Made by a program: the position numbers and the translations under genes
Assembly: GCA_025210775.1 (NCBI GenBank)
Contig: JAOARB010000010.1
Location: forward strand, 39,502 to 103,501
Direction: 5' to 3'
DNA length: 64,000 nucleotides
DNA from: Prolixibacteraceae bacterium
Lineage (GTDB): Bacteria; Bacteroidota; Bacteroidia; Bacteroidales; Prolixibacteraceae
The notes under the pieces: model-generated
What the model was told of the DNA's origin: nothing
What the model saw: only the letters and a program-made list of their open reading frames with translations
Databases searched by the model: none
Shown: in pieces, positions 1 to 64,000 of the stretch
How the letters are laid out: each line of letters begins with the position of its first letter
How positions within the stretch are numbered: position 1 is the stretch's first letter

Positions 1-148
1 CAAATTACAGATTTTTGTAAGTATATATTAACCTGTATTGCATCCTACATGAAAGTTATAAAGTAACGATAATAATTGGCAATATTTTTATTTGTTACTA
101 TAGAGCAATTATTTTAGGTCATTATTTACAATTTAAATATTATTCCAC

Positions 149-156
149 TACTTTTG
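149..156 (+). promoter_or_regulatory. candidate Bacteroidota sigma-A -7 box (TAnnTTTG) upstream of asd
   Basis: TACTTTTG lies 72 nt upstream of the ATG at 228. Motif match only. Confidence 0.3.
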
Positions 157-227
157 TATCAAATGATAAATAAAACAACAATCATTGGATAAATAAAAAA
201 TAGTTTTAATGATATAATTACGGTCAT

Positions 228-1238
228 ATGAAAGTTGCAATTGTTGGAGCTAGTGGTGCTGTCGGCCAAGAGTTCTTAAGAGTATTAGAACAGAGAAATT
301 TCCCTTTAGATGAACTTATTTTATTTGGATCAAAGAGATCTGCTGGTAAGAAATATATGTTCAAAGGTAAAGAATTAATAGTTCAAGAACTATGTCATAA
401 TGATGATTTTAAAGGTATTGATATTGCACTTACTTCTGCAGGGGCATCCGTAAGTAAAGAGTATGCTGAGACCATTACCAAGCATGGAGCAATCATGATT
501 GACAACTCTAGCGCTTTCCGTATGGATGAAAACATCCCTCTTGTTGTACCGGAAGTAAATGGAGAGGATTGTTTAACTTACAATAGCAAGATCATTGCAA
601 ACCCAAATTGTAGTACAATACAAATGGTCGTAGCACTTAAACCAATACATGATCTTTCTGCAATCAAAAGGATTCATGTAGCGACTTATCAATCAGCAAG
701 TGGTGCTGGTGCTTCAGCAATGCAGGAGCTAATCGATCAGACTTCACAAATAGCAAAAGGAGAAGAAGTAAAAGTCGAGCAGTTTGCCTATCAATTAGCA
801 ATGAATGTCATTCCTCATATCGATGTCTTTATGGACAACGACTACACAAAAGAGGAAATGAAGATGTATCACGAGACACAAAAGATAATGCACTCCAATA
901 TTCAAGTCAGTGCAACAGCTGTTCGTGTTCCTGTTCTAAGAGCCCATTCAGAAGCAATATGGATAGAAACAGATGAAACCCTTGAAATATCTGCCATCAA
1001 TGATGCTTTCGATAAAGCAGAAGGTATTGTTCGTATGGATAATCCTGCAAACAAAGAATATCCAATGCCATTAGATCTAGCAGAAACAGATGATGTTTAC
1101 GTTGGTCGAATAAGAAAAGATATTTCTAATGAAAAAGGAATAGCACTATGGGTAGTAGCCGATCAGATAAAAAAAGGAGCGGCATTAAATTCAGTTCAGA
1201 TTGCAGAATACCTTATCAAAAAAGAAATAGTAAAATAA
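228..1238 (+). CDS. asd: aspartate-semialdehyde dehydrogenase
   Basis: 336-aa ORF. N-terminal Rossmann motif [12 protein letters not shown], active-site block [10 protein letters not shown], and SASGAG. Length is typical of Asd. Confidence 0.95.
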
Positions 1239-1305
1239 TATAGAAAAACAGCACTAAATACACTACAGACTCTCTTATCACAAAAGACAGACTGTATAAT
1301 AAAAA

Positions 1306-1343
1306 AGAAGCTAATCATTTCATTATGATTAGCTTCTTTTTTT
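1306..1343. terminator. bidirectional intrinsic terminator between asd and hflX
   Basis: 13-bp perfect stem AGAAGCTAATCAT/ATGATTAGCTTCT, flanked by an A-run on the left and a T-run on the right. Confidence 0.6.
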
Positions 1344-1346
1344 AAA

Positions 1347-2573
1347 TTATATTTGATCTCCTGATTCTTCATCATAGAAGTTGAACAAGAAATCATTATA
1401 TGGGAAGCGCTGTACATGAATCTTTTTCACTTCATTATAAAGCAGCTTCTTAAAGTCTTCAATATTCTCTTTTTGTTTAGCAGAAATAAAGATCGCTTGG
1501 TCATTACTCTTAGCCATCCATGTCTTCTTCCACTCTTCTAAACTAATATTTTCTCTAGTAGATGGTGTTAAATCATCTTCTTCCTTAGGAGTATAACTAA
1601 AAGCATCAATCTTATTAAAAACATAGATCATCTTCTTATCTGATGCACCTATCTCTTTTAATGTCTGATCGACAACCTCAATTTGTTCTTCAAAACCTTC
1701 ATGAGATATATCGATAACATGCAACAGAACATCTGCTTCTCTAGTCTCATCCAGTGTTGATTTAAATGAATCCACCAACCCGTGAGGTAACTTACGAATA
1801 AAACCAACGGTGTCGGCCAACAAGAAAGGCAAGTTCTGTACTACCACTTTTCTAACAGTAGTATCTAGTGTAGCAAACAGTTTATTTTCAGCCAAAACTT
1901 CTGACTTACTCAAAACATTCATAATGGTTGATTTACCAACATTCGTATATCCTACCAAGGCGACACGCACCAATTTGCCTCTATTCTTACGCTGTGTAGC
2001 TTTTTGTTTATCAATTTTAACCAACTCATTCTTTAGACGAGCAATCTTATCTAAAATGATACGACGGTCGGTCTCAATCTGAGTCTCTCCAGGACCTCTC
2101 ATACCAATACCACCTCGTTGTCTTTCCAAGTGGGTCCACAAACGAGTCAAACGAGGAAGCATATATTGATATTGGGCAAGCTCAACCTGAGTTCTTGCAC
2201 TTGCTGTTTGGGCATGATTAGCAAAGATATCCAAGATCAAATTTGTTCTATCTAGAACTTTGATCTGCAATACCTTCTCAATATTTCTTAATTGTGTAGG
2301 CGAAAGCTCATCGTCAAAAATCACAGAATCTAAGTCATGAATCTTCACAAAGTCATGTATCTCTTCTAGCTTTCCTGTTCCAACAAAAGTTGCTCTATTG
2401 GGAACCTCCATACGTTGGACAAAGCGTCCTAAGATATGGGCTCCTGCAGTTTCTGCCAAAAACGTTAACTCATCAAGATACTCTTCCACTTTAGCTTCAT
2501 CTTGACTACTATTGATCAGTCCAACTACTGCAGACTTCTCTCTTTCTTCAATCTTTAATTCTTTTGATCCCAT
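1347..2573 (-). CDS. hflX: GTPase HflX
   Basis: 408 aa. HflX N-terminal domain (GTGKLEEI, GETQIETDRR) followed by a G-domain with P-loop GYTNVGKST and DTVGF. Confidence 0.93.
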   Translation of the reverse strand: MGSKELKIEEREKSAVVGLINSSQDEAKVEEYLDELTFLAETAGAHILGRFVQRMEVPNRATFVGTGKLEEIHDFVKIHDLDSVIFDDELSPTQLRNIEKVLQIKVLDRTNLILDIFANHAQTASARTQVELAQYQYMLPRLTRLWTHLERQRGGIGMRGPGETQIETDRRIILDKIARLKNELVKIDKQKATQRKNRGKLVRVALVGYTNVGKSTIMNVLSKSEVLAENKLFATLDTTVRKVVVQNLPFLLADTVGFIRKLPHGLVDSFKSTLDETREADVLLHVIDISHEGFEEQIEVVDQTLKEIGASDKKMIYVFNKIDAFSYTPKEEDDLTPSTRENISLEEWKKTWMAKSNDQAIFISAKQKENIEDFKKLLYNEVKKIHVQRFPYNDFLFNFYDEESGDQI

Positions 2574-2594
2574 CTAGCATTCTACTATGAATGT

Positions 2595-2628
2595 AAAAAA
2601 CCCGATCTCGTCCAAAGACAAGACCGGG
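2595..2628 (-). terminator. intrinsic terminator downstream of the TonB-family gene
   Basis: On the minus strand, a 12-bp stem CCCGGTCTTGTC/GACGAGATCGGG (two G-U pairs) with a 4-nt loop, followed by TTTTTT. Confidence 0.6.
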
Positions 2629-2656
2629 AATATAATAATATCTTGAACCTGCTCTA

Positions 2657-3346
2657 TTAATTCAATACGAAGTTAATAGGCACAGAATATGATACACGTA
2701 CTGGCTTACCACGCTGCATACCTGCTTTCCATTTTGGAAGAGATTTTACCACGCGAATAGCTTCTTTATCCAAAGAAGGGTCAACACCACGAGCGATACG
2801 CACGTCTGTCACACTACCATCTTTATTTACAACAAAAGCAACGAATACTCTACCTTGAATACCATTCTCTTGCGCAATAACTGGATACTTCACAGATTTA
2901 GCAATAAATTTCAATAAAGCTGTTTGACCTCCTGGGAATTCAGGCATATCTTCAACAATATTAAATACTTGCTCTTCTACTGTCTCTTCTTCTTCTTCCA
3001 CAACCTGAGCTACTTCCACTGCTGTATTCTCATCTGCTTCAGAATCTTCGATCTCCATCTCATCCTGAATGTCTTCATCATCATCCACAATAGTGATCAT
3101 ATCTATAATAGCCGCTGGTGGCGGTGGTGGTGGCGGTGGAGGAGGAGTTTCCTGAGTATTAGTAATCGGTATAATCTCATCTTCTACTGCTTCTTGCTTC
3201 ACCTCCCCAAAACCTTCTGTTTTCTTAGGTTGGGTAGTCCAAGCAAAAAGTCGCCAAATGATAAGCAGAGAGATAGCTAGACCCAACCACACAAGGGTAG
3301 ATCTTTTGCTTTCCAAATCTGCTCTGGGAGTTTTTTTGGGTTCCAT
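2657..3346 (-). CDS. energy transducer TonB-family protein
   Basis: 229 aa. N-terminal TM anchor, a run of 10 Pro, an acidic linker, and a C-terminal TonB_C-like block (GIQGRVFVAFVVNKDGSVTDVRI...PVRVSYSVPINF). Confidence 0.85.
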   Translation of the reverse strand: MEPKKTPRADLESKRSTLVWLGLAISLLIIWRLFAWTTQPKKTEGFGEVKQEAVEDEIIPITNTQETPPPPPPPPPPAAIIDMITIVDDDEDIQDEMEIEDSEADENTAVEVAQVVEEEEETVEEQVFNIVEDMPEFPGGQTALLKFIAKSVKYPVIAQENGIQGRVFVAFVVNKDGSVTDVRIARGVDPSLDKEAIRVVKSLPKWKAGMQRGKPVRVSYSVPINFVLN

Positions 3347-3560
3347 AATCCTACTTTAAATTATTCTGAAACTTTTTGTATTCTTTCTTTTCGAGGGTTT
3401 AAAGATAAAAAAATAAAATTCAAAACGGATAGTTTTCTTAAATATTTTATACAGCATCTAGATGACTAAGCGATGATATTATTGTTCATTTATTGGCACA
3501 TCTGACAATATTTAAGCTCCTTATCTACAACCACAACCCAATATATAACCAATTACTTAC

Positions 3561-4265
3561 CTATTGCATAAACATCAATTTTCTCTCATAGCACTCTTTT
3601 ACCTCTGCTACAAAATCAGGAGTCAATGATTTGCGATAAACCCTAATTGCACTACGATAAGTTCCATTCATTCGCAACGAGCACAATGCAGAGTCAAAAC
3701 TCAACCCATCCCAATTAAGGTGAGCTTGTCGATCCAATCTTTCAAACTCTTTCCATTTCAAGAAAGATGGCAACAAGAAATAAGAATGATTATTCTCGGT
3801 ATTATCGAAATAGATATTCTCAGCAACTTCACTAAGCTCAAAGAATTTTTCCACCTCAACGTTAGCTTCGAATGTCACCTCTTTATAACTTTTAATTAAA
3901 AGTTCGAAACCATATCTTTTAAACCCCTCTTGCAGTTCGATAATTTTCCCATATCCTTCGACACCACGAAGACGAACACCATATAATTTCTCATTCTCCA
4001 CTTCCAATATCACTTTAACCGCATCCAGATCAATCAGTTGTGCCACCTGCATCATTTCGATCGTATGTTCAATTGAAGATAAAGGATAATTATCAGCAAA
4101 CATGATATAGAAATAAAGAGGAGTATGTCCTTTTGAACTTTCCCCATAATATCCATAGAATGGGTTCACCACCTCGAATACGAGTGTTCCAGGCAGAATA
4201 TTATCCACCATTACATCCAAACTTTCTCTTTTAAAAAGATTCCCGTGAAGTTCTATATTATCCAT
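3561..4265 (-). CDS. hypothetical cytoplasmic protein
   Basis: 234-aa ORF with coding-like composition. No signal peptide and no motif I recognise. Confidence 0.55.
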   Translation of the reverse strand: MDNIELHGNLFKRESLDVMVDNILPGTLVFEVVNPFYGYYGESSKGHTPLYFYIMFADNYPLSSIEHTIEMMQVAQLIDLDAVKVILEVENEKLYGVRLRGVEGYGKIIELQEGFKRYGFELLIKSYKEVTFEANVEVEKFFELSEVAENIYFDNTENNHSYFLLPSFLKWKEFERLDRQAHLNWDGLSFDSALCSLRMNGTYRSAIRVYRKSLTPDFVAEVKECYERKLMFMQ

Positions 4266-4433
4266 AAGCCAACTGATTTAGATTTGTCCTTTACTTACTA
4301 ATATAAGAACCTTTATAAGTTCCTTTTTGTTCGAATATTAGCAGTTAATTTTTATGATAATACATAGGATAAGGATAGTTTTTCATACTTTTAGGAGGAG
4401 AACATTTTTAATGACACACAGTCTAAGATTATT

Positions 4434-5504
4434 ATGAAACATTCTGACCAAGAATCTCTACACAAATTTCGTCCAATAAGAATTCTCTTACCCATTCTTA
4501 TTGGGGTTGCTGTTGCTATATATTTAATATACAAAGAGAAGGATCAGATTTCTCAATTTACATTTACACTGAATGGATGTCTATTTATTTTAGCTGCAAT
4601 AGGCTTGATGTTATGTAGGGATATTGGATATATGATTCGTATTCGCATATTATCCAACAAACAGCTCTCATGGTTTCAGTGCATCAAAATCACATTTCTT
4701 TGGGAATTTGCATCAGCCATCACCCCCACTGCTATCGGAGGGACGGGAGTCGCAGTCTTCTTTCTTCACCATGAAAAGATATCATGGGCAGAGAGTACCA
4801 CGATCGTTATGGCGACCAGTTTTTTAGACGAACTCTTTTTCGCACTTAGTTTTCCTGTATTAATTCTCACCATAGGTTGGGAGAATCTATTTACGCAATA
4901 CAATCAAACCAGCTTTGTAAATAACCTTGTTTGGTTTGCCATTGCAGGATACACGATAAAACTTTGTTACATTATATTTGTTTCCTATGCCCTCTTTTTC
5001 AACCCAAAACTATTTAAACGTATCATTGTTGGAATATCCACTCTCCCATTTATTCGCAAGTGGAAAAGAGATGCGATAGCATATGGTGACGAATTTATTC
5101 TTGCATCAAAGAATCTACAGCACAAGAAGCCTTCTTTTTGGATTAGTTCCTTTTTGGCAACAGCAGGTTCTTGGATTTCCAGATATTGGACTGCCAACCT
5201 CATCATTCTTGGGGTAACCATCTCCACTGTTACACCAAACCCTGAGATTTTCGATTTTATGAATCAAATGATCATCTTTGCACGTCAATTGATCATGTGG
5301 ATTATGATGATGGTAATGCCTAGTCCTGGAGGAGCAGGATTCTCTGAATTCTTATTCTCTAAATACATGATTGATTTTGTTCCATTAGGATATGAAAATA
5401 TGGTATCTCTTATATGGAGAGCCATCAGCTACTACCCATATCTATTGATTGGGTCCGTTCTTTTTCCTATCTGGCTAAGAAACAAGATATTAAAAAAGAA
5501 ATGA
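4434..5504 (+). CDS. flippase-like / lysylphosphatidylglycerol-synthase TM-region family membrane protein (UPF0104)
   Basis: 356 aa, polytopic. Contains the characteristic PSPGGAGFSEF motif near the C-terminal helices. Confidence 0.7.
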   Translation: MKHSDQESLHKFRPIRILLPILIGVAVAIYLIYKEKDQISQFTFTLNGCLFILAAIGLMLCRDIGYMIRIRILSNKQLSWFQCIKITFLWEFASAITPTAIGGTGVAVFFLHHEKISWAESTTIVMATSFLDELFFALSFPVLILTIGWENLFTQYNQTSFVNNLVWFAIAGYTIKLCYIIFVSYALFFNPKLFKRIIVGISTLPFIRKWKRDAIAYGDEFILASKNLQHKKPSFWISSFLATAGSWISRYWTANLIILGVTISTVTPNPEIFDFMNQMIIFARQLIMWIMMMVMPSPGGAGFSEFLFSKYMIDFVPLGYENMVSLIWRAISYYPYLLIGSVLFPIWLRNKILKKK

Positions 5505-6217
5505 TTAAAATAGAGAAGATATACATTAAGGAGATTGGGACCGTTACACTTCGTAAAGCAAGCACGACCAAAAACTTTCGTCTAACAGTAAAGAACAACG
5601 GAGAAATACTTGTTGGTACCCCTCTTAGAACAAGAGATAAGGAGATTATGGAGCTTATCCTCTCTAAGAAAGAGTGGATACTAAAAAGTATAAACAAGCA
5701 AGAGAACAAACAGCCGAAAAAGATTCCTAACAGCCTTAGTATTCTTGGTAAGGCATACCATATACGTCTTTCCGAGACAGATAAACCACAATTGGCAGAA
5801 GAAGGGAACGACACCATCCTATATCTACCTAAGACGGCAACAGAAGAGCGTATTGAAGATATGAAAGAACATTTCTACGCTTCTGTCATAAGGATGGAAG
5901 CCAAGAACATTCTTCCATCACGACTGTTTGAATGGAGTAAGAAACTAGATCTTCCCTACAACGCATGTCGAATAAAGAACAACAAAACCAATTGGGGAAG
6001 CTGTTCAGCAAAAGGAAACATCAATCTTAACATGCACCTTATCAAATTACCCGAACATCTGATGGATATGGTGCTTGTACATGAACTAATGCATACCATT
6101 ATTCCGAATCACGGAGATGATTTCCAAAAAGCCATGGGAAAGATTTTTCCCAATATCAAGCAGTTAAACAAAGAGATGAAAAAATACCACCCACACACAT
6201 GGGGACAACCCATTTAA
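5501..6217 (+). CDS. YgjP-like (DUF45) zinc metallopeptidase-fold protein
   Basis: Start taken at ATG 5501, which overlaps the upstream stop as ATGA. The track ORF begins at 5414. Motif WGSCSAKGNINLN...VHELMHTIIPNHGDDF includes HExxH. Confidence 0.8.
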   Translation: MIKIEKIYIKEIGTVTLRKASTTKNFRLTVKNNGEILVGTPLRTRDKEIMELILSKKEWILKSINKQENKQPKKIPNSLSILGKAYHIRLSETDKPQLAEEGNDTILYLPKTATEERIEDMKEHFYASVIRMEAKNILPSRLFEWSKKLDLPYNACRIKNNKTNWGSCSAKGNINLNMHLIKLPEHLMDMVLVHELMHTIIPNHGDDFQKAMGKIFPNIKQLNKEMKKYHPHTWGQPI

Positions 6218-6228
6218 AGAGACAGACA

Positions 6229-7545
6229 ATGAAGTGGACCGAACTTATATGTGATACACGATTAGGATTAGAGAATAGAAAGATCGAAAAGATAGATCAC
6301 CGTTCTCAATTTCAAAGAGACCATGACCGAATCATTTTCTCACCTACCTTCCGAAGGCTACAAAACAAAACACAAGTATTTCCTCTTCCTGGTTCTATCT
6401 TTGTACACAACCGACTTACCCATAGCCTAGAAGTGTCTACTGTAGGAAGAACCTTAGGGGCCATGCTCTCCTCTGAACTAATAAAAAAGGAAGAGTTATC
6501 ATGGGAAAAAGCAAGTGAAATTGGAGCCATCGTTGGTTCAGCATGTCTGGCACACGATCTAGGAAACCCTCCTTTTGGTCATTCTGGAGAACATGCCATT
6601 TCCGATTTCTTCAAGAACCACTATGGACAAAAATACAAGGAATTATTTACCACAGAACAATGGAATGATTTTATTCAATTTGATGGGAATGCCAATGCTT
6701 TCCGACTACTATCAAATCAATTCATAGGAAGACGTGAAGGAGGCTTTGCACTGACCTACTCCACTTTGGCATCTATCGTAAAATATCCTTACGAATCGAC
6801 ATACACCAACAAACAAAAGTTTGGGTTCTTTCAAGACCAGAAAGAGACTTACATCAAGATTGCCAATCTTCTCGGGATACCCAAAGCGAATGGCAAGTAC
6901 GTCAGACATCCATTGGTATATCTAGTAGAAGCAGCCGACGACATCTGTTACCAGATAATGGACATAGAAGATGCATTTAAAATTGGGATACTTACCTACG
7001 AAAGGGTGGAAGAGTTTCTACTCCCTTTTCATCTTAAGGACAAGAATATATCGAACATAAACAAAACCTTAACCTCCATAGAAGACAAAAACGAGAAAGT
7101 GTCCTATCTTAGGTCTATCACTATTGGCAAACTGACCAACGAATGCTTTGACCAATTTATGGCGCACTACTCAAATATAATGGAGGGGATACATCAAACG
7201 CCACTGATCAAGACGATATCTCAAGGATCTATCCAATGTTTAGAGAAGATTCATGAGGTATCAACCAAAGAGATCTATATGCATAGAGATGTCGTCGAGA
7301 TACAAATTGCAGGTCATAAAATCATCACCTCTCTTCTAGATCGATTCATACGAGCATTAGAAACCAAAGATGAGCCATACGCTAAGAATATGCTCTCTCT
7401 CATCCCTAAACAATACGACATAAACAACCCCGACACATACAAACAAATATTGGCTATTGTTGATTATGTATCGGGGATGACCGACGTATATGCTTTGGAA
7501 TTATATCGTAGAATGGAAGGAATCTCAGTACCTGCCTTCTACTAA
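6229..7545 (+). CDS. dgt: dGTP triphosphohydrolase-like HD-domain protein
   Basis: Motifs FQRDHDRIIFSPTFRRLQNKTQVF, RLTHSLEV and AHDLGNPPFGH. Start at MKWTEL (6229) is preferred over the longer ORF start at 6199, which overlaps the upstream gene. Confidence 0.85.
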   Translation: MKWTELICDTRLGLENRKIEKIDHRSQFQRDHDRIIFSPTFRRLQNKTQVFPLPGSIFVHNRLTHSLEVSTVGRTLGAMLSSELIKKEELSWEKASEIGAIVGSACLAHDLGNPPFGHSGEHAISDFFKNHYGQKYKELFTTEQWNDFIQFDGNANAFRLLSNQFIGRREGGFALTYSTLASIVKYPYESTYTNKQKFGFFQDQKETYIKIANLLGIPKANGKYVRHPLVYLVEAADDICYQIMDIEDAFKIGILTYERVEEFLLPFHLKDKNISNINKTLTSIEDKNEKVSYLRSITIGKLTNECFDQFMAHYSNIMEGIHQTPLIKTISQGSIQCLEKIHEVSTKEIYMHRDVVEIQIAGHKIITSLLDRFIRALETKDEPYAKNMLSLIPKQYDINNPDTYKQILAIVDYVSGMTDVYALELYRRMEGISVPAFY

Positions 7546-7570
7546 AACTCCAACCCTATTAAATGAAGCG

Positions 7571-8218
7571 TTAGATCTGTTTCTTCAACAATTTAACATT
7601 GTTCTTTAAACGTTCTATCTCTTCATTTTTCTTCACGATCTGCCCTTTTAAAGAAGCCACCGTCTTCGATAGTTTAGCACTTTGATCTTTCAACGTCTTC
7701 ACTTTATCGTCATTCGAATTGATCTTTTGATTCAAAAGAGTCAATTTATCCTTTTCATTATTTAAAGCATATTTCACTTCAATAAGCTCACTAGATTTGG
7801 CCTCTAGGTCTTTCTTTAACAAAGTCAACTGCTCCTTATATCTATCTAATTTTTTATCAAGAGACCCAATCTTATCACTTAACTGACGGTTCTCATTCTT
7901 GTAAGAATACAATTGATCCTCCAGTTCTCCACTCAATTTCTGATTCTCTTGGGCTTTCTTAGTCATCTTTTCAGAGACTTCGTCTACTTTAGACAACATC
8001 TGAACATTACTATACTCTAGATCTTCTCTAATCTTATCAAACTCAGCTGTTCTATTCTTAAGTTCTTTTTGAGTAGAAGAAAGTTCTTTCTTTAGAGAAA
8101 CGACACGTTGATCGCTCTTTTTCTTTCTGCTTTCTAATTCAACATACTTCTTCTTCGAAACACATGAAGCAAAAGCTACAGCTATAATCCCGCAATATAA
8201 AATTAACCTATGACACAT
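7571..8218 (-). CDS. coiled-coil lipoprotein, function unknown
   Basis: 215 aa. Lipobox-like AFASC, then K/E/L-rich heptad-like sequence throughout. Confidence 0.6.
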   Translation of the reverse strand: MCHRLILYCGIIAVAFASCVSKKKYVELESRKKKSDQRVVSLKKELSSTQKELKNRTAEFDKIREDLEYSNVQMLSKVDEVSEKMTKKAQENQKLSGELEDQLYSYKNENRQLSDKIGSLDKKLDRYKEQLTLLKKDLEAKSSELIEVKYALNNEKDKLTLLNQKINSNDDKVKTLKDQSAKLSKTVASLKGQIVKKNEEIERLKNNVKLLKKQI

Positions 8219-8502
8219 AATCTACGCTTCTCCTATTTAAGTTTGTAATAGTATCTACAAGAATAACTTACAATACCCTTTATAACAAAGGTAACAAATA
8301 TAAATACGATTTTTCAAATCATTTATTATAATAAAACTCTGCTTTCTTCAAAAATAGATCTCCCTATATTTGCCAAACCAACACCAGTATCACACACAAT
8401 ATCTGACAATTACATCACCCACACCATCAGATTAAGACATAAAAAAAAGGCCACCTCAATAAGGCAGCCTTGGTATATATTTTGTAATCGAACCCATTAA
8501 GA

Positions 8503-9807
8503 TTAGGAGACAATGATCTTGATGATAAATACTATTGCAAGTATCCCCATAGACAAAGTAACCTCCTTCTTACGTCCTGTTAATAACTTGATAAACACAT
8601 AAGAGATCACCCCCATCATAATTCCATTCACAATAGAATAAGTCAATGGCATTAGCATAAAAGTAAAATATGCAGGGATCGCTTCCGTAAAATCTTTAAA
8701 ATTCAGTTTCGAGATCTCTCCTAACATCATTACCCCAACAATAAACAACGCTGGCGTAGTAGCAGCAGCAGGAACCATTAGGAATAGTGGAGACAACAAC
8801 AATGCAACCAACAAAAATACCGCACTAGTGATAGAAGTCAATCCTGTTCGTCCTCCTTCAGCAATACCAGCAGCACTTTCCGAAACAGTAGTAACAGTGG
8901 AAACCCCCAGAAGAGCCCCACATACAGTAGCTATTGAATCTGCAGTCAGTCCTTGTTTAAGATTCTTTATCTCTCCATTCTCATCCACCATATTGGCACT
9001 ATTAGAAACACCCACCAAAGTACCAATCGTATCGAACATATCAATAAATAGGAATGCAAACAATACCACCAAGATGTTTAAAATCTTATCAAAACTCTCA
9101 ATCCAACTAAAGTCCAAATGAAAAGCAATAGGTGTGATAGATGGAATAGAAAAACTCCAATCCTTAGGAGGCTCTGTGACACCTAAAGGAAGACCTATCA
9201 ACGTACAGAAAATCATTCCTATCAAGATCGCCCCAGGAACTTTCTTAACATATAATGCACCTGTTACAATAATACCTATAATTGCAACCATTGCAGATGG
9301 CGAAGTTAAATCACCCAAAGTAACCAACGTTGCATCGCTATTTACAACAATCCCAGCTCCTTTTAAACCAATCATGGTGATAAACATACCAACACCAACC
9401 GTAATCCCTTGTCTTACAGTGAATGGAATTGCACCAATAATTTTCTCTCTTACATTGATCAGAGTTAGAAAGATAAAGAACAATCCTTCTAAAAATATTG
9501 CCGTCAAAGCCACTTCCCAATGGTAGCCCATACCAATACAAACTGTAAAGGCAAAGAAAGCTGTAGTCCCCATCCCGGGAGCCAAAGCATATGGAAGATT
9601 GGCAACCAACGCCATTAGAAGTGTACCGATAACTGAAGTAAGCACTGTTGCTGTAAACAAAGCTCCTTTATCCATCCCCGTTGCCGACAACATATTTGGC
9701 GCAACCGACAATATATACGCCATCGTCATGAAAGTTGTTATTCCCGCAAGAATCTCGTTTCTTACGCTTGTCCCGTTTTCTTTAAGCTTAAAGAGTGTCT
9801 CAAGCAT
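8503..9807 (-). CDS. NCS2/AzgA-family purine (adenine/guanine/hypoxanthine) permease
   Basis: 434 aa. N-terminus FKLKENGTSVRNEILAGITTFMTMAYILSVAPNML is typical of AzgA-type permeases. About 12 TM helices. Confidence 0.9.
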   Translation of the reverse strand: MLETLFKLKENGTSVRNEILAGITTFMTMAYILSVAPNMLSATGMDKGALFTATVLTSVIGTLLMALVANLPYALAPGMGTTAFFAFTVCIGMGYHWEVALTAIFLEGLFFIFLTLINVREKIIGAIPFTVRQGITVGVGMFITMIGLKGAGIVVNSDATLVTLGDLTSPSAMVAIIGIIVTGALYVKKVPGAILIGMIFCTLIGLPLGVTEPPKDWSFSIPSITPIAFHLDFSWIESFDKILNILVVLFAFLFIDMFDTIGTLVGVSNSANMVDENGEIKNLKQGLTADSIATVCGALLGVSTVTTVSESAAGIAEGGRTGLTSITSAVFLLVALLLSPLFLMVPAAATTPALFIVGVMMLGEISKLNFKDFTEAIPAYFTFMLMPLTYSIVNGIMMGVISYVFIKLLTGRKKEVTLSMGILAIVFIIKIIVS

Positions 9808-9872
9808 TTTCTGTTAGATTTTAAAGTGGCAGTATGTAACTTTCCCCTTGTGTGTTAATAAAAAAATTGGGG

Positions 9873-9880
9873 CAAAAGTA
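9873..9880 (-). promoter_or_regulatory. candidate -7 box (TAnnTTTG) for the permease gene
   Basis: Minus strand reads TACTTTTG, 66 nt upstream of the ATG at 9807. Confidence 0.3.
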
Positions 9881-10808
9881 ATACTTTTATCATGATAAAT
9901 AAACCTCCTTCTGCTCCCACACCTAAAAGCCACTTACGAATCTCTAAAATCAATCATTCTAGACACCAAAAACAAAACATACCTTCAAAGAAAAGTGCCC
10001 ATAAAACACACGCTATCAACACCGTTACCCCCACTTCACTCAAATAGGTAAAAATCCAACACGGTTATAATTTTATGTTTTATTAAGAATTACAATCACT
10101 CATAATAGCCCTAATAAAGTCTCTTAAGTCCATACCTGACGACATAACGACACACCAAATAAAAACCATTACAGGATATTATTCCTCCTTTCCACACAAA
10201 GTCCACAAAAGATATAGATGTTACCTTTTATGCCACTCCTCTTTAATGATTTGCCTTAAGATCAATTCATGTATAAGAAGTAAAAAAAACATCAATGCCT
10301 AAAACCGAACGGAAGTCTATAGAAATAGATAGGAAATTACATTTATTGCTTGAATGAACATTCTAAACAAAGACATTTTATAGAACAAACACTATTAGAA
10401 ACAATTATTTAACATTGCTTAATTTTAATATAAAACTTAGCCTATATCATTTAAGATCAACAATTTACTACAATGACAAACTAAATAATTATTATTCACT
10501 AAATTTATCAGCAAACAAGTATATAAAACTTAAAGATGTAGGTATTGTCTGTTTCTTTAACATTAATAATATACTTAACCATAAAAATCCATCTTATGCT
10601 TATTATAATGAAGACTACACAGAAATCAGCTACAGATACTTACAAGCTAGAATGATATACTTTGGAATACAATTGGACCTAAACAATATTTAAATCCAAT
10701 CTAAAGAATTACAGCATGTATTTTCTTTTACACAAAAGAATACATGCTGATTATTATACACAGCTATAGTTTCATTCTTATACAACGTGTAAACAAAACA
10801 AACCTCTA

Positions 10809-10830
10809 AAAGTGCAATATATTACACTTT
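10809..10830. repeat. 22-bp near-perfect palindrome AAAGTGCAATATATTACACTTT (operator-like), copy 1
   Basis: 10 of 11 symmetric pairs match. A second copy lies 62 bp downstream. Confidence 0.7.
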
Positions 10831-10870
10831 TCAAGACCAAAATAGTTGCATTCGTCAGTAAAAAGCCCCA

Positions 10871-10892
10871 AAAGTGCAATATAATGCACTTT
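10871..10892. repeat. 22-bp near-perfect palindrome AAAGTGCAATATAATGCACTTT, copy 2
   Basis: 10 of 11 symmetric pairs match. It shares the AAAGTGCA...TGCACTTT half-sites with copy 1. Confidence 0.7.
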
Positions 10893-10960
10893 GAGATGCA
10901 TTTATTATATTACTCTAATCCTCAACACCAAAGAAATGCCATCAAAGTAGAGAACTTAAA

Positions 10961-11107
10961 GGTACTTCCTGCATGGTTTGTCCATGGTTGCTCCATGGTT
11001 CCTCCATCGAAAACCCCCAAATCGATGGACAAACCATGGACGAACCATGGACGAACCATGGACGAACCATGGAGGAACCATGGACAAACCCTTTATTTGA
11101 CCTATGG
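10961..11107 (+). repeat. CCATGG-phased palindromic interspersed element, copy 1
   Basis: Left arm has 3 units of GGTTNNTCCAT. Centre is CGAAAACCCCCAAATCG. Right arm has 6 units of ATGGANNAACC with an 11-bp period. Flanks AGGTACTTCC and CCCTTTATTTGACCTATG are shared with copy 3. Confidence 0.85.
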
Positions 11108-11568
11108 AAATCTTCACTGAAAAAGGTATAAAAATGGGAATATCAAGATTCTTGTAAATCAGAAATCAAGCAAGAAATGGATTCTAGATAAAATTCCAAG
11201 AGGGCGGATCTATTGGTTTACTCCTGTCCTTTGAATAGAGTGATTTTCGTATTCTTAGGGAAGAGATGAGGCAATGTAAGAAGGCCATTCCTGTTATTGA
11301 GGAGCAAACAATGAGAGACGATCGACCAAAAGAATCGAAGAAGAAAAATAATATTAAATGATTTTCTCTGTTATTACTATAAGAGCTAAGAAATGGTAAG
11401 GGAAAGCAAAAGATCTTATGGAAATAGGACATTGCAAATAAGGGAAATAGAAACATCAACAATTCATAAATTCTTTTTTACCAGAAACGATTCTCTTTTA
11501 ACTTTCGTAGACTCTTTGTAAATTTATCAAAAATTAAATTTTAAGTTCCATCTAATTATATTGGCACT

Positions 11569-12678
11569 ATGCAAAAAATAATAACCCTGTTTACGGCAAT
11601 GATTTTTTCTTTTTCACTACTAGCACAGGAAGCAAGAAATATACATGGAGTTGTAATCAATGCAGAGACACAAGAACCTATTCCATACGCTAATCTTGGA
11701 ATAGAAGGTACTTTTGTAGGAGGTGCTAGTGATGAAAATGGAGAATTCAATTTCAATGTAAACAAAGACTATTTTGGAAAAGAGATCACCGTTTCTGCCA
11801 TCGGTTATTTCAGCATAACCATACCATGGAATGCAACAAATAGCGAAGCTGCTTTAAAAGTAAAGCTTAAAGAGCAAACGTTCTCTATTGATGTTGTCGA
11901 TATTCAGGCTCAATCATTGGTCCTTTATCGCATTCTTAAAGTTGCAGGAAAGAACATGCATAAATATTATATCAACGAACCTTATAGCATGTCGGCCCAT
12001 TATGAATTTCAGAACAACTCTCAAACTACAATAAGTCATCAAACATCGGTATCCTATACCGACAATAAAGGGTATCAACCTCTAGCTGATTCGGTGTTGT
12101 TTAAAAACTATGGTTATTCTATCTCTAGTGTAAAAGCGAACAAAAAAGAGGATCCTTCTCTTAACAATCATGCTGTATATATCAACGATCTTTTGAAACT
12201 CGATCTTGGCAAATGGAACAGAGGAATCTTTAATCCTAACCTTCTAAGAGACTTTAAACTTTCTAAGAGTGACGAACAAACAACAGATGGGCAAAAAACT
12301 ATTATTGTAGATTATGAGTTAATGAACCCATCTTTTGAAATCACATTCGATCCTTATACAACCGAATATAAGGGAAGAGTTTATATCAATATGGAAGATA
12401 CGACAATTGTCAAAAATGAGGTATGGGCACAAGCTTCTAACTTCTCGTCTTTATCGTATAATCATTTTACGAAAAGATCGACAAAGAAGCCGAATCACTA
12501 TTATATCTCTAGCACCTATCATAAAACAGGAGATAAATACTTTCTTGAGTCGATACAATTCTCTCGACAAACAGACGAAGAGACTCCTGCGACAACCAAA
12601 GCTAACCTACATGTAACACAGGTATCTAAGGGAATCAAAAGACCTATCAACAATAAAGTATTTTATTGGTGGAAATAA
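11569..12678 (+). CDS. carboxypeptidase-regulatory-like domain protein (secreted)
   Basis: 369 aa. Signal peptide, then IHGVVINAETQEPIPYANLGIEGTFVGGASDENGEFNF, typical of CarboxypepD_reg-like domains. Confidence 0.75.
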   Translation: MQKIITLFTAMIFSFSLLAQEARNIHGVVINAETQEPIPYANLGIEGTFVGGASDENGEFNFNVNKDYFGKEITVSAIGYFSITIPWNATNSEAALKVKLKEQTFSIDVVDIQAQSLVLYRILKVAGKNMHKYYINEPYSMSAHYEFQNNSQTTISHQTSVSYTDNKGYQPLADSVLFKNYGYSISSVKANKKEDPSLNNHAVYINDLLKLDLGKWNRGIFNPNLLRDFKLSKSDEQTTDGQKTIIVDYELMNPSFEITFDPYTTEYKGRVYINMEDTTIVKNEVWAQASNFSSLSYNHFTKRSTKKPNHYYISSTYHKTGDKYFLESIQFSRQTDEETPATTKANLHVTQVSKGIKRPINNKVFYWWK

Positions 12679-12761
12679 ATGCTAAGAGAAACGATATTTG
12701 CATATAACAACAAAAAAGCTTCTTTGTTAATATAACATAATACATCATTAAAAATGTTTAC

Positions 12762-12769
12762 TATATTTG
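12762..12769 (+). promoter_or_regulatory. candidate -7 box TATATTTG
   Basis: 35 nt upstream of the ATG at 12804. Confidence 0.35.
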
Positions 12770-12803
12770 TGATTGAATTATCATCACCAAGAAGCTGCCA
12801 TTC

Positions 12804-13565
12804 ATGATTAATAATATTGCCACACGATATATAGTCCTCCTATTACTCGCTGTAATAGGAGTTTCTTGTCGCACCAATTACAGTCAAACGAAGAACAAGA
12901 CTCCTAAATTCTCGAGAGTCAAATCTCAGCATGTAAAACATACCAATAAAAGAGGAACAGTAGAGACCAATACAAAAAGAATCTACAACAAAGAAGGTAA
13001 ATTGACTCGTGCAAACACCTATGATCTGCAGGATTCATTGATATACTACAAACTTTACTACTACAATGTCAACGGACAGATACAAGATATCATAACCTAC
13101 TCAAGGAATTGTGTGAATAAAAAACTATATGTGGTTGAAAAGATGATCCTCTTTGAATACAACGAGAAACAGCAACAGATAGAAAAGATTGTTACAGGTA
13201 TTGATAATAGCCAGAACAAAAATATTCGATACTATTACAACGATTTAGGGCAATTGTCCAAAGCTAAGATATACCACAAAAACATTTTAGGTAGAATCGT
13301 CTCCTTTAACTACAATAAAGATGGGCTTTTAACGACCAAATTAACGCATTGTGTGGCCTCTAACCATAGATATAGAACAGAGTATTCATACATCACAGGA
13401 ACGCTCACAAATGAAACCACATACAATAAAAGAGGTAAGATTATCTCTTGCAAGAACCTGTACTATAATACGATCAACGAAAAGATTCTTGAAGAGGAAC
13501 ACTTCTATTGTACAAAAAGAAAAGGAACCATTACAAGACATTTTAATTACGAAGTAACAAGATAG
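12804..13565 (+). CDS. lipoprotein with short YD-like repeats, function unknown
   Basis: 253 aa. Lipobox IGVSC. Repeated Y-x-Y-N-x-x-G-x-L/I segments (YYYNVNGQIQDI, YYYNDLGQLSKA, FNYNKDGLLTT). Confidence 0.6.
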   Translation: MINNIATRYIVLLLLAVIGVSCRTNYSQTKNKTPKFSRVKSQHVKHTNKRGTVETNTKRIYNKEGKLTRANTYDLQDSLIYYKLYYYNVNGQIQDIITYSRNCVNKKLYVVEKMILFEYNEKQQQIEKIVTGIDNSQNKNIRYYYNDLGQLSKAKIYHKNILGRIVSFNYNKDGLLTTKLTHCVASNHRYRTEYSYITGTLTNETTYNKRGKIISCKNLYYNTINEKILEEEHFYCTKRKGTITRHFNYEVTR

Positions 13566-13730
13566 CCTACCCTTACTTCATTGTCCCCAAGAAATCTTAT
13601 ATAGGTTCTAAAGAGACCTCCTCTTTTTGAATCAATGGCTATATATCTTTTTGTGTAACAAATAGAAGACTACCGATACTAATATATTGTAGATAATTAA
13701 GATTACTATTAACATTAAAACCAATATAAG

Positions 13731-14228
13731 ATGAAAAAATTACTATTTGTACTATGCACAGTCTTACTTATTTCTTCATGTAGTAAGAAAGAGAACAACG
13801 ACCAAACTGATCCTTTACGTGGAGTTGCTACTTTTACAGTGAACAATGTGGATAAATCATTCACTAAAGCCAATAATTTTAACGAAGGAGTTCTTGCTCT
13901 TGCGAACTCAAAAGAAGAGATGATTGCACTTTTCTTCCCAAAACCGACAGACAAAACAACCTTCCCTATCACCTACAATTTAGACTCAGAAGATCTTGTT
14001 ACAGCCACTTATACCCTAGGAGAAAAGACATATAATGCAACGAATGGAGTTCTAGGCATAGGCAAAATAGGACAGCTAGAGATTACCGTCACAAGTTATG
14101 ATGGGACAAGAATATCAGGTACTTTCATGTTGACATTAGTAAACAAAGACAAAAGTGACGATGTGATTAAAATTACCAAAGGTAAATTTGAGAAGATCCC
14201 AAATTTAATGGAAGCCATAAAGAACTAA
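13731..14228 (+). CDS. small lipoprotein, function unknown
   Basis: 165 aa. Lipobox LISSC. A terminator follows immediately. Confidence 0.6.
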   Translation: MKKLLFVLCTVLLISSCSKKENNDQTDPLRGVATFTVNNVDKSFTKANNFNEGVLALANSKEEMIALFFPKPTDKTTFPITYNLDSEDLVTATYTLGEKTYNATNGVLGIGKIGQLEITVTSYDGTRISGTFMLTLVNKDKSDDVIKITKGKFEKIPNLMEAIKN

Positions 14229-14237
14229 TAATTGAAA

Positions 14238-14277
14238 ATAGCAGCTCTTATTCAGAATAGAGAGCTGCTATTTTTTT
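14238..14277 (+). terminator. intrinsic terminator
   Basis: Stem ATAGCAGCTCT/AGAGCTGCTAT followed by TTTTTTT. Confidence 0.6.
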
Positions 14278-14295
14278 AATTGAATTTATTAGAAA

Positions 14296-14329
14296 CAAAA
14301 AAAGCTACTCAATATTGAGTAGCTTTTTT
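14296..14329 (-). terminator. intrinsic terminator downstream of tRNA-Gln copy 1 (symmetric, could act in both directions)
   Basis: Stem GCTACTCAA/TTGAGTAGC with an A-run and a T-run on either side. It starts 3 nt after the tRNA 3' end. Confidence 0.55.
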
Positions 14330-14332
14330 GCG

Positions 14333-14405
14333 TTGACCCACCAAGGCTCGAACTTGGACTCTTCTGAACCAAAATCAGATGTGTTGCCAATTACACCATA
14401 GGTCA
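14333..14405 (-). tRNA. tRNA-Gln (anticodon TTG), copy 1
   Basis: Hand-folded 73-nt cloverleaf. Acceptor TGACCTA/TGGGTCA with U1:A72. D stem GTGT/ACAC. Anticodon stem TCTGA/TCAGA with loop TT-TTG-GT. T arm CCAAG-TTCGAGC-CTTGG. No encoded CCA. Confidence 0.9.
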
Positions 14406-14440
14406 ATCTTTCAGTGAACGTCTCTTGTTTTAAGACGTTG

Positions 14441-14448
14441 CAAATATA
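14441..14448 (-). promoter_or_regulatory. candidate -7 box TATATTTG for tRNA-Gln copy 1
   Basis: Minus strand reads TATATTTG, about 35 nt upstream of the mature 5' end. Confidence 0.4.
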
Positions 14449-14541
14449 AAATCCTTTTTATTATTTTCAAAATTTTTTCTTTAAAAAGTTCCCATTAAAT
14501 GGGATCTAAATAAAAAATCAACAATAAGAAGAACTTTATTG

Positions 14542-14614
14542 TTGACCCACCAGGGCTCGAACCTGGACTCTTCTGAACCAAAATCAGATGTGTTGCCAAT
14601 TACACCATAGGTCA
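14542..14614 (-). tRNA. tRNA-Gln (anticodon TTG), copy 2
   Basis: Same cloverleaf as copy 1. The T stem is CCAGG/CCTGG instead of CCAAG/CTTGG, a compensatory pair change. Confidence 0.9.
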
Positions 14615-14646
14615 ATCTCTGTTTGTCTCTTTGTTTAAGACGGGTG

Positions 14647-14654
14647 CAAATGTA
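14647..14654 (-). promoter_or_regulatory. candidate -7 box TACATTTG for tRNA-Gln copy 2
   Basis: Minus strand reads TACATTTG, about 32 nt upstream of the mature 5' end. Confidence 0.4.
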
Positions 14655-14715
14655 CGTTCTTTTTTTTATTATGCAAACATTTCAGAAAAAAAGTAGCAGA
14701 AAAAAATCATAAAAC

Positions 14716-14723
14716 TATCTTTG
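14716..14723 (+). promoter_or_regulatory. candidate -7 box TATCTTTG
   Basis: 33 nt upstream of the ATG at 14756. Confidence 0.35.
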
Positions 14724-14755
14724 TATTTGCATCGTTCAAATAGAAATATCCAAAT

Positions 14756-17700
14756 ATGACGAAACATAGAAACACCCTAATTGGCTGGGGACTATTCACT
14801 TTATCATTTATTGTATACATGCTATCCTTAGCTAAAACAGTTAGTTTTTGGGATTGTGGAGAATTCCTCTCAGCTGCATACAAATTACAGATAGGACATC
14901 CTCCTGGAGCTCCTCTTTATTTAATGATCGCTAGAATATTTTCAGCATTTGCTCCCAACGCTAAGATTGCAACGATTTTAATTAACGCTGTTTCGGCTAT
15001 TGCAAGTGCTGCAACCGTCATGTTTCTATATTGGACCATTGTTCTGCTATTAAAACCAGTATACACCAAACAGAGATGGAATGAGAATTTGATCTCTATT
15101 GGAGCAGCCATAGGTGCACTGACCTTTGCTTTCACTGACAGCTTCTGGTTTTCGGCAGTAGAAGCGGAAGTGTATGCCCTCTCGTCATTCTTCACGGCAG
15201 TCGTATTTTGGGCTATCTTAAAATGGAGAGAAGAGACCGATTCTATATATTCGAGATGGATACTTTTAATTTTCTACCTGCTAGGCCTCTCTATTGGGGT
15301 ACATCTTTTAAATCTATTGGCAATACCAGCAATTGTGTTTGTCATTTACCATCACAAATGGAAAGTCAACAATAAGAACTCTCTTCTTGCACTAGGCGTC
15401 TCTGGTGCTCTAGTGGTAGCGATCAATTATGGGATCATACCTGGTATTCCATGGCTTATCTCACGACTAGAACTGATAGCCGTTAATAGTCTACATCTAC
15501 CACAACATACAGGTATCTTTCTATTCTTTGGAGCCTTTCTTATCTCATTGATTTTTCTTAATCGTTATAGCATATCTAGAGGGAAGCAACTACTTAATCT
15601 GATCACCAATAGTACGGCACTGCTTATCATTGGTTACGGTTGCTATGCGATGGTAGTGATTCGAACCAATTCCAATCCCCCGCTAAACGAGAATGCACCG
15701 AAAGACATGTTCCGTCTTCAAGAGTATCTGAATAGAGAGCAATATGGTGATCGTCCCCTTTTCTATGGAAATTACTATACAGCTCCAGTGGTAGGACAGA
15801 AATCGAAAGGAACGAAATATTTCTATGATCAAGGGAAATACAAGAAACAAAAAGGAGCGATGGCTCCCATCTATGATAAACGTTTTAATACGTTCTTTCC
15901 TCGCATGTATAGTTCAAGAGGACAACATCCTGAAGTCTATCAATCATGGACAGGAGAGAATGGAAGTTGGTTAAACACAAAAACAGGAGGTCTTAACCAA
16001 AAGATCTACAAGCCTAGTTTTGTCGATAATTTCACCTTTTTCACCACCTATCAGTTGGGGAACATGTATTTCCGTTACTTTATGTGGAACTTTGCCGGAA
16101 GGCAGAACGACAAACAAGGTTATGGAGATATTCTTAATGGCAACTGGATAAGTGGTATCAAGTCTTTAGATCATGTGATGGTGGGAGACAGTAGTAAACG
16201 TCCCGACTACCCAGAATCGAGAAAAGGAGAAAACACCTATCTTTTCTTACCTCTAATCTTAGGCCTTATAGGTTTGTATATACAGATGACCACCTCCAAT
16301 AAAGAGATGAAAGATTTCACCCCTTTGGTGCTTCTTTTTATCTCCACAGGGATAGCCATTGTCATCTATCTAAATCAAACACCAATACAGGCAAGAGAAA
16401 GGGATTATGCCTATGTCGGGTCTTTCTATACTTTTGCAATATGGATTGGACTTGGTGCATTCTATTTACTTAAAGGGATCACAAAGAAAAAGCAAAGTAC
16501 CATCTTGCTAGGAATATGTTCACTGATGCTTTTGGTTGCACTTCCGGGAAGAATGTTACAACAAAATTGGGACGATCATGATCGTTCTGACAGAATGCTT
16601 GCACAAAACCTGTCGTCTAATATCTTAACCCCATTAGAGAAAAATGGCATTCTTTTCACTTATGGGGATAACGATACTTTCCCTCTTTGGTATACGCAAG
16701 AGGTTAGAAACGAACGCACCGATATAAGGATATGCAATACGAGCCTTTTGTCTGCAAACTGGTATATAAAACAGATGCAGCAACAAAAGTATGACTCCCC
16801 TGCCCTACCTATCCATTTAAACAAAGGACAGAAAGTGGAGAACATTAGAGAATATATTCCTGTTTTGGATAACCTTAAAAAGCCTTTTGAGATCAAACAG
16901 CTAATCCTATTCTGGATAGGATCTAAAGACATTCGTACGAAGGTAAAAACACGATCAGGAGAAAAGATCGATTATATTCCATCTAAGACCATCGCTCTTC
17001 CAGTCACTAAAGAGGTCGTTAGAAGTGGATTTCTTAAAGGTCAATTAAAGAATAAAACCATTAAGGATACCCTCTTTATTCCTCTAAAAGGAAGTGGTAT
17101 ATTCAAAAGTGATCTGATGCTTCTAAATATGTTGGCACATTACCAATGGGATCGTCCTATCTCATTTGATCCCAGCGCCCTAGAAGGAATTCACATTGAC
17201 CTTACCGATTTTGTTCGATTTGATGGGCTTACTTATACTCTTATTCCTTATGAGTTTAAGAAAACAGAAGGGCTAATTGGGGAGATCAATACAGAGCGTT
17301 CGATGCAAACGCTTAAGGACTATCAATGGGAACAACTTGGAGACAAGAAGGTATTTTGGGATGAGACATCACTAAGAACATTGAAATCGGCAAAGGTGAA
17401 GAATGCTTATACCAATACTTTGGTGCAGATGTTAGCAGAGAAGGAGACAACAAAAGCAAAAGAACTGTTTTCTATATACGAAGGCTATGCTAGCTACACT
17501 CCTGGTTTTATCAACAAAGAGGATCTTCCTCTTGCGACACTGTTGCTTAAAAACAAGATGACTAAAGAAGGAGAAAAACTTCTATCTTCCATCTTTAACG
17601 AGGCCTATCAGTGGACCATATTCTACACCACGCTACCAGAGTATCTTGCCAACAGTTACAGTAGTCGTATTCAATCTCAAATCAGCATTCTGTCTCAATG

Positions 17701-17791
17701 TATTAAGATTTCGAAAGAGTCTGGATGTGATAAAGGATACCAACAAAAGTTGGATGATCAATTAAAACATCTGATCCAACTACTGGAGTAA
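14756..17791 (+). CDS. DUF2723 (TMEM260-like, GT-C-fold) membrane protein, paralog A
   Basis: 1011 aa. Hallmark N-terminus SFWDCGEFLSAAYKLQIGHPPGAPLY. Conserved blocks FWFSAVEAEVYA, GVHLLNLLAIPAI, REQYGDRPL, FPRMYSS, YFMWNFAGRQND, RERDYAY and GDNDTFPLWY. Confidence 0.85.
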   Translation: MTKHRNTLIGWGLFTLSFIVYMLSLAKTVSFWDCGEFLSAAYKLQIGHPPGAPLYLMIARIFSAFAPNAKIATILINAVSAIASAATVMFLYWTIVLLLKPVYTKQRWNENLISIGAAIGALTFAFTDSFWFSAVEAEVYALSSFFTAVVFWAILKWREETDSIYSRWILLIFYLLGLSIGVHLLNLLAIPAIVFVIYHHKWKVNNKNSLLALGVSGALVVAINYGIIPGIPWLISRLELIAVNSLHLPQHTGIFLFFGAFLISLIFLNRYSISRGKQLLNLITNSTALLIIGYGCYAMVVIRTNSNPPLNENAPKDMFRLQEYLNREQYGDRPLFYGNYYTAPVVGQKSKGTKYFYDQGKYKKQKGAMAPIYDKRFNTFFPRMYSSRGQHPEVYQSWTGENGSWLNTKTGGLNQKIYKPSFVDNFTFFTTYQLGNMYFRYFMWNFAGRQNDKQGYGDILNGNWISGIKSLDHVMVGDSSKRPDYPESRKGENTYLFLPLILGLIGLYIQMTTSNKEMKDFTPLVLLFISTGIAIVIYLNQTPIQARERDYAYVGSFYTFAIWIGLGAFYLLKGITKKKQSTILLGICSLMLLVALPGRMLQQNWDDHDRSDRMLAQNLSSNILTPLEKNGILFTYGDNDTFPLWYTQEVRNERTDIRICNTSLLSANWYIKQMQQQKYDSPALPIHLNKGQKVENIREYIPVLDNLKKPFEIKQLILFWIGSKDIRTKVKTRSGEKIDYIPSKTIALPVTKEVVRSGFLKGQLKNKTIKDTLFIPLKGSGIFKSDLMLLNMLAHYQWDRPISFDPSALEGIHIDLTDFVRFDGLTYTLIPYEFKKTEGLIGEINTERSMQTLKDYQWEQLGDKKVFWDETSLRTLKSAKVKNAYTNTLVQMLAEKETTKAKELFSIYEGYASYTPGFINKEDLPLATLLLKNKMTKEGEKLLSSIFNEAYQWTIFYTTLPEYLANSYSSRIQSQISILSQCIKISKESGCDKGYQQKLDDQLKHLIQLLE

Positions 17792-17826
17792 CCACAAGAA
17801 ACAAGAGAGAGAAAAGAATTAAAAAG

Positions 17827-17865
17827 AAAAACGGCTACCTCATGGAGAGATAGCCGTTTTTGTTT
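17827..17865. terminator. intrinsic terminator between convergent genes
   Basis: Stem AAAACGGCTA/TAGCCGTTTT with a 13-nt loop and a T-run. Confidence 0.5.
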
Positions 17866-17884
17866 CTCGTTAAGAGAAGAAACT

Positions 17885-18802
17885 CTATTTGGCTAATCTA
17901 CGATAGTAAGCGGCCGAATTTTTATTATTTAATCGTGCATATACATTTGAAATATATAGTGCTATTTTTTTCTCTTTCTTAACCTTATAGACAGATTTAA
18001 GCTTGCCTAACGCATAGCGATAGTTCTTACCACTTTGTTTTAACTGCTTTAGAAGCGTTGCGTAGTTCTTTCGTGTCTTGTTTCGGTTATAGGTTGCCAT
18101 CGATCTCTTGTAGTGATCTTCTGCCCTATTATATGCATCTAGCGCCAAAGTACGTTTGGCATCATAATCATTAGGAGAAAGCTTTATTACCTTTTTAGCA
18201 GTGACTATAGCCTCTTTGTCTTTCCCTAGCTTGTTGTTTAAAGTTAAATAGCCTTGTAGTCCCTCTAAAGATTGACGAAAAGAATCGCTTTGCTTACTCC
18301 ATAGAGAATCGGCTTTCTCATATAGCTCGGCTTCGATATTAATCAGAAAATACCTTTCTAACTTTGATTTTGCATATTCTGAATCCGAAGATTTCATTAA
18401 GTCGTTAAGAACCCTCATCTCTTTAGAAAGGTTATCTTCCGACTTATAAAGGTCTGCCAAATTACTTAACATCTCATTGTCATAAGATCCTAAAGAGTAG
18501 GCCATACCGAGATACTTCATCGCCTTATCGCTGTCTTTTAACTGAAAAGCAGACTTACCAGCCATCAAATAAGTTTCGATAGGTACCTCTTTCCCATCCT
18601 TGCCCTGCAAAGCAAGTAAAGCCTCTGCTGCGGAAAGAGATTCGGCATAATTCCCAGCGGTATAGGACGAACTATAACTCTTCTGAAGTCCCTGAATAGG
18701 AGAACATTGTATTAAAGAAAATACCATCATTATGGATACACTCCACAATAAGAATAGTCTATTGTTTATAATGTTTTTCATCGTTTCATTTTTACTTTGC
18801 AT
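17885..18802 (-). CDS. TPR-like lipoprotein, function unknown
   Basis: 305 aa. Signal/lipobox SLIQC. Helical repeats rich in A/L/Y/K (e.g. AMKYLGMAYSLG, LADLYKSEDN). Confidence 0.6.
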   Translation of the reverse strand: MQSKNETMKNIINNRLFLLWSVSIMMVFSLIQCSPIQGLQKSYSSSYTAGNYAESLSAAEALLALQGKDGKEVPIETYLMAGKSAFQLKDSDKAMKYLGMAYSLGSYDNEMLSNLADLYKSEDNLSKEMRVLNDLMKSSDSEYAKSKLERYFLINIEAELYEKADSLWSKQSDSFRQSLEGLQGYLTLNNKLGKDKEAIVTAKKVIKLSPNDYDAKRTLALDAYNRAEDHYKRSMATYNRNKTRKNYATLLKQLKQSGKNYRYALGKLKSVYKVKKEKKIALYISNVYARLNNKNSAAYYRRLAK

Positions 18803-19016
18803 TGTTGCAAATCAACTTAGAAAAATGGGATATACAAAACATTCGTAAAAAGATTATAGAAAAAAAACTCTTTTTGAGATGATTAGACATAGAAGTCGAT
18901 TTTTTAAAACACGTTCATCAATAAATTTTTTTATTTTCGTGGTGGCATAGTTTCCTAATGTTGGAGACACCTAAATCTTTGTATATTAAAATTCCATCAT
19001 ACTTTATTGAAATAAA

Positions 19017-22000
19017 ATGAAGCAATACAAATTTTACAATAAGATCATCGGTTGGATTGTCTTTGCTATTGCAGCAATAGTCTATCTGATGACTATCGAG
19101 CCCACAGCCAGTTTCTGGGATTGTGGAGAGTTCATTACGACCTCATATAAACTAGAAGTAGGACACCCTCCTGGGGCTCCATTCTTTTTATTGCTAGGAC
19201 GTTTCTTCTCTATATTTGCTTCAGATCCTTCAAAGGTTGCAATGATGGTCAACTCATTGTCCGCCTTGGCTAGTGCTTTTACCATCTTATTCCTATTCTG
19301 GAGTATCACCCATCTTGCTAAGAACTTAGTGGTAGGGAAAGAAGAGACTCCTTCTTTAGGTCATATGATTGCTATCTTTGGTTCGGGTGCTGTAGGTGCG
19401 CTTGCTTATACATTCTCAGACACATTCTGGTTTTCAGCGGTAGAGGGAGAAGTATATGCTACCTCCTCACTTTTTACGGCCATTGTTTTCTGGGCAATAC
19501 TGAAATGGGAAAACGAAGCAGACGATCCTCATTCCAACAGATGGCTTGTATTTATTGCCTATATGATTGGTCTGTCTATCGGTGTTCACCTTCTTAACCT
19601 TCTAGCAATACCTGCGATTGGTTTGGTCTATTACTTCAGAAAGTATAAACCTACATGGAAAGGTGCGATAATTGCTTTGATTGTTTCTACCATTATTCTC
19701 GGAACCATCATGTGGGGTATCATTCCTGGGGTGATCAAATTTGCAAGTTGGTTTGAACTGTTTGCAGTGAACTCACTAGGTCTTCCTTTCAATAGTGGTG
19801 TCATTATCTACTCTATTCTATTGATTCTAGGGTTAGTATATGGAATTCATTATACAACAAAAAAAGAGATGCCTTGGAGAAATCTTGTGGTGGTATCGAC
19901 AACCGTAATCATCATTGGTTATTTCTCTTATGCTATGATTGTTATCCGTTCTTCGGCTAATCCTCCAATGGATCAGAACAATCCGAATAATGTATTCTCT
20001 CTTTTAGATTACCTTAACCGTGAACAGTATGGTGATCGTCCTTTGGCCTATGGTGCTTACTATAATACGCCATTAGATGAGAACAATCCTTACAACGAAG
20101 CGAAACCTAGTTACATTCAGAAAGAGGGCAAATACAAGAAAGTGAAAGTACGCCAAACACCGAACTATCAAAGTATCGGTTGTACTGTATTTCCTCGTAT
20201 GTATAGTAGTCAGTCAGCCCATGTTAAGGAGTATAAGAAATGGGCCAACATCAAAGGAACTTCGATCACTGTGGTTGGAGATAGAGGCGAGCGTCAAAGA
20301 ATAATGAAGCCAACGTTTGGAGAGAACCTTACGTTCTTCTTTAAGTATCAAGTAAACTACATGTACTTGAGATATTTTATGTGGAACTTTAGTGGGCGAC
20401 AAAATGATATCCAAGGACACGGAGATGTGATCAGAGGAAACTGGATCTCAGGTATTCCTTTTATCGATAATATTAGATTAGGAGATCAGTCACAACTACC
20501 TAAAATATGGAAAGAGAACAGAGGACGCAATCAATATTATATGCTTCCATTTCTTCTTGGTTTGTTAGGTATGTTCTTTCAATATAATCGTAGCAAGAAA
20601 GGGAAATACGACTTTGCTATTGTGATGATGCTGTTTATCATGACTGGTCTAGCGATCGTTGTATATCTAAACCAGACTCCTCTGCAACCTCGTGAAAGAG
20701 ACTATGCGTATGCAGGTTCTTTTTATGCCTTTGCTATTTGGATCGGATTAGGGGTACTAGGGCTTATTGATATTCTTAAAAGAATAGCTCCATACAAAGT
20801 CAGTGCAATTATTGCGACCCTTGCTTCTCTGATCCTAGTACCAGGTATTATGGCGTCTGAGAACTGGGATGATCATGATCGTTCTAACCGTTATACTTGT
20901 AGAAGTACGGGATATAACTATCTAAATACGTGTGATCCAAATGGAATTATCTTCACCAATGGAGATAACGACACATTCCCTCTTTGGTATGCACAAGACG
21001 TAGAAGGTATTCGTACGGATATGCGTGTTTGTAACTTGAGTTATTTACAAACAGATTGGTATATCGATCAGATGAAACGTCAAGCTTATGAGTCGAAACC
21101 TCTTCCAATTACATTTACGAAGGATCAATATGTACTAGGAACAAACGACTATTGCTATGTATACGAACATCCTTCATTTAAAGACAAACGTTTAGAGCTA
21201 AGAGACGTTATTGACAGTTTTATTAAGTCTACAAACAAAGCAACGAAACTTCAAGATAATATTGCTTTCTTCCCAACACGTAAATTAAAAGTTACGATTG
21301 ACAAAGAGCAAGTTATCAAGAGTGGTCTTGTAGCACGTAAGGATTCGGATAAAATCGTTCCGGTTATCAATATCGACTTAAAATCAAATATCATTACCAA
21401 AGACCAGTTAATCCTTCTTGATATGATTGCACATACCGATTGGACTCGTCCTTTCTATTTCGCGATCACTGTAGGTAGTGATAAATACTTAGGTCTTCAG
21501 AGATATTTTAGAACAGAAGGTTTTGCATATCGTTTGGTTCCATTGAAAAATGAGAATGTAAACAGTGACCCAGAAGAAGTAAGCATGGTAAACATTGACA
21601 AGATGTACCATAATATGATGGAGAAATTCGATTGGGGTAACATGCAAGATCCTAAAGTCTATCTGGATGAGAACAATTCTCGTATGGCAATGAACATCAG
21701 AAATAGTTTTATTAGACTTGCTGAAGCTCTACTACAAGATAGCTTGAAGATGAACAATTCTATCAACGTTGGAAGTGAGACTCCTCAGTTAGACAACAGA
21801 ATGAAGGCAATCAAAGTATTAAATCGTTGTGAGGAAGTTGCACCATCATCTAAAATCACTTATGACTATTTTGGTCTATTGATGGCACAAGCTTATTTCA
21901 AAGCGAATGATCGTGAAGCTGCAGTTCGCATCTTTAAAGAGATGTTAAACAACTATTCGGGACAATTGAACTTCTATCTTCAACTTTCTAAAGGAGAAAA

Positions 22001-22136
22001 GATGGTCATTCAAAATGATATCCGTAGAGCATTATATATACTAAAAGAGATGAGCGATACTTGTGCTAAATACCAAGAAACTCAACTCCAGAAATCGATA
22101 GATACAGTCTTTGAAACGTCAATTCAGAGATTGTAG
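19017..22136 (+). CDS. DUF2723 (TMEM260-like, GT-C-fold) membrane protein, paralog B
   Basis: 1039 aa. SFWDCGEFITTSYKLEVGHPPGAPFF and the same conserved blocks as paralog A along the whole N-terminal two thirds. Confidence 0.85.
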   Translation: MKQYKFYNKIIGWIVFAIAAIVYLMTIEPTASFWDCGEFITTSYKLEVGHPPGAPFFLLLGRFFSIFASDPSKVAMMVNSLSALASAFTILFLFWSITHLAKNLVVGKEETPSLGHMIAIFGSGAVGALAYTFSDTFWFSAVEGEVYATSSLFTAIVFWAILKWENEADDPHSNRWLVFIAYMIGLSIGVHLLNLLAIPAIGLVYYFRKYKPTWKGAIIALIVSTIILGTIMWGIIPGVIKFASWFELFAVNSLGLPFNSGVIIYSILLILGLVYGIHYTTKKEMPWRNLVVVSTTVIIIGYFSYAMIVIRSSANPPMDQNNPNNVFSLLDYLNREQYGDRPLAYGAYYNTPLDENNPYNEAKPSYIQKEGKYKKVKVRQTPNYQSIGCTVFPRMYSSQSAHVKEYKKWANIKGTSITVVGDRGERQRIMKPTFGENLTFFFKYQVNYMYLRYFMWNFSGRQNDIQGHGDVIRGNWISGIPFIDNIRLGDQSQLPKIWKENRGRNQYYMLPFLLGLLGMFFQYNRSKKGKYDFAIVMMLFIMTGLAIVVYLNQTPLQPRERDYAYAGSFYAFAIWIGLGVLGLIDILKRIAPYKVSAIIATLASLILVPGIMASENWDDHDRSNRYTCRSTGYNYLNTCDPNGIIFTNGDNDTFPLWYAQDVEGIRTDMRVCNLSYLQTDWYIDQMKRQAYESKPLPITFTKDQYVLGTNDYCYVYEHPSFKDKRLELRDVIDSFIKSTNKATKLQDNIAFFPTRKLKVTIDKEQVIKSGLVARKDSDKIVPVINIDLKSNIITKDQLILLDMIAHTDWTRPFYFAITVGSDKYLGLQRYFRTEGFAYRLVPLKNENVNSDPEEVSMVNIDKMYHNMMEKFDWGNMQDPKVYLDENNSRMAMNIRNSFIRLAEALLQDSLKMNNSINVGSETPQLDNRMKAIKVLNRCEEVAPSSKITYDYFGLLMAQAYFKANDREAAVRIFKEMLNNYSGQLNFYLQLSKGEKMVIQNDIRRALYILKEMSDTCAKYQETQLQKSIDTVFETSIQRL

Positions 22137-22157
22137 CAACCTTATTTCACAAAAAAC

Positions 22158-22195
22158 AAAAGACTCCCTTTCGTCCTAAAGAATGGGAGTCTTTT
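22158..22195 (+). terminator. intrinsic terminator
   Basis: Stem AAAAGACTCCC/GGGAGTCTTTT. The T-rich tail is part of the stem. Confidence 0.5.
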
Positions 22196-22378
22196 GGTAT
22201 TCATAAATAACTCTAAATAATCACAACAAATTGTTTTTTTGGCAGAAGAGGGCATTTTCTATATCTTTGTACCCAATAATTGAATTGTCAGAACAGTCTA
22301 TTTATAGGATTATTTAAGTGAAATTGATCTAAATTTATGCTTCAGCACTAAATAAAGATCGGTTGTGAAGGTTTCTTT

Positions 22379-23110
22379 GTGCGACCTTATATTTTGTGTA
22401 TGAAACTAAAGTTACAAGTACATTTGCCAGAAACATTAACCAAATGGTTTCCTGAAGCCATATGGAGAATGGACGAAACAGAGAAAAGTTGTTATCTAAC
22501 TTTTGATGATGGCCCCATCCCAGAGATCACCCCATGGGTGTTAGATCTTTTGGCTCAATACAATATCAAAGCGACCTTCTTTGTTGTAGGAGAAAATGTT
22601 CATAAATATCCGGAGATCTATCACAGAATAATAGAAGAAGGACATGCCGTAGGGAATCACACCTACAATCACTTACAAGGATTAAAAACACCCAATAAAG
22701 AATTCTATCAAAATATTGAGAAGACAGATAGACTTATTGGTTCCAATCTATTTAGACCACCTCATGGTCTTGTAAAACGATCACAATATCGTTATCTAAA
22801 ACAGAAATATAAGCTAATCATGTGGGATGTCATCAGTTGTGATTACAACCGTAACATCTCTAAAATGGAAGTACTGAGAAATGTACTCGATTTTGTACGT
22901 CCAGGTAGTATTATCACTTTCCATGATTCGATCAAATCAGAAGAGAACTTAAAATATGCCCTTCCTTTAGCAATTCAAGCATTGCAAGGCGAAGGTTATG
23001 AGTTTAAAAAGATTGAATTTCCAAAGATCAGACCTCTATATATCAAGCCCAACATCGAAATTGTGGAGCGCATACGTGAGAAAATACGACGTATCTCCAA
23101 AGGAGCATAA
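22379..23110 (+). CDS. polysaccharide deacetylase (NodB-homology, CE4) family protein
   Basis: YLTFDDGPIPEITPWVLDLL...ATFFVVGENV...GHAVGNHTYNH. The ORF opens with GTG at 22379. An ATG alternative is at 22400. Confidence 0.85.
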   Translation: MRPYILCMKLKLQVHLPETLTKWFPEAIWRMDETEKSCYLTFDDGPIPEITPWVLDLLAQYNIKATFFVVGENVHKYPEIYHRIIEEGHAVGNHTYNHLQGLKTPNKEFYQNIEKTDRLIGSNLFRPPHGLVKRSQYRYLKQKYKLIMWDVISCDYNRNISKMEVLRNVLDFVRPGSIITFHDSIKSEENLKYALPLAIQALQGEGYEFKKIEFPKIRPLYIKPNIEIVERIREKIRRISKGA

Positions 23111-23196
23111 AAAGACAGCATAATATTACATTGTAAACTCTGTGTAAACAATTTTAAAAGCATCTCTATTTCTATACGGAAACTCTCAATTAAAGC

Positions 23197-23204
23197 TAAT
23201 TTTG
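23197..23204 (+). promoter_or_regulatory. candidate -7 box TAATTTTG upstream of purD
   Basis: 64 nt upstream of the ATG at 23268. Confidence 0.3.
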
Positions 23205-23267
23205 TAACAAACAATGATCCTAAACCAGTCATTGTAATATTCACAAAATCCTAATTTCAACTTTATA

Positions 23268-24539
23268 ATGAGAATCTTAGTTATAGGCTCCGGAGGTAGA
23301 GAACATGCTATTGGCTGGAAAATCGCTCAAGACGAGAAGAGAGAGAACATCTTTTTTCTTCCAGGAAATGCAGGAACAGCACAAATAGGCCAAAATATTG
23401 ATGGTGATGTAATGGACTTTGTACACATCAAAGAGAGTTGTATTGCCAATAATATAGAGATGGTGGTTGTTGGACCAGAGAATCCTCTATGTGCAGGAAT
23501 ATATGACCTGTTTAAGACAGATGAAGCATTAAAGAATATTGCGCTTATTGGCCCATCAAGAGAAGGTGCACAATTGGAAGGAAGCAAAGATTTTGCTAAA
23601 GCATTTATGGCAAAATATGATATTCCAACGGCACAATACCAAACCTTCACCTCAGATTCCATTGAAGAAGGAAAAGCTTTTATGAAGACCTTAGCTCCAC
23701 CATACGTATTAAAAGCGGATGGTCCTGCAGCAGGAAAAGGAGTAGTAATCTTAGATACTTACGAACAAGCATCACAAGAACTAGAAGAGATGCTTAATGG
23801 TAAGTTTGGAGAAGCATCATCAAAAGTAGTTATCGAAGAGTTCCTTTCAGGTATCGAATGTTCGGTATTTGTTCTAACAGATGGAAAAAACTACAAGATT
23901 CTTCCTGTCGCAAAAGACTACAAACGTATTGGAGAAGGAGATACTGGACTAAATACGGGTGGTATGGGCGCAATCTCACCAGTACCATTTGCTGATGAAG
24001 TCTTTATGTCAAAAGTAAAAGAACGAGTAGTACTTCCAACACTACACGGAATAGAACAAGAGAATATTGACTATAAAGGTTTTATCTTTATTGGACTTAT
24101 CAGTGTCAAAGGCGAACCATTTGTAATTGAATACAATGTACGCTTGGGAGATCCTGAAACAGAAGCAATCATGCTTCGTATTGAGAGTAGTCTTGTGGAT
24201 CTTTTTAAAGGTGTTGCCAATCAAAACTTAGATGAAGTTGACTATAAAGAGAGTAAACAGACCTCTGCAACAGTGATGTTGGTATCTCAAGGTTATCCTG
24301 AGAAATATGAAAAAGGGAAAGCCATCACTTTCGAAACAGATAAAGATTACGATGGAGCGGTATTCCATGCGGGAACAAAACAACAAGACGATCAGATTGT
24401 AACCAATGGAGGACGTGTTATTTCGGTAAGTGCAAAAGGAGACAATATTCCTGAAGTACTAAAGAAAGCATACCAACAAGTAGATAAAATTTCCTTTGAA
24501 GGAAAATTCTATCGCAAAGATCTTGGATTCGATCTATAG
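23268..24539 (+). CDS. purD: phosphoribosylamine--glycine ligase
   Basis: 423 aa. MRILVIGSGGREHAIGWK, an ATP-grasp core, and NVRLGDPETE. Confidence 0.95.
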   Translation: MRILVIGSGGREHAIGWKIAQDEKRENIFFLPGNAGTAQIGQNIDGDVMDFVHIKESCIANNIEMVVVGPENPLCAGIYDLFKTDEALKNIALIGPSREGAQLEGSKDFAKAFMAKYDIPTAQYQTFTSDSIEEGKAFMKTLAPPYVLKADGPAAGKGVVILDTYEQASQELEEMLNGKFGEASSKVVIEEFLSGIECSVFVLTDGKNYKILPVAKDYKRIGEGDTGLNTGGMGAISPVPFADEVFMSKVKERVVLPTLHGIEQENIDYKGFIFIGLISVKGEPFVIEYNVRLGDPETEAIMLRIESSLVDLFKGVANQNLDEVDYKESKQTSATVMLVSQGYPEKYEKGKAITFETDKDYDGAVFHAGTKQQDDQIVTNGGRVISVSAKGDNIPEVLKKAYQQVDKISFEGKFYRKDLGFDL

Positions 24540-24632
24540 TTTTATAATCTTCGTATTGCCACTTTTCGAGTAGTAATAAACATTAGAAAAGTGGCAATAT
24601 AAGGATTCTAAAAACAAATATTTTACATAGCT

Positions 24633-25634
24633 ATGTTGCTCACGATACTTAAGACAGACCGTTTATCTAATACGATATTATTACTTCTTACAACGATCTT
24701 ATTATGGGTAGCAGCCTGGCTCGATCCAGTGGCATTCTACTTCTTCCCAGGAGAATCATCAATGCCACTATTTCACTATTTTGACAATCTTTTTCCATTA
24801 AAAGGCAGTATAGGAGTAGCAATCTGCGGTACAATCATGACACTGGTCAATGCAACGTTGGTTCATCTACTCAATTCAAAGTATCTCTTTATGAAGACAA
24901 GGAGCTACTTACCTAGTTTCTTATATATCGTATTTACTAGTTCAGTAAAGGAGTACGACACTTTTCTTCCCTCACAATTTGCTGCGACTCTATTTATTGG
25001 AGGTATCTTTTATATCTTCAGGACCTACCAGTCACCCAAAGCGATAAGTGATATCTTTAAAGCATCTATCATGCTTTCATTGGCATCGTTATTTTATCTT
25101 CCAGCAATATTATTTATTCCAATTGTTTGGGTAGCTGTATTTATTCTTAGACAGAAATTTAACTGGAGACACGTTGTAATCCCAATTATCGGAGTATTAC
25201 TTCCATGGTATGTATGTGGTTCGATTTATTATCTAAACGATCATTTCTACTCACTGGAGAACATCTTAATGTTGAATATGTCGAGTCACAATGAGTTTCT
25301 TTCTCATAATGCTATTATTTATCAACAAGGTATTGTAGTGACCTTATTTGTAATATGGGGGATATTAAGTGTTATGAAGCGTTATGGTCTTAAGAAAGAG
25401 GCTTCTAGAAAATACCTGAATATCATGATATGGACGGTACTATGTTCTATCGTTATATATATCACCATCCATACTTGTTCTTACGAATTGATAACAATTA
25501 CGGCTATACCACTAGCCTATTTAACGGCACATATTTTCCAGTTTTCGAAAGATAATTTTTGGTATAACCTACTCTTCGTTCTATTTATTGCCGTCATTGT
25601 AGGCTCTCCGTATTTACACATAATCACATTATAA
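24633..25634 (+). CDS. polytopic membrane protein, function unknown
   Basis: 333 aa with about 9 hydrophobic helices. The stop is 9 nt before the carbamoyltransferase start, so the two are probably co-transcribed. Confidence 0.65.
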   Translation: MLLTILKTDRLSNTILLLLTTILLWVAAWLDPVAFYFFPGESSMPLFHYFDNLFPLKGSIGVAICGTIMTLVNATLVHLLNSKYLFMKTRSYLPSFLYIVFTSSVKEYDTFLPSQFAATLFIGGIFYIFRTYQSPKAISDIFKASIMLSLASLFYLPAILFIPIVWVAVFILRQKFNWRHVVIPIIGVLLPWYVCGSIYYLNDHFYSLENILMLNMSSHNEFLSHNAIIYQQGIVVTLFVIWGILSVMKRYGLKKEASRKYLNIMIWTVLCSIVIYITIHTCSYELITITAIPLAYLTAHIFQFSKDNFWYNLLFVLFIAVIVGSPYLHIITL

Positions 25635-25643
25635 TATATCCTA

Positions 25644-27311
25644 ATGAGTAGTTCTAAATGGAATCCCAATATCCCTACTCTAGCGATCTATGGGATACAA
25701 GATTGTATAGATAGCGAATATCCCGGTTTTATCCATGACCATAACATGGTTCTTTTCAACCAAGGTAAAGTGGAAAAACTGGTTCAATTAGAGAGGATTA
25801 CAAGGAATAAAAGAGACAACAAATTACATCAACATATCATCCCTCTACTTAGAGAGGAGAAATTGATTGGCAAAGAGCTGGATATTGTGTTTGTAGATCA
25901 CGAGATCGGACGTGCTTTTATTAGTAGTGATGGGCAAATACGTTTTGAGGCACCACTTCGTAATCAACTCGATTGTAGGCCAGAAGAAGGATACCTAAGG
26001 TGGTTTGACACTAAGAATAAAGGTTGGGTATTAAACCATGAGATGGCTCATATTGCAACGACTTTACCATTTTGTGGGACATGGAAAGAAAACAGTCTTC
26101 TACTTCATTATGATGGTGGTGCAAGTTGCTCTAATTTTAGTGCATGGCACTATAAAAATGGGAAACTAACACTAGTGGATGCCCATTGGAAGAATAAAAG
26201 AATTACCTCTCTTCATAATGCCAATGCTTTGACTTTTGCCATCGTAGGAGCCAAAAGATTTGATCAGAATTCTGTACCAGGAAAGATCATGGGATTTGGA
26301 TCTTTTGGGGAAGATATACCAGAGATACGACAATGGTTAAAAAGAAACGACTTCTTTCAGAATATCTGGACCTCTAAAAACATTTTCTTCAAAAAAGCCA
26401 AAGAGGAGATGGGAGTAGATCTTCATCACTTTGATCTTAAAGACCATTTTATACAAAATATTGCAGCTTCCATTCAAGCAGAGTTTGAGGAACAGCTATT
26501 TAAAGATCTATACCATTATAAAGAGATAACCAAAGCCGAACACCTATACTATTCAGGAGGTTGTGCACTAAATATTAAGGCCAACTCGAGGATCGTTGAA
26601 TCGGGAATATTTAAAGAGGTGGTCATTCCTCCATGTTGTGAAGACTCTGGTCTTGCCCTCGGTGCAGGTGCATGGATAGAATTTCTGAAACATGGTAAAG
26701 TAGAAAAACATTCTCCCTATCTTAACAATTGGAATCTTTCTGATGCACACCATGAATACCCACAAGAGGTAGTCGAAGAGGTGGCAAAAAGATTAAATCA
26801 GAATCAAGTTCTAGCTACATGTATTGGGAACGGTGAGGTTGGTCCCAGAGCATTAGGAAACAGAAGTATCATAGCCAAAGCCAGCTCAAAAGAGTTAGCA
26901 CAGAAAGTGAGTGAATATCACAAAAAAAGAGAATGGTATAGGCCCATAGCACCAATAATGTTAAAACGAAATGCAGAGAAAGTTATAAACACCACCATGA
27001 ATCCTCTTTCTCAATACATGCTATTAGATTATGAAGTAAAAGAAGCATATCGTTCCATGATGGCCGGTGTAGTACATGTAGACAACACCTCTAGAATACA
27101 AACAATAGAAAAGAGAGAACAGAACCCATTTTTATATGATCTTCTTAATATGATGGAAAAGAAATATGGAGAGATTGCCTTAATCAACACCTCCTTCAAT
27201 ATCCAAGGAGAACCGATTGTGAATACTTTTGAACAATCGCTTGTTTCTGCAAAAAGACTCGAAATCGATGGGGTTATAGGGAAAGGTCGACTAACGTTAA
27301 TTGATCTTTAA
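25644..27311 (+). CDS. carbamoyltransferase (NodU/CmcH family)
   Basis: 555 aa. Motifs GGCALN, GPRALGNRSI, VVHVDNTSRIQT and NTSFN. Confidence 0.85.
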   Translation: MSSSKWNPNIPTLAIYGIQDCIDSEYPGFIHDHNMVLFNQGKVEKLVQLERITRNKRDNKLHQHIIPLLREEKLIGKELDIVFVDHEIGRAFISSDGQIRFEAPLRNQLDCRPEEGYLRWFDTKNKGWVLNHEMAHIATTLPFCGTWKENSLLLHYDGGASCSNFSAWHYKNGKLTLVDAHWKNKRITSLHNANALTFAIVGAKRFDQNSVPGKIMGFGSFGEDIPEIRQWLKRNDFFQNIWTSKNIFFKKAKEEMGVDLHHFDLKDHFIQNIAASIQAEFEEQLFKDLYHYKEITKAEHLYYSGGCALNIKANSRIVESGIFKEVVIPPCCEDSGLALGAGAWIEFLKHGKVEKHSPYLNNWNLSDAHHEYPQEVVEEVAKRLNQNQVLATCIGNGEVGPRALGNRSIIAKASSKELAQKVSEYHKKREWYRPIAPIMLKRNAEKVINTTMNPLSQYMLLDYEVKEAYRSMMAGVVHVDNTSRIQTIEKREQNPFLYDLLNMMEKKYGEIALINTSFNIQGEPIVNTFEQSLVSAKRLEIDGVIGKGRLTLIDL

Positions 27312-27429
27312 GAATAGTTTTTTTTAGCCTCCCCCCTATTTTAGACACCTATATTTTCTTAATTTTATAGTGCCTTTTAACCAAAACACCTTGTCTTTTC
27401 AACACATTGTTTGGAAAACGACTACTAGT

Positions 27430-27473
27430 AATGACCACAGCCCCCAAAACCTTGCTGTGGTCATTCCTTTTTT
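27430..27473 (+). terminator. intrinsic terminator
   Basis: Stem AATGACCACAG/CTGTGGTCATT followed by CCTTTTTT. Confidence 0.55.
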
Positions 27474-27617
27474 ACCTCCTCTTTTGATTACAAATCACAA
27501 CCATATCCATACAAAAATCAATATATTTTTAAAAAAAGTGTCTTTTTGATGTAACTATTACTATTCTATTACGTCTTATTAGATGTAAGACCAAAATTAA
27601 TTTGATCAAGAGAAAAG

Positions 27618-28313
27618 ATGCTAATACTAAAAAATATTCATAAGTCATATCCCACTGGTGACACGAAACTTCATGTCTTAAAAGGGATCGATCTACATAT
27701 AACAGAAGGTGAATTTGTATCTATTATGGGTTCATCAGGTTCTGGAAAATCGACATTACTGAATGTACTCGGAATCTTAGATAATTACGACGAAGGCGAG
27801 TATTATCTTAATAAAACCCTAGCAAAAGATATGACAGAGAACCAAGCGGCAGGATTTAGAAACCACACCATTGGTTTCGTATTCCAATCCTTCAACCTAA
27901 TATCTTTTAAAACTGCATTAGAGAATGTTGCACTTCCATTATACTATCAAGGAGTAAAAAGGAGAAAAAGAAACGAGATTGCCCTTAGCTACTTGGAGAA
28001 GGTAGGACTAGACCCATGGGCAGACCATTATCCTAACCAACTATCTGGAGGACAAAAACAAAGGGTAGCCATTGCTCGTGCATTGATCACTTCTCCTAAA
28101 ATCATATTAGCGGATGAACCTACAGGAGCACTAGATACAAAAACATCTTACGAGGTGATGGACTTATTAAAAGAGATCAATGACCAAGGTATTACCGTGA
28201 TCATCGTTACCCACGAGCAAGATATCGCAGACAAAACAAGAAAAGTGATTCATCTAAAAGATGGATTAATTGAGAGAATTCACGAGAATAGCTTTGAACC
28301 TCAAGAACGATAA
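27618..28313 (+). CDS. ABC transporter ATP-binding protein (MacB/LolD-like)
   Basis: Walker [10 protein letters not shown], signature [15 protein letters not shown], Walker [12 protein letters not shown]. Confidence 0.92.
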
Positions 28314-28316
28314 TAC

Positions 28317-29558
28317 ATGAAATCACTTTTTGATATAGAAGTATGGTATGAAATCTTCATAACCATTAAAAAGAACAAGCTACGCTCCTTTCTTACGAGT
28401 TTCTCCATAGCCTGGGGTATATTTATGCTAATGATACTCCTGGGATCTGGTAATGGACTTCAAAATGGAGCCAAAAAGGAATTCCAGGGTGATGCACTAA
28501 ATACCATATGGGTCTGGACAAGAACGACAAGCAAAGCCTATGATGGATATCCCAAAGGAAGAAGAATAAAACTTCAAAATGAAGATTTCCATATCATAAA
28601 AAACGAGATTGCGAATATTGACCAATTATCTGCAAACTACTATATGGGGGCAACACCCTTTGCATATAAAAATGAGACGGGTAGTTATTCTATCTTTTGT
28701 TGTTACCCAGCAACCAAAACAATCGACAAGATTGACATGTTAGAAGGTCGATTTCTTAACGATCTTGACATTAAGTTAAAAAGGAAAGTAATTGTCATCT
28801 CAAAGAAAGTAAAAGAGAGTCTTTTCAAAAGAGAGAATGCCCTTTCTAAATATATTATCATTAAAAATGTACCATTTAAAGTAGTAGGTGTAGCTGATGA
28901 TAAAAATGACGAAACATCTCCAATGATTCCTTTTACAACATATCAATCTATTTTCCAGAAGACCAATAGAATTCATAACTTAAGCCTTACAACCAAGCAG
29001 ATATCCTTGGCTGAATCTGAAACCCTAGAACAGGAGATACGAAATAGAATGGCACACAAGCACCATTTCGATCCTACAGACACCAGAGCATTGGGAACCT
29101 ATAATAACTATGCGTCGTTCCAAAGAACAATGAAGATATTTATTGGCATAAAACTCTTTATATGGTTAATCGGTTTTGGAACATTAATGGCTGGTATCGT
29201 AGGTGTTAGTAATATTATGCTGATTATCGTCAAAGAAAGAACCAAAGAGATCGGAATACGTAAAGCACTTGGAGCGAAACCGTTCAGTATTATTGCATTG
29301 ATACTTCAAGAATCTATTTTCCTGACCATTACAGCAGGATTTATTGGAATGTTATTCGGAGCAGGAACCATGAAATTAGTGCAACTAATTATGGAATCGA
29401 TGCAAGTAGATAGCTCCTTCTTTGTAGACCCTACAGTCGATATGAGGGTTGCTATTAGTGCAACAATAATGCTTGTGATTGCAGGACTCATTGCTGGATA
29501 TATTCCAGCAAGAAAAGCTGCTAAAGTAAGTCCAATAGAAGCCTTACGATACGAATAA
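28317..29558 (+). CDS. ABC transporter permease (FtsX/MacB-type), copy 1
   Basis: 413 aa. N-terminal TM, a large periplasmic domain, and a C-terminal FtsX-like 3-TM block (IVKERTKEIGIRKALGA). Confidence 0.88.
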   Translation: MKSLFDIEVWYEIFITIKKNKLRSFLTSFSIAWGIFMLMILLGSGNGLQNGAKKEFQGDALNTIWVWTRTTSKAYDGYPKGRRIKLQNEDFHIIKNEIANIDQLSANYYMGATPFAYKNETGSYSIFCCYPATKTIDKIDMLEGRFLNDLDIKLKRKVIVISKKVKESLFKRENALSKYIIIKNVPFKVVGVADDKNDETSPMIPFTTYQSIFQKTNRIHNLSLTTKQISLAESETLEQEIRNRMAHKHHFDPTDTRALGTYNNYASFQRTMKIFIGIKLFIWLIGFGTLMAGIVGVSNIMLIIVKERTKEIGIRKALGAKPFSIIALILQESIFLTITAGFIGMLFGAGTMKLVQLIMESMQVDSSFFVDPTVDMRVAISATIMLVIAGLIAGYIPARKAAKVSPIEALRYE

Positions 29559-29582
29559 ACATCAATCTAGAAAAAAGAAACT

Positions 29583-30845
29583 ATGTTCGATATAGACAAA
29601 TGGAAAGAGATATGGGCCGTTCTATCACGAAATAAGCTCAGAACATTCCTAACTGCATTCGGTGTATTCTGGGGAGTCTTTATGCTTGTTATTATGCTTG
29701 GTGCAGGTTACGGATTTGAGAAAGGCATATTTGGCCAGATTGATGGAGTAGCTACCAATTCCGCTTTTATGTGGAGCCAAAATACGACTGAAGCACATGA
29801 CGGATTCAAGAAAGGAAGATCTTGGAATATAGAGATTAATGATATTGAGGTAATCTCAAAAAAGGTATCCAACTTAAAATATATTGCACCACGTATTGGA
29901 CTGTATAAGAAGTTTAAAGATGGGATGAATATCTACTATCAAGATAAGAAAGGAAACTACTCTGTCAACGGAGACTACCCTGTCTATCAAAATATTGATC
30001 CTTTTCTAATCTTGTCTGGTCGCCATATCAACAAATTTGACATCAATGAAAAAAGAAAAGTATGTGTCATAGGTAAAACCGTAGCAGAAGACCTGTTTGG
30101 AAAGCAAGAGAGCCCACTAGGGAAATACGTCAATATCGTTGGGGTCTACTTTAGAGTCATCGGAGTTGTAGATGCAGTATCACAGATGGGATTAGGAGGA
30201 CGTAAAGATAAATCTATTTATATCCCTTTTACAACCTTGCAACTAGCATATAACCTAGGGGTAAATGTAAATTTCTTTATTCTAACAGCAAAAGATGGAG
30301 TAGATGTCTCTTCTGTAAGTAAAGAGATCGCTTCGATCCTAAGGAAAAGACATAATATATCACCAACAGATGAAACAGCCGTTGGCTCTTTCAATCTTCA
30401 GAAAGAGATCCAGAAATTCGAAGGACTTCTGGGGGGGGTAAAATTACTTATATGGATTGTAGGTATAGGAACGCTACTAGCTGGAGCTATTGGCATCAGT
30501 AATATTATGCTGGTGGTCGTAAAAGAACGTACCCAAGAGATCGGAATACGAAGAGCTTTAGGTGCAAGAACATATCAGATATCATCACAATTAATTTTAG
30601 AAAGTGCAACGATTACAGCTATTGCTGGAGTATTGGGAATTATGTTTGGAACCTTTGTCTTATCATTAATTGGTATGGTATTAGCCAATAGTCCAGACAG
30701 CTCATTCCTAGCAAATATGGTAATTGACTTTAAATTAGCCATAATGTCATTAACCATCATTATTATCACAGGTATCCTTGCTGGAATAATACCTGCCCAA
30801 AGGGCACTATCCATCAAGCCAATAGAAGCATTAAGAACAGAATAA
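29583..30845 (+). CDS. ABC transporter permease (FtsX/MacB-type), copy 2
   Basis: 420 aa. Same architecture as copy 1 (VVKERTQEIGIRRALGA). Confidence 0.88.
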   Translation: MFDIDKWKEIWAVLSRNKLRTFLTAFGVFWGVFMLVIMLGAGYGFEKGIFGQIDGVATNSAFMWSQNTTEAHDGFKKGRSWNIEINDIEVISKKVSNLKYIAPRIGLYKKFKDGMNIYYQDKKGNYSVNGDYPVYQNIDPFLILSGRHINKFDINEKRKVCVIGKTVAEDLFGKQESPLGKYVNIVGVYFRVIGVVDAVSQMGLGGRKDKSIYIPFTTLQLAYNLGVNVNFFILTAKDGVDVSSVSKEIASILRKRHNISPTDETAVGSFNLQKEIQKFEGLLGGVKLLIWIVGIGTLLAGAIGISNIMLVVVKERTQEIGIRRALGARTYQISSQLILESATITAIAGVLGIMFGTFVLSLIGMVLANSPDSSFLANMVIDFKLAIMSLTIIIITGILAGIIPAQRALSIKPIEALRTE

Positions 30846-30865
30846 AACGATTATTAGACCATATT

Positions 30866-31951
30866 ATGAAAAAAGTATTCAAGATAATTATCATCATCGC
30901 AGTCCTTGCTAGTGTTATTGGAACATTTGCTTACATATATCAGAAGTCTCAACCTAAAGAGGTAGCTTATGAGATCCTTGATGTAAAGAATGACACAATC
31001 GTTGTTAGTACTATAGCAACAGGGGCTGTAGTACCGAAGAAAGAGATCGCAATCAAACCGCAGATCGCAGGTATTATCAGTAAGATATACGTTGAAGCAG
31101 GAGACACTGTTAAACAAGGACAGATCATTGCTAAAGTAAAGATTATTCCAGATATGGTTAATCTAAACAATGCCAAATCGAGAATTAAGAAAGCACAGAT
31201 TCAATTGGAATCTAGTCAAAACAATTACAATAGAAATGAGACTTTATTCAAAAAAGGAGTAATCTCTGAAGCTACTTTCATTGAATCAAAACGTAGTTAT
31301 GATGCCTCTAAAGAGGAGTTGAAAGCATCTAAGGATAATCTGGATCTAATTAAGGAGGGAGTAACCAAATCAACTTCAAATCAAACCAATACACTTATCC
31401 GCTCAACCATTGATGGGATGGTGCTTGATGTACCTGTTAAAGAGGGAAATTCTGTAATCCAAAGTAACTCCTTTAATGATGGTACAACCATTGCACTTAT
31501 TGCAGATATGCAAGATATGATCTTTGAAGGTAATATAGACGAGACTGAGGTAGGTAAGATTAAGATTGGTATGCCAATGGAATTGACTATTGGAGCAATG
31601 AATCAAGAGAAATATGATGCTACCATTACACATATTGCGCCAAAAGGAACTAACGATGGAGGTGCAGTACAATTCAAGATTAAAGGAGCAGTAAAGCTTG
31701 CAGTAGACCAATTTATCCGTGCAGGGTACAGTGCAAATGCGAAGATTGAAGTGGAAAGAAAAGAAAATGTATTGTCTATTCCAGAATCGACAATCTTCTT
31801 CGAAAATGATTCAAGTTTCATATGGACTGCCAAAGATAAAAAGGGAGAATATGAGAAACAATATGTGGAGCTAGGATTGTCTGATGGTATCAATGTTGAA
31901 GTAACTGAAGGGGTAACCAAAGAGACAAAAGTTAGAGGAAATAAGAAATAA
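30866..31951 (+). CDS. efflux periplasmic adaptor subunit (HlyD/MacA family)
   Basis: 361 aa. N-terminal TM, a lipoyl-like block (IAGIISKIYVEAGDTVKQGQIIAKV), a coiled-coil hairpin, and a beta-barrel domain. Confidence 0.88.
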   Translation: MKKVFKIIIIIAVLASVIGTFAYIYQKSQPKEVAYEILDVKNDTIVVSTIATGAVVPKKEIAIKPQIAGIISKIYVEAGDTVKQGQIIAKVKIIPDMVNLNNAKSRIKKAQIQLESSQNNYNRNETLFKKGVISEATFIESKRSYDASKEELKASKDNLDLIKEGVTKSTSNQTNTLIRSTIDGMVLDVPVKEGNSVIQSNSFNDGTTIALIADMQDMIFEGNIDETEVGKIKIGMPMELTIGAMNQEKYDATITHIAPKGTNDGGAVQFKIKGAVKLAVDQFIRAGYSANAKIEVERKENVLSIPESTIFFENDSSFIWTAKDKKGEYEKQYVELGLSDGINVEVTEGVTKETKVRGNKK

Positions 31952-31996
31952 TCTCATAAAAGAAGCATAAACTATTTCCACAAAAAAGAAGACAAA

Positions 31997-33334
31997 ATGA
32001 AGAATAAACCTATATACTTATTGCCGATAGTGTTTTTGTTCTCTCTATCACTTTCTGCACAAGAAAAACAAAAAGATAGATGGGACCTGACTCACTGTAT
32101 TGAGTATGCAATACAAAACAACAGTAGCATTCAGAAGCAAAGGTTAGATATTGATATTTCAAGTAATAATTACGAGAGTTATAAACTATCTAAACTGCCT
32201 TCTGTTTCATCTGATATAAATAATACGACCTCATGGGGACGTACATTGTCGAATGATAACACCTATATAAATAAAAACTCAAATTCGACAACATTTAATG
32301 TTAACGCAAGGGTTAAACTGTTTCAAGGTGGTGCTCTAAAAAATCAAATACGTCGATCGAAATACGATCATGATTACCAAGGTGATATACTAAAAGTTAA
32401 AGAGTCAAACCTATCCCTTCAAGTAACTGAGGCTTATCTAAATATATTGGTTGCCAAAGAGATGGTAAATCTGGCAAAAGAGCAAATTGAGATTACTGAA
32501 AAGCAGATCACCATTACAAAGATTAAAGTAGAAGAAGGATTGATTGATAAAGGCCCGTTATTAGAGCTAAAGACACAATTAGCAAACAATGAAACGGAAA
32601 AGATCAATGCTCAAAACAACCTAGAATTAAGACAACTTGAGTTGGCACAACTTCTAGAATTAGAAAATCCATCTGTTCTAAATATTCAGATTCCGAAGTT
32701 GGCCTTATTAAACTCTGAGATGCAACTAAATGAGGTAACCAATTATTATACAACAGCTCTCGATCTAAGACCAGAGATCCAAGCAGCTAAAACAATGATA
32801 AAAAGAGGTGAGGTCAACACCAAAGCAGCAAAAGGAGAATTATATCCAACGATTTCTGCAGGTGCAAACTACTCTAATGGTTACTATTACTATAAAGGTG
32901 AAAAGAACACAGGGTTTTCTGATCAAATGCAAGCCAATGGGCGTGAAAACGTTAGTCTAGGTGTATCAATCCCTATTTTCAATGGGAAAAGAGCTAAAAA
33001 CGCCTATAAGAACGCAAAAATACAAGAACAGAAATCTAAGATCGATTTGATCCAAGCTGAAAAAGATCTTCGTAAAACAATTACCAATGCTCTGACACAA
33101 GCCAAAGGGGCACACCAGAAATATACGGCAGCGTCTACGCAAGTGAAAATGAGTAAAGAATCGTTCTATTTCGCAGATCAGAAATTTAATGCTGGTGCAA
33201 TGAATATCTACGATTATAATCAAGCAAAGAATAGCTTTATAAGAGCGAAATCACAAAAAATACAATCTAAATATGAGTTCATCTTTAGAACAAAGATGCT
33301 TGACTTCTATGTAGGCAAAGAACTTAAGTTCTGA
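31997..33334 (+). CDS. TolC-family outer-membrane efflux protein
   Basis: 445 aa. Signal peptide, LTHCIEYAIQNN start, and two repeated alpha/beta halves typical of OEP/TolC. Confidence 0.88.
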   Translation: MKNKPIYLLPIVFLFSLSLSAQEKQKDRWDLTHCIEYAIQNNSSIQKQRLDIDISSNNYESYKLSKLPSVSSDINNTTSWGRTLSNDNTYINKNSNSTTFNVNARVKLFQGGALKNQIRRSKYDHDYQGDILKVKESNLSLQVTEAYLNILVAKEMVNLAKEQIEITEKQITITKIKVEEGLIDKGPLLELKTQLANNETEKINAQNNLELRQLELAQLLELENPSVLNIQIPKLALLNSEMQLNEVTNYYTTALDLRPEIQAAKTMIKRGEVNTKAAKGELYPTISAGANYSNGYYYYKGEKNTGFSDQMQANGRENVSLGVSIPIFNGKRAKNAYKNAKIQEQKSKIDLIQAEKDLRKTITNALTQAKGAHQKYTAASTQVKMSKESFYFADQKFNAGAMNIYDYNQAKNSFIRAKSQKIQSKYEFIFRTKMLDFYVGKELKF

Positions 33335-33364
33335 ATTCTTAACACATTACAGAGTTGTTGTTGG

Positions 33365-33391
33365 GGCAGTAGTTTATCTACTGCCTTTTTT
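33365..33391 (+). terminator. intrinsic terminator of the efflux operon
   Basis: Stem GGCAGTAG/CTACTGCC with a 5-nt loop, then TTTTTT. Confidence 0.65.
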
Positions 33392-33600
33392 GTTTCTATA
33401 AATCAAAGCCTAGAATCTAACCAAGATATAAAGTCAATTCCCTATATCAATACCAAGATATAAGAAGAAGATCAAAACATATCCATAAAAGACATAAAGG
33501 CAACGCTTCTATCCATGATCCCCCTATTGATCCCTGCTTCATAGCCCCCAAATAAGCCATTTCTACTCATAATTTAAACATCTATAGAACATCACAAAAA

Positions 33601-33726
33601 GGTTACTTAATAAACCCTTTCTCCATGGTTTGTTCATGGTTGCTCCATGGTTCCTCCACCGATTACCCCATTATCGATGGACAAACCATGGACGAACCAT
33701 GGAGGAACCCCCTATTTAAAAGGTAC
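33601..33726 (+). repeat. CCATGG-phased palindromic interspersed element, copy 2
   Basis: Three 11-bp units on each arm around the centre CGATTACCCCATTATCG. Same orientation as copy 1. Confidence 0.8.
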
Positions 33727-33922
33727 AGATCTTGCATTTTGATATCGTATCAAGACAGTGTATAGACTCACTATTTTGCTTTAAAAGAGAACCATAAGAT
33801 GATAATAAGATCCACATATGGGTAAAGACAAAAGAAAGCGGATTAGGTCGTATAGGGAGCAAAAAAAAGAGAGTAGATCTGATGATCACTCCCTTTATGT
33901 CGAATAAAAATAAATCGCTTAA

Positions 33923-34900
33923 TTAAAAGAAATAGCTTGATCTTCTTCGATAAGATCTTCTTCGTTTCTTTGAAGGGATATCGTAACTAATCATAAATTC
34001 GTGAGTACTAGGAAAGCTATTGGTGTCTTCTAGTGCAGTCATATCATATGAGTATCCTAGTCTGATTTCCTCAGTGACATCATACTGCATGCTCATACCG
34101 AAAGAATTCCCTGTTCTATACATGATCCCAGCAGTAAAATTCTCATAGAATGTACCAAATACATGAAGATCAGCCGCTAAGTTGGAGCTTCTAATATAGC
34201 GGATTGTACTTCCTACTTTCATTGTAATATCTCTATCTACTTCAAATTTATAAGCTCCTAAAAGATAGATATGAAGCATATCTTTATTGATAGAGGTACG
34301 AGAAACTTCTTCAACAGAAACTTTATTCTCTATTAACTTAGGTATAGAAAGACCCACAATATAGTCTTTAGCACGAAACATAACTCCTAAACCAATATTA
34401 GGGAGGAATTCTGAATTAAGATCGTTCATAAAAGCAGGATCGTCTTGATTCTCTCCAATTCCTTGGATATTGGCATAAAATAGATTGAATCCTGCAGAGA
34501 TACCAAAGCTCAAATACTTTCCTCTACGAGGATCAATATCCAAATGATAGGCATAGTCTCCATATAGCCCGACCTGCGTAATTGGGCCATAGCTATCATA
34601 AAGCATACGACCACCAATTCCCATTTGTCCATCAAGATAAGGCATGGTAAAAGCAAGAGACGAAGTTGTAGGTGCACCATCAAAACCAGTCCATTGGTGT
34701 CTAGTCAACAACTTAATATTCATTGCTTCTTGTACTCCAACATAGGATGGATTTATGGTAGCCAGATTATTTAAATACTGGCTATACAAAGGATCCTGTT
34801 GGGCTTTTGTTCGAATTGAGAACATGCAGATTAGTAGGAGTATTAGGAACGAAGTGCGTCCTTCTTTCCACATACGATATATCTTATCACAGTGTATCAT
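33923..34900 (-). CDS. T9SS membrane protein PorP/SprF family
   Basis: 325 aa. AQQDPLYSQYLNNLATINPSYVG and FLPNIGLGV are typical of PorP/SprF. It lies directly downstream of a type-B CTD cargo gene. The real start may be MWKEG at 34873. Confidence 0.88.
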   Translation of the reverse strand: MIHCDKIYRMWKEGRTSFLILLLICMFSIRTKAQQDPLYSQYLNNLATINPSYVGVQEAMNIKLLTRHQWTGFDGAPTTSSLAFTMPYLDGQMGIGGRMLYDSYGPITQVGLYGDYAYHLDIDPRRGKYLSFGISAGFNLFYANIQGIGENQDDPAFMNDLNSEFLPNIGLGVMFRAKDYIVGLSIPKLIENKVSVEEVSRTSINKDMLHIYLLGAYKFEVDRDITMKVGSTIRYIRSSNLAADLHVFGTFYENFTAGIMYRTGNSFGMSMQYDVTEEIRLGYSYDMTALEDTNSFPSTHEFMISYDIPSKKRRRSYRRRSSYFF

Positions 34901-34917
34901 CTTTTCTTAGATCAACA

Positions 34918-36333
34918 TTATTTGCTTATGTATATGTACCCTTTCTTAGTTGAATAATTGTCAGTCTTCAAGATATAGTAATAAGTTCCTGAAGGTACAA
35001 CATTCCCTTTACTCATTCCTTCGGTGGCTATTCCATCCCACCATGAAGTCTCGCCATCCAATCCATATCGATTACTCTTGTAAACCAGATCCCCCCATCT
35101 GTTATAGATATGAATTTCAGATTGTTCACAGAATTGAACTGCTTTGACTACAAAGCGATCATTAATACCATCTCCGTTTGGAGAGAACCCACGAACGACT
35201 TGAAGTTCTCCAGCACGTATCATGATGCGGACGTACTCAGTGGAACAATTTCCTTGTAGGTCACAAATTTCATATTCAAACAAATCTTCTCCAATATAAT
35301 TATCCTCTGGTATATATTTTATCAAACCTTTAGAAACCAGTGTTGCGGTACCATGTAACGGTGGAGTTAATACTTTCAATGAAAGAGTATCCATGTCGTT
35401 ATCTAAATCATAGTCGTTAGTCAACACTTTAAAGTCAATAAACAAACGCTCTTTTGTAATACCAATATCTTCTTTGGTAATCGGAGCTGTACCATCTTGT
35501 TCAACCACGTAATCAAGGACATCTACACATCCATTACGGTCCATTACTTTCAATCGATAAGTCCCCGCTTTGCGTACAATCAGTTTAGAAGGATCACTAT
35601 TATCCACATGCCCATAATCTTGAGCATTAGGATCTGTATTACTCCAATAATAAACCAAATGACTTCCCTCACTAGCAATGGCATCAAGTAGTACCCAAGA
35701 ATCAAACTTAATCTTGTTTGGTCCTTTGACGATAGCACGAGGAGCTGGGTCAAAATTGATTATCTTCTCTACCTGCTCAGAAGCACCATACTTATCTGTA
35801 ATCTTTAACCATACTTTGGTAGATTCCGTAGCACTATGTTTTCTAAAAGTAGGTTTTGCAATATATGGATTGTCAAAATGTATCTTTGGTCCCCACTCAT
35901 ACGATAAACGTTCTCCAGTAGAACGTGAACCATCTAACTGTAATGTGGACTTACAACTTCCAATAAAATCTTTTCCTGTTATCTTGGCTTCTAGAACAAT
36001 ACCTACTTTAATCACCATTTTAGTGATCTCTCCAGGGCAGCTATTCTCACCTTGGGCAGGCACAACACTTAATTCATAAGTACCTTCTTGATTAAAAAGG
36101 ATTAATTCTGAAGTGGCAGATTGAGACTTTACAGTATAGCTCATAGGAGCACCTTCCAATGTTTTTATTAACCATTGGTAAGTATACGATGGATCATCAA
36201 TCGATGCTTTAAAACGGTGCACCGACCCTCTATTAATAGTTACATCAGGAGTGATCGATTGACTTCGAACAACCCCTAGTGTAACTACCATAAGGCAGAA
36301 AAAGGTCCATATTTTTATACTAATCAGTCTCAA
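34918..36333 (-). CDS. T9SS type-B sorting-domain protein (gliding-motility-associated C-terminal domain), operon paralog 5
   Basis: 471 aa. The C-terminus GFSPNGDGINDRFVV...IYNRWGDLVY...WWDG...PSGTYYYIL...KGYIYISK matches the type-B CTD. There is an internal cadherin/tandem-95-like segment (TNDYDLDNDMDTL...GTATL). The N-terminal module is shared with the four upstream genes. Confidence 0.88.
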   Translation of the reverse strand: MRLISIKIWTFFCLMVVTLGVVRSQSITPDVTINRGSVHRFKASIDDPSYTYQWLIKTLEGAPMSYTVKSQSATSELILFNQEGTYELSVVPAQGENSCPGEITKMVIKVGIVLEAKITGKDFIGSCKSTLQLDGSRSTGERLSYEWGPKIHFDNPYIAKPTFRKHSATESTKVWLKITDKYGASEQVEKIINFDPAPRAIVKGPNKIKFDSWVLLDAIASEGSHLVYYWSNTDPNAQDYGHVDNSDPSKLIVRKAGTYRLKVMDRNGCVDVLDYVVEQDGTAPITKEDIGITKERLFIDFKVLTNDYDLDNDMDTLSLKVLTPPLHGTATLVSKGLIKYIPEDNYIGEDLFEYEICDLQGNCSTEYVRIMIRAGELQVVRGFSPNGDGINDRFVVKAVQFCEQSEIHIYNRWGDLVYKSNRYGLDGETSWWDGIATEGMSKGNVVPSGTYYYILKTDNYSTKKGYIYISK

Positions 36334-36353
36334 GAATATTATTTTTTAAGAAT

Positions 36354-37082
36354 TTATTCCATTATAATTTTACCAGCACGTGGTCGTTTCTTCTGTAAGA
36401 AGTCAATATTTTTTTGATCTTCTACAATCCTAATAGCCAAACCATTACTTGTCTGTGCATTGACTAAAACAATAGAATAGCGATGGTCCTCATCTAGGTC
36501 ATTAATCTTTAGATTTAGACCCATCGCTTCATCATCTCTGTCTATCATTATATCTTGTACACCCATATCCTTATTGTCTTTAAATACTTGTATCGAAAGA
36601 CGTAAAGGAAAATACCTGTCGTATGTAGATGATTGCTTCTCAATCTCTTTTTCTATCGTCAGATCCAATGGTAAAGGATCTCCAATAGAAGTAGCACAAG
36701 CCTCTTGGTTCGTATTAGCAAAACCTAAAGTCATGTTATTAGGAAGAATCTTCAGTATCAATATTCTAGTATTGGTACAACCTCCTAACTCAGAGTTCAC
36801 TCTCAATACAAAATCACCAGGTTTCTTGAATACACAAGATACAGCTGAAAAGTGAGCAGGGCCCACAAATGCAGCAGCATCATTAGAAGAAGCAAGGGTA
36901 GTCAAACTATAATCGGAATATAACAACCAGTTATAGTTGCTCCCCAACACCTCTTCTACGCTAAAACTATGAATCTCCCCTTCGACTAAGCGATAACTCT
37001 CCTGCCCCATTACAGAGAATGGAGCAAAACAACAACACCACATCAAAAAGAGAAATGCCTTATGTCGGAAAGTTTGAGTCAT
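36354..37082 (-). CDS. secreted two-domain protein, operon paralog 4 (no recognisable CTD)
   Basis: 242 aa. Signal peptide cleaved before Gln (VMG-QES). Shared module IHSFSV...YNWLL...GDFVLRVNSELGGC, with a second Cys 26 residues later. Confidence 0.75.
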   Translation of the reverse strand: MTQTFRHKAFLFLMWCCCFAPFSVMGQESYRLVEGEIHSFSVEEVLGSNYNWLLYSDYSLTTLASSNDAAAFVGPAHFSAVSCVFKKPGDFVLRVNSELGGCTNTRILILKILPNNMTLGFANTNQEACATSIGDPLPLDLTIEKEIEKQSSTYDRYFPLRLSIQVFKDNKDMGVQDIMIDRDDEAMGLNLKINDLDEDHRYSIVLVNAQTSNGLAIRIVEDQKNIDFLQKKRPRAGKIIME

Positions 37083-37113
37083 ATTATAGCTTAATGAGTA
37101 TATAGATTTTTAA

Positions 37114-37941
37114 TTATTCAAATGTAATTCCACTGATTGCGTGACGCTTAACTGTAGCACCATCTTTATCATTCGTATTGTCAGATTCAGCAACTGTTTG
37201 ACCAACGATCTTTTGCGCAGTCAACATAAGTGCTGGCGTAATCTGTGCAACATTGTTTGTAGAGTTATCATACTTCTTAGTATTCTCAACTGTAGCTGTA
37301 AGAAGGATATCTGCTGCATCTCCTGTACCTGTTACAGTATAAGTTTCATCTCCATTGTCAACGATGTTAACACCTGCTTTAGCAGTAGCAAGATTTGCCA
37401 ACCTAACATCTGCAAGAGCTTCTAGACTAACTACAGTAGACCAACCATTTGTAGCTCCAACACCATCAATTGTCAAATTATAACCTACAGAAGCACTACC
37501 ATGGTTATAAACAACGTTTCCGCCTTCGATAGATGGAGTAACTTGGTTTGTATAACAAATTGGATCTTTAGTAACTGCCGCAATCATCATATCAAATGTA
37601 CTTGCAGTAATCGTTACTGGTAAAATACGTAGGTTTTTACATCCACCTATTTCATCTTCTACTTGTACATAGTAAATATCATTAGCATTCAAAGTTGAAG
37701 CCCAGTCAATAGTTACTGTTTTTGTTGCTTCTCCTGCTAATGTTACATCAGCAGCATTTGCATCAACCAATTTTCCAGTACCATCATCAACTTTAACAGA
37801 CCATGAATATGCATGTCCTGGGACTTCAGTCACCTTATATTTATGTTTCGCTCCTGGGAAAGGATTATCCCCTGTTGATTGAGCGTAAGATGCTATGCTA
37901 GCTACTGCTAGCACCATCATACTTAGTAAAATTCTTTTCAT
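37114..37941 (-). CDS. secreted two-domain protein, operon paralog 3 (no recognisable CTD)
   Basis: 275 aa. Signal peptide (YA-QST). Shared module HKYKV...YSWSV...DIYYVQVEDEIGGC, with a second Cys 27 residues later. The second half is T/V/A/G/N-rich. Confidence 0.75.
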   Translation of the reverse strand: MKRILLSMMVLAVASIASYAQSTGDNPFPGAKHKYKVTEVPGHAYSWSVKVDDGTGKLVDANAADVTLAGEATKTVTIDWASTLNANDIYYVQVEDEIGGCKNLRILPVTITASTFDMMIAAVTKDPICYTNQVTPSIEGGNVVYNHGSASVGYNLTIDGVGATNGWSTVVSLEALADVRLANLATAKAGVNIVDNGDETYTVTGTGDAADILLTATVENTKKYDNSTNNVAQITPALMLTAQKIVGQTVAESDNTNDKDGATVKRHAISGITFE

Positions 37942-37960
37942 TATATATAGCTATTTGGTT

Positions 37961-38743
37961 TTATTTAAAAGTAATATCAGAAGTGTTTGGAAGACCTTTG
38001 ATTGTTCCACCAACTTTAGATCCAAGATCGTTAGCTGTTACTACAGTAGTTCCTTCTGTTACAGTAGATGCTGTGACACTAAGCATATTTGTTACATCTA
38101 AATCTATTGGCAAAGCTTTATAAGTAACCGTTACAGTAACTTTATCTCCTGCAACTGCAGTTACAGATGTTCCTGTTAGTGTACCTGTACTCAATGTAAT
38201 TTCAGGAGCAGTAGTATATGCAGCACCTTCAACTGTTGGCTCATTTAATAGATCAAATGCCCAAGTACCTGTTGTTACATTTTCTCTTGTAATATCATAT
38301 GTAAAAATCAAATCTTGAGTATCACCTTGTACATGAACATTTCCAGACTCAGGATTACAACCTAGTGTTGTTGTGTTTGCAACGATTACGTTAAACGTGT
38401 TGCTTGCAAGAGTAATAGGAAGTTCTCTTACAGAAGCACATCCTCCAGCTGTTTCAACAAATCTAAGAGTATAGTCTCCATCAGTTAACCCAGTATAGTC
38501 AATAACAATATTTTGTTTGTCCGTTACTGTTATATTGCTAGAAACATCAGTGTTGTCCGCTTTCTTAAGGGTCCATACTCCTGCGTTAGCAGCATTCTCC
38601 ATGGTAATAGAATAGTTATATTTACCACCAATCATAGGTTTACTACCGTCAGTTAAACTTTGTGCATTAACACCCAAAGCCAGCGTAAAAAGGAATAAAA
38701 TAAATGTTAGCTTCTTCATCATAATTGTTTGTATTTCGATCAA
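37961..38743 (-). CDS. secreted two-domain protein, operon paralog 2 (no recognisable CTD)
   Basis: 260-aa ORF. The likely start is MMKKL at 38722. Signal peptide (VNA-QSL). Shared module YNYSI...GVWTL...GDYTLRFVETAGGC, with a second Cys 26 residues later. Confidence 0.75.
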   Translation of the reverse strand: MIEIQTIMMKKLTFILFLFTLALGVNAQSLTDGSKPMIGGKYNYSITMENAANAGVWTLKKADNTDVSSNITVTDKQNIVIDYTGLTDGDYTLRFVETAGGCASVRELPITLASNTFNVIVANTTTLGCNPESGNVHVQGDTQDLIFTYDITRENVTTGTWAFDLLNEPTVEGAAYTTAPEITLSTGTLTGTSVTAVAGDKVTVTVTYKALPIDLDVTNMLSVTASTVTEGTTVVTANDLGSKVGGTIKGLPNTSDITFK

Positions 38744-38756
38744 CTACTTAAATAAA

Positions 38757-39539
38757 TTAATATCTTATATTACTTGGTCTTGGTGAACGATTAACTGTAA
38801 TATTATATACAGGTATTGATGTTTCAGAACTACTATAACCGTCACTTGCAATGAAATAGACTCTATACACTCCTGGTACCAATTCAGAAGGTGCTTGGTC
38901 AATATCTTTCGCTTCTACAACATCCCCACTCTCATTCACAATCTTATAACTCTTTGTTACTGTATCTCCAGTATCAACATCATTTACATTTACACCTGAA
39001 AAATCAAATACACCTCCAGCATTCCATCTTCCACTTGTCTCATCCGCACATTCATTCCGATCAACAGTGGCAAGACCCCAGAAATATGGTTTGTTGTTTA
39101 ATCTCACATAAATTCTAGAAACCACTCCACTACAATGAGTTGCATTACTTGCATCTACACTTGTTTGTGTAACATCCACAAAACCACTATTTCGATAAGG
39201 ATCTGTACTCCACTTAACACGTACAGTAGATATTCGAGAAGTAGTTAAAGTTTCTGTTTTATGAATCCAACCCGAAGATTCACTTATTCCTCCATCAATA
39301 GTCCATTGAATTCTATCATTCTTATAATCTTCCACGCCAAGATCATAATTAGTCGATGCTTCAATAGAGAACTCTTTTGTTTCTCCTTTGTTACATACTA
39401 AAGGATTTTCTCTTGATCCTAATTGACCAGCAGGCAATGTATTTATGGAGCCAGATGTTTGACCCAAAACAATCCCAGAGAAGCACATCACTCCTCCTAA
39501 TAGAATAGGTCTTATATATTTCATCAATCTGTCTCTCAT
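38757..39539 (-). CDS. secreted two-domain protein, operon paralog 1 (most divergent; no recognisable CTD)
   Basis: 260 aa. Signal peptide (VLG-QTS). KEFSI...IQWTI...GFVDVTQ...THC, with a second Cys 27 residues later. Confidence 0.7.
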   Translation of the reverse strand: MRDRLMKYIRPILLGGVMCFSGIVLGQTSGSINTLPAGQLGSRENPLVCNKGETKEFSIEASTNYDLGVEDYKNDRIQWTIDGGISESSGWIHKTETLTTSRISTVRVKWSTDPYRNSGFVDVTQTSVDASNATHCSGVVSRIYVRLNNKPYFWGLATVDRNECADETSGRWNAGGVFDFSGVNVNDVDTGDTVTKSYKIVNESGDVVEAKDIDQAPSELVPGVYRVYFIASDGYSSSETSIPVYNITVNRSPRPSNIRY

Positions 39540-39622
39540 AATTAGATATAAGTAATCTTTAACTCTGTTTTTAATAAAAATTGTGGGATTAATAAATCAG
39601 ATATGTTTATCTCTTCACAACA

Positions 39623-39630
39623 CAAACATA
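39623..39630 (-). promoter_or_regulatory. candidate -7 box TATGTTTG upstream of the T9SS cargo operon
   Basis: The minus strand reads TATGTTTG, about 84 nt upstream of the ATG at 39539. Motif match only. Confidence 0.25.
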
Positions 39631-40384
39631 GGATATAGAAGTTTATCTTACAAGTAGATTAAGACACACTACTCTTAATTTACAATAAACATTTTTTTTA
39701 GGCAATAACAACTTATTCTGTCCTATCACGGGGAATAAGTAGGACAAAACTAAAAAAATGCTGTCATAATAAGACATTTCACTTTTTTAAAGATTGTCAC
39801 CATTTTTAAACTCTATGTCATATATAAATAATAAGAAATCAGATAAAAAAAACACAAAGGATCACTATTCACAACACTCAAATACAACACAAAAATCACA
39901 TTTAAAACAACTGAATAACAACAACTTAAAAGACAACAAATACAAACAGCAAATGACAACACAAAACATCAAGAATTAGATATGACAAAAGAAATAAAAA
40001 AATATGTCATACTATTTTTACAATTAAATGAAAGTAAAATCAGTCATTACGTAATATGACAGCTAATCCTTTACAGGTAAGAAAAGGCTCGATTTAGAGA
40101 CAGAAAATCACTATGTTAATAAATTGTTAATTTTACTAAAGAAAAGTATTTTCAACAAAATAGAGTAGAAAACATAATATTTCTCATTTACCCATACACA
40201 CAATTATTGGCAAGTATCGATACATTTATCGATATAATTCTTGTAATATTTTGACAGAAGAAAGGTTGTAACGAATGGTTAAAATTAAGTTAAGCACCAA
40301 CACCACCATTGTGTGGTAAAGATACAAAAAAAGAGGGACCCAACCTATGGCATCCCCCTTATGAATTCACATGTAAAATATTGT

Positions 40385-41929
40385 TTATTTCGATTTCAAT
40401 ACCACGAATGGTACTAGCATCTCCTCCATTGATACGCCTCCATGTTGAAAAGTATCATAATATGTAGCCGAAAATTGGCTAAAGTTATTTTTGTAAACGA
40501 AATAATCCCCAGGCTTACCAAAGATATACTTGGTAGATACTTGTGGGTGTGGCAAACCTACTTCTACTGGTTTACTGATCTCGAAGACATTTTTAGATGG
40601 ATATTTTAGATTTCTCCCCAACTTATATCGAAGGTTCGTATTGGTATTCTTCTCACCTTGTATCTTTACGGCATTCTTAACACGTGTCGTCCCATGATCC
40701 GAAGTCAATACGATATGAATATCTTCAGAAGACAATTTCTCAAGAAGTTCAAGTAATTGTGAATGTTCAAACCAGCTACGAGCAAGAGAACGGAATGCAG
40801 CCTCATCTGCGGCCAACTCCTTTATCATCTCCATGTCTGTTCGTGCATGCGAGATCATGTCGATAAAATTGATTACAAGAACAGAGAAATCAGATTGAAC
40901 AATCTTTGAATAATGATCTAAAACTTTCCCTCCTGAAGTGGCATTAGAAGCTTTAATAAACTGTACACTCTCTTTACGACGAGAACGTTCAAACTGCTTT
41001 ACAAGAAGGGTTTCTTCATGGAGATTTTTAAATCCACTTTCATCTTCTCCAACCCAACAATCAGGATACATTGAAGCTATACGCTCTGGGGTTAATCCAG
41101 CAAACAAACTATTTCTAGCATACATAGTAGCCGTAGGCAGAATACTACAACACACCTCCTCTTTAATCAAAGAATAGCGCTCAAGTATCATCTCTTTAAT
41201 TGCCAACCAATGATCAAATCTCAAATTATCAACCACCAGCAGAAACACCTTCTTCGATTGATCCAACAAAGGGAAAACTCCTTTAGATATGGCATTTACA
41301 GAGTTAAGTGAGAAATTCTCGATCCCATCTTCATGCCAATCACAGTAGTTACGTTGAACGAACTTAAAGAACTCTTGGTTTGCCTCTTTCTTTTGCATCG
41401 AAAGGATTTCATCCATTGTGTTATCCCCACTCTCTGAAAGTTCCACTTCCCATTTCTCTAGTTTCACGAAAAGTTGTTTCCAATCTTCCATAGAGACACA
41501 CATATTGATCTCTTGAGAGAGTTGCATAAAAGATTGTCTATAATCGGTAGTCAGCTTCTGTTTTACCAATCGTCGATTATCAAACACTTTCTTAAGACAC
41601 AGAAGTATCTGAGCAGGACGCACAGGCTTAATAAGGTAATCTGCGATTCTTGAACCAATGGCTTCCTCCATCACATTCTCTTCCTCACTTTTTGTAACCA
41701 TCACCACAGGAAGAGAATCATCATATTCTTTTATTAAAGGCAAAGTTTGAAGTCCAGTAATACCTGGCATATGCTCATCTAAGAACACAATATCAAAGCT
41801 ATTTTCTTTGATCATATCCACAGCATCATGCCCATTCGTTGCCACATCCACATCATATCCTTTAGATGTCAAGAATATAATATGAGGTTTTAGCATCTCG
41901 ATCTCATCATCTACCCATAATATCTTCAT
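40385..41929 (-). CDS. porX: T9SS response regulator PorX (CheY-like receiver + PglZ/alkaline-phosphatase-like domain)
   Basis: 514 aa. Receiver MKILWVDDEIEMLKP...DIVFLDEHMPG...VVMVTK. The C-terminal PglZ-type domain carries VVDNLRFDHW and VLTSDHGT. Domain order and length match PorX. Confidence 0.8.
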   Translation of the reverse strand: MKILWVDDEIEMLKPHIIFLTSKGYDVDVATNGHDAVDMIKENSFDIVFLDEHMPGITGLQTLPLIKEYDDSLPVVMVTKSEEENVMEEAIGSRIADYLIKPVRPAQILLCLKKVFDNRRLVKQKLTTDYRQSFMQLSQEINMCVSMEDWKQLFVKLEKWEVELSESGDNTMDEILSMQKKEANQEFFKFVQRNYCDWHEDGIENFSLNSVNAISKGVFPLLDQSKKVFLLVVDNLRFDHWLAIKEMILERYSLIKEEVCCSILPTATMYARNSLFAGLTPERIASMYPDCWVGEDESGFKNLHEETLLVKQFERSRRKESVQFIKASNATSGGKVLDHYSKIVQSDFSVLVINFIDMISHARTDMEMIKELAADEAAFRSLARSWFEHSQLLELLEKLSSEDIHIVLTSDHGTTRVKNAVKIQGEKNTNTNLRYKLGRNLKYPSKNVFEISKPVEVGLPHPQVSTKYIFGKPGDYFVYKNNFSQFSATYYDTFQHGGVSMEEMLVPFVVLKSK

Positions 41930-41990
41930 ACTAATAATTTTATTAATGTATTATTATACAACCAGACAGCCTCAAACCTCATTGCAATAA

Positions 41991-44900
41991 TTACTTCACA
42001 ACAGGCATCTTGTTTTTTCTATAGAATAATCGATATTGATCTATCTTTTTATTCCTTAGCAAACGTCTTAGGTTTTCATCAGAGATAATCATCACCTCCT
42101 CAACAGAAGGTACAATACTTTTCTTAAATCGATCCAATTCAGCAATCTGGCTCAAATAGTTTGTCGCCTTCTCTAGGTTAGACAAGCCTGTTACGACAAC
42201 AAAAGTGTTAGAGCTATTAAAATCCTCTACTTGTACTTTATATCCACGTTGTTTTAGATCCTTAATATGAACAAACATCAACTGTTGTCTCACCTTATTG
42301 ATCCTACGAGTATCTTTCGTTGTCATAAAGATAATCGCATGTTGTATATCTTCTCTATCTGTAAAAAGATCCTCAGCCATATCAACGTGGACAACCTCTT
42401 CTTTAGGTTCAACAACCTCTTTATCTAAAGGAACATCCGAAGCAACTTCTTCTTTTGTTGTAGAGACATTACTTTCCACTTTCTTCAACTCATTATCAGG
42501 TGTAACAGATGACGCAACTGGCTGAGACTCATTTTTCTCTATAGCCTCACTACTCTTGTTTGTTCCGACAGCAGTAGTCACTACTGCTGTTTTAGTCGTC
42601 TGCTTACTAGCATCTACGATGTCACCAGTATCCACTTCAACAAAAGTACCCGAAGTAACAGGATTACTCTTCTGTTGCTTCATATTCTTAATCAATAGCA
42701 TTGGATCTTCTATCGTTTCACCGCTCACTTCACTTCCAATATATGGCGAGATGTTGGCAATAAAGAATTTCTGATATTCTAAAGAGCTCTTATCTTCCTT
42801 AACAGTTCTAAAGTTTTTAGACGTAATAACATAGTTTGAATATTTACGTCCATTCAGCGAAGCAAAGACACGTCTTTGATGGGTAATTGTTTCAAAATAA
42901 ACTTTAGCATAATCTTTATCCGATAAAGCTCTCACCACAATCATTACTTCATGATCATTCAACTTCTCGATATCCACATCAAAATCATCCTCTGGGAAGA
43001 AATCAATATTAAAATGAGCAATATCAAAACGTAGTCTATTAAGATCCACTGGTAATCCTGCATTTAACTCCAGAACATAATAATAGAAAGTATCTGCTGT
43101 CTTCTCGAACTTCTGATTAATAAATTCAGAACTACTCATATCAGCCACCTCTTTATTCTGGATTTCTGAATGGATATATCCATTTTTAACCATGGTAGCA
43201 AAATCTTTCAGCGACTGTTCTTTCACCAATGCTTCCAATTTATTTACCCTCTCCATCAATGGTGAAGTAGGATATTTAACCTTATAATCTTTGATTAATC
43301 TCTCCAAAGTAAGACTACCCTTGGTTGCCCCTAAAGAGACCATCTCAACATAAGCAACTTTAGGGATAAGAGTCGTATCCTGAGGACTCCTCATGATCTC
43401 CGAACTCAATGCAAGCGAAGTATTATAATCACCATTTCGCATTGCTTCTAAAGCCTCTCCATATTTCTGATCTTGGACTCTTTGCTTCTCTGCAATCTGT
43501 TCAAACGAAGAAGGATCACGTAGATACATCGCAATACGACTATCCCCATAATCATTTAATATTCTATTTCTATATCTATTTGCTTCAGCTGTACGACCTG
43601 CTTTATAGGCTATATCATAAGCATAAAACAACACGGTCAACTTAAGTTGTGGATCTGAAGTTTTTCTTAAATAAAGGTCAAACATTTCCAATGAAGCATC
43701 AATATCATGTAGGTCTTCACCATAAATTCGTGCAGCATTATAGGCAGCATTACAGATTTTCTTATTCGAAACAACAAACATTGAATCATTGCGAGGAATA
43801 TCTTTAGTATAATACTCCGCATCCATAGGAGTCAACACTTTGGTTTTCTCTTTCTTATCTGGATCCATATCCTCTCCAGTCTCCTCCTCATCGCCATTTA
43901 ACGAAGAGAAATCCCCCTCAATTTTAGACTTATTCGAACGTCTCCAATTATCAGACAATACACGCTTGCCCCAAATCTGTCTAAAGTTTGCTTTTCCTGT
44001 TGCTACAGTCGATGGATTATAAAAATACCACCTTCCTGAAGCACTAGAACGATCTTGAGAACTATTCTGGTTCATGCTCATCTGAGCATTATTTCTAAAG
44101 AATGAATTATCCAGATCGTCTTGTTGTTCTTGCTGTTTTCTCAGTTCCTCTTCTCTTTTTCTCTTTCGCTCAACCTTTATCCATTCTTTAATCTTACCAT
44201 CCAACACATCCTTAGGAAGGGCAGCCAACTGTTGCAAACTATCCTGCACCTCAATCACCTCCAAGTTTGAAGTCAAAGCGGTCAAGAATTTCGCACGTTT
44301 TTTTATCTCAATAGCATTAGGATAGCTTTCGGGTATTACAGTCACCGCAGTATCATAATAGCTTTGACTTTCTCGATATTTCTTAACATCAAAGAAGATA
44401 TCAGCCAGACGCAAAGAAGACTCCACTCGTTGGGTTGGGTTCGCTTCAGAATAGGTTACTGATTTCTTATAATAATCGATAGCTATAGAGCTCTCTTGTT
44501 TTTCCCAATAAATGTTTCCTAACGCATAATAGATACGATCTTGAAAATCTTCATTCTTCTCATCACGTAACATACGCCCCAAGATACGCTTCGACTTATC
44601 CAAATCTCGACTTCCTTGGTTCAATTCATAGATTCCTATTTTCGCATAGAAAGTCATTCTATAAGGGGTATTCAACCCTAACACTTTCTTATAATTCTCT
44701 ACTGCCTTCTCTTTTTGATCCATAGAAGCATAGAGCTGACCAAGTAAAAAACGATACCTACGACGATCCGGACCTTTCATCGAATATTTTAAAGCATTCT
44801 CCAGACGGGCAATCGCTTGTCCATAATTGTCATGTTTAATATGATAATCAGCCCATAAAAGCCCAATATCTCTTTTTACTCTTTTAGAGATCTGCTTTGT

Positions 44901-45485
44901 TGCCTCTAGCTTATGCAATAAAACAATGGCCTCCTCCTCTTCATCTTGAGAAAAATAAGATCTAGAGATCCATAGCTTCGCCTCACTAAGCACTTCACTA
45001 TATGGATATTTTTGTAGAAGCACTTGAAATACAAACTGAGCATCTTCGATTTTGCCACTACAATATAGAGCCTGCCCCTTTAGTAGGTAAGCATTATCCA
45101 CCCAATCGTTCCACTCTCCTCGCTTCATAAATTGGGCATCACCACTTCCTTTTTTAGGTTTCACTTTTATTGAATGCTCCTTTACCAGCTTATCACACTT
45201 AGCTATTGCCTTACTAAAGCTACCAGAACCAGCTCCTCTTGCCTCAGGGATATCCTCAATAAAAACAGGTAAAGGAATACTATAATCTAGCACATATTGA
45301 GACTTCACTTTTTCCATTCCTTTCTCATAAGCACTCTTGCCATTAAAAAAGACATTATAATGAGAAGTCATATTCTGAAACCTCCTAGACAAAGCCGTAT
45401 TACGAGTTGTTCCACAGCTATATAGAAGAACAAAAAGACCTAATAGAAAAAAGACGTATGTATATCGAAACTTATTTTTAAACAT
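41991..45485 (-). CDS. porW: large TPR lipoprotein, probable T9SS PorW/SprE
   Basis: 1164 aa. Lipobox LLYSCG followed by TALSRRFQNMTSHYNVFFNGKSAYEKG, which as I recall is the PorW/SprE N-terminal signature. Many TPR-like repeats and an acidic low-complexity middle. Needs HMM confirmation. Confidence 0.55.
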   Translation of the reverse strand: MFKNKFRYTYVFFLLGLFVLLYSCGTTRNTALSRRFQNMTSHYNVFFNGKSAYEKGMEKVKSQYVLDYSIPLPVFIEDIPEARGAGSGSFSKAIAKCDKLVKEHSIKVKPKKGSGDAQFMKRGEWNDWVDNAYLLKGQALYCSGKIEDAQFVFQVLLQKYPYSEVLSEAKLWISRSYFSQDEEEEAIVLLHKLEATKQISKRVKRDIGLLWADYHIKHDNYGQAIARLENALKYSMKGPDRRRYRFLLGQLYASMDQKEKAVENYKKVLGLNTPYRMTFYAKIGIYELNQGSRDLDKSKRILGRMLRDEKNEDFQDRIYYALGNIYWEKQESSIAIDYYKKSVTYSEANPTQRVESSLRLADIFFDVKKYRESQSYYDTAVTVIPESYPNAIEIKKRAKFLTALTSNLEVIEVQDSLQQLAALPKDVLDGKIKEWIKVERKRKREEELRKQQEQQDDLDNSFFRNNAQMSMNQNSSQDRSSASGRWYFYNPSTVATGKANFRQIWGKRVLSDNWRRSNKSKIEGDFSSLNGDEEETGEDMDPDKKEKTKVLTPMDAEYYTKDIPRNDSMFVVSNKKICNAAYNAARIYGEDLHDIDASLEMFDLYLRKTSDPQLKLTVLFYAYDIAYKAGRTAEANRYRNRILNDYGDSRIAMYLRDPSSFEQIAEKQRVQDQKYGEALEAMRNGDYNTSLALSSEIMRSPQDTTLIPKVAYVEMVSLGATKGSLTLERLIKDYKVKYPTSPLMERVNKLEALVKEQSLKDFATMVKNGYIHSEIQNKEVADMSSSEFINQKFEKTADTFYYYVLELNAGLPVDLNRLRFDIAHFNIDFFPEDDFDVDIEKLNDHEVMIVVRALSDKDYAKVYFETITHQRRVFASLNGRKYSNYVITSKNFRTVKEDKSSLEYQKFFIANISPYIGSEVSGETIEDPMLLIKNMKQQKSNPVTSGTFVEVDTGDIVDASKQTTKTAVVTTAVGTNKSSEAIEKNESQPVASSVTPDNELKKVESNVSTTKEEVASDVPLDKEVVEPKEEVVHVDMAEDLFTDREDIQHAIIFMTTKDTRRINKVRQQLMFVHIKDLKQRGYKVQVEDFNSSNTFVVVTGLSNLEKATNYLSQIAELDRFKKSIVPSVEEVMIISDENLRRLLRNKKIDQYRLFYRKNKMPVVK

Positions 45486-45672
45486 ATAGTGTATGCGTTA
45501 CCTCTTCGGAATTAATCATGATACTCATAAAAATAAACTACTAAAATACCACTTTATTGTTTTTCCATTGCGAAAGAATAACAACATTCTAATGAATATC
45601 AAACGATAAAGATTTGTAAACTACATTACATCGGAAAATAATGCTTTTTGACGTCTATTTCCCTAATATTTA

Positions 45673-45680
45673 TAATTTTG
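45673..45680 (+). promoter_or_regulatory. candidate -7 box TAATTTTG upstream of cysS
   Basis: 28 nt upstream of the ATG at 45708. Confidence 0.4.
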
Positions 45681-45707
45681 TAGTTCTTAAAAGTAATTGT
45701 CAAAGAT

Positions 45708-47177
45708 ATGGACAGCAAATTTGTCATTTATAATACTCGCTCTCGTAAGAAAGAGACATTCCAACCAATCAATGAAGGACTTGTTGGAATGTATGTTTGT
45801 GGACCAACCGTTTACGGTGACGCTCACCTAGGTCATGCTAGACCTGCCATCACATTCGACATTCTATTCAGATATCTAAAACATCTTGAATATAAAGTTA
45901 GATACGTTAGAAATATTACTGACGTTGGACACCTTGTCAACGATGGCGATGAAGGTGAAGATAAGATTGCAAAAAAAGCAAAGCTTGATGCTCTTGAACC
46001 TATGGAAGTGGTACAACAATATACCAATAGCTACCATAAGAACATGAACGATCTTAACGTGCTACCTCCTAGCATCGAACCTACTGCTACAGGACACATC
46101 ATTGAGCAGATTGCTGTGGTAAAGCAATTAATCGACAATGGCTATGCATACGAAAGCCAAGGATCGGTCTATTTTGATGTTCGTAAATATGCGGCAGATC
46201 ATAACTACGGTGAACTATCTGGTAGAAAGATCGAGGACATGCTTGTAAACACCCGTACCTTAGATGGACAGGGAGAAAAAAGATTTGGATTAGACTTCGC
46301 TCTATGGAAGAATGCACAACCTGAACATATCATGAAATGGCCTTCTCCTTGGGGAATGGGATTTCCTGGATGGCACACAGAGTGTACTGCCATGAGTGCA
46401 AAATATCTTGGAAAGAGATTTGATATTCACGGAGGAGGAATGGACCTTATGTTCCCTCACCATGAAGCAGAGATGGCACAAGCAAAAGCATGCTATGGTC
46501 ACGACAATGTAAACTATTGGATGCACAACAACATGGTTACCATCAACGGACAGAAGATGGGAAAATCATTGGGCAACTTCATTACATTAGATCAACTTTT
46601 CGAAGGAACACATGAATTGCTAGAACAAGCATACGATCCTATGACCATCCGCTTTTTCATTTTGCAAGCACACTACAGAAGTCCATTAGATTTCTCTAAC
46701 ACAGCATTGCAAGCAGCCGAAAAAGGATACCAAAGATTGATGCAAGCGATCCAAAACATCGATAGCCTAACGCCATCGAAACAGTCTACTGTAGACATCA
46801 AAGGATTACAAGATAAGTGTTACGAAGCGATCAATGACGATCTAAACACACCTATTTTGATTGCCCATCTTTTTGAGGGAGTAAAAACAATCAACCTTAT
46901 CAAAGAAGGAAATCAAAAAGCAACAGAAGAAGATATTCAACAACTTAAGGATCTATTCCAAAACATGGCAATCAACATCCTTGGGTTAAGAGACTGCGTA
47001 GAAGGAGACCAACAAGCAGACGTTCTTTCTGGTGTCATGGATCTTCTTCTAGAGATCAGAGCAGAAGCCAAAGCCAATAAAGACTGGGGTACTTCAGACA
47101 AGATCCGAGACCAACTAAAAGAAGCAGGACTTGCTATTAAAGACACAAAAGATGGAGCCGAATGGCATCTATTATAA
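45708..47177 (+). CDS. cysS: cysteine--tRNA ligase
   Basis: 489 aa. The HIGH motif appears as HLGHAR, KMSKS as KMGKSLGN, plus the class-I fold signature [13 protein letters not shown]. Confidence 0.95.
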
Positions 47178-47184
47178 AACTAAA

Positions 47185-47217
47185 AAGAGGCGATAAAAAA
47201 TTATTATCGCCTCTTTT
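47185..47217. terminator. bidirectional intrinsic terminator between cysS and the kinase gene
   Basis: Stem AAGAGGCGATAA/TTATCGCCTCTT flanked by A- and T-runs. Confidence 0.6.
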
Positions 47218-47281
47218 CTTATTTCAAAAACATATCAAATAGATCTCTTCCTCAACGAAAAGAATTTCGTCCACTTCGAGA

Positions 47282-48280
47282 TTACATATTACCTATTTCT
47301 CTTTGTAATTCGACCCATTGTTCCTCTTCTAGGTGTGCTCCTGTAACTGCAATCACTTTAGAAGCCAATAGAGCCCCCATAAAGCCACATCTATCCAAAG
47401 ACAAGCCTACAGCATATCCATATAGAAATCCGGCAGCAAAGAAGTCGCCAGCACCTGTTGTGTCAATAACATGATTTGACAACGTAGGGATATGGTAACA
47501 TTGGTCGCCTTGTTTTACGTAAGCGCCTTCAGAACCCACTTTTACAACCACAATATCCACCATCTTACCAATATACTCTAATGCCTCCTTTGGTCCTTTA
47601 CCAACAAAAGCTTTCGCTTCCTCTTCGTTAGCAAACACAATATCCACGTACGACTCAACCAAATCGTGTAGTAGATCCAAATTTTCCTCTACCACATTAT
47701 AGCTTGCCAAGTCAATAGCAACCTTTAGACCTAACTTATGTGCCATAATTGCTGCTGCTCTAATCAGCTCATGATTCTGCACCAAATAACCCTCGATCAT
47801 AAAAATATCGTACCCTTGAAAATATTTAGGATCGATATCTTCCGAATTTAATGCCAACGCAGCACCAAGGTGGGTTGCAAAAGTTCTTTCCCCATCTGGA
47901 GTAACCAAAGAGATAGCCACCCCTGTCGACAACGATGTTTTTTTAAGATACAATTCGACATCATTTGAAGTAAGAGAGCTTGAAAAGAACGAACCAAAAT
48001 GATCATTTCCTACCGAGCCAATAAACCCCGTTCCTATTCCCATAGATGCCAAAGCACCGATAACATTAGAGACGGAGCCACCAGAAGTAATTTTTTTTGA
48101 ATTTTTTTTTGTTTCCCTCTGTATCTCCTCCGACTGTTCCATATCCACAAGGGTCATACTTCCCTTCATTAAATTAAATCTCTGTAATACAGCAGGATCC
48201 AACAACAAGGTTATCTCATCGACTAAAGCATTTCCTATTCCGATCACCTTGCATTGCTTCTTTTGATTCATCTTGTTCAA
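47282..48280 (-). CDS. PfkB-family carbohydrate/nucleoside kinase (adenosine-kinase-like)
   Basis: 332 aa. VIGIGNALVDE near the N-terminus and DTTGAGDFFAAGFLYG near the C-terminus. Confidence 0.85.
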   Translation of the reverse strand: MNKMNQKKQCKVIGIGNALVDEITLLLDPAVLQRFNLMKGSMTLVDMEQSEEIQRETKKNSKKITSGGSVSNVIGALASMGIGTGFIGSVGNDHFGSFFSSSLTSNDVELYLKKTSLSTGVAISLVTPDGERTFATHLGAALALNSEDIDPKYFQGYDIFMIEGYLVQNHELIRAAAIMAHKLGLKVAIDLASYNVVEENLDLLHDLVESYVDIVFANEEEAKAFVGKGPKEALEYIGKMVDIVVVKVGSEGAYVKQGDQCYHIPTLSNHVIDTTGAGDFFAAGFLYGYAVGLSLDRCGFMGALLASKVIAVTGAHLEEEQWVELQREIGNM

Positions 48281-48333
48281 ATATTTTTATCCATTTTTTT
48301 TGCAAATATATTTCAGATTTCGGAAAAAGCTAT

Positions 48334-48341
48334 TACATTTG
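48334..48341 (+). promoter_or_regulatory. candidate -7 box TACATTTG upstream of tRNA-Asn
   Basis: About 70 nt upstream of the tRNA 5' end. Confidence 0.3.
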
Positions 48342-48410
48342 CCACGCAATTGAGAAAAACATGAGCCTTTAACGAAAGGATAAACTCACTACTCAATGGC
48401 ACTGTTTCAC

Positions 48411-48484
48411 TCCCTAGTAGCTCAGTTGGTTAGAGCGGCGGACTGTTAATCCGTAGGTCGTAGGTTCAAGTCCTACCTGGGGAG
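48411..48484 (+). tRNA. tRNA-Asn (anticodon GTT)
   Basis: Hand-folded 74-nt cloverleaf. Acceptor TCCCTAG/CTGGGGA. D arm GCTC-AGTTGGTTA-GAGC. Anticodon loop CT-GTT-AA. T arm GTAGG-TTCAAGT-CCTAC. Confidence 0.92.
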
Positions 48485-48488
48485 CTTT

Positions 48489-48522
48489 AAAGCCGAAGAT
48501 ATTTTTATCTTTGGCTTTTTTT
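48489..48522 (+). terminator. intrinsic terminator after tRNA-Asn
   Basis: 10-bp stem AGCCGAAGAT/ATCTTTGGCT followed by a T-run. Confidence 0.65.
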
Positions 48523-49018
48523 ATGCCCAATATTCTGCCACACCATAAAGCATAAAGATACAACACCGAACAAAGCCTAAATAATCTATTTTAAGGCATT
48601 CTAACAGCATTAATCCACAACAGAACCCACAGCAAAAAGATAACGCTAAAACACCCCTTAAATAGACTTCCAGAGAGTTTTTTTCTCCTTTGTGAATAAC
48701 AACCTCACCCTAAAAATTCAAAACATGCTATTTCCCAAAAGACAAAGCCCCCAACAATCCTGATCTTTAAAACCAGATGAATAAAAACAGGACTAAAAAA
48801 ACAATCTCCAAATCACTATATAACTCATTAATTGACTACAAAATCCATTACAATATATCTACAATCATCGTAACCAAACAATAACCTAAGCTTCAAAACA
48901 AAACACAACATCTTATAAACCATTATATTACACAAACAATACTCATTTTTAGTTGGTACATCTTCTTAACAACACAAAAACATGTTTTACAACACCTTTA
49001 TTACTCTGATGGATTTCA

Positions 49019-49026
49019 TATCTTTG
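49019..49026 (+). promoter_or_regulatory. candidate -7 box TATCTTTG upstream of the GH92 gene
   Basis: 169 nt upstream of the ATG at 49195. Motif only. Confidence 0.25.
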
Positions 49027-49194
49027 CTAATACAATAACAATAAGTTTATTCCACAAAAGGCTGTTTTACTAGATAGAACATCTCTTTTTATTCCGCATT
49101 CTTCAGAAAACAAAAACATATCGTCCACAAGTAGACGTATGTTTCTCTATCATACATAGACCAGTAAATTAGTTACATTATTATCACATATTTC

Positions 49195-51495
49195 ATGAAG
49201 AACAGAATCTATACATTAGTTGTTCTTTGCTGCATTGCGTTCTCCGCTTTTGCAAACAAGAACAATACGCCAGTAGACTACGTAAATCCATTAGTTGGAA
49301 GTGACTCCGATTTTTCATTATCAAATGGAAATACCTATCCAGCTATTGCTTTACCATGGGGAATGAACTTTTGGACACCACAAACAGGTCCAATGGGCGA
49401 TGGGTGGACTTATGCATACAACACAAAAAAGATAAGAGGTTTTAAACAAACACACCAACCAAGTCCTTGGATTAACGACTATGCTGCTTTCTCTATCTTT
49501 CCTGAGACAGGAGATCTTAAACTTCTAGGAAAAGATCGTGCAGCTTGGTTTTCTCACAAAGCAGAGATCTCAAAGCCAAATTACTATAGTGTATATTTGG
49601 CAGACTATGATGTAACCACAGAAATCACACCAACAGAAAGAGGGGCACAATTCCGTTTTACCTTTCCTAAAACAGACCAAGCCCACATCTTAGTAGATGG
49701 ATTCTTTAAAGGATCTTATATAAAGATCTTTCCTAAAGAGAGAAAAGTGATTGGTTACTGTAGAAACAACAGTGGTGGAGTACCTGAAAATTTCCACAAC
49801 TACTTTGTTATCTATTTTGATAAAGATTTTAAGACTGTAGGTACATGGAATGCTACAAAGTCTAAAGAGCCTGTGGCGCATTACGCACCAAACGGAACAG
49901 AAGAAGAAGGATATCATGTGGGAGCCGTTCTTACTTTCGAAACCAAAGAAGGAGAACAAGTTCATGCCAAAGTAGCATCTTCTTTCATTAGCTACGAACA
50001 AGCAGAGCTAAACCTAAAAAGAGAGATCGGAAAAGACTCTTTTGACAAGACCCACCACAAAGCAACGTTAGCTTGGAACAAAGAGCTATCAAAAATTAAA
50101 GTAGAAGGTGGCACAACCGACCAGTATCGCACGTTCTATACAGCGCTTTACAGAACCATGCTCTTCCCTCGTAAATTTTACGAGATCAATTCAAAAGACG
50201 AGATCGTACACTATAGCCCATATAACGGGAAAGTAGAAAAAGGATATATGTTTACTGACAATGGATTCTGGGACACATTTAGAGCCGTATTCCCATTCTT
50301 CACATTGATGTATCCTGAATTGGATAGCCAAATTATGGCGGGACTAGTAAACACCTACAAAGAGAGTGGATGGCTTCCTGAATGGGCCAGCCCAGGTCAT
50401 AGAGACTGTATGATTGGCTCAAATTCGGCTGCCATTATCACCGATGCCTACCTTAAAGGTATCCGTGGTTACGATATCGAAACACTATACGAAGCGATCA
50501 TCAAAAACACCAAGAGCAAAGGACCATTAAACTCAGTAGGAAGATACGGTGCCGAAGACTACAACAAATATGGATACGTACCATACGATTCTGGAGTCAA
50601 TGAGAACGCAGCTCGTTCATTAGAATATTCTTATAACGACTGGTGTATTTATGAACTGAGCAAAGCCTTAGACAAACCACAAGAGCAAGTAGATCTATTT
50701 GCCAAAAGAGCAAAGAATTACCAGTTGCTTTTCAATCCAGAAACAGGATTTATGTCTGGTAAAAACAAAGATGGTTCATGGTCTAATGCACGTCCAGACA
50801 AATGGGGAGATGCATTTACAGAAGGTTCTGCATGGCACTACACATGGTCCGTATTCCACGATCCTCAAGGTCTAGCCAACCTATATGGAAGTAGAGAAAA
50901 GATGGCACAACGTTTAGACGAAGTATTCACCTCTGCCCCTACTTTTGACGAGTCATACTATGGTTTCCAGATACACGAGATCACAGAGATGCTTATCGCA
51001 GATATGGGACAGTATGCACATGGAAACCAACCTATCCAGCATGCGATCTATCTATACAACTGGTTAGGACAACCATGGAAAGCACAATATTGGACACGCA
51101 AAGTGATGGATAAGCTATACACTCCTAATGCAGATGGACTATGTGGCGACGAAGATAACGGACAAACATCTGCATGGTATGTTTTCTCTGCGATGGGCTT
51201 CTATCCAGTAGCTCCAGGAACAGGAGAATATGCTTTAGGATCTCCACTGTTCAAGAAAATCACTTTAACACTAGAGAATGGCAAAAAGTTTGTAATCCAA
51301 GCCGATCAGAACAACGATCAAAATGTATACATCCAGAATGCCAATCTTAACGGATCGACACACCTTAAGAACTATATAACACACAAACAAATCACACAAG
51401 GAGGAAAACTTACTTTCAGAATGGGTAACAAACCAAATAAGAAAAGAGGTACCAAGGTATCTACTTTCCCATACTCATTCTCAAATAAGAAATAA
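49195..51495 (+). CDS. GH92-family alpha-mannosidase
   Basis: 766 aa. Signal peptide. NGNTYPAIALPWGMNFWTPQT, GFKQTHQPSPWINDY and CGDEDNGQTSAWYVFSAMGFYPV are typical of GH92. Confidence 0.9.
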   Translation: MKNRIYTLVVLCCIAFSAFANKNNTPVDYVNPLVGSDSDFSLSNGNTYPAIALPWGMNFWTPQTGPMGDGWTYAYNTKKIRGFKQTHQPSPWINDYAAFSIFPETGDLKLLGKDRAAWFSHKAEISKPNYYSVYLADYDVTTEITPTERGAQFRFTFPKTDQAHILVDGFFKGSYIKIFPKERKVIGYCRNNSGGVPENFHNYFVIYFDKDFKTVGTWNATKSKEPVAHYAPNGTEEEGYHVGAVLTFETKEGEQVHAKVASSFISYEQAELNLKREIGKDSFDKTHHKATLAWNKELSKIKVEGGTTDQYRTFYTALYRTMLFPRKFYEINSKDEIVHYSPYNGKVEKGYMFTDNGFWDTFRAVFPFFTLMYPELDSQIMAGLVNTYKESGWLPEWASPGHRDCMIGSNSAAIITDAYLKGIRGYDIETLYEAIIKNTKSKGPLNSVGRYGAEDYNKYGYVPYDSGVNENAARSLEYSYNDWCIYELSKALDKPQEQVDLFAKRAKNYQLLFNPETGFMSGKNKDGSWSNARPDKWGDAFTEGSAWHYTWSVFHDPQGLANLYGSREKMAQRLDEVFTSAPTFDESYYGFQIHEITEMLIADMGQYAHGNQPIQHAIYLYNWLGQPWKAQYWTRKVMDKLYTPNADGLCGDEDNGQTSAWYVFSAMGFYPVAPGTGEYALGSPLFKKITLTLENGKKFVIQADQNNDQNVYIQNANLNGSTHLKNYITHKQITQGGKLTFRMGNKPNKKRGTKVSTFPYSFSNKK

Positions 51496-51522
51496 TCCAC
51501 ATTTGACTAATTTCGAATAGAT

Positions 51523-51553
51523 AAGGGAACCGAGCCATTGGTTCCCTTTTTTT
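51523..51553 (+). terminator. intrinsic terminator
   Basis: Stem AAGGGAACC/GGTTCCCTT followed by TTTTT. Confidence 0.65.
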
Positions 51554-51911
51554 ACCACTACTCCCTTAATACAAGCCATTCACCCAAACAGTAAACATGG
51601 TTTCATTAAGGGAAAAGAGGAGATACATCACTTGTTTAGAGGCAGAACACGAGTGATTGTCTCCTCCTATTTTTTATCCCCCACGCCAAAACAGATCAAC
51701 AAAATATTCCCTTCCACCTAACCTCAACCCTTCTTACCGTACAGGAACTAATATTTCTCTATCCAGCCGATCTGAATAACCACTTCTAAACAAACCAACC
51801 TCCCAATCTCTCTAAAGCATCAACATAATCCATACTTTAACGTTATGCTATTTTTTAACACACAAACCAGATATCCCTAAAAGAAAAAGATGTTTATATC
51901 CTATTATTATC

Positions 51912-51919
51912 TATATTTG
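51912..51919 (+). promoter_or_regulatory. candidate -7 box TATATTTG
   Basis: 22 nt upstream of the ATG at 51941. Confidence 0.4.
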
Positions 51920-51940
51920 TGATAAATAATTACGAGAGGT

Positions 51941-52345
51941 ATGACGCAAGCAAGAAATTCAAGAAAAAGAATCGTTGCAGGAGCTATAATGCTACTGTAC
52001 TTCTTTTCTGTGTGGTTTGCTCACCTGTCCCACTCCAACTTCCACTGTCATGACGGCGAAGAACAAGACGCTCACAGCTCATGTCACATCACGGTTTGTC
52101 ATCACAACCACTTCCAACAGGAAAGTAACAAAGAGTGGAAAGCGACCTCTCATCTATGTAAATGGTTCAAATATTTACATCCACAACTTCACACATCAGC
52201 CACAACGATTGGTGAAGTCAAAGAGGTATGCTGGACAGTTACAGCACCACCCATTATCTTTTCTCCTTCAAAAAGGATAGAATATATTCAACTTCATCGG
52301 GGGCCTCCTTGTTGTTACAATACATCATTCACACATTTGATTTAG
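51941..52345 (+). CDS. small membrane-anchored His/Cys-rich protein
   Basis: 134 aa. One N-terminal TM helix, then 9 His and 3 Cys within 32 residues (AHLSHSNFHCHDGEEQDAHSSCHITVCHHNHF). RGPPCC lies near the C-terminus. The stop is 21 nt before the TonB-dependent receptor gene. Confidence 0.55.
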   Translation: MTQARNSRKRIVAGAIMLLYFFSVWFAHLSHSNFHCHDGEEQDAHSSCHITVCHHNHFQQESNKEWKATSHLCKWFKYLHPQLHTSATTIGEVKEVCWTVTAPPIIFSPSKRIEYIQLHRGPPCCYNTSFTHLI

Positions 52346-52366
52346 TAACAACAGAAAATATTCAAA

Positions 52367-54646
52367 ATGAATAAATTAACATACTTATTAACAATCATAT
52401 TATTTATGATTGAGGGAGCATATGCCCAAAAAACAGTCACAATAAAAGACCATCATACACAGGAATCTATTCCATATGTTGCACTATACAATCCAGAGAA
52501 CCGTCAAGGATTGGTAGCAGACGAAAATGGACAGATCACCTTCCCTGAGAGTGCCATCCATAGCAAGATGCAGCTCTCTTCTATTGGCTACGAATCAAAA
52601 ATGATTCTAGTAAAAGAGGTAATAGACGGAAGCACCATCTATCTGAACCCAACCCATCTAAAGATCGACGAAGTAGTGATCTCTGGAACCTCTCCATCAC
52701 TACAAAAGCAGGAGGTGATGAATGTAGAATACCTAAAGCTTAAAAACAGCGCTTTAAGCAACTCTCTATCTGAAACCATCTCTTCTGTACCAGGAGTACA
52801 ACAAGTAACCACTGGTACAGCCATCGGTAAACCGACCATTCGAGGCCTTTCAGGTACACGAGTAGCCGTATTTACCCATGGGATAAGACTAGAAAACCAA
52901 CAGTGGGGAGCAGAACACGGGCTAGGATTAGATGCCACAGGAATAGAAGGAGCAGAAGTAATCAAAGGTCCAGCCAGTCTTCTATACGGAAGCGATGCAC
53001 TAGGAGGCGTACTCTATCTTGTAGACGATCGTTTTGTACCAAGCAATCAGACCCATATCGAAGTAGGCAACACCTATAATACCAACACCCAAGGCATCGA
53101 CAACTACGGTAAGATCTACTGGAGTAAAGACCGATGGAGCATCAATGTGAGTGGAAGCCATCGCAACCATAAAGATTATAAAGATGGAGATGGGAACATC
53201 ATTACCAACACCCGATTTCACACTACCGATTTCAAATCGAAGGTAGGATATAGAAGCAAATTTTGGAACACAACCCTTTCCTACAACCATCTAGACGAGA
53301 AATATGGCATCAACGAAGATGGCGATATCGGAGGCGACCGTTCACGCTCAATGATGGCTCCATACCAACCGATAAAAACAGACATCCTTAGTAGTGAAAA
53401 CATCTTCTATCTCCCATCCTCAAAAATCAAACTTACCCTAGGCTATATCTCTAACGAAAGAAAAGAGATCGAAGGAGAAGAACACCATCATCACGAAGAA
53501 GGTGATGAGCACCATCATCATGACGAAGGAGAAGTTCATGAAGACGAGGAACACCACGAGGAGGAAGAAGAAGGAGAACATGTAGGATTACAGATGCTAC
53601 TACGCACCTACTCTTATAACGCTCAATGGATCAAAGAATTTGAAAACAACAACCAATGGATCGTAGGTAGCCAAGGCGTATTCAAAAGAAATGAGAACCA
53701 TTCAGACGAACAGCTAATCCCTAATACCGATTCTAGAAATGTAGGACTATTCACCACCTACAACTGGAAACTAACCGATCATGCCAACCTCCTTCTTGGT
53801 GGTAGATACGATCTACAAAACATAAACAGCACCCTAGAAGATGGGACACAAAAAGATAGAGACTATGCAGCCTTCTCTTTCTCTGCAGGACTAAACTGGT
53901 ATTTAACAGAGAAGTTATCCATCAAAACCAATCTATCCTCAGGCTATCGTGCACCGAACATCTATGAGCTAGCAAGTAACGGATCACACCCATCAGCCAA
54001 CAGATACGAGATAGGAAATGAAGAGCTTAAAAAAGAACAAGCCCTTCAGCTAGACATCGCAACAGAATATAGAGGGGAACATTTTGGATGGTATATCAAC
54101 CCATTTATTAACAGAATACAAAACTATATCTATCTATCCCCAACAGGAGAAAAGAAAGAATCGCTAAAAGTCTACCAATACAAACAAAACGATGCTGTGC
54201 TATATGGTGGAGAAGCTGGGATACACTACCATCCCCACCAAATCCATTGGATGCACCTTAACTCAGACCTAAGCATGGTATACAGCCAAGACAATGATGG
54301 CAATGCAATCGCATTAACACCAGCCACTAGAATCTTGACCAAACTATCTTTCGATATTCCAACATCCCCAAAACAACCGTTGCAAATCTTCGGTCAATAC
54401 GACCACTCTTTTGCACAAAACAGGGTAGCGGATTACGAAACCAAAACACCGAGCTATGGACTAGTAAACTTAGGGATCTCTGGAGCCTATCGTTTCTCTA
54501 CTCATTTTGCTATCAACTACGAGTTAAAAGCAAACAACGTGCTAGACAAAACATACGCTTCCCACCTATCTAGATACAAAGACCTTGGCATAAACAACCT
54601 AGGACGCTCTGTAGTATTAGGAATCAATTTCCCTATAGACCTATAA
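52367..54646 (+). CDS. TonB-dependent receptor with His/Glu-rich insert (candidate metal, e.g. zinc, transporter)
   Basis: 759 aa. CarboxypepD_reg-like N-terminus, a plug (VQQVTTGTAIGKPTIRGLSG, GGVLYLV) and a beta-barrel. The insert EGEEHHHHEEGDEHHHHDEGEVHEDEEHHEEEEEGEH is encoded at 53471-53581. Confidence 0.88.
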   Translation: MNKLTYLLTIILFMIEGAYAQKTVTIKDHHTQESIPYVALYNPENRQGLVADENGQITFPESAIHSKMQLSSIGYESKMILVKEVIDGSTIYLNPTHLKIDEVVISGTSPSLQKQEVMNVEYLKLKNSALSNSLSETISSVPGVQQVTTGTAIGKPTIRGLSGTRVAVFTHGIRLENQQWGAEHGLGLDATGIEGAEVIKGPASLLYGSDALGGVLYLVDDRFVPSNQTHIEVGNTYNTNTQGIDNYGKIYWSKDRWSINVSGSHRNHKDYKDGDGNIITNTRFHTTDFKSKVGYRSKFWNTTLSYNHLDEKYGINEDGDIGGDRSRSMMAPYQPIKTDILSSENIFYLPSSKIKLTLGYISNERKEIEGEEHHHHEEGDEHHHHDEGEVHEDEEHHEEEEEGEHVGLQMLLRTYSYNAQWIKEFENNNQWIVGSQGVFKRNENHSDEQLIPNTDSRNVGLFTTYNWKLTDHANLLLGGRYDLQNINSTLEDGTQKDRDYAAFSFSAGLNWYLTEKLSIKTNLSSGYRAPNIYELASNGSHPSANRYEIGNEELKKEQALQLDIATEYRGEHFGWYINPFINRIQNYIYLSPTGEKKESLKVYQYKQNDAVLYGGEAGIHYHPHQIHWMHLNSDLSMVYSQDNDGNAIALTPATRILTKLSFDIPTSPKQPLQIFGQYDHSFAQNRVADYETKTPSYGLVNLGISGAYRFSTHFAINYELKANNVLDKTYASHLSRYKDLGINNLGRSVVLGINFPIDL

Positions 54647-54678
54647 ATTAAATTTCAATTCGAAATATTAATTCTACG

Positions 54679-54708
54679 ACAAGGGGCCACTACGGTCCCT
54701 TGTTTTTT
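54679..54708 (+). terminator. intrinsic terminator
   Basis: Stem CAAGGGGCC/GGTCCCTTG followed by TTTTTT. Confidence 0.6.
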
Positions 54709-55120
54709 GCTATACCATAAAAAGAGAAGAAATCTAGCCCCAGTAAATTTTTGTCACCTATAAATCTTATCCATCAAATAATCAATATACTGATATAAAG
54801 AATCTAATGTTATTTTAGAAAAAGCAATAATAACCAACATTTTCTTTAAAGTTAAACCAAACGATTTCGGGAACAACAATCCATTATATCCTACAAAAAA
54901 GCAACCAATATAATCACCCTCTCATAAAACTGTATTGCAATTTTTAATATGATTGCAAGATCAAATTTACAAAGACACATATTTTGAACTAACAAACACT
55001 GAGCTTACAAAACAATTAACATTGCAAACCTTTAATAACATAAACTAACTTTTTTATACAAAAAACCATCATTACATCACTGCTTTAACTATATTGCACA
55101 TAAATTTTAATTTAAATACA

Positions 55121-57490
55121 ATGCAATATCCTAACATTCTAACCCCCAAAATATGTTTTTTGTTGACTTTTATTGTTTTCACAATGAATGCATTTTCTCA
55201 AATAGAGATTAAAGGCAATATCTTAACAGAAGAACATCAACCTATTCAGTTTGCGAATGTAGTCCTTAGAAAGAACAATAAAATAATAGAGTATGCAATA
55301 TCAGATATTGAAGGTAAATTTAAAATTGAGTCAGAAAAAAAAGACAGTCTAGAATTAGAAATCAGTTATATAGGATACCATAAATATACTAGATCAATAT
55401 CTCACTCAGAAGAACTAAAAGATCTAGTTCTAGAAACCAACAATGTACTTAAAGAGGTAACTGTAAATAAACATAGAAAAATCGTTGAAAAGAAAGTAGA
55501 CCGCATTATTTTAAACGTGCAGGGTATCAACACCGTCATTGGTGCCTCTTCCATTGATGTACTAAAAGTAGCACCACGAATACGTGTTGACGATCAAAAC
55601 ATCACAATGATTGGTAAAGACCATGTTTTGGTAATGATTAATGATCGAAAAATTAAAATGTCAGGACAAGAACTGGTAAACTACCTTCAACAACTTCCAA
55701 GCAAAGAGATCAAGTCTATTGAAGTTATCACCACTCCCCCCTCAAAGTATAAAGCACAAGGAAACGATGGAATGATAAATATTGTCACCCATAAAGTCAA
55801 AAAAGACTATTGGAATTTAACGCCTTCAGGATTCTACGAACAAGCAAAGAAAGGAAGTTATGGACTATCAAGCTCCTTTAACCTTAGAAAAAGGAAAACC
55901 GCTTTAACCCTCTATGGTAGCACCAATAACTACACTAGAGAACCTAATGCATATGATAAATACTATTTACCAGAAGGTCAATCCGAAGAAAGGAATAAAA
56001 AAAGAAATAAATCCAACATAGGCAATATTCGTGCGAGTCTAACACATGCTCTTTCCGACCAATGGGAACTAGGATTAGATCTAACCTATGGCTGTAATAG
56101 ATACAATAACACATCTTATCTTGAATCTATATTCTCTCCTAAATCAAATCCTGTAACAACAACCAACAATAAGAGCACTTCTGAAAGAGATCAGGAATAT
56201 TTTACCTCAACACTCTATTCCAAAATTAAGTTAGATAGTCTAGGGAAAAAACTATCTATCGATCTAGATTATTTAAAGACAGAGAATCCAAGCATTTATG
56301 ATTTCTACAACTCCGATCCTTCACAAGTAAAATCAGCACAGAATATGTCTGTTAACTTAAAGAACTACCAAGGAAAGATTGATCTAGAACTTCCTATTGC
56401 AACAGGAGATCTATCTATTGGGACGTCTTATTCTCATTCAGAAACCACAAATGAATATGCATTCAAGATCTACCCAACAACGATCATGGCCCCTAATAAA
56501 GACCTATTTCTTTTTGATGAATCGACCTTTGCCACCTATATCTCAGCCAGCCTTTATATTTCAGAAACTATAGAAACACAGATAGGTACTCGAGTCGAAA
56601 GAAACTATAGACACTTTAGTTCAAATCAAATTAAAGAGGATAAGACATATAACCAATGGCAATTATTCCCGACACTTTATCTTACCTATTTCCCAAATGA
56701 CAACCAAGAAATCTCATTAAGCTATAATAAACGTATTAGAAGGCCACTGTTTACCCTTCTGAATCCATATAAAAAGCAGACAAATGAATATTCATACTAT
56801 CAAGGCAATCCCAATCTTAAACCACAACTAGTAGATAATATCGAGATAAATCATATATATAAAAACAATTTAAGTAGTTCGATATACTACACTCACACGC
56901 ATGATGGCTCATCAATGTACCTAATGATGAATCCAGACAATTACACAAAAGTATGGACACCTATAAACTACTACACGTTACATGAGGTAGGGATATCAGA
57001 AGGAATCTCATATAACTACTTTAAAATCTTTGAGTCGTATTTCATGCTAGACCTATATTGGAGCAAACTTGTAAGTCACCGCCCACAACTAATATCTGAC
57101 ATAGAGGGCTATGGTGGAGCAATGAATATTGATACCACAATCAAATTTAATAAAAAACTAAGTTGTAATATTAATGTCGACTATGCTTTCCCTAGCACCT
57201 ATGCCAGTACCAAGAACCGTTCTTGTCTTACCATAGATATGGGCATCCAGGCATATCTTATCAAGAAAAAACTCCTTCTAAGAGCAACATATTCTGATAT
57301 GTTTAGAACCAACAAACAAAAGTTTGACAAATACTCAAACACAGTGAACTCATATCATGAATATTATGCCGATGCACAAAGATTAAATCTACGATTAAGT
57401 TACTTTATTGGTAGCCATAAGGTAAGAGGAGTGAGAAAGAAAACCAATTCATACAAAATAAAAGGAAGAGCTCTTGCGACTGAAGAATAA
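55121..57490 (+). CDS. outer-membrane beta-barrel family protein (TonB-dependent-receptor-like)
   Basis: ATG at 55121 (the track ORF opens with TTG at 55094). Signal peptide, CarboxypepD_reg-like domain (IKGNILTEEHQPIQFANVVL...DIEGKFKI), a plug-like segment (IEVITTPPSKYKAQGNDGMINIVT), and a long barrel. Confidence 0.8.
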   Translation: MQYPNILTPKICFLLTFIVFTMNAFSQIEIKGNILTEEHQPIQFANVVLRKNNKIIEYAISDIEGKFKIESEKKDSLELEISYIGYHKYTRSISHSEELKDLVLETNNVLKEVTVNKHRKIVEKKVDRIILNVQGINTVIGASSIDVLKVAPRIRVDDQNITMIGKDHVLVMINDRKIKMSGQELVNYLQQLPSKEIKSIEVITTPPSKYKAQGNDGMINIVTHKVKKDYWNLTPSGFYEQAKKGSYGLSSSFNLRKRKTALTLYGSTNNYTREPNAYDKYYLPEGQSEERNKKRNKSNIGNIRASLTHALSDQWELGLDLTYGCNRYNNTSYLESIFSPKSNPVTTTNNKSTSERDQEYFTSTLYSKIKLDSLGKKLSIDLDYLKTENPSIYDFYNSDPSQVKSAQNMSVNLKNYQGKIDLELPIATGDLSIGTSYSHSETTNEYAFKIYPTTIMAPNKDLFLFDESTFATYISASLYISETIETQIGTRVERNYRHFSSNQIKEDKTYNQWQLFPTLYLTYFPNDNQEISLSYNKRIRRPLFTLLNPYKKQTNEYSYYQGNPNLKPQLVDNIEINHIYKNNLSSSIYYTHTHDGSSMYLMMNPDNYTKVWTPINYYTLHEVGISEGISYNYFKIFESYFMLDLYWSKLVSHRPQLISDIEGYGGAMNIDTTIKFNKKLSCNINVDYAFPSTYASTKNRSCLTIDMGIQAYLIKKKLLLRATYSDMFRTNKQKFDKYSNTVNSYHEYYADAQRLNLRLSYFIGSHKVRGVRKKTNSYKIKGRALATEE

Positions 57491-57568
57491 ATTAATGTAG
57501 ACAAAAGTCAACATACTTAAGTATTTGTTTTAAAATTTCGGCACTTCGACATAGCCTAGAGCATAAAA

Positions 57569-57625
57569 AATCTAATAAATACAGCAGGAATAACTTACAA
57601 GTAATCCTACTGTATTTATTAGATT
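57569..57625. repeat. 21-bp-stem inverted repeat (possible terminator or island boundary)
   Basis: AATCTAATAAATACAGCAGGA, then 15 nt, then TCCTACTGTATTTATTAGATT. One mismatch. No T-run. Sits 79 nt after the stop of the barrel gene. Confidence 0.6.
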
Positions 57626-57979
57626 GAATAAGAACTATCTATGATGGTATAAACTTCCGCCATCACAAAAAAAGGAAGTATAAAAAATATACAGGCAAAT
57701 AGAGATTTCATAATAGTTAGATTTTGGTTTTAATATTTATGCTACGGGATCGTAAAAACATAAAATGCCTCTTCAAAAAGAAGATATATTAAAATTAGTG
57801 AAAATAAATCAACAAAAGCAAATAACACCCAACAAAAACAACTTAAACAACAGATTATAAGCGCAAAAGAGGCAGCCCTAAAAGGACCACTTCCAAACAA
57901 ACCTAAAAAGATAATTATGTCATCCATATTTGCGGATTCTGTTGAAGCAGTAGATGAAATAATGCAGCTGTGATTCAAA

Positions 57980-58019
57980 CGACAAATAAAAATGGCAGAC
58001 ACATGGATCTGCACCCTAC
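57980..58019 (-). repeat. terminator-like hairpin repeat, copy A
   Basis: Plus strand CGACAAATAAAAATGGCAGACACATGGATCTGCACCCTAC. The minus strand gives GCAGA/TCTGC followed by a T-run. It is a direct repeat of copy B. Confidence 0.6.
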
Positions 58020-58477
58020 GATGGATAAAACACTGATTATTAAATATGTATGCAAATAAAAAAGATCTATGCCCACACTTTTTAATCTGTATTAAATGCC
58101 AATTATAACGCAAACCAAATTTCGAAGGGAAGGGATGATATGGTTTTAATTTTAGATATTGTCTTACTTTCTCAACATACATTGTTTCATTGCATTAAAC
58201 AGTAAGATTCTAGCCAAAAAGTTATTCGTGAAAAGTTATATAAAAATGATATACCTAATTCTCACATAAGAAAACATCTAACATAGTAATCTCTAATTAT
58301 GTGTGTTTTATTTGACTTAAAACTAGATAATCAACAAAAGAGAAGAATTTTATACCAGTTTTTAAATAACATTGACTTAAATCAAAGAATGATTGCTTAG
58401 ATGTTTTTAAGTAAATACCATTGAAATATTTTATTGATTCGACAGATTATTGATTCTTAAGTACGTGTTACAAAACG

Positions 58478-58972
58478 TTAATCTTTACAAGTCCATATGG
58501 TGTCTTTTCTTTCTTTAGGATGACTACAACACCACATATTCGGATTATCTACAGAACGATGATAAGCAAAGAATGCTATACAATCTTTGCTACAATCTCT
58601 ATTCCTTCCAGTTCCATCTCCATATATTTCATGCTTTTTATCCTCTCTGTGATCAATGTAATATTCAGTACAAGCAGTTTTTTCGAAAAACAAAATAAAA
58701 AACAGGTTAACATCTGTATTTTCACATATAATAGAGTCTGTAGCTAAAAAACTTTTTGTATACAAATAGTCATTGATTAGGCTATCAATAATTAATTTAT
58801 TCTTAGGCAGATTATCTATTAAAAGATATTCTCTGAGTATAAATTTAGATAAATCGCCTCTTTGTGAAACTCCAGTCTTACTCTTAATTCTAGACACCTT
58901 AGGTACTTTTTCTTCAGTGAATGTACAGGAAGACAAAATACCTAAAACTAATAGTAATAAAATGTACTTCAT
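58478..58972 (-). CDS. Cys-rich lipoprotein (candidate immunity protein)
   Basis: 164 aa. Lipobox ILSSC and 8 further Cys. Its start is 8 nt after the stop of the 544-aa gene. Very AT-rich. Confidence 0.65.
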   Translation of the reverse strand: MKYILLLLVLGILSSCTFTEEKVPKVSRIKSKTGVSQRGDLSKFILREYLLIDNLPKNKLIIDSLINDYLYTKSFLATDSIICENTDVNLFFILFFEKTACTEYYIDHREDKKHEIYGDGTGRNRDCSKDCIAFFAYHRSVDNPNMWCCSHPKERKDTIWTCKD

Positions 58973-58980
58973 TATTAAAA

Positions 58981-60615
58981 TTATAAACTTTTTAATTCTG
59001 TTAAATTCTCTCTTTTATGATTACGTTCGATTTTTCCTTCATTTATGTTACCCTGAAATTCTTTGGTAAATGTCATTTTAGTTATAAATGGTTTGTAACC
59101 TCTTAGGTGTTGTAATGTAAACCAAGCAGCAAAAGCTTCCTTCGCTATAGGAATTGTATTAGGAATATCTTCAATATCTGTAATATCAAGACCAAAGTGA
59201 TCCCATAAAGTCACTTCATAACTTAGACTATAATTATCTTTGTCAAACTGAATTCCTAACACATACACTTCTGTTGCCCAAATATCATTTAAAGCTATTG
59301 TTTCACCCTTTATAGTATCTAATAACGAACCAAATGTTGGTTTTGCAAACTTGCGTCCTTTAGCAGTTGTTTTCCCTCTATACCCCCTTTCATCATAGTT
59401 CATATCTATTTGCATTTCTATAATCTCTGATAATTTCCCTTTGCTTGTTTTTATTTGTTCGGCAATAAAGTCTTCTAAATTTGAACAATATTCCAAGGTA
59501 GCTTTATGGTTTGCTATATCTTCTGTTAATACAGGATCTTCATAAATACCTCCTTCATTTCGTTTGAATTTGGCAATCATTCGTTTTATATTTCCTTCAA
59601 GATTACCATAGGAGTAACATAATGTAGCCCACTTTTCAAATGATTTAAAAATATTTTCATCACTTGTGTCCCAAAACATTAAATTACCTTCATGATAATC
59701 TTTAATATCATTACCTGATGCCTCAAAAACCCAATTTTTGATTAGCCAAGCTCTGGCATTATATATTCTTTCTTTTGAATATATAGCTTTGGGAAAACTA
59801 GCCTTATCAAACTTAAGAGCAATTTCCATCATTTTTGCATTGTTTTGAATATCAATATCTCTTTGAACATTAGCAAAATAGTCAGACCCCTCTGATGGAA
59901 TTGAATAATTAAAAGGTTTATCAAATGGATTTTCTCTTAAACTTTCAATATTTGCAAAAACAGCATGCTTTTCAATATCAAAACCATTTTCAACATATTC
60001 CTTTTTAAATCGCTCTACAGATTCTAAATTATAAACATTGTCTATGGTTTTATTTGCAACTCCTTTACCATAAGTTAAATCTTCTGCAATATTTGTTCCT
60101 GATCTATTTAGCCCTGGAACTTTAAATCTGTCTACACAGAATGGGAAAGAAACAACTGGTACTTCAATACTAACTTTTTCTACTGGATTCGCTACGTATG
60201 CAAAAATTCTTATTTTTTTTGATTTCTTGGCTTTGTATTTAAAACAAATAACTTTCTCTTCATCTAAATATGGGTTTTCTTTCTTTTTATATTCCAAGTC
60301 AACAATATCTCCATCGTCAATTTTTTCTGCCCACCATATATGTTTTATTGGTTTAAGTGTTGATTTTTGAAATTCAGTAGCCTTAAAAATATACTCTTGT
60401 CCTTCTATCATTTCTTCAACTAGCCTACCATTCTCGTTAAAAGGGCCTTCAATTTTTCTTACCAAAGGTTTTTGTATTTTCAACGAAGCACTTTTACATG
60501 TCTTATCATTCATAGGTTCTCCTTTAATGCTTACCGTAACAGTAAGAGTACCATATTCTTCTTTATTCCTTGGCGGATTTTCTTTTTCTAGCATTTGGAT
60601 TTTATTATCACCCAT
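58981..60615 (-). CDS. 544-aa signal-less protein with a DUF3289-like C-terminal domain (candidate secreted toxin/effector)
   Basis: A long uninterrupted ORF in about 27% GC DNA. The C-terminal block NDIWATEVYVLG...YEVTLWDHFGLDITDIED...AAWFTLQHLRGYKPFITKMTF matches my recollection of DUF3289 (..DTWAT..DHFGLD..WF.LQ..KPF.T.M). This is unverified. Confidence 0.65.
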   Translation of the reverse strand: MGDNKIQMLEKENPPRNKEEYGTLTVTVSIKGEPMNDKTCKSASLKIQKPLVRKIEGPFNENGRLVEEMIEGQEYIFKATEFQKSTLKPIKHIWWAEKIDDGDIVDLEYKKKENPYLDEEKVICFKYKAKKSKKIRIFAYVANPVEKVSIEVPVVSFPFCVDRFKVPGLNRSGTNIAEDLTYGKGVANKTIDNVYNLESVERFKKEYVENGFDIEKHAVFANIESLRENPFDKPFNYSIPSEGSDYFANVQRDIDIQNNAKMMEIALKFDKASFPKAIYSKERIYNARAWLIKNWVFEASGNDIKDYHEGNLMFWDTSDENIFKSFEKWATLCYSYGNLEGNIKRMIAKFKRNEGGIYEDPVLTEDIANHKATLEYCSNLEDFIAEQIKTSKGKLSEIIEMQIDMNYDERGYRGKTTAKGRKFAKPTFGSLLDTIKGETIALNDIWATEVYVLGIQFDKDNYSLSYEVTLWDHFGLDITDIEDIPNTIPIAKEAFAAWFTLQHLRGYKPFITKMTFTKEFQGNINEGKIERNHKRENLTELKSL

Positions 60616-61237
60616 AACTTTATTGTTTTCAATATGATTGTTTAATATTTTGTAACGTTGGTTATATACAATACATCTTAGTAATAGCTAATCGCAGAAA
60701 CAGATACGATATATAAACAAGTGTAGTGTACAGTTTAATCTATACTTTCATCTTTAATGTATTAAAACTTGCATTTGTCAGTTGAATAATCGAATTGATG
60801 TCATATAAAATTTCAAACAAGAAATCACACACAAGTAGAGAATATGAGTAAAACCCATTTCATCGAATAAGATTACACACACTTTACTAAATAAAGAGGT
60901 TAAATAGTAGCAATAGGGACATGACAAATATAATTATATTTCACCTTATCGATTATCAAACATTAACATAATTACACATTTTAATACAAACAAATCTTTT
61001 CTTTAATGCAATAATGTCTCACATAGGGGATTGGAATCCGTTGATACTGTAGATACGATAATGCATCTTTGATGTATTATCGTATCTTTTTAATCAAAAA
61101 TCTTACTCGTCCCTTTTTAATCGGTGTTAAAGCATCATCACGAAATTCCCTAAAACGTATCATAAATGATTGTGATATAGAAATCAAATTCCGATGGGAT
61201 GACATGATTATATTGCCATTATGCAATATTCAATAAA

Positions 61238-61283
61238 TCGACAAAACGAAATAAAAAGGGCAGACACATAGGTCTGCACCCTA
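61238..61283 (-). repeat. terminator-like hairpin repeat, copy B
   Basis: The minus strand reads GTAGGGTGCAGACCTATGTGTCTGCCCTTTTTATTTCG. Stem GGG(T)GCAGAC/GTCTGCCC plus a T-run. Same orientation as copy A. Confidence 0.65.
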
Positions 61284-61400
61284 CTTCACATTGAATCAAC
61301 GTTTTATAACCAAGCCATTTTCTGATGTGGGGATTGTTGAAGCAAAAACACGCTTGTGCTATTTGTGCGGAAATTCGATATGAAAAGGAAGATGTTTTAC

Positions 61401-61525
61401 ATAGGTTAAATAAAGGGTTTGTCCATGGTTCCTCCATGGTTCCTCCATGGTTTGTCCATCGATTTGGGGGTTTTCGATGGAGGAACCATGGACAAACCAT
61501 GGAGGAACCATGAAGGAAGTACCTA
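61401..61525 (-). repeat. CCATGG-phased palindromic interspersed element, copy 3 (inverted relative to copies 1 and 2)
   Basis: The reverse complement has a centre identical to copy 1 (CGAAAACCCCCAAATCG), arms of 3 and 4 units, and both flank motifs. Confidence 0.85.
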
Positions 61526-61888
61526 TGAAAGCACTATTTTTCGGGTATTTTTTTTGTTGGAGACACTGTCTTATAAAGAGGACGTTTATTATTCCTTAAG
61601 AAGAACGTAAAAATGGTTTTAAAGATGGGATAATATGGTGTAAAGCGAAGAGTTTAAAGAGTTCGATAGGGATGGTCTAAAGGGGGGTGTTTATGTGGTA
61701 GGAAGAGGAGAAAAGAGGGAAAGGGAAGAAAACGCATAAGGTTATCAACAATGTTTATAAACAACATAATAAATTAAAAATAAAGTGATTACTTTAGAAC
61801 AATAGATCCTATAGAGAAGTTATTCACAAGGTAGATTTGAGCAAGTCATATCTTTCCTTAATTTTGTTTTAGTTACCCTATTCAAACG

Positions 61889-63184
61889 ATGATGACAAAA
61901 AGAAAAAGCATTCTACTTATATCCTACTATTGGCCACCATGTGGAGGGGTTGCCATCTTTAGACCTTTGATGATGGCCAAGCACCTACAGAAGATGGGAT
62001 GGGATGTCACTGTATATACAGCGAAAGATGCCTTTTATCCTAGCTATGATCATGAGGTGGAGATTCCCTATGGCATTAAGATTCTACGAGGAAAGATATG
62101 GGAGCCTTATCGCATCTTTAAGACTTTTGCTGGACGTAAGAAGGAGGACAGTGCCAACCCAGTCTATGTGAGAGATAAGAAATTTTCGTGGAAAGACCAG
62201 CTGGCTATTTGGATACGAGGGAATCTTTTTATCCCTGATGCCCGTCGTTTTTGGATCGAACCATCGATAAAGAGGTTGTGTCGACATCTTGAGCATTCGC
62301 CAGTGGATGCGATTATCTCGACAGGACCGCCACACTCTAGTAACATGATTGGTCTTGGGGTAAGCCAGAAATGCAACCTTCCCCTATTGGTCGATTTTCA
62401 AGATCCATGGACACAGGTGGATTATTATAAGATGCTAAAGATCTCTGGCTGGGCAGACAAGCAGCATAAGAAGATGGAACAAAGGCTTTTTGAGGGAGCC
62501 AGTGCCATAACGATTGCGAGTCCTAGTTGGGCTAAGGATCTGGAAGAGATAGGGGCAAAAAATGTTACCCCTCTTTTGCTTGGATATGAAGAGGCTGAAT
62601 TTGAAGGTCTAAAGAAAGAGAAAGAGAAATTCCGTATCGTGCATGCTGGCATATTGGGCTATGATAGAGCCCCTATAACGCTTGTCGATGTGTTGGCCGA
62701 CCTTTGTAAGGCAAACAAAGATTTTCAGTCCTCTTTGGAGGTGGTCTTTGCTGGGGTGGTCGATGTGGGTCTTCAAGAGTATATCATCCATAGAGGCATT
62801 GTTGATAAGGTTGATTTCACGGGTAATGTCACGAAGAAGGAGGCGTTGCAATACAATATGAATGCTGCGATCCAACTGCTTCCTTTGAACAAAGCGGACA
62901 ATGTCAAAGGACGTATCCCTGGGAAATTATATGAGAATCTAAGGAGTGGCAACCCTATATTGTGTCTGGGACCTAAAGATAGTGATGTGGGTAATATTAT
63001 CGAGTCATGCCATGCTGGGGTAACGGTGGATTATGATGATGCAGAGAAGATAAAATCATTTATCATTGAGAAATTCCACCAATGGAAAGAGGGTCATGAG
63101 AAAGAGATTGATCCTTTGGTGAGGAGTTTTGATGTGGCCAAGCAGATGGAGAAATTATCGACCCTATTAAATCAAATTTGTTAA
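61889..63184 (+). CDS. glycosyltransferase (GT4-like, GT-B fold)
   Basis: 431 aa. N-terminus ILLISYYWPPCGGVAIFRPLMMAKHLQKMGWDVTVYT and a C-terminal nucleotide-sugar-binding half (GRIPGKLYENLRSGNPIL). Confidence 0.75.
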   Translation: MMTKRKSILLISYYWPPCGGVAIFRPLMMAKHLQKMGWDVTVYTAKDAFYPSYDHEVEIPYGIKILRGKIWEPYRIFKTFAGRKKEDSANPVYVRDKKFSWKDQLAIWIRGNLFIPDARRFWIEPSIKRLCRHLEHSPVDAIISTGPPHSSNMIGLGVSQKCNLPLLVDFQDPWTQVDYYKMLKISGWADKQHKKMEQRLFEGASAITIASPSWAKDLEEIGAKNVTPLLLGYEEAEFEGLKKEKEKFRIVHAGILGYDRAPITLVDVLADLCKANKDFQSSLEVVFAGVVDVGLQEYIIHRGIVDKVDFTGNVTKKEALQYNMNAAIQLLPLNKADNVKGRIPGKLYENLRSGNPILCLGPKDSDVGNIIESCHAGVTVDYDDAEKIKSFIIEKFHQWKEGHEKEIDPLVRSFDVAKQMEKLSTLLNQIC

Positions 63185-63192
63185 TTCTGAAT

Positions 63193-64000
63193 ATGCGACT
63201 AAAAGCAGATATAAAACTTTCGAAACAGATAAAAAACTGGATACAGACATTATGTATCCGCCCTTGTTTATGGCTGGCCTATACCTTCCTTCATCTTTTC
63301 TCTATCAAGAGAAAAAATAGGGTTGCTGTTTTTATTATCGAGAGACATTTTTTTGATAATACCAAAGCATTGGCTCCTGTGATCTCGGAGGAAAAAGACT
63401 TGGAAGTGGCTTTTATCGTTAAACACCCATCGGTGAGACAGGAGATGGAAAGAGAAGGCTATCGTGTCTATAAGATGCATGGCTTTGCCGCCTTGCGTTT
63501 CTTTTTGACTTCTTCGTTGGTGATCTTTTCTTACGGCAGTAGTTTTATTGAGATGTTTCCCTATTTTATCTCTCCTCGATGGCAGATCGTGGCTTTTATG
63601 GGACATGGCATCCCCGTGAAAGCATTGAGCCGTTTGGTGCCTAAATACCAACATTATGGAAACCACCTGCTTCTTCAAAGTTATACCCATGCCTTGTGTA
63701 GTGGTAAACCAGAATCGGAAACGTTATGCAAAGCGCATGATATTCCTATCGAGGATACTTGGATCACAGGAATGCCTCGGACCGATCGTTTGATGACATT
63801 GGTGGAGGAGCCTGAAAAGAGGGTAAGGTCGATTGATAAGGGGGATAAAAAAGCGATTCTTTATGCTCCTACGTGGCGTGCCTATGGTAAGACGGATTTC
63901 TTCCCTTTTGAGGATCATGACATTAAGAAGGTGCAACAGTGGCTTGAAGCCCATGATGCAATTCTCTATTTTAGGGTTCATAAGGAGGACCTTCACCTAA
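63193..64000 (+). CDS. CDP-glycerol glycerophosphotransferase (TagB/TagF) family protein, 3'-truncated by the window end
   Basis: Hand translation from ATG 63193 runs open for 269 codons to the window edge. Motifs GHGIPVK, ITGMPRTDRL and ILYAPTWR. It is absent from the ORF track because no stop codon is reached. Confidence 0.75.
   Translation, partial: MRLKADIKLSKQIKNWIQTLCIRPCLWLAYTFLHLFSIKRKNRVAVFIIERHFFDNTKALAPVISEEKDLEVAFIVKHPSVRQEMEREGYRVYKMHGFAALRFFLTSSLVIFSYGSSFIEMFPYFISPRWQIVAFMGHGIPVKALSRLVPKYQHYGNHLLLQSYTHALCSGKPESETLCKAHDIPIEDTWITGMPRTDRLMTLVEEPEKRVRSIDKGDKKAILYAPTWRAYGKTDFFPFEDHDIKKVQQWLEAHDAILYFRVHKEDLHL

Follow-up and report, generated by a model that had tools for sequence, protein, structure and literature searches.

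A six-gene operon of a Prolixibacteraceae bacterium that may encode a multi-chain, T9SS-anchored surface stalk

It is established that type-B cargo of the T9SS is anchored by a cognate PorP/SprF protein whose gene lies immediately downstream (PMC9143113, PMC12618676). The operon analyzed here lies within a 64,000-nucleotide stretch of DNA (the window) and shows the same secretion and anchoring arrangement, with a CHU_C/TIGR04131 protein (g5) followed by a PorP/SprF gene (g6). Likewise, two related operons (L008 and L009) contain an extra PorE-like gene, as in static complexes. Unlike the known systems, which have been described as a single-chain cargo with its shuttle, one to four secreted proteins that lack a C-terminal sorting domain (CTD) precede the cargo here, share its N-domain and carry a dedicated tail.

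Operon layout and gene products

The ORF list bears out the original prediction of six tightly packed minus-strand genes at 33923-39539, with coordinates as first noted and gaps within 13-31 nt (13, 19, 31, 20 and 17 nt). The signal peptides and post-cleavage residues expected in the first five products are all present (VLG-QTS, VNA-QSL, YA-QST, VMG-QES and VRS-QSI), as are the quoted strand motifs. Because an N-terminal Gln after cleavage is a phylum-wide Bacteroidetes rule (PMC5837995), this residue is not specific to g1-g5. The predicted Cys pair was also found in all five proteins, at 136/164 in g1, 102/129 in g2, 101/129 in g3 (GGC101...C129), 102/129 in g4 and 99/127 in g5, with 26-27 residues between.

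The first gene, g1 (38757-39539), encodes a secreted protein of 260 aa, the proposed distal tip, with an SPI signal that ends in VLG|Q. Its N-module is very divergent, its C-terminal region is HYR-like and its tail, SPRPSNIRY-COOH, is degenerate; one-to-one orthologs are present in Halosquirtibacter. The g2 ORF (37961-38743) spans 260 aa, and its start is more likely M8 (38722), giving 253 aa, since gene callers give this length and orthologs begin MMRKL. Its mature N-terminus is QSLTDGSKPMIGGKYNYSI and its tail LPNTSDITFK-COOH (37964-37990). The 275-aa product of g3 (37114-37941) has the mature N-terminus QSTGDNPFPGAKHKYKV, a Y-x-HG motif and a degenerate tail, KRHAISGITFE-COOH (37117-37143). 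The 242-aa product of g4 (36354-37082), of the 'QExxxxEG' type and proposed as a base-proximal adaptor, ends in KKRPRAGKIIME-COOH (36357-36383), and an ortholog of this type occupies the matching position in L001, L002 and L007.

The proposed base, g5 (34918-36333, 471 aa), is a type-B cargo whose TTG start is supported by orthologs of equal length. It consists of a family N-module (about aa 25-115, 35989-36261), PKD-like domains, a Big_9 domain (aa 283-370; PF17963, 1.9e-13) and a type-B CTD (aa 379-469, 34927-35199) that matches CHU_C (PF13585, 83.5 bits, cutoff 27, 1.1e-23) and TIGR04131 (51 bits, cutoff 35, 1.2e-13); the tail peptide is absent from it. The last gene, g6 (33923-34900), encodes a PorP/SprF-family outer-membrane beta-barrel (PF11751, 211 bits, 3.2e-62; TIGR03519, 229 bits, 7e-68), proposed to be the cognate shuttle and anchor of g5. 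As first proposed, g5 alone has a type-B CTD and is followed by PorP/SprF. A CxC tail couples SprF to the gliding track (PMC12635249); the basic C-tail of g6, KKRRRSYRRRSSYFF, has no CxC motif (Cys occurs only at positions 4 and 25), and the locus therefore does not encode a motile gliding adhesin.

A non-coding leader of 845 nt with the regulatory sequences of the operon (39540-40384) separates g1 from the core T9SS genes porX (40385-41929) and porW/sprE (41991-45485), which lie directly upstream on the same strand and were identified by NF052313 (2.8e-217) and NF052312 (2.2e-174). This adjacency is kept in Halosquirtibacter and absent at Draconibacterium, Prolixibacter and MAG loci, so that porX and porW are context and no part of the cassette in other genera. 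The leader contains a terminator-like hairpin just after porX, a cluster of five TATGACA sites in the 300 nt of 39762-40061, out of 13 in the whole window, and a Bacteroidetes-type -7 box, TATGTTTG, at 39623-39630, which precedes the g1 ATG by 84 nt. The box and the TATGACA sites are invariant in an alignment of two strain variants and two Halosquirtibacter species. Invertible-promoter repeats were sought in this region and none was convincing.

A family of two-domain proteins with a conserved C-terminal peptide

No Pfam, NCBIfam or PDB entry matched g1-g4, so no characterized family claims the small proteins; the same models detected no CTD of any type and inspection no lipobox, in agreement with the earlier reading. 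An exhaustive HMMER search instead recovered, at E<=1e-3, an unnamed family of 352 clusters; most are full-length proteins 250-300 aa long. All members carrying a name belong to Marinilabiliales, and as far as seen the family is restricted to that order. Its members combine an SPI signal with two domains, a PKD-like N-domain whose Cys pair is invariant and a second beta-sandwich, and end in the C-terminal peptide P-x-T-[STG]-x-I-x-x-[ND]-COOH, a feature missed in the first reading. The family profile cross-matches PKD_6 repeats, which identifies the shared module as a divergent Ig domain of PKD-like type.

When the mature proteins were searched with an HMM derived exclusively from 91 out-clade relatives, it matched g3 (3.4e-43), g2 (1.6e-31, hmm 33-275) and g4 (3.2e-17), with weak scores for the g5 N-module (0.0025) and g1 (0.16). 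By hhalign, the g5 N-module aligns to the family at 99.1% (E 1.1e-18) and g1 at 51% (E 1.5e-4). The module of about 90 aa that had been assigned to all five proteins is thus robust in g2-g5, with homology extending over the full length in g2-g4 (pairwise identity 24-26%; g2 against g3, BLASTP 7.5e-10); membership of g1 appears marginal, and its sequence resembles a tip protein more than a clear paralog.

We compared ten operons from different genomes in at least four genera (the window, L001, L002 and L007-L013), all located via the small family, operons without it not being sampled. In all ten, the gene order is kept: a variable adhesin or lectin 'tip' without a CTD, then small family proteins, then a CHU_C protein with the family N-domain at its start (E 5e-14 to 7e-33 in the nine other operons), then PorP/SprF. 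The order of small types and their cognate tails is likewise fixed, with NPIPNTSxITTD followed by [SA]RPNTSxIxxN and then K[RT]Pxxx-I. The CTD-less proteins of these operons all end in the tail peptide, some in degenerate form (g1 and g3 of the window), and none of the CHU_C proteins does. In 105 of 128 motif-bearing proteins, the distance from the tail Pro to the C-terminus is exactly 9 residues, and the Ile is invariant; some tails read LPNTG or LPDTG, and in H. laminarini g2, 11 residues extend beyond the tail. The peptide is also found on CTD-less first-gene proteins bearing PA14, HYR, C-type lectin or MBG domains, and is kept on unrelated tip proteins without the family N-domain. Family units occur in nature both split and fused: in 12 natural tandem proteins, the tail of unit 1 leads through a linker of 6-12 aa into the mature N-terminal motif of unit 2.

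The AF2 model of g3 (pLDDT 80-82.5) contains two beta-sandwich domains, both modelled at pLDDT >90. The conserved tail (residues 268-275, pLDDT <50) and mature residues 21-30 (about 66) are both coil; the two termini are the most conserved segments, yet the monomer model does not place them. According to DSSP, the N-domain already has seven strands, and classical donor-strand completion is therefore not required. This seven-strand fold, the degenerate g1 and g3 tails and the H. laminarini extension are among the points counted against a stalk.

A possible head-to-tail stalk and its alternatives

We lean towards the view, with slightly better than even confidence, that the operon specifies a modular adhesin stalk of several chains at the cell surface, ordered head-to-tail and anchored in trans via g5 and g6. 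Each tail would dock onto its neighbor, the protein encoded by the following gene, at the N-terminal segment and the N-domain, where it would probably add a beta-strand, to yield the chain g1-g2-g3-g4-g5. Among these chains the T9SS would recognize g5 alone, and the CTD-less chains would therefore use a CTD supplied in trans, either by co-export as a periplasmically assembled Ig-domain chain or by docking after export. The g6 barrel would take g5 from the translocon and hold it at the outer membrane. In the literature searched we found neither a precedent for T9SS export of CTD-less partners nor a description of such a stalk, which would explain how Bacteroidota proteins without a sorting signal arrive at the cell surface.

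Strain variation is consistent with this polarity. Compared with two strain variants (L014 and L015), g1-g3 show 76-89% identity and dN/dS of 0.15-0.5 (g1, 85% aa identity and 0.3-0.5; g2, 76-89%; g3, 83-86%), against 95-100% and <=0.07 for g4-g6 and porX. The g4-g6 products are 99-100% identical in L014 and 96-100% in L015, with g4 at 98-100% (dN/dS 0.05-0.07) and g6 at 100%. From hypervariable g1-g3 and nearly invariant g4-g6 we infer a gradient of exposure, in which g1-g3 would form the exposed, fast-evolving distal part and g4-g6 the conserved base. The CTD/PorP-anchored fibre of the original prediction is partly supported: it fits the tails, the CHU_C N-domain, the fusions and the variable distal genes, and the data favor an ordered stalk of tip, adaptor and base over a homopolymeric fibre. 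The physical assembly of the chains, their place at the surface and their route of export are what we infer from these data.

It is possible, although we think it unlikely, that no head-to-tail chain forms and that the second beta-sandwich and tail constitute a C-terminal signal of a new class, for sorting or attachment. Each protein would then be exported, or attached to the surface, on its own, whether by the T9SS, by the PorP-like barrel of the operon or by a PorU-like transpeptidase that acts on the LPxT[SG]-like motif. The fixed 9-residue spacing to a free C-terminus suggests a terminus-reading receptor, some tails do read LPNTG or LPDTG, and the family unit with its tail closes giant CTD-less adhesins of 1812 aa (L011) and >3254 aa (L009), a position typical of T9SS CTDs, which are themselves Ig-like sandwiches (PMC11285876). 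However, a pure export signal leaves unexplained the N-domain that opens every type-B CTD protein of these operons, and the conserved order of subunit and tail types and the tandem fusions joining tail to N-terminus also speak against it. Moreover, type A, B and C CTD models show no similarity to family proteins, and the LPxTG-like motif lacks a following hydrophobic segment or basic tail.

A periplasmic or inner-leaflet role for g1-g4, as chaperones, assembly factors or signaling ligands serving g5 secretion or PorXY signaling, seems to us improbable. The SPI signals of the small proteins, unaccompanied by any known outer-membrane-crossing signal, would suit it, as would the fact that the operon directly follows porX and porW in this lineage and the finding that in P. 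gingivalis PorP-bound type-B cargo PorA/PG1035 feeds PorXY signaling (PMC7712824, PMC12152298). The cassette nevertheless stands without adjacent porX/porW in Draconibacterium, Prolixibacter and MAGs, and the first-gene proteins of other operons are large lectins or adhesins that are sensible only outside the cell. In near-identical strains, dN/dS of g1-g3 exceeds that of their neighbors about 10-fold, a hypervariability typical of exposed proteins, not chaperones.

Finally, Bacteroidota commonly carry tandem arrays of paralogous Ig-like proteins, and the low identities among g2-g4 and a Foldseek search returning generic Ig pairs only could reflect a local expansion beside a type-B cargo/PorP pair, with shared termini due to common descent and folding constraints; we give this little credence, because grammar and type order are the same in 10/10 operons, conservation is highest at the termini, which AF2 fails to place in the monomer, and the tail persists on unrelated tip proteins.

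Comparison with known surface fibers

The proposed stalk resembles type V pili (FimA-E, Mfa1-5), Bacteroidota surface fibers encoded by operons of paralogous subunits with two beta-sandwich domains each, in which tip, adaptor, shaft and anchor have distinct roles and C-terminal strands drive polymerization. Type V pilins, in contrast, are lipoproteins cut by Arg/Lys-specific proteases; g1-g4 have an SPI signal and Gln without a lipobox, and anchoring would fall to a T9SS cargo with its PorP instead of an Mfa2/FimB lipoprotein. No FimA/Mfa Pfam match was found among 101 family members, and none of the top Foldseek hits was a type V pilin.

Sortase-assembled Gram-positive pilins with two or three Ig-like domains (BcpA, SpaD, EbpC) do occur among those hits, with TM-scores of only about 0.3, and recall the LPNTG/LPDTG tails. 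Here, however, the organism is diderm, none of the operons examined showed a sortase, and the family motif ends 5-6 residues before the C-terminus with neither a hydrophobic segment nor a basic tail after it.

Chaperone-usher tip fibrillae (PapG-F-E-K) offer the parallel of an ordered heteropolymer with an adhesin at its tip, in which a terminal strand specifies the next partner and operon organization mirrors assembly. The present operon contains neither an usher nor a periplasmic chaperone gene, the fold is PKD-like, the donor element would be C-terminal and export would proceed via the T9SS. Giant single-chain Ig-repeat T9SS adhesins (SprB, RemA-like and PKD_6 repeat proteins) are similar in being PKD/Ig-like strings that end in a T9SS CTD, and the family profile cross-hits their PKD_6 repeats; here, by contrast, several polypeptides share out the string, and the elements at their junctions are conserved.

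Operon layout and sorting signals

The cassette consists of six minus-strand open reading frames: g1 (38757-39539), g2 (37961-38743), g3 (37114-37941), g4 (36354-37082), g5 (34918-36333), which encodes a Big_9 protein with a CHU_C type-B sorting domain, and the PorP/SprF gene g6 (33923-34900). Their coordinates agree exactly with the original prediction, and the gaps from g1 to g6 measure 13, 19, 31, 20 and 17 nt. All of the signal-peptide ends and strand motifs quoted earlier were found in the sequences, as were the cysteine pairs of the first five products (residues 136/164, 102/129, 101/129, 102/129 and 99/127 in g1 to g5). The signal peptides of g1-g4 end in VLG, VNA, YA and VMG, each followed by Gln. 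This N-terminal Gln, to which attention had been drawn, is present but not special, as it follows the general Bacteroidetes Q-rule (PMC5837995).

Searches of Pfam and NCBIfam with g1-g4 gave no match at E<=1 beyond noise. Models of the type A, B and C T9SS C-terminal sorting domain (CTD; PF18962/TIGR04183, PF13585/TIGR04131 and the NCBIfam type-C model) likewise left all four unmatched at E<=1, bearing out the claim that these proteins lack a CTD, and the CTD models returned zero matches at E<=0.01 among 101 members of the family to which g2-g4 belong. Cysteines in the signal-peptide h-region are conserved in orthologs (Cys19 of g1; CCC at residues 16-18 of g4, CFC in one ortholog), and on inspection those of g1 and g4 have no [LVI][ASTVI][GAS]C lipobox context. 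The sorting domain assigned to g5 passes the curated thresholds, with CHU_C (PF13585) at 83.5 bits against a cutoff of 27 (E = 1.1e-23, residues 379-469) and TIGR04131 at 51 bits against a cutoff of 35 (E = 1.2e-13). The gene 17 nt downstream, g6, matches PF11751 (211 bits, E = 3.2e-62) and TIGR03519 (229 bits, E = 7e-68), confirming it as PorP/SprF. By their domain matches, g5 and g6 are an ordinary pair of type-B cargo and PorP.

The tail-peptide family

BLASTP joins g2, g3 and g4 to one another (E = 7.5e-10, 3e-6 and 2e-4), links g5 marginally and leaves g1 unlinked. When g2, g3, g4 and their orthologs were combined into a profile and searched exhaustively with HMMER, 352 clusters scored E<=1e-3, 103 of them E<=1e-10; the matches are mostly proteins of 250-300 aa, aligned end to end. 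A word-indexed homolog search badly under-reports this family (10-59 hits), and the tandem-fusion proteins are absent from its output. When the mature window proteins were searched (Z=5000) with an HMM trained exclusively on 91 relatives from outside the clade of the window, g3, g2 and g4 scored E = 3.4e-43, 1.6e-31 and 3.2e-17, g5 scored 0.0025 over its N-terminal 70 residues only, and g1 scored 0.16. Profile alignment with hhalign joined the g5 N-module to the family at 99.1% (E = 1.1e-18, 120 columns) and g1 at 51% (E = 1.5e-4), with the same landmarks aligned. On these scores, g2-g4 belong to a real family over their full length, the g5 N-module is clearly homologous to the family N-domain, and g1 can be no more than a very divergent relative. 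The proposal of five paralogs with a common module thus stands for g2-g5, while g1 is marginal.

In family alignments of 25-101 members, the SPI signal and Gln are followed by a conserved mature N-terminus (Q-S-T-G-x-x-P-x-P-G-A-T-H-x-Y-x-V), two Trp and one Tyr, a GC-x-N motif and, about 26 residues further on, a second Cys, both Cys being invariant. After these come a Y-x-H-G motif, a second, variable domain and a C-terminal tail. The Pro-anchored consensus of the tail is [R/L]-P-[N/A/H]-T-[S/T/G]-x-I-[T/S/G]-[T/A/F]-[N/D]-COOH; among 128 proteins with the motif, 105 have its Pro exactly nine residues from the C-terminus, and its Ile is essentially invariant. The g1 and g3 tails in the window are degenerate variants of this consensus. 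In the g2 ortholog of Halosquirtibacter laminarini (L002 6839-7906), the tail GLANTSDIKV precedes an 11-residue extension, GKAAAETIGTSK, which breaks the otherwise strict nine-residue rule and could be either a processed extension or the mark of a decaying subunit.

No Pfam family consistently matched the 101 members, and the family profile found no hits (0) among PDB sequences. Source names read "hypothetical protein" except for one "PKD domain-containing protein" and one "pilus assembly protein"; the latter, an NCBI name given to P0207 of Draconibacterium mangrovi, has no NCBIfam model behind it and was set aside as uninformative. Every named member falls within the Marinilabiliales (Prolixibacter, Draconibacterium, Sunxiuqinia, Halosquirtibacter, Marinifilum and Marinifilaceae), and the named sequences nearest to the window genes are from a Prolixibacteraceae MAG and Halosquirtibacter. 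Because the family profile touches the PKD_6 repeats of giant T9SS proteins (iE 1e-5 to 1e-8), we provisionally place its N-domain among PKD-like Ig domains. The g5-like protein P0146 has PKD and PKD_4 matches below threshold, and the small proteins themselves (g1-g4 and the 101 members) have no PKD match in Pfam. AlphaFold2 models of g3 from 13 and then 66 sequences (pLDDT 80 and 82.5) predict a fold of two beta-sandwich domains, for which Foldseek, run with two models, returned only generic tandem-Ig structures (Fabs, integrin legs, MSCRAMMs and Gram-positive pilins) at TM ~0.2-0.37.

Operon order and a candidate head-to-tail stalk

We compared ten independent operons, those of the window, H. 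xylanolyticus (L001), H. laminarini (L002), Prolixibacter denitrificans (L007) and D. mangrovi (L010), and five on metagenome-derived contigs or MAGs (L008, L009, L011-L013). In this small set of loci, which were retrieved through the small family alone with neighbouring genes not a criterion, all ten operons have small family genes, then a Big_9/CHU_C protein with an N-terminal family N-domain (E = 5e-14 to 7e-33), then a PorP/SprF gene, so that the gene order on which the original prediction turned is kept in relatives. The first gene varies between operons and can be very long (often large, 377 to >3254 aa), with PA14, GEVED, HYR, C-type lectin, MBG_2 or Gly-rich domains; its products have no T9SS CTD, yet carry the tail peptide at the C-terminus, and those of L009 and L008 end in a whole family unit. 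One such tip adhesin, with Gly_rich_2 and MBG_2, is a single 1417-aa gene in L013 (4618-8871). In L012 (4871-9091) the same adhesin occupies ORFs of 995 and 398 aa with the tail on the second only, which could be due to a frameshift, to decay into a pseudogene or to a true division of the gene.

The small-protein types also keep a fixed order across operons, each with its own tail. A type with QGG..P..STHxYTV and tail NPIPNTSxITTD comes first, one with QSTG..PxPGATHxY and tail [SA]RPNTSxIxxN second, and an optional, g4-like type with QExxxxEG and tail K[RT]Pxxx-I third; the CHU_C protein comes last, starts with QE.FVV.EG and never has a tail. Tips have the tail and can do without the family N-domain, adaptors have both elements, and the base has the N-domain and is tail-less, a distribution that fits a chain of predicted subunits. 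About 5 kb upstream of the P. denitrificans cassette, two ORFs without a family HMM match end in ..SAPTTGIIQRVP (L007 70-762, plus strand) and ..NTPTTGTITK (L007 797-1753, minus strand); these may be orphan tail-bearing proteins able to plug into the proposed stalk.

Natural fusions bear on whether tail and N-terminus meet. Twelve metagenomic proteins of 551-619 aa (P0034, P0038, P0050, P0057, P0060, P0064, P0103, P0109, P0135, P0137, P0141 and P0142) consist of tandem units, in which the tail of unit 1 (IPATRDITFG) is followed by a linker of 6-12 aa and then by QNPLQNSTHxYxV, the mature N-terminal motif. Fused and split forms agree in placing an [LI]PAT..I tail ahead of a Q..P..STH module. 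These fusions are Rosetta-stone evidence of tail-to-head proximity. The tandem proteins keep the internal tail, and their own C-terminal motif differs (MPQ-x-G-x-L-A-G-V-[DE]), which suggests a further cognate pair of tail and N-module. In the 66-sequence model of g3, both domains exceed pLDDT 90, and the tail (residues 268-275, <50) and residues 21-30 (~66) are coil, although few blocks of the alignment are as conserved as these two segments. Conserved termini modelled with such low confidence show the pattern expected where a segment needs a partner in order to fold.

In the mechanism that we propose, docking of tail to N-terminus would string g1-g4 head-to-tail onto the g5 N-domain, so that tip, adaptors and base form an ordered stalk on the g6 barrel. 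The thread-like Ig chain might be pre-assembled in the periplasm and exported through the translocon, or the CTD-less chains might be captured after export. We put forward tentatively, with somewhat less than even confidence, that the T9SS delivers a multi-chain fibre with the CTD in trans, in which CTD-less adhesins and adaptors, strung together by a tail peptide that binds the PKD-like N-domain of the following subunit, share one type-B base and a PorP-like anchor and are exported or captured at the surface.

Type-B cargo is taken off the translocon and held at the surface by a cognate PorP/SprF-like protein encoded just downstream, and static complexes include a PorE-like partner (PMC9143113, PMC12618676). 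A PorE-like gene (PD40 beta-propeller, CarboxypepD_reg, OmpA) follows the PorP-like gene in L008 (6317-8347) and L009 (18208-20256); the window operon lacks one and has a convergent efflux cluster there instead. Carriers of the SprF type, which serve the gliding track, have an invariant Cys-x-Cys in the periplasmic C-tail that forms a disulfide to GldK (PMC12635249). The only cysteines of g6 are at positions 4 and 25, and no SprF-type Cys-x-Cys was found in its C-tail, KKRRRSYRRRSSYFF. Because g6 lacks the tail that couples SprF to the gliding track, a SprB-like motile gliding adhesin is ruled out and the putative stalk is probably static.

Variation, genomic setting and known systems

Strain variability was read from L014 and L015, since the near-identical contigs L003-L006 are uninformative. 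Relative to the window, porX (95-98%), g4 (98-99%), g5 (96-99.6%) and g6 (100%) are conserved in these two strains, and the distal genes g1 (85%), g2 (76-89%) and g3 (83-86%) are less so. In the same two strains, dN/dS is 0.15-0.51 in g1-g3 versus <=0.07 in the other genes, with dS raised in g1-g3 as well. Identity to H. xylanolyticus follows the same gradient (50%, 54% and 50% for g1-g3 versus 67%, 69% and 75% for g4-g6). Judging from this gradient, the distal components evolve as surface proteins do that are exposed, under selection or recombining, and the proximal ones as machinery does. The elevated dN/dS (0.15-0.5) together with raised dS suggests allelic replacement or recombination plus diversifying selection, limited to g1-g3.

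Between porX and g1 lies an unusually long non-coding leader of 845 nt (39540-40384, minus strand). It contains an invariant TATGTTTG box of the Bacteroidetes -7 type (39623-39630), 84 nt ahead of the g1 ATG, and 5 of the window's 13 TATGACA sites fall in one 300-nt segment (39762-40061). Both the box and the TATGACA sites are conserved into two Halosquirtibacter species, and the cluster looks like a putative binding-site array for a regulator. Phase variation was rejected, as no convincing inverted repeats surround the promoter region; a scan with sigma-70 promoter and terminator models, which are ill-suited to Bacteroidota promoters, found no enrichment. Directly upstream, within 40385-45485 on the minus strand, are porX (NF052313, 2.8e-217) and the adjoining porW/sprE (NF052312, 2.2e-174). 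Their position next to the cassette is kept in Halosquirtibacter and not in other cassette-bearing genera; because the adjacency is limited to this Halosquirtibacter-like lineage, the cassette is autonomous. On the plus strand, convergent on g6, an efflux cluster (28317-33334) encodes two FtsX permeases of the MacB type, an HlyD/RND-adaptor-like protein and an outer-membrane factor (TolC/OEP); these same neighbours are present in both Halosquirtibacter genomes.

Under current T9SS rules, arrival at the surface in Bacteroidota requires a protein's own type A or B CTD or a lipoprotein export signal. The operons described here encode large lectins and adhesins and small Ig-like proteins without either signal, always paired with one CTD-bearing relative and its PorP shuttle. 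What appears new is the unnamed family, its tail peptide at a fixed position and the conserved way in which CTD-less adhesins and adaptors are tied to just one CTD-bearing relative. We found nothing relevant in the literature on CTD-less or hitch-hiking T9SS cargo or on T9SS-linked strand-complemented filaments, and no published description of a system of the g1-g6 type, within incomplete coverage that makes a prior description possible. If the reading is correct, these operons would represent a new class of ordered, pilus-like stalk that depends on the T9SS and has exchangeable lectin tips, and would supply the first rule by which CTD-less proteins that are not lipoproteins come to be localised at the Bacteroidota surface. 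The head-to-tail model would further define a new protein family and its junction motif, extend T9SS cargo to hetero-oligomers with one common CTD, account for a class of "hypothetical" proteins encoded by Marinilabiliales from marine and sediment habitats, and offer a natural plug-and-play scaffold for surface display; the distal genes, given their hypervariability among strains, would then probably be where phages or grazers exert pressure, or would set substrate specificity.

In function the proposed stalk resembles type V pili and the tip fibrillae of chaperone-usher systems, which likewise are ordered heteromers from operons of paralogs. Type V pilins (FimA/Mfa) differ in having a lipoprotein signal with a lipobox Cys, which the g1-g4 signals lack, and no similarity to them was found in Pfam, in the PDB profile search (0 hits) or among the top 50 Foldseek hits. 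Chaperone-usher fibrillae have usher and chaperone genes, of which this system has none. In sortase substrates a hydrophobic segment and then a basic tail come after LPXTG, whereas no hydrophobic segment was found after the family motif, which lies nine residues from the C-terminus. The system can also be viewed as a giant Ig-repeat adhesin that has been split into separate chains.

What the first reader, a model, noticed from the sequence alone, without database searches (positions are those of the whole stretch)
58478..60615. Orphan two-gene module in an AT-rich island: a DUF3289-like 544-aa protein plus a Cys-rich lipoprotein (candidate effector/immunity pair)
The two minus-strand genes are separated by 8 nt. 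Spot counts on individual 60-nt lines give about 27% GC here, against about 42-45% in nearby housekeeping genes. That points to foreign origin.

The 544-aa protein has no signal peptide. Its C-terminal third carries NDIWAT..WDHFGLDITDIED..WFTLQHLRGYKPFITKM. From memory, this resembles the DUF3289 family, whose members I recall being linked to contact-dependent (T6SS-type) toxin loci in proteobacteria.

The partner is a 164-aa lipoprotein with 8 extra Cys. That is the typical look of a periplasmic immunity protein.

No T6SS, Rhs, VgrG or other delivery genes are in the window. The N-terminal 300 residues match nothing I recognise. The module could equally be an uncharacterised two-gene defence system.
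Basis: partly seen in the sequence, partly recalled or inferred. Interest (0 to 1): 0.7.

Follow-up and report, generated by a model that had tools for sequence, protein, structure and literature searches.

The report
Orphan T6SS toxin-immunity gene pair
This is a two-gene bacterial weapon cassette, a cell-wall-targeting toxin plus the lipoprotein that protects its owner, and it belongs to a toxin-immunity family already solved structurally in Bacteroides fragilis, so it is a real but fairly ordinary find.

Summary
Two minus-strand genes, 544 aa and 164 aa, lie 8 nt apart in the lowest-GC stretch of the window.

The pair is a homolog of the Bacteroides fragilis type VI secretion (T6SS) effector-immunity pair BtpeA-BtpiA (PDB 9jdi, 9jg8).
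- The toxin domain matches BtpeA at E=6e-58. Its high-confidence model (pLDDT 91) matches the BtpeA C-terminal domain at Foldseek E=5e-26.
- The lipoprotein model's only significant PDB match is BtpiA (E=3e-6).

Relatives at 71-75% identity in Saccharicrinis are fused to Hcp/TssD. Every close homolog is followed, at the same 8-nt gap where the junction was read, by a homolog of this lipoprotein.

This copy lacks any Hcp or PAAR domain. It carries instead an unannotated ~155-aa beta-sandwich module. That module is shared with toxins bearing M23, CHAP, lysozyme, muramidase, TseH or GH19 domains.

No T6SS genes lie in the window or in 17 kb beyond it. Delivery is therefore inferred, and so is colicin-M-like chemistry, because no sequence similarity to colicin M was found.

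Verdict: a new member of a known kind. Interest is about 0.3.

The parts
58981..60615 (-). Effector gene: a 544-aa, 63-kDa protein with no signal peptide, belonging to the DUF3289/BtpeA family of polymorphic toxins.
   Evidence: The ORF is. Pfam DUF3289 scores 67.9 bits. It matches PDB 9jg8_B/9jdi_A at E=6e-58. The AF2 model has pLDDT 91.4, and Foldseek matches 9jdi_A at E=4.9e-26 with TM 0.72.
60145..60615 (-). N-terminal module, residues 1-157. It is predicted to be beta-sandwich with no Pfam model, and is the putative T6SS loading or linker domain shared among polymorphic toxins.
   Evidence: It recurs at 73% identity on P0056, which has a different C-terminus. Residues 49-155 follow TssD in P0005. 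A profile search found 69 representative clusters. The accompanying domains are DUF3289, TssD, M23, CHAP, muramidase, lysozyme, TseH and GH19. The model is all-beta across 20-163 with weak Ig/filamin-like fold hits.
59044..60150 (-). Toxin domain, residues 156-524, homologous to the BtpeA C-terminal domain. The Pfam DUF3289 hit covers residues 322-518 (window 59062-59652).
   Evidence: Residues conserved across the family are D161, R162, D178, N442, D443, W470, D471, H472, F473, G474, L475, D476, D479, Q501, H502, K507 and P508.
58973..58980 (-). 8-nt spacer between the effector stop codon and the immunity start codon. The same spacing is seen in Saccharicrinis orthologs, which implies co-transcription.
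   Evidence: The identical 8-nt gap appears in L001, L002, L003 and L004.
58478..58972 (-). Immunity gene: a 164-aa lipoprotein with lipobox LSSC16 and 7 further Cys. It is a distant homolog of BtpiA.
   Evidence: The AF2 model has pLDDT 77. Its only significant Foldseek PDB hit is 9jdi_C BtpiA, with E=3.4e-6, probability 1.0 and TM 0.51. The family profile puts BtpiA top among PDB sequences at E=0.015. There are 13 homologs, and all of those located lie directly downstream of DUF3289 genes.
60616..60659 (-). About 40 nt of conserved 5' leader upstream of the effector start codon. It is shared with loci that encode the same N-terminal module.
   Evidence: blastn similarity to L002, L005, L012 and L013 extends to window 60639-60659 and no further.
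57984..58019 (-). Terminator-like hairpin (GCAGAyCyATGTGTCTGC followed by a T-run) 460 nt downstream of the immunity gene. It is the left copy of a 36-nt direct repeat and is the probable operon terminator.
   Evidence: See (0 matches expected by chance).
61249..61284 (-). Right copy of the same 36-nt repeat (92% identical), 634 nt upstream of the effector start codon. The two copies bracket a 3.27-kb segment that holds the module.
   Evidence: See (z = -4.3 for the minus-strand fold). The motif is absent from 14 related loci.

Best explanation
The two genes form an orphan interbacterial toxin-immunity cassette of the BtpeA-BtpiA (DUF3289) family.

**Shown**
- The 544-aa protein is modular. 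Residues 1-157 form a beta-sandwich module. Residues ~156-524 form a toxin domain homologous in sequence and fold to the C-terminal toxin domain of the B. fragilis T6SS effector BtpeA.
- The downstream gene encodes a lipoprotein. Its fold matches BtpiA, the immunity protein co-crystallised with that domain.
- The gene pair is conserved as a unit with an 8-nt spacer. It occupies different chromosomal sites in different Marinilabiliales.
- Close relatives carry the same toxin fused to Hcp/TssD or to PAAR-like DUF4280.

**Inferred**
- The protein is made in the cytoplasm without a signal peptide. It is loaded non-covalently, as a 'cargo' effector, through its N-terminal module onto the spike, tube or an adaptor of a Bacteroidota-type T6SS (T6SS-iii) encoded elsewhere in the genome. 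It is then fired into the periplasm of neighbouring Gram-negative cells.
- There the DUF3289 domain attacks cell-wall synthesis. Published work on proteobacterial DUF3289 proposes colicin-M-like cleavage of lipid II and shows periplasm-specific toxicity with cell rounding.
- The membrane-anchored, disulfide-bonded periplasmic lipoprotein binds and blocks toxin arriving from sister cells. It may do so with its invariant, predicted-flexible loop EDKxHEIYGDGxGRNxDCSxDC.
For: - **Toxin homology.** Pfam DUF3289 scores 67.9 bits against a cutoff of 25. The match to BtpeA chains 9jg8_B/9jdi_A is E=6.4e-58 over residues 131-524. The AF2 model has pLDDT 91.4, and its top Foldseek hit is 9jdi_A, 'T6SS effector-immunity complex BtpeA CTD-BtpiA', at E=4.9e-26.
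- **Immunity homology.** The lipoprotein model's sole significant PDB hit is 9jdi_C BtpiA, at E=3.4e-6 with probability 1.0. The profile hit to BtpiA ranks first at E=0.015 and shares the DYLY and ISFF motifs.
- **Pairing.** A lipoprotein homolog lies directly downstream in L001 (three tandem copies), L002/L010, L003, L004 and L009. Lipobox proteins follow the distant homologs in L007, L011 and L012.
- **T6SS link.** P0005 and the S. fermentans gene are TssD-DUF3289 fusions at 71-75% identity. Other homologs carry PF14107 or PF17642.
- **N-terminal module.** It co-occurs with TssD and with peptidoglycan-degrading toxin domains.
- **Literature.** DUF3289 is toxic in the periplasm and is neutralised by a downstream immunity protein (PMC11148199). 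An orphan DUF3289 pair in Aeromonas jandaei is a bona fide T6SS effector-immunity pair (PMC12135965). BtpeA is Bfe5 of B. fragilis and is secreted with the adaptor BtapC (PMC13402684, citing Li et al. 2025, PMID 41072405).
- **Secretion signals.** The effector has no signal peptide or transmembrane segment, and the partner has a clear lipobox.
Against: - No T6SS structural or adaptor gene lies in the 64-kb window or in 17 kb beyond it. The window's genome is not in the species-representative collection, so whether it has a T6SS is unknown.
- This copy has no Hcp or PAAR fusion, so loading is hypothetical. The N-terminal module is not detectable by sequence in BtpeA itself.
- Colicin-M-like chemistry is not supported by anything computed here. 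hhalign of the family against colicin M gave probability 0.5%. There is no DxYDx5HR motif. Colicin M was not among the top 50 fold hits of the full-length model.
- The immunity assignment rests on 17% identity and TM 0.51, from a model of moderate confidence (pLDDT 77).
Confidence: 0.8

Rival explanations
1. It is a T6SS-independent, colicin-like bacteriocin. The protein would be released by lysis or in vesicles. Its N-terminal beta-sandwich module would act as a receptor-binding or translocation domain, as in colicin M, and the lipoprotein would be the producer's immunity.
For: The window has no T6SS gene and this copy has no Hcp or PAAR fusion. The published structural analogy is to colicin M (PMC11148199), whose immunity protein Cmi is also a periplasmic, membrane-anchored protein encoded next to the toxin. 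The neighbouring genes are TonB-dependent receptors.
Against: In paralogs the same N-terminal sub-domain sits directly after TssD/Hcp, which makes sense only for T6SS delivery. The closest characterised homolog, BtpeA, is a T6SS effector. No lysis gene is adjacent. There is no sequence similarity to colicin M or to Cmi.
Confidence: 0.08
2. It is a stranded or decaying cassette in a genome that cannot deliver the toxin. It would be kept for the immunity gene as acquired interbacterial defence, or simply be recent horizontal cargo with no current offensive role.
For: The location is orphan and the composition is AT-rich and atypical. The cassette sits at different sites in each genome, and next to integrases, IS elements and group II introns in S. 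fermentans. The N-terminal Hcp domain present in close relatives is missing here.
Against: The effector ORF is intact, and the window sequence carries every residue conserved in >=90% of the family. Its N-terminus is not a truncation. It is a conserved alternative module found at 56-79% identity on other full-length toxins, with a conserved leader. The identical protein is found in several independent metagenome samples.
Confidence: 0.08
3. It is a two-gene anti-phage defence system.
For: Only the generic features fit: a small two-gene island of atypical composition.
Against: Neither protein hits PADLOC. Both proteins have specific homologs in a solved T6SS effector-immunity complex. The lipoprotein faces the periplasm.
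Confidence: 0.02

Closest known systems
BtpeA-BtpiA (Bfe5 and its immunity) of Bacteroides fragilis. PDB 9jdi, 9jg8, 9jg9. Li W. et al., Cell Host Microbe 2025, PMID 41072405 (paper not readable here; known through PDB titles and PMC13402684).
   Same: The toxin domain is homologous in sequence (34% identity, E=6e-58) and in fold (TM 0.72). The downstream immunity protein has the same fold, a similar size (164 aa; the crystallised BtpiA chain is 182 residues) and shared motifs. The gene order is effector then immunity.
   Different: BtpeA has an N-terminal PAAR-like DUF4280 domain, as shown by its near-identical database relative P0095. It lies in the T6SS locus with vgrG and the adaptor BtapC (PMC13402684). 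The window protein has neither. It carries a different N-terminal module that is not detectable in BtpeA, and it is an orphan. The immunity protein here has a Cys-rich C-terminal half with an invariant EDKxHEIYGDGxGRNxDC loop that does not align to BtpiA.
TssD(Hcp)-DUF3289 fusion effectors of Saccharicrinis fermentans and S. aurantiacus (uncharacterised; P0005 and the L003 gene).
   Same: They are 71-75% identical from residue ~49 to the end, which includes the 49-155 sub-domain. The same lipoprotein family follows at the same 8-nt gap.
   Different: They have about 260 residues of Hcp/TssD in place of the window protein's first 48 residues, so they are 'specialised' effectors. The window protein would be a 'cargo' effector.
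Proteobacterial DUF3289 effectors: T6EC1/DUF943 (PMC11148199) and the orphan Aeromonas jandaei DUF3289 effector-immunity pair (PMC12135965).
   Same: They share the Pfam family. They are toxic in the periplasm, an immunity gene lies immediately downstream, and orphan loci can still be T6SS-dependent.
   Different: The window protein scores below the cutoff of the proteobacterial subfamily model TIGR03034 (64.9 against 156.45). The immunity proteins are unrelated: DUF943, or a 95-aa protein with three transmembrane helices, against a BtpiA-like lipoprotein here. The secretion system is also a different class, T6SS-i rather than T6SS-iii.
Colicin M and its immunity protein Cmi (lipid II-degrading bacteriocin).
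   Same: Structural similarity of DUF3289 to colicin M-type toxins has been proposed (PMC11148199). In both cases the target compartment is the periplasm, and the immunity protein is periplasmic and membrane-anchored.
   Different: No sequence or profile similarity was found. The colicin M catalytic motif is absent. There is no Pfam colicin M hit. The delivery route differs.

Membership tests
Pfam PF11692 (DUF3289) | Score above the Pfam gathering threshold of 25 bits. | tested here: met
   The score is 67.9 bits with E=1.4e-18, over residues 322-518 and profile positions 82-268 of 272.
NCBIfam TIGR03034 (YPO3983 family, the proteobacterial DUF3289 subfamily) | Score above the curated cutoff of 156.45 bits. 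| tested here: not met
   The score is 64.9 bits. The protein is related but lies outside that subfamily.
BtpeA-BtpiA type T6SS effector-immunity pair | The toxin domain is homologous to the BtpeA C-terminal domain. | tested here: met
   phmmer gives E=6.4e-58 to 9jg8_B. Foldseek gives E=4.9e-26, TM 0.72 and 32% identity to 9jdi_A.
BtpeA-BtpiA type T6SS effector-immunity pair | A BtpiA-like immunity protein is encoded immediately downstream. | tested here: met
   Foldseek gives E=3.4e-6, probability 1.0 and TM 0.51 to 9jdi_C, the only hit below 1e-3. The profile hit to BtpiA ranks first at a marginal E=0.015. The gap is 8 nt.
BtpeA-BtpiA type T6SS effector-immunity pair | An N-terminal PAAR-like (DUF4280) domain on the effector. 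| tested here: not met
   There is no PF14107 hit at E<=1. tblastn with the P0095 N-terminus finds nothing in the window.
BtpeA-BtpiA type T6SS effector-immunity pair | Location in a T6SS locus with vgrG and the adaptor BtapC/Afe5. | tested here: not met
   There are no T6SS genes in the 64-kb window or in the 17 kb to the right of it. The rest of the genome could not be examined.
BtpeA-BtpiA type T6SS effector-immunity pair | T6SS-dependent secretion, toxicity to recipient cells and neutralisation by the immunity protein. | not testable with these tools
   This needs experiments.
Hcp/TssD-fused 'specialised' T6SS-iii effectors | An N-terminal PF17642 TssD domain. | tested here: not met
   There is no TssD hit and no remnant upstream. 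The paralogs P0005, the L003 gene and P0098 do have it.
Colicin M family (lipid II phosphoesterase) | Sequence or profile similarity to colicin M, and the catalytic motif DxYDx5HR. | tested here: not met
   hhalign gives probability 0.5%. The motif is absent. There is no Pfam colicin M hit.
Colicin M family (lipid II phosphoesterase) | The fold of the colicin M catalytic domain. | tested here: inconclusive
   Colicin M is not among the top 50 Foldseek PDB hits of the full-length model. The isolated domain could not be searched. Similarity is reported for another DUF3289 protein in PMC11148199.
DUF943 immunity family (partner of proteobacterial DUF3289) | A Pfam DUF943 hit on the downstream protein. 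| tested here: not met
   The lipoprotein matches no Pfam family at E<=1.
Known anti-phage defence systems (PADLOC) | A hit to any PADLOC model. | tested here: not met
   Neither protein has a hit at E<=1.

The most novel reading that the evidence does not exclude
The unannotated N-terminal module, especially its ~100-aa beta-sandwich core at residues ~50-155, may be a previously undescribed loading domain for T6SS-iii effectors in Bacteroidota. It would be a functional counterpart of the proteobacterial MIX, FIX, RIX, PIX and WHIX markers. On this reading it recruits otherwise unmarked 'cargo' toxins to Hcp, VgrG or an adaptor. It could then be used to find orphan effectors genome-wide in marine Bacteroidota. 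The evidence so far is as follows. It occurs in 69 clusters at 50% identity. It is found either at the N-terminus or directly after TssD. It is followed by at least eight different toxin domains, mostly cell-wall-degrading.
Probability: 0.35. Interest if true: 0.5.

Novelty: new member of a known kind. Interest (0 to 1): 0.3.

Why it matters
- **Scope of the family.** The finding extends the BtpeA-BtpiA/DUF3289 toxin-immunity family from gut Bacteroides to marine Marinilabiliales (Saccharicrinis-like bacteria).
- **Interchangeable delivery formats.** The same toxin circulates in three formats: PAAR-fused, Hcp-fused and, here, unfused with a separate N-terminal module. It moves as a bare two-gene cassette of about 2.2 kb.
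- **Annotation.** Both genes can now be named. In the source records retrieved here their homologs are labelled only 'DUF3289 family protein', 'Lipoprotein' or 'hypothetical protein'.
- **Most useful by-product.** The recurrent N-terminal module could serve as a search handle for orphan T6SS-iii effectors.
- **Limits.** The finding does not open a new mechanism or resolve an open question.

Tried and rejected
- **PADLOC scan of both proteins.** No hits, so the defence-system reading was dropped.
- **Colicin M and Cmi.** I verified the colicin M and Cmi sequences from a pColBM-type plasmid and ran hhalign against the two family alignments. There was no similarity. A regex for the colicin M catalytic motif found nothing. 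The colicin-M chemistry therefore stays a literature inference.
- **Degraded Hcp/TssD or PAAR-like remnant.** I looked upstream of the effector and elsewhere in the window and found none. The short N-terminus is a conserved alternative, not a truncation.
- **Extra or degenerate immunity copies in the window.** None were found.
- **The 36-nt flanking direct repeat as a mobile-element end.** The motif is absent from 14 related loci, and DNA similarity to those loci stops at 58460 and 60659. The repeats are therefore local terminator-like hairpins and not part of the shared cassette. Whether they mark the insertion event is unresolved.
- **Word-indexed homolog search with the N-terminal module alone.** It returned only 4 fragments. 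The exhaustive profile search was needed.
- **The primary BtpeA paper (PMID 41072405).** It is not held in the library. Papers that cite it gave no enzymology.
- **Species-representative genome scan.** It did not contain the window's own genome, so T6SS presence in this organism could not be tested.
- **Rfam and tRNA scans.** They found nothing near the module.
- **T9SS route.** It was considered because PorP/SprF and a CHU_C cargo are in the window. It was rejected because the effector has neither a signal peptide nor a T9SS C-terminal domain.
Full report
**1. Observation**

Both start at ATG, and 8 nt (58973-58980) separate them. The quoted C-terminal motifs are present.

The larger protein is 63 kDa and hydrophilic at its N-terminus, with no hydrophobic segment anywhere, so it has no signal peptide or membrane anchor. 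The smaller one begins MKYILLLLVLGILSSC, a lipoprotein signal with lipobox Cys16.

Two details need correcting.
- **Cys count.** The lipoprotein has 8 Cys in all, which is 7 beyond the lipobox Cys. Six of those 7 are conserved in the family.
- **GC content.** The module is 30.1% GC, not 27%. The window averages 36.2%. The neighbouring genes run from 33.5% (OMP beta-barrel) to 43.4% (GT4 glycosyltransferase).

The module still lies in the lowest-GC stretch of the window, 2.4 sd below the mean of equally sized sliding windows. GC3 is 0.19-0.22 against 0.25-0.45 elsewhere, and the tetranucleotide distance is raised.

**2. What the large protein is**

Pfam gives DUF3289 (PF11692) at 67.9 bits against a gathering score of 25, covering residues 322-518.

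The proteobacterial subfamily model TIGR03034 matches only below its cutoff. PADLOC has nothing.

Against PDB sequences the protein matches 'DUF3289 family protein' chains 9jg8_B/9jg9 (608 aa) and 9jdi_A at E=6.4e-58, across residues 131-524.

An AlphaFold2 model built on 69 homologs is confident (mean pLDDT 91.4, pTM 0.86). Its only significant Foldseek hit in the PDB is 9jdi_A, titled 'type VI secretion system effector-immunity complex BtpeA CTD-BtpiA from Bacteroides fragilis'. The scores are E=4.9e-26, TM 0.72 on the target, and 32% identity.

The remaining weak hits are Ig/filamin-like beta-sandwiches. They correspond to the all-beta N-terminal 160 residues of the model.

**3. What the small protein is**

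It has no Pfam or NCBIfam family and only 13 sequence homologs, all Saccharicrinis-like.

Its model has moderate confidence (pLDDT 77). That model has exactly one PDB match below E=1e-3: 9jdi_C, the immunity protein BtpiA, with E=3.4e-6, probability 1.00, TM 0.51 and 17% identity.

A profile of the 14 family members also ranks BtpiA first among 177,635 PDB sequences, though marginally (E=0.015). It aligns the shared motifs DYLY...ISFF.KT.

The C-terminal half carries five of the six conserved Cys and an invariant stretch, EDKxHEIYGDGxGRNxDCSxDC. This half has no counterpart in the BtpiA alignment. It includes the only low-confidence loop of the model, residues 111-122.

**4. Comparative genomics**

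*Taxonomic spread and fusions.* The top 120 homologs that carry source names are all from Bacteroidota: Saccharicrinis, Labilibaculum, Rapidithrix, Flavobacterium, Chryseobacterium, Tenacibaculum, Chitinophaga and Culturomica. Several carry an N-terminal TssD/Hcp domain (PF17642) or PAAR-like DUF4280 (PF14107).
- P0005 of S. aurantiacus (773 aa) is TssD followed by a region 75% identical to window residues 49-538.
- The S. fermentans gene (759 aa) has the same layout.
- P0095, essentially BtpeA, is DUF4280 plus DUF3289.

*Pairing.* In every locus holding a homolog of >=68% identity, the next gene is a homolog of the window lipoprotein. These loci are L001, L002/L010, L003, L004 and L009. The gap is the same 8 nt wherever gene coordinates were read (L001-L004). 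L001 has three tandem copies.

More distant homologs are followed by lipobox proteins of 138-212 aa with no detectable sequence similarity. They come from a Flavobacteriaceae MAG, Labilibaculum and Culturomica.

In every locus examined, one does.

*Mobility.* The cassette sits at a different chromosomal site in each genome.
- In S. aurantiacus it lies next to CstA and glycoside hydrolases.
- In a second contig (L001) it lies between an HU gene and an oxidoreductase gene.
- In S. fermentans it lies among integrases, IS91 and group II introns.

DNA similarity to all these loci is confined to window 58460-60659. That is the two genes plus about 40 nt of leader and about 15 nt of trailer. The unit that moves is thus a bare cassette of about 2.2 kb. 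This fits the atypical composition.

**5. The N-terminal module**

Residues 1-155 recur at 73% identity on P0056, a 404-aa protein with an unrelated C-terminus. They recur at 63-79% on further proteins from Labilibaculum and from metagenomes.

An exhaustive profile search of 1.84 billion representatives found 69 clusters. About a dozen carry the whole module at the N-terminus. The others carry only the ~50-155 core. In these it follows a different ~57-residue leader, or an N-terminal domain of ~125-135 residues, or one of ~155-265 residues.

Pfam scans of 60 of these proteins gave the following:

| Domain | Proteins |
|---|---|
| DUF3289 | 22 |
| TssD | 7 |
| Peptidase_M23 | 2 |
| CHAP | 2 |
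| Peptidase_M91 | 2 |
| Muramidase | 1 |
| Phage_lysozyme | 1 |
| TseH | 1 |
| GH19 | 1 |
| PG_binding_1 | 1 |
| DUF4347 | 1 |
| GIY-YIG | 1 |

The proteins that share only the module are each followed by a different small membrane protein or lipoprotein.

This is the signature of a polymorphic-toxin delivery or linker module attached mostly to periplasm-acting, cell-wall-directed toxins. It is often placed just after Hcp.

The module is not detectable by sequence in BtpeA-like or Culturomica proteins. There is no degraded TssD or PAAR remnant in the window. The short N-terminus is therefore a conserved alternative architecture, not a truncation.

**6. Mechanism**

*Shown.*
- There is homology to both chains of a solved T6SS effector-immunity complex.
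- The operon pairing is obligate.
- Close relatives are Hcp and PAAR fusions.
- The effector has no secretion signal, and the partner is a lipoprotein.

*From the literature.*
- A proteobacterial DUF3289 domain is toxic only in the periplasm, causes cell rounding, is neutralised by the downstream gene product, and resembles colicin M structurally (PMC11148199).
- An orphan DUF3289 pair in Aeromonas jandaei is secreted and kills in a T6SS-dependent way (PMC12135965).
- BtpeA (Bfe5) is exported with the adaptor BtapC and the effector BtaeB, and its deletion abolishes T6SS function (PMC13402684, citing PMID 41072405).

*Inferred.*
- The window protein is a cargo effector, loaded through its N-terminal module onto a T6SS-iii encoded elsewhere.
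- It damages cell-wall synthesis in the recipient's periplasm.
- The disulfide-bonded lipoprotein blocks it in kin cells.

*Candidate catalytic residues.* These come from family conservation: D161/R162, D178, N442/D443, the W470-D-H-F-G-L-D476..D479 stretch, and Q501/H502.

*Not supported by my own tests.* Colicin M chemistry has no support from any computation here.
- The profile comparison with colicin M is null (probability 0.5%).
- The comparison of the lipoprotein family with Cmi is also null.
- There is no DxYDx5HR motif.
- Colicin M is not among the top fold hits of the full-length model.

**7. Context**

The window is ordinary Bacteroidota chromosome. It contains:
- housekeeping genes (asd, hflX-type GTPase, purD, cysS);
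- TonB-dependent receptors;
- a MacB/HlyD/OEP efflux set;
- TMEM260-like glycosyltransferases;
- T9SS PorP/SprF with a CHU_C cargo.

It has no T6SS component. Identical copies of the effector, and of the adjacent GT4 protein, occur on JGI metagenome contigs. These extend the context 17 kb to the right (surface-polysaccharide genes, FtsX, BacA, TruB, QueA), again without T6SS genes.

The window's genome is not among 185,579 species representatives. The nearest is S. aurantiacus at 83% identity.

**8. Flanks**

A 36-nt direct repeat, 92% identical with none expected by chance, brackets the module at 57984-58019 and 61249-61284. Each copy is a minus-strand hairpin followed by a T-run, which is terminator-like.
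- The left copy is a plausible operon terminator, 460 nt past the immunity gene.
- The right copy lies upstream of the effector and has no minus-strand gene to terminate.

The motif is absent from related loci. It may mark the local insertion event or be a local repeat. This is unresolved.

**9. Verdict**

However, the system belongs to a family with published genetics and crystal structures, so it is a new member of a known kind.

The differences are the unfused, orphan 'cargo' format, the unannotated N-terminal module, and the Cys-rich variant of the immunity protein. They are worth recording but would not surprise a specialist. Interest is 0.3.

Noticed in passing
window 57984-58019 and 61249-61284: A 36-nt direct repeat (92% identical, 0 expected by chance) brackets the module. 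Each copy is a terminator-like hairpin on the minus strand. The motif occurs only twice in the 64 kb and not in 14 related loci. It could be a scar of the insertion event.
   Followed up: partly
window 61416-61518: A large near-perfect palindrome (39-nt arms, 90% complementary) is built from 11-nt units TCCATGGTTCC / GGAACCATGGA. It lies in the intergenic region upstream of the GT4 glycosyltransferase gene. It produces several spurious overlapping ORFs, and its function is unknown.
   Followed up: partly
window 61051-61087 (+): A hairpin with a 17-bp stem followed by a T-run, terminator-like, lies in the long non-coding gap between the effector and the GT4 gene. No plus-strand gene lies immediately upstream of it.
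   Followed up: no
window 57742-58182 (-): A 146-aa ORF is called as a gene on the JGI contigs. It has no Pfam hit and it contains the left terminator-like repeat, so it is probably not a real gene.
   Followed up: partly
window 52367-54646 (+): A TonB-dependent receptor carries a striking His/Glu-rich insert (EEHHHHEEGDEHHHHDEGEVHEDEEHHEEEEEGEH). This suggests a metal-binding loop.
   Followed up: no
window 33923-39539 (-): A T9SS PorP/SprF gene lies next to a CHU_C-tailed cadherin/Ig cargo gene. Four consecutive ORFs of 242-275 aa follow, none with a Pfam match.
   Followed up: no
window 14332-14614 (-) and 14756-22136 (+): There are two tandem tRNA-Gln(TTG) genes and two large TMEM260-like O-mannosyltransferase genes (1011 and 1039 aa).
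   Followed up: no
L001 12331-13940: In one Saccharicrinis-like genome (GCA_947489045.1, contig CANLCN010000017.1) the TssD-DUF3289 effector is followed by three tandem paralogs of the immunity lipoprotein (55-58% identical to the window's). The effector-immunity junction sequence is repeated between the copies, so this is an immunity array.
   Followed up: partly
L003 3789-16660: In S. fermentans the TssD-DUF3289/immunity pair lies among tyrosine integrases, an IS91-family transposase, rve-family transposase fragments and two group II intron reverse transcriptases. It is a mobile-element hotspot.
   Followed up: no
L013 5870-8222: Labilibaculum filiforme encodes a 447-aa protein with the same N-terminal module (79% identical) and an unrelated C-terminus. 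It is followed by a 144-aa multi-pass membrane protein and by a 197-aa protein that looks CHAP-like by eye (not scanned against any profile library). This is probably another effector-immunity set that uses the same module.
   Followed up: partly
window lipoprotein residues 109-131 (window 58580-58648): The immunity family has an unusually invariant segment, EDKxHEIYGDGxGRNxDCSxDC, across members only 42-90% identical overall. It coincides with the only low-confidence loop of the model. It is a candidate toxin-inserting loop, and it is not alignable to BtpiA.
   Followed up: partly
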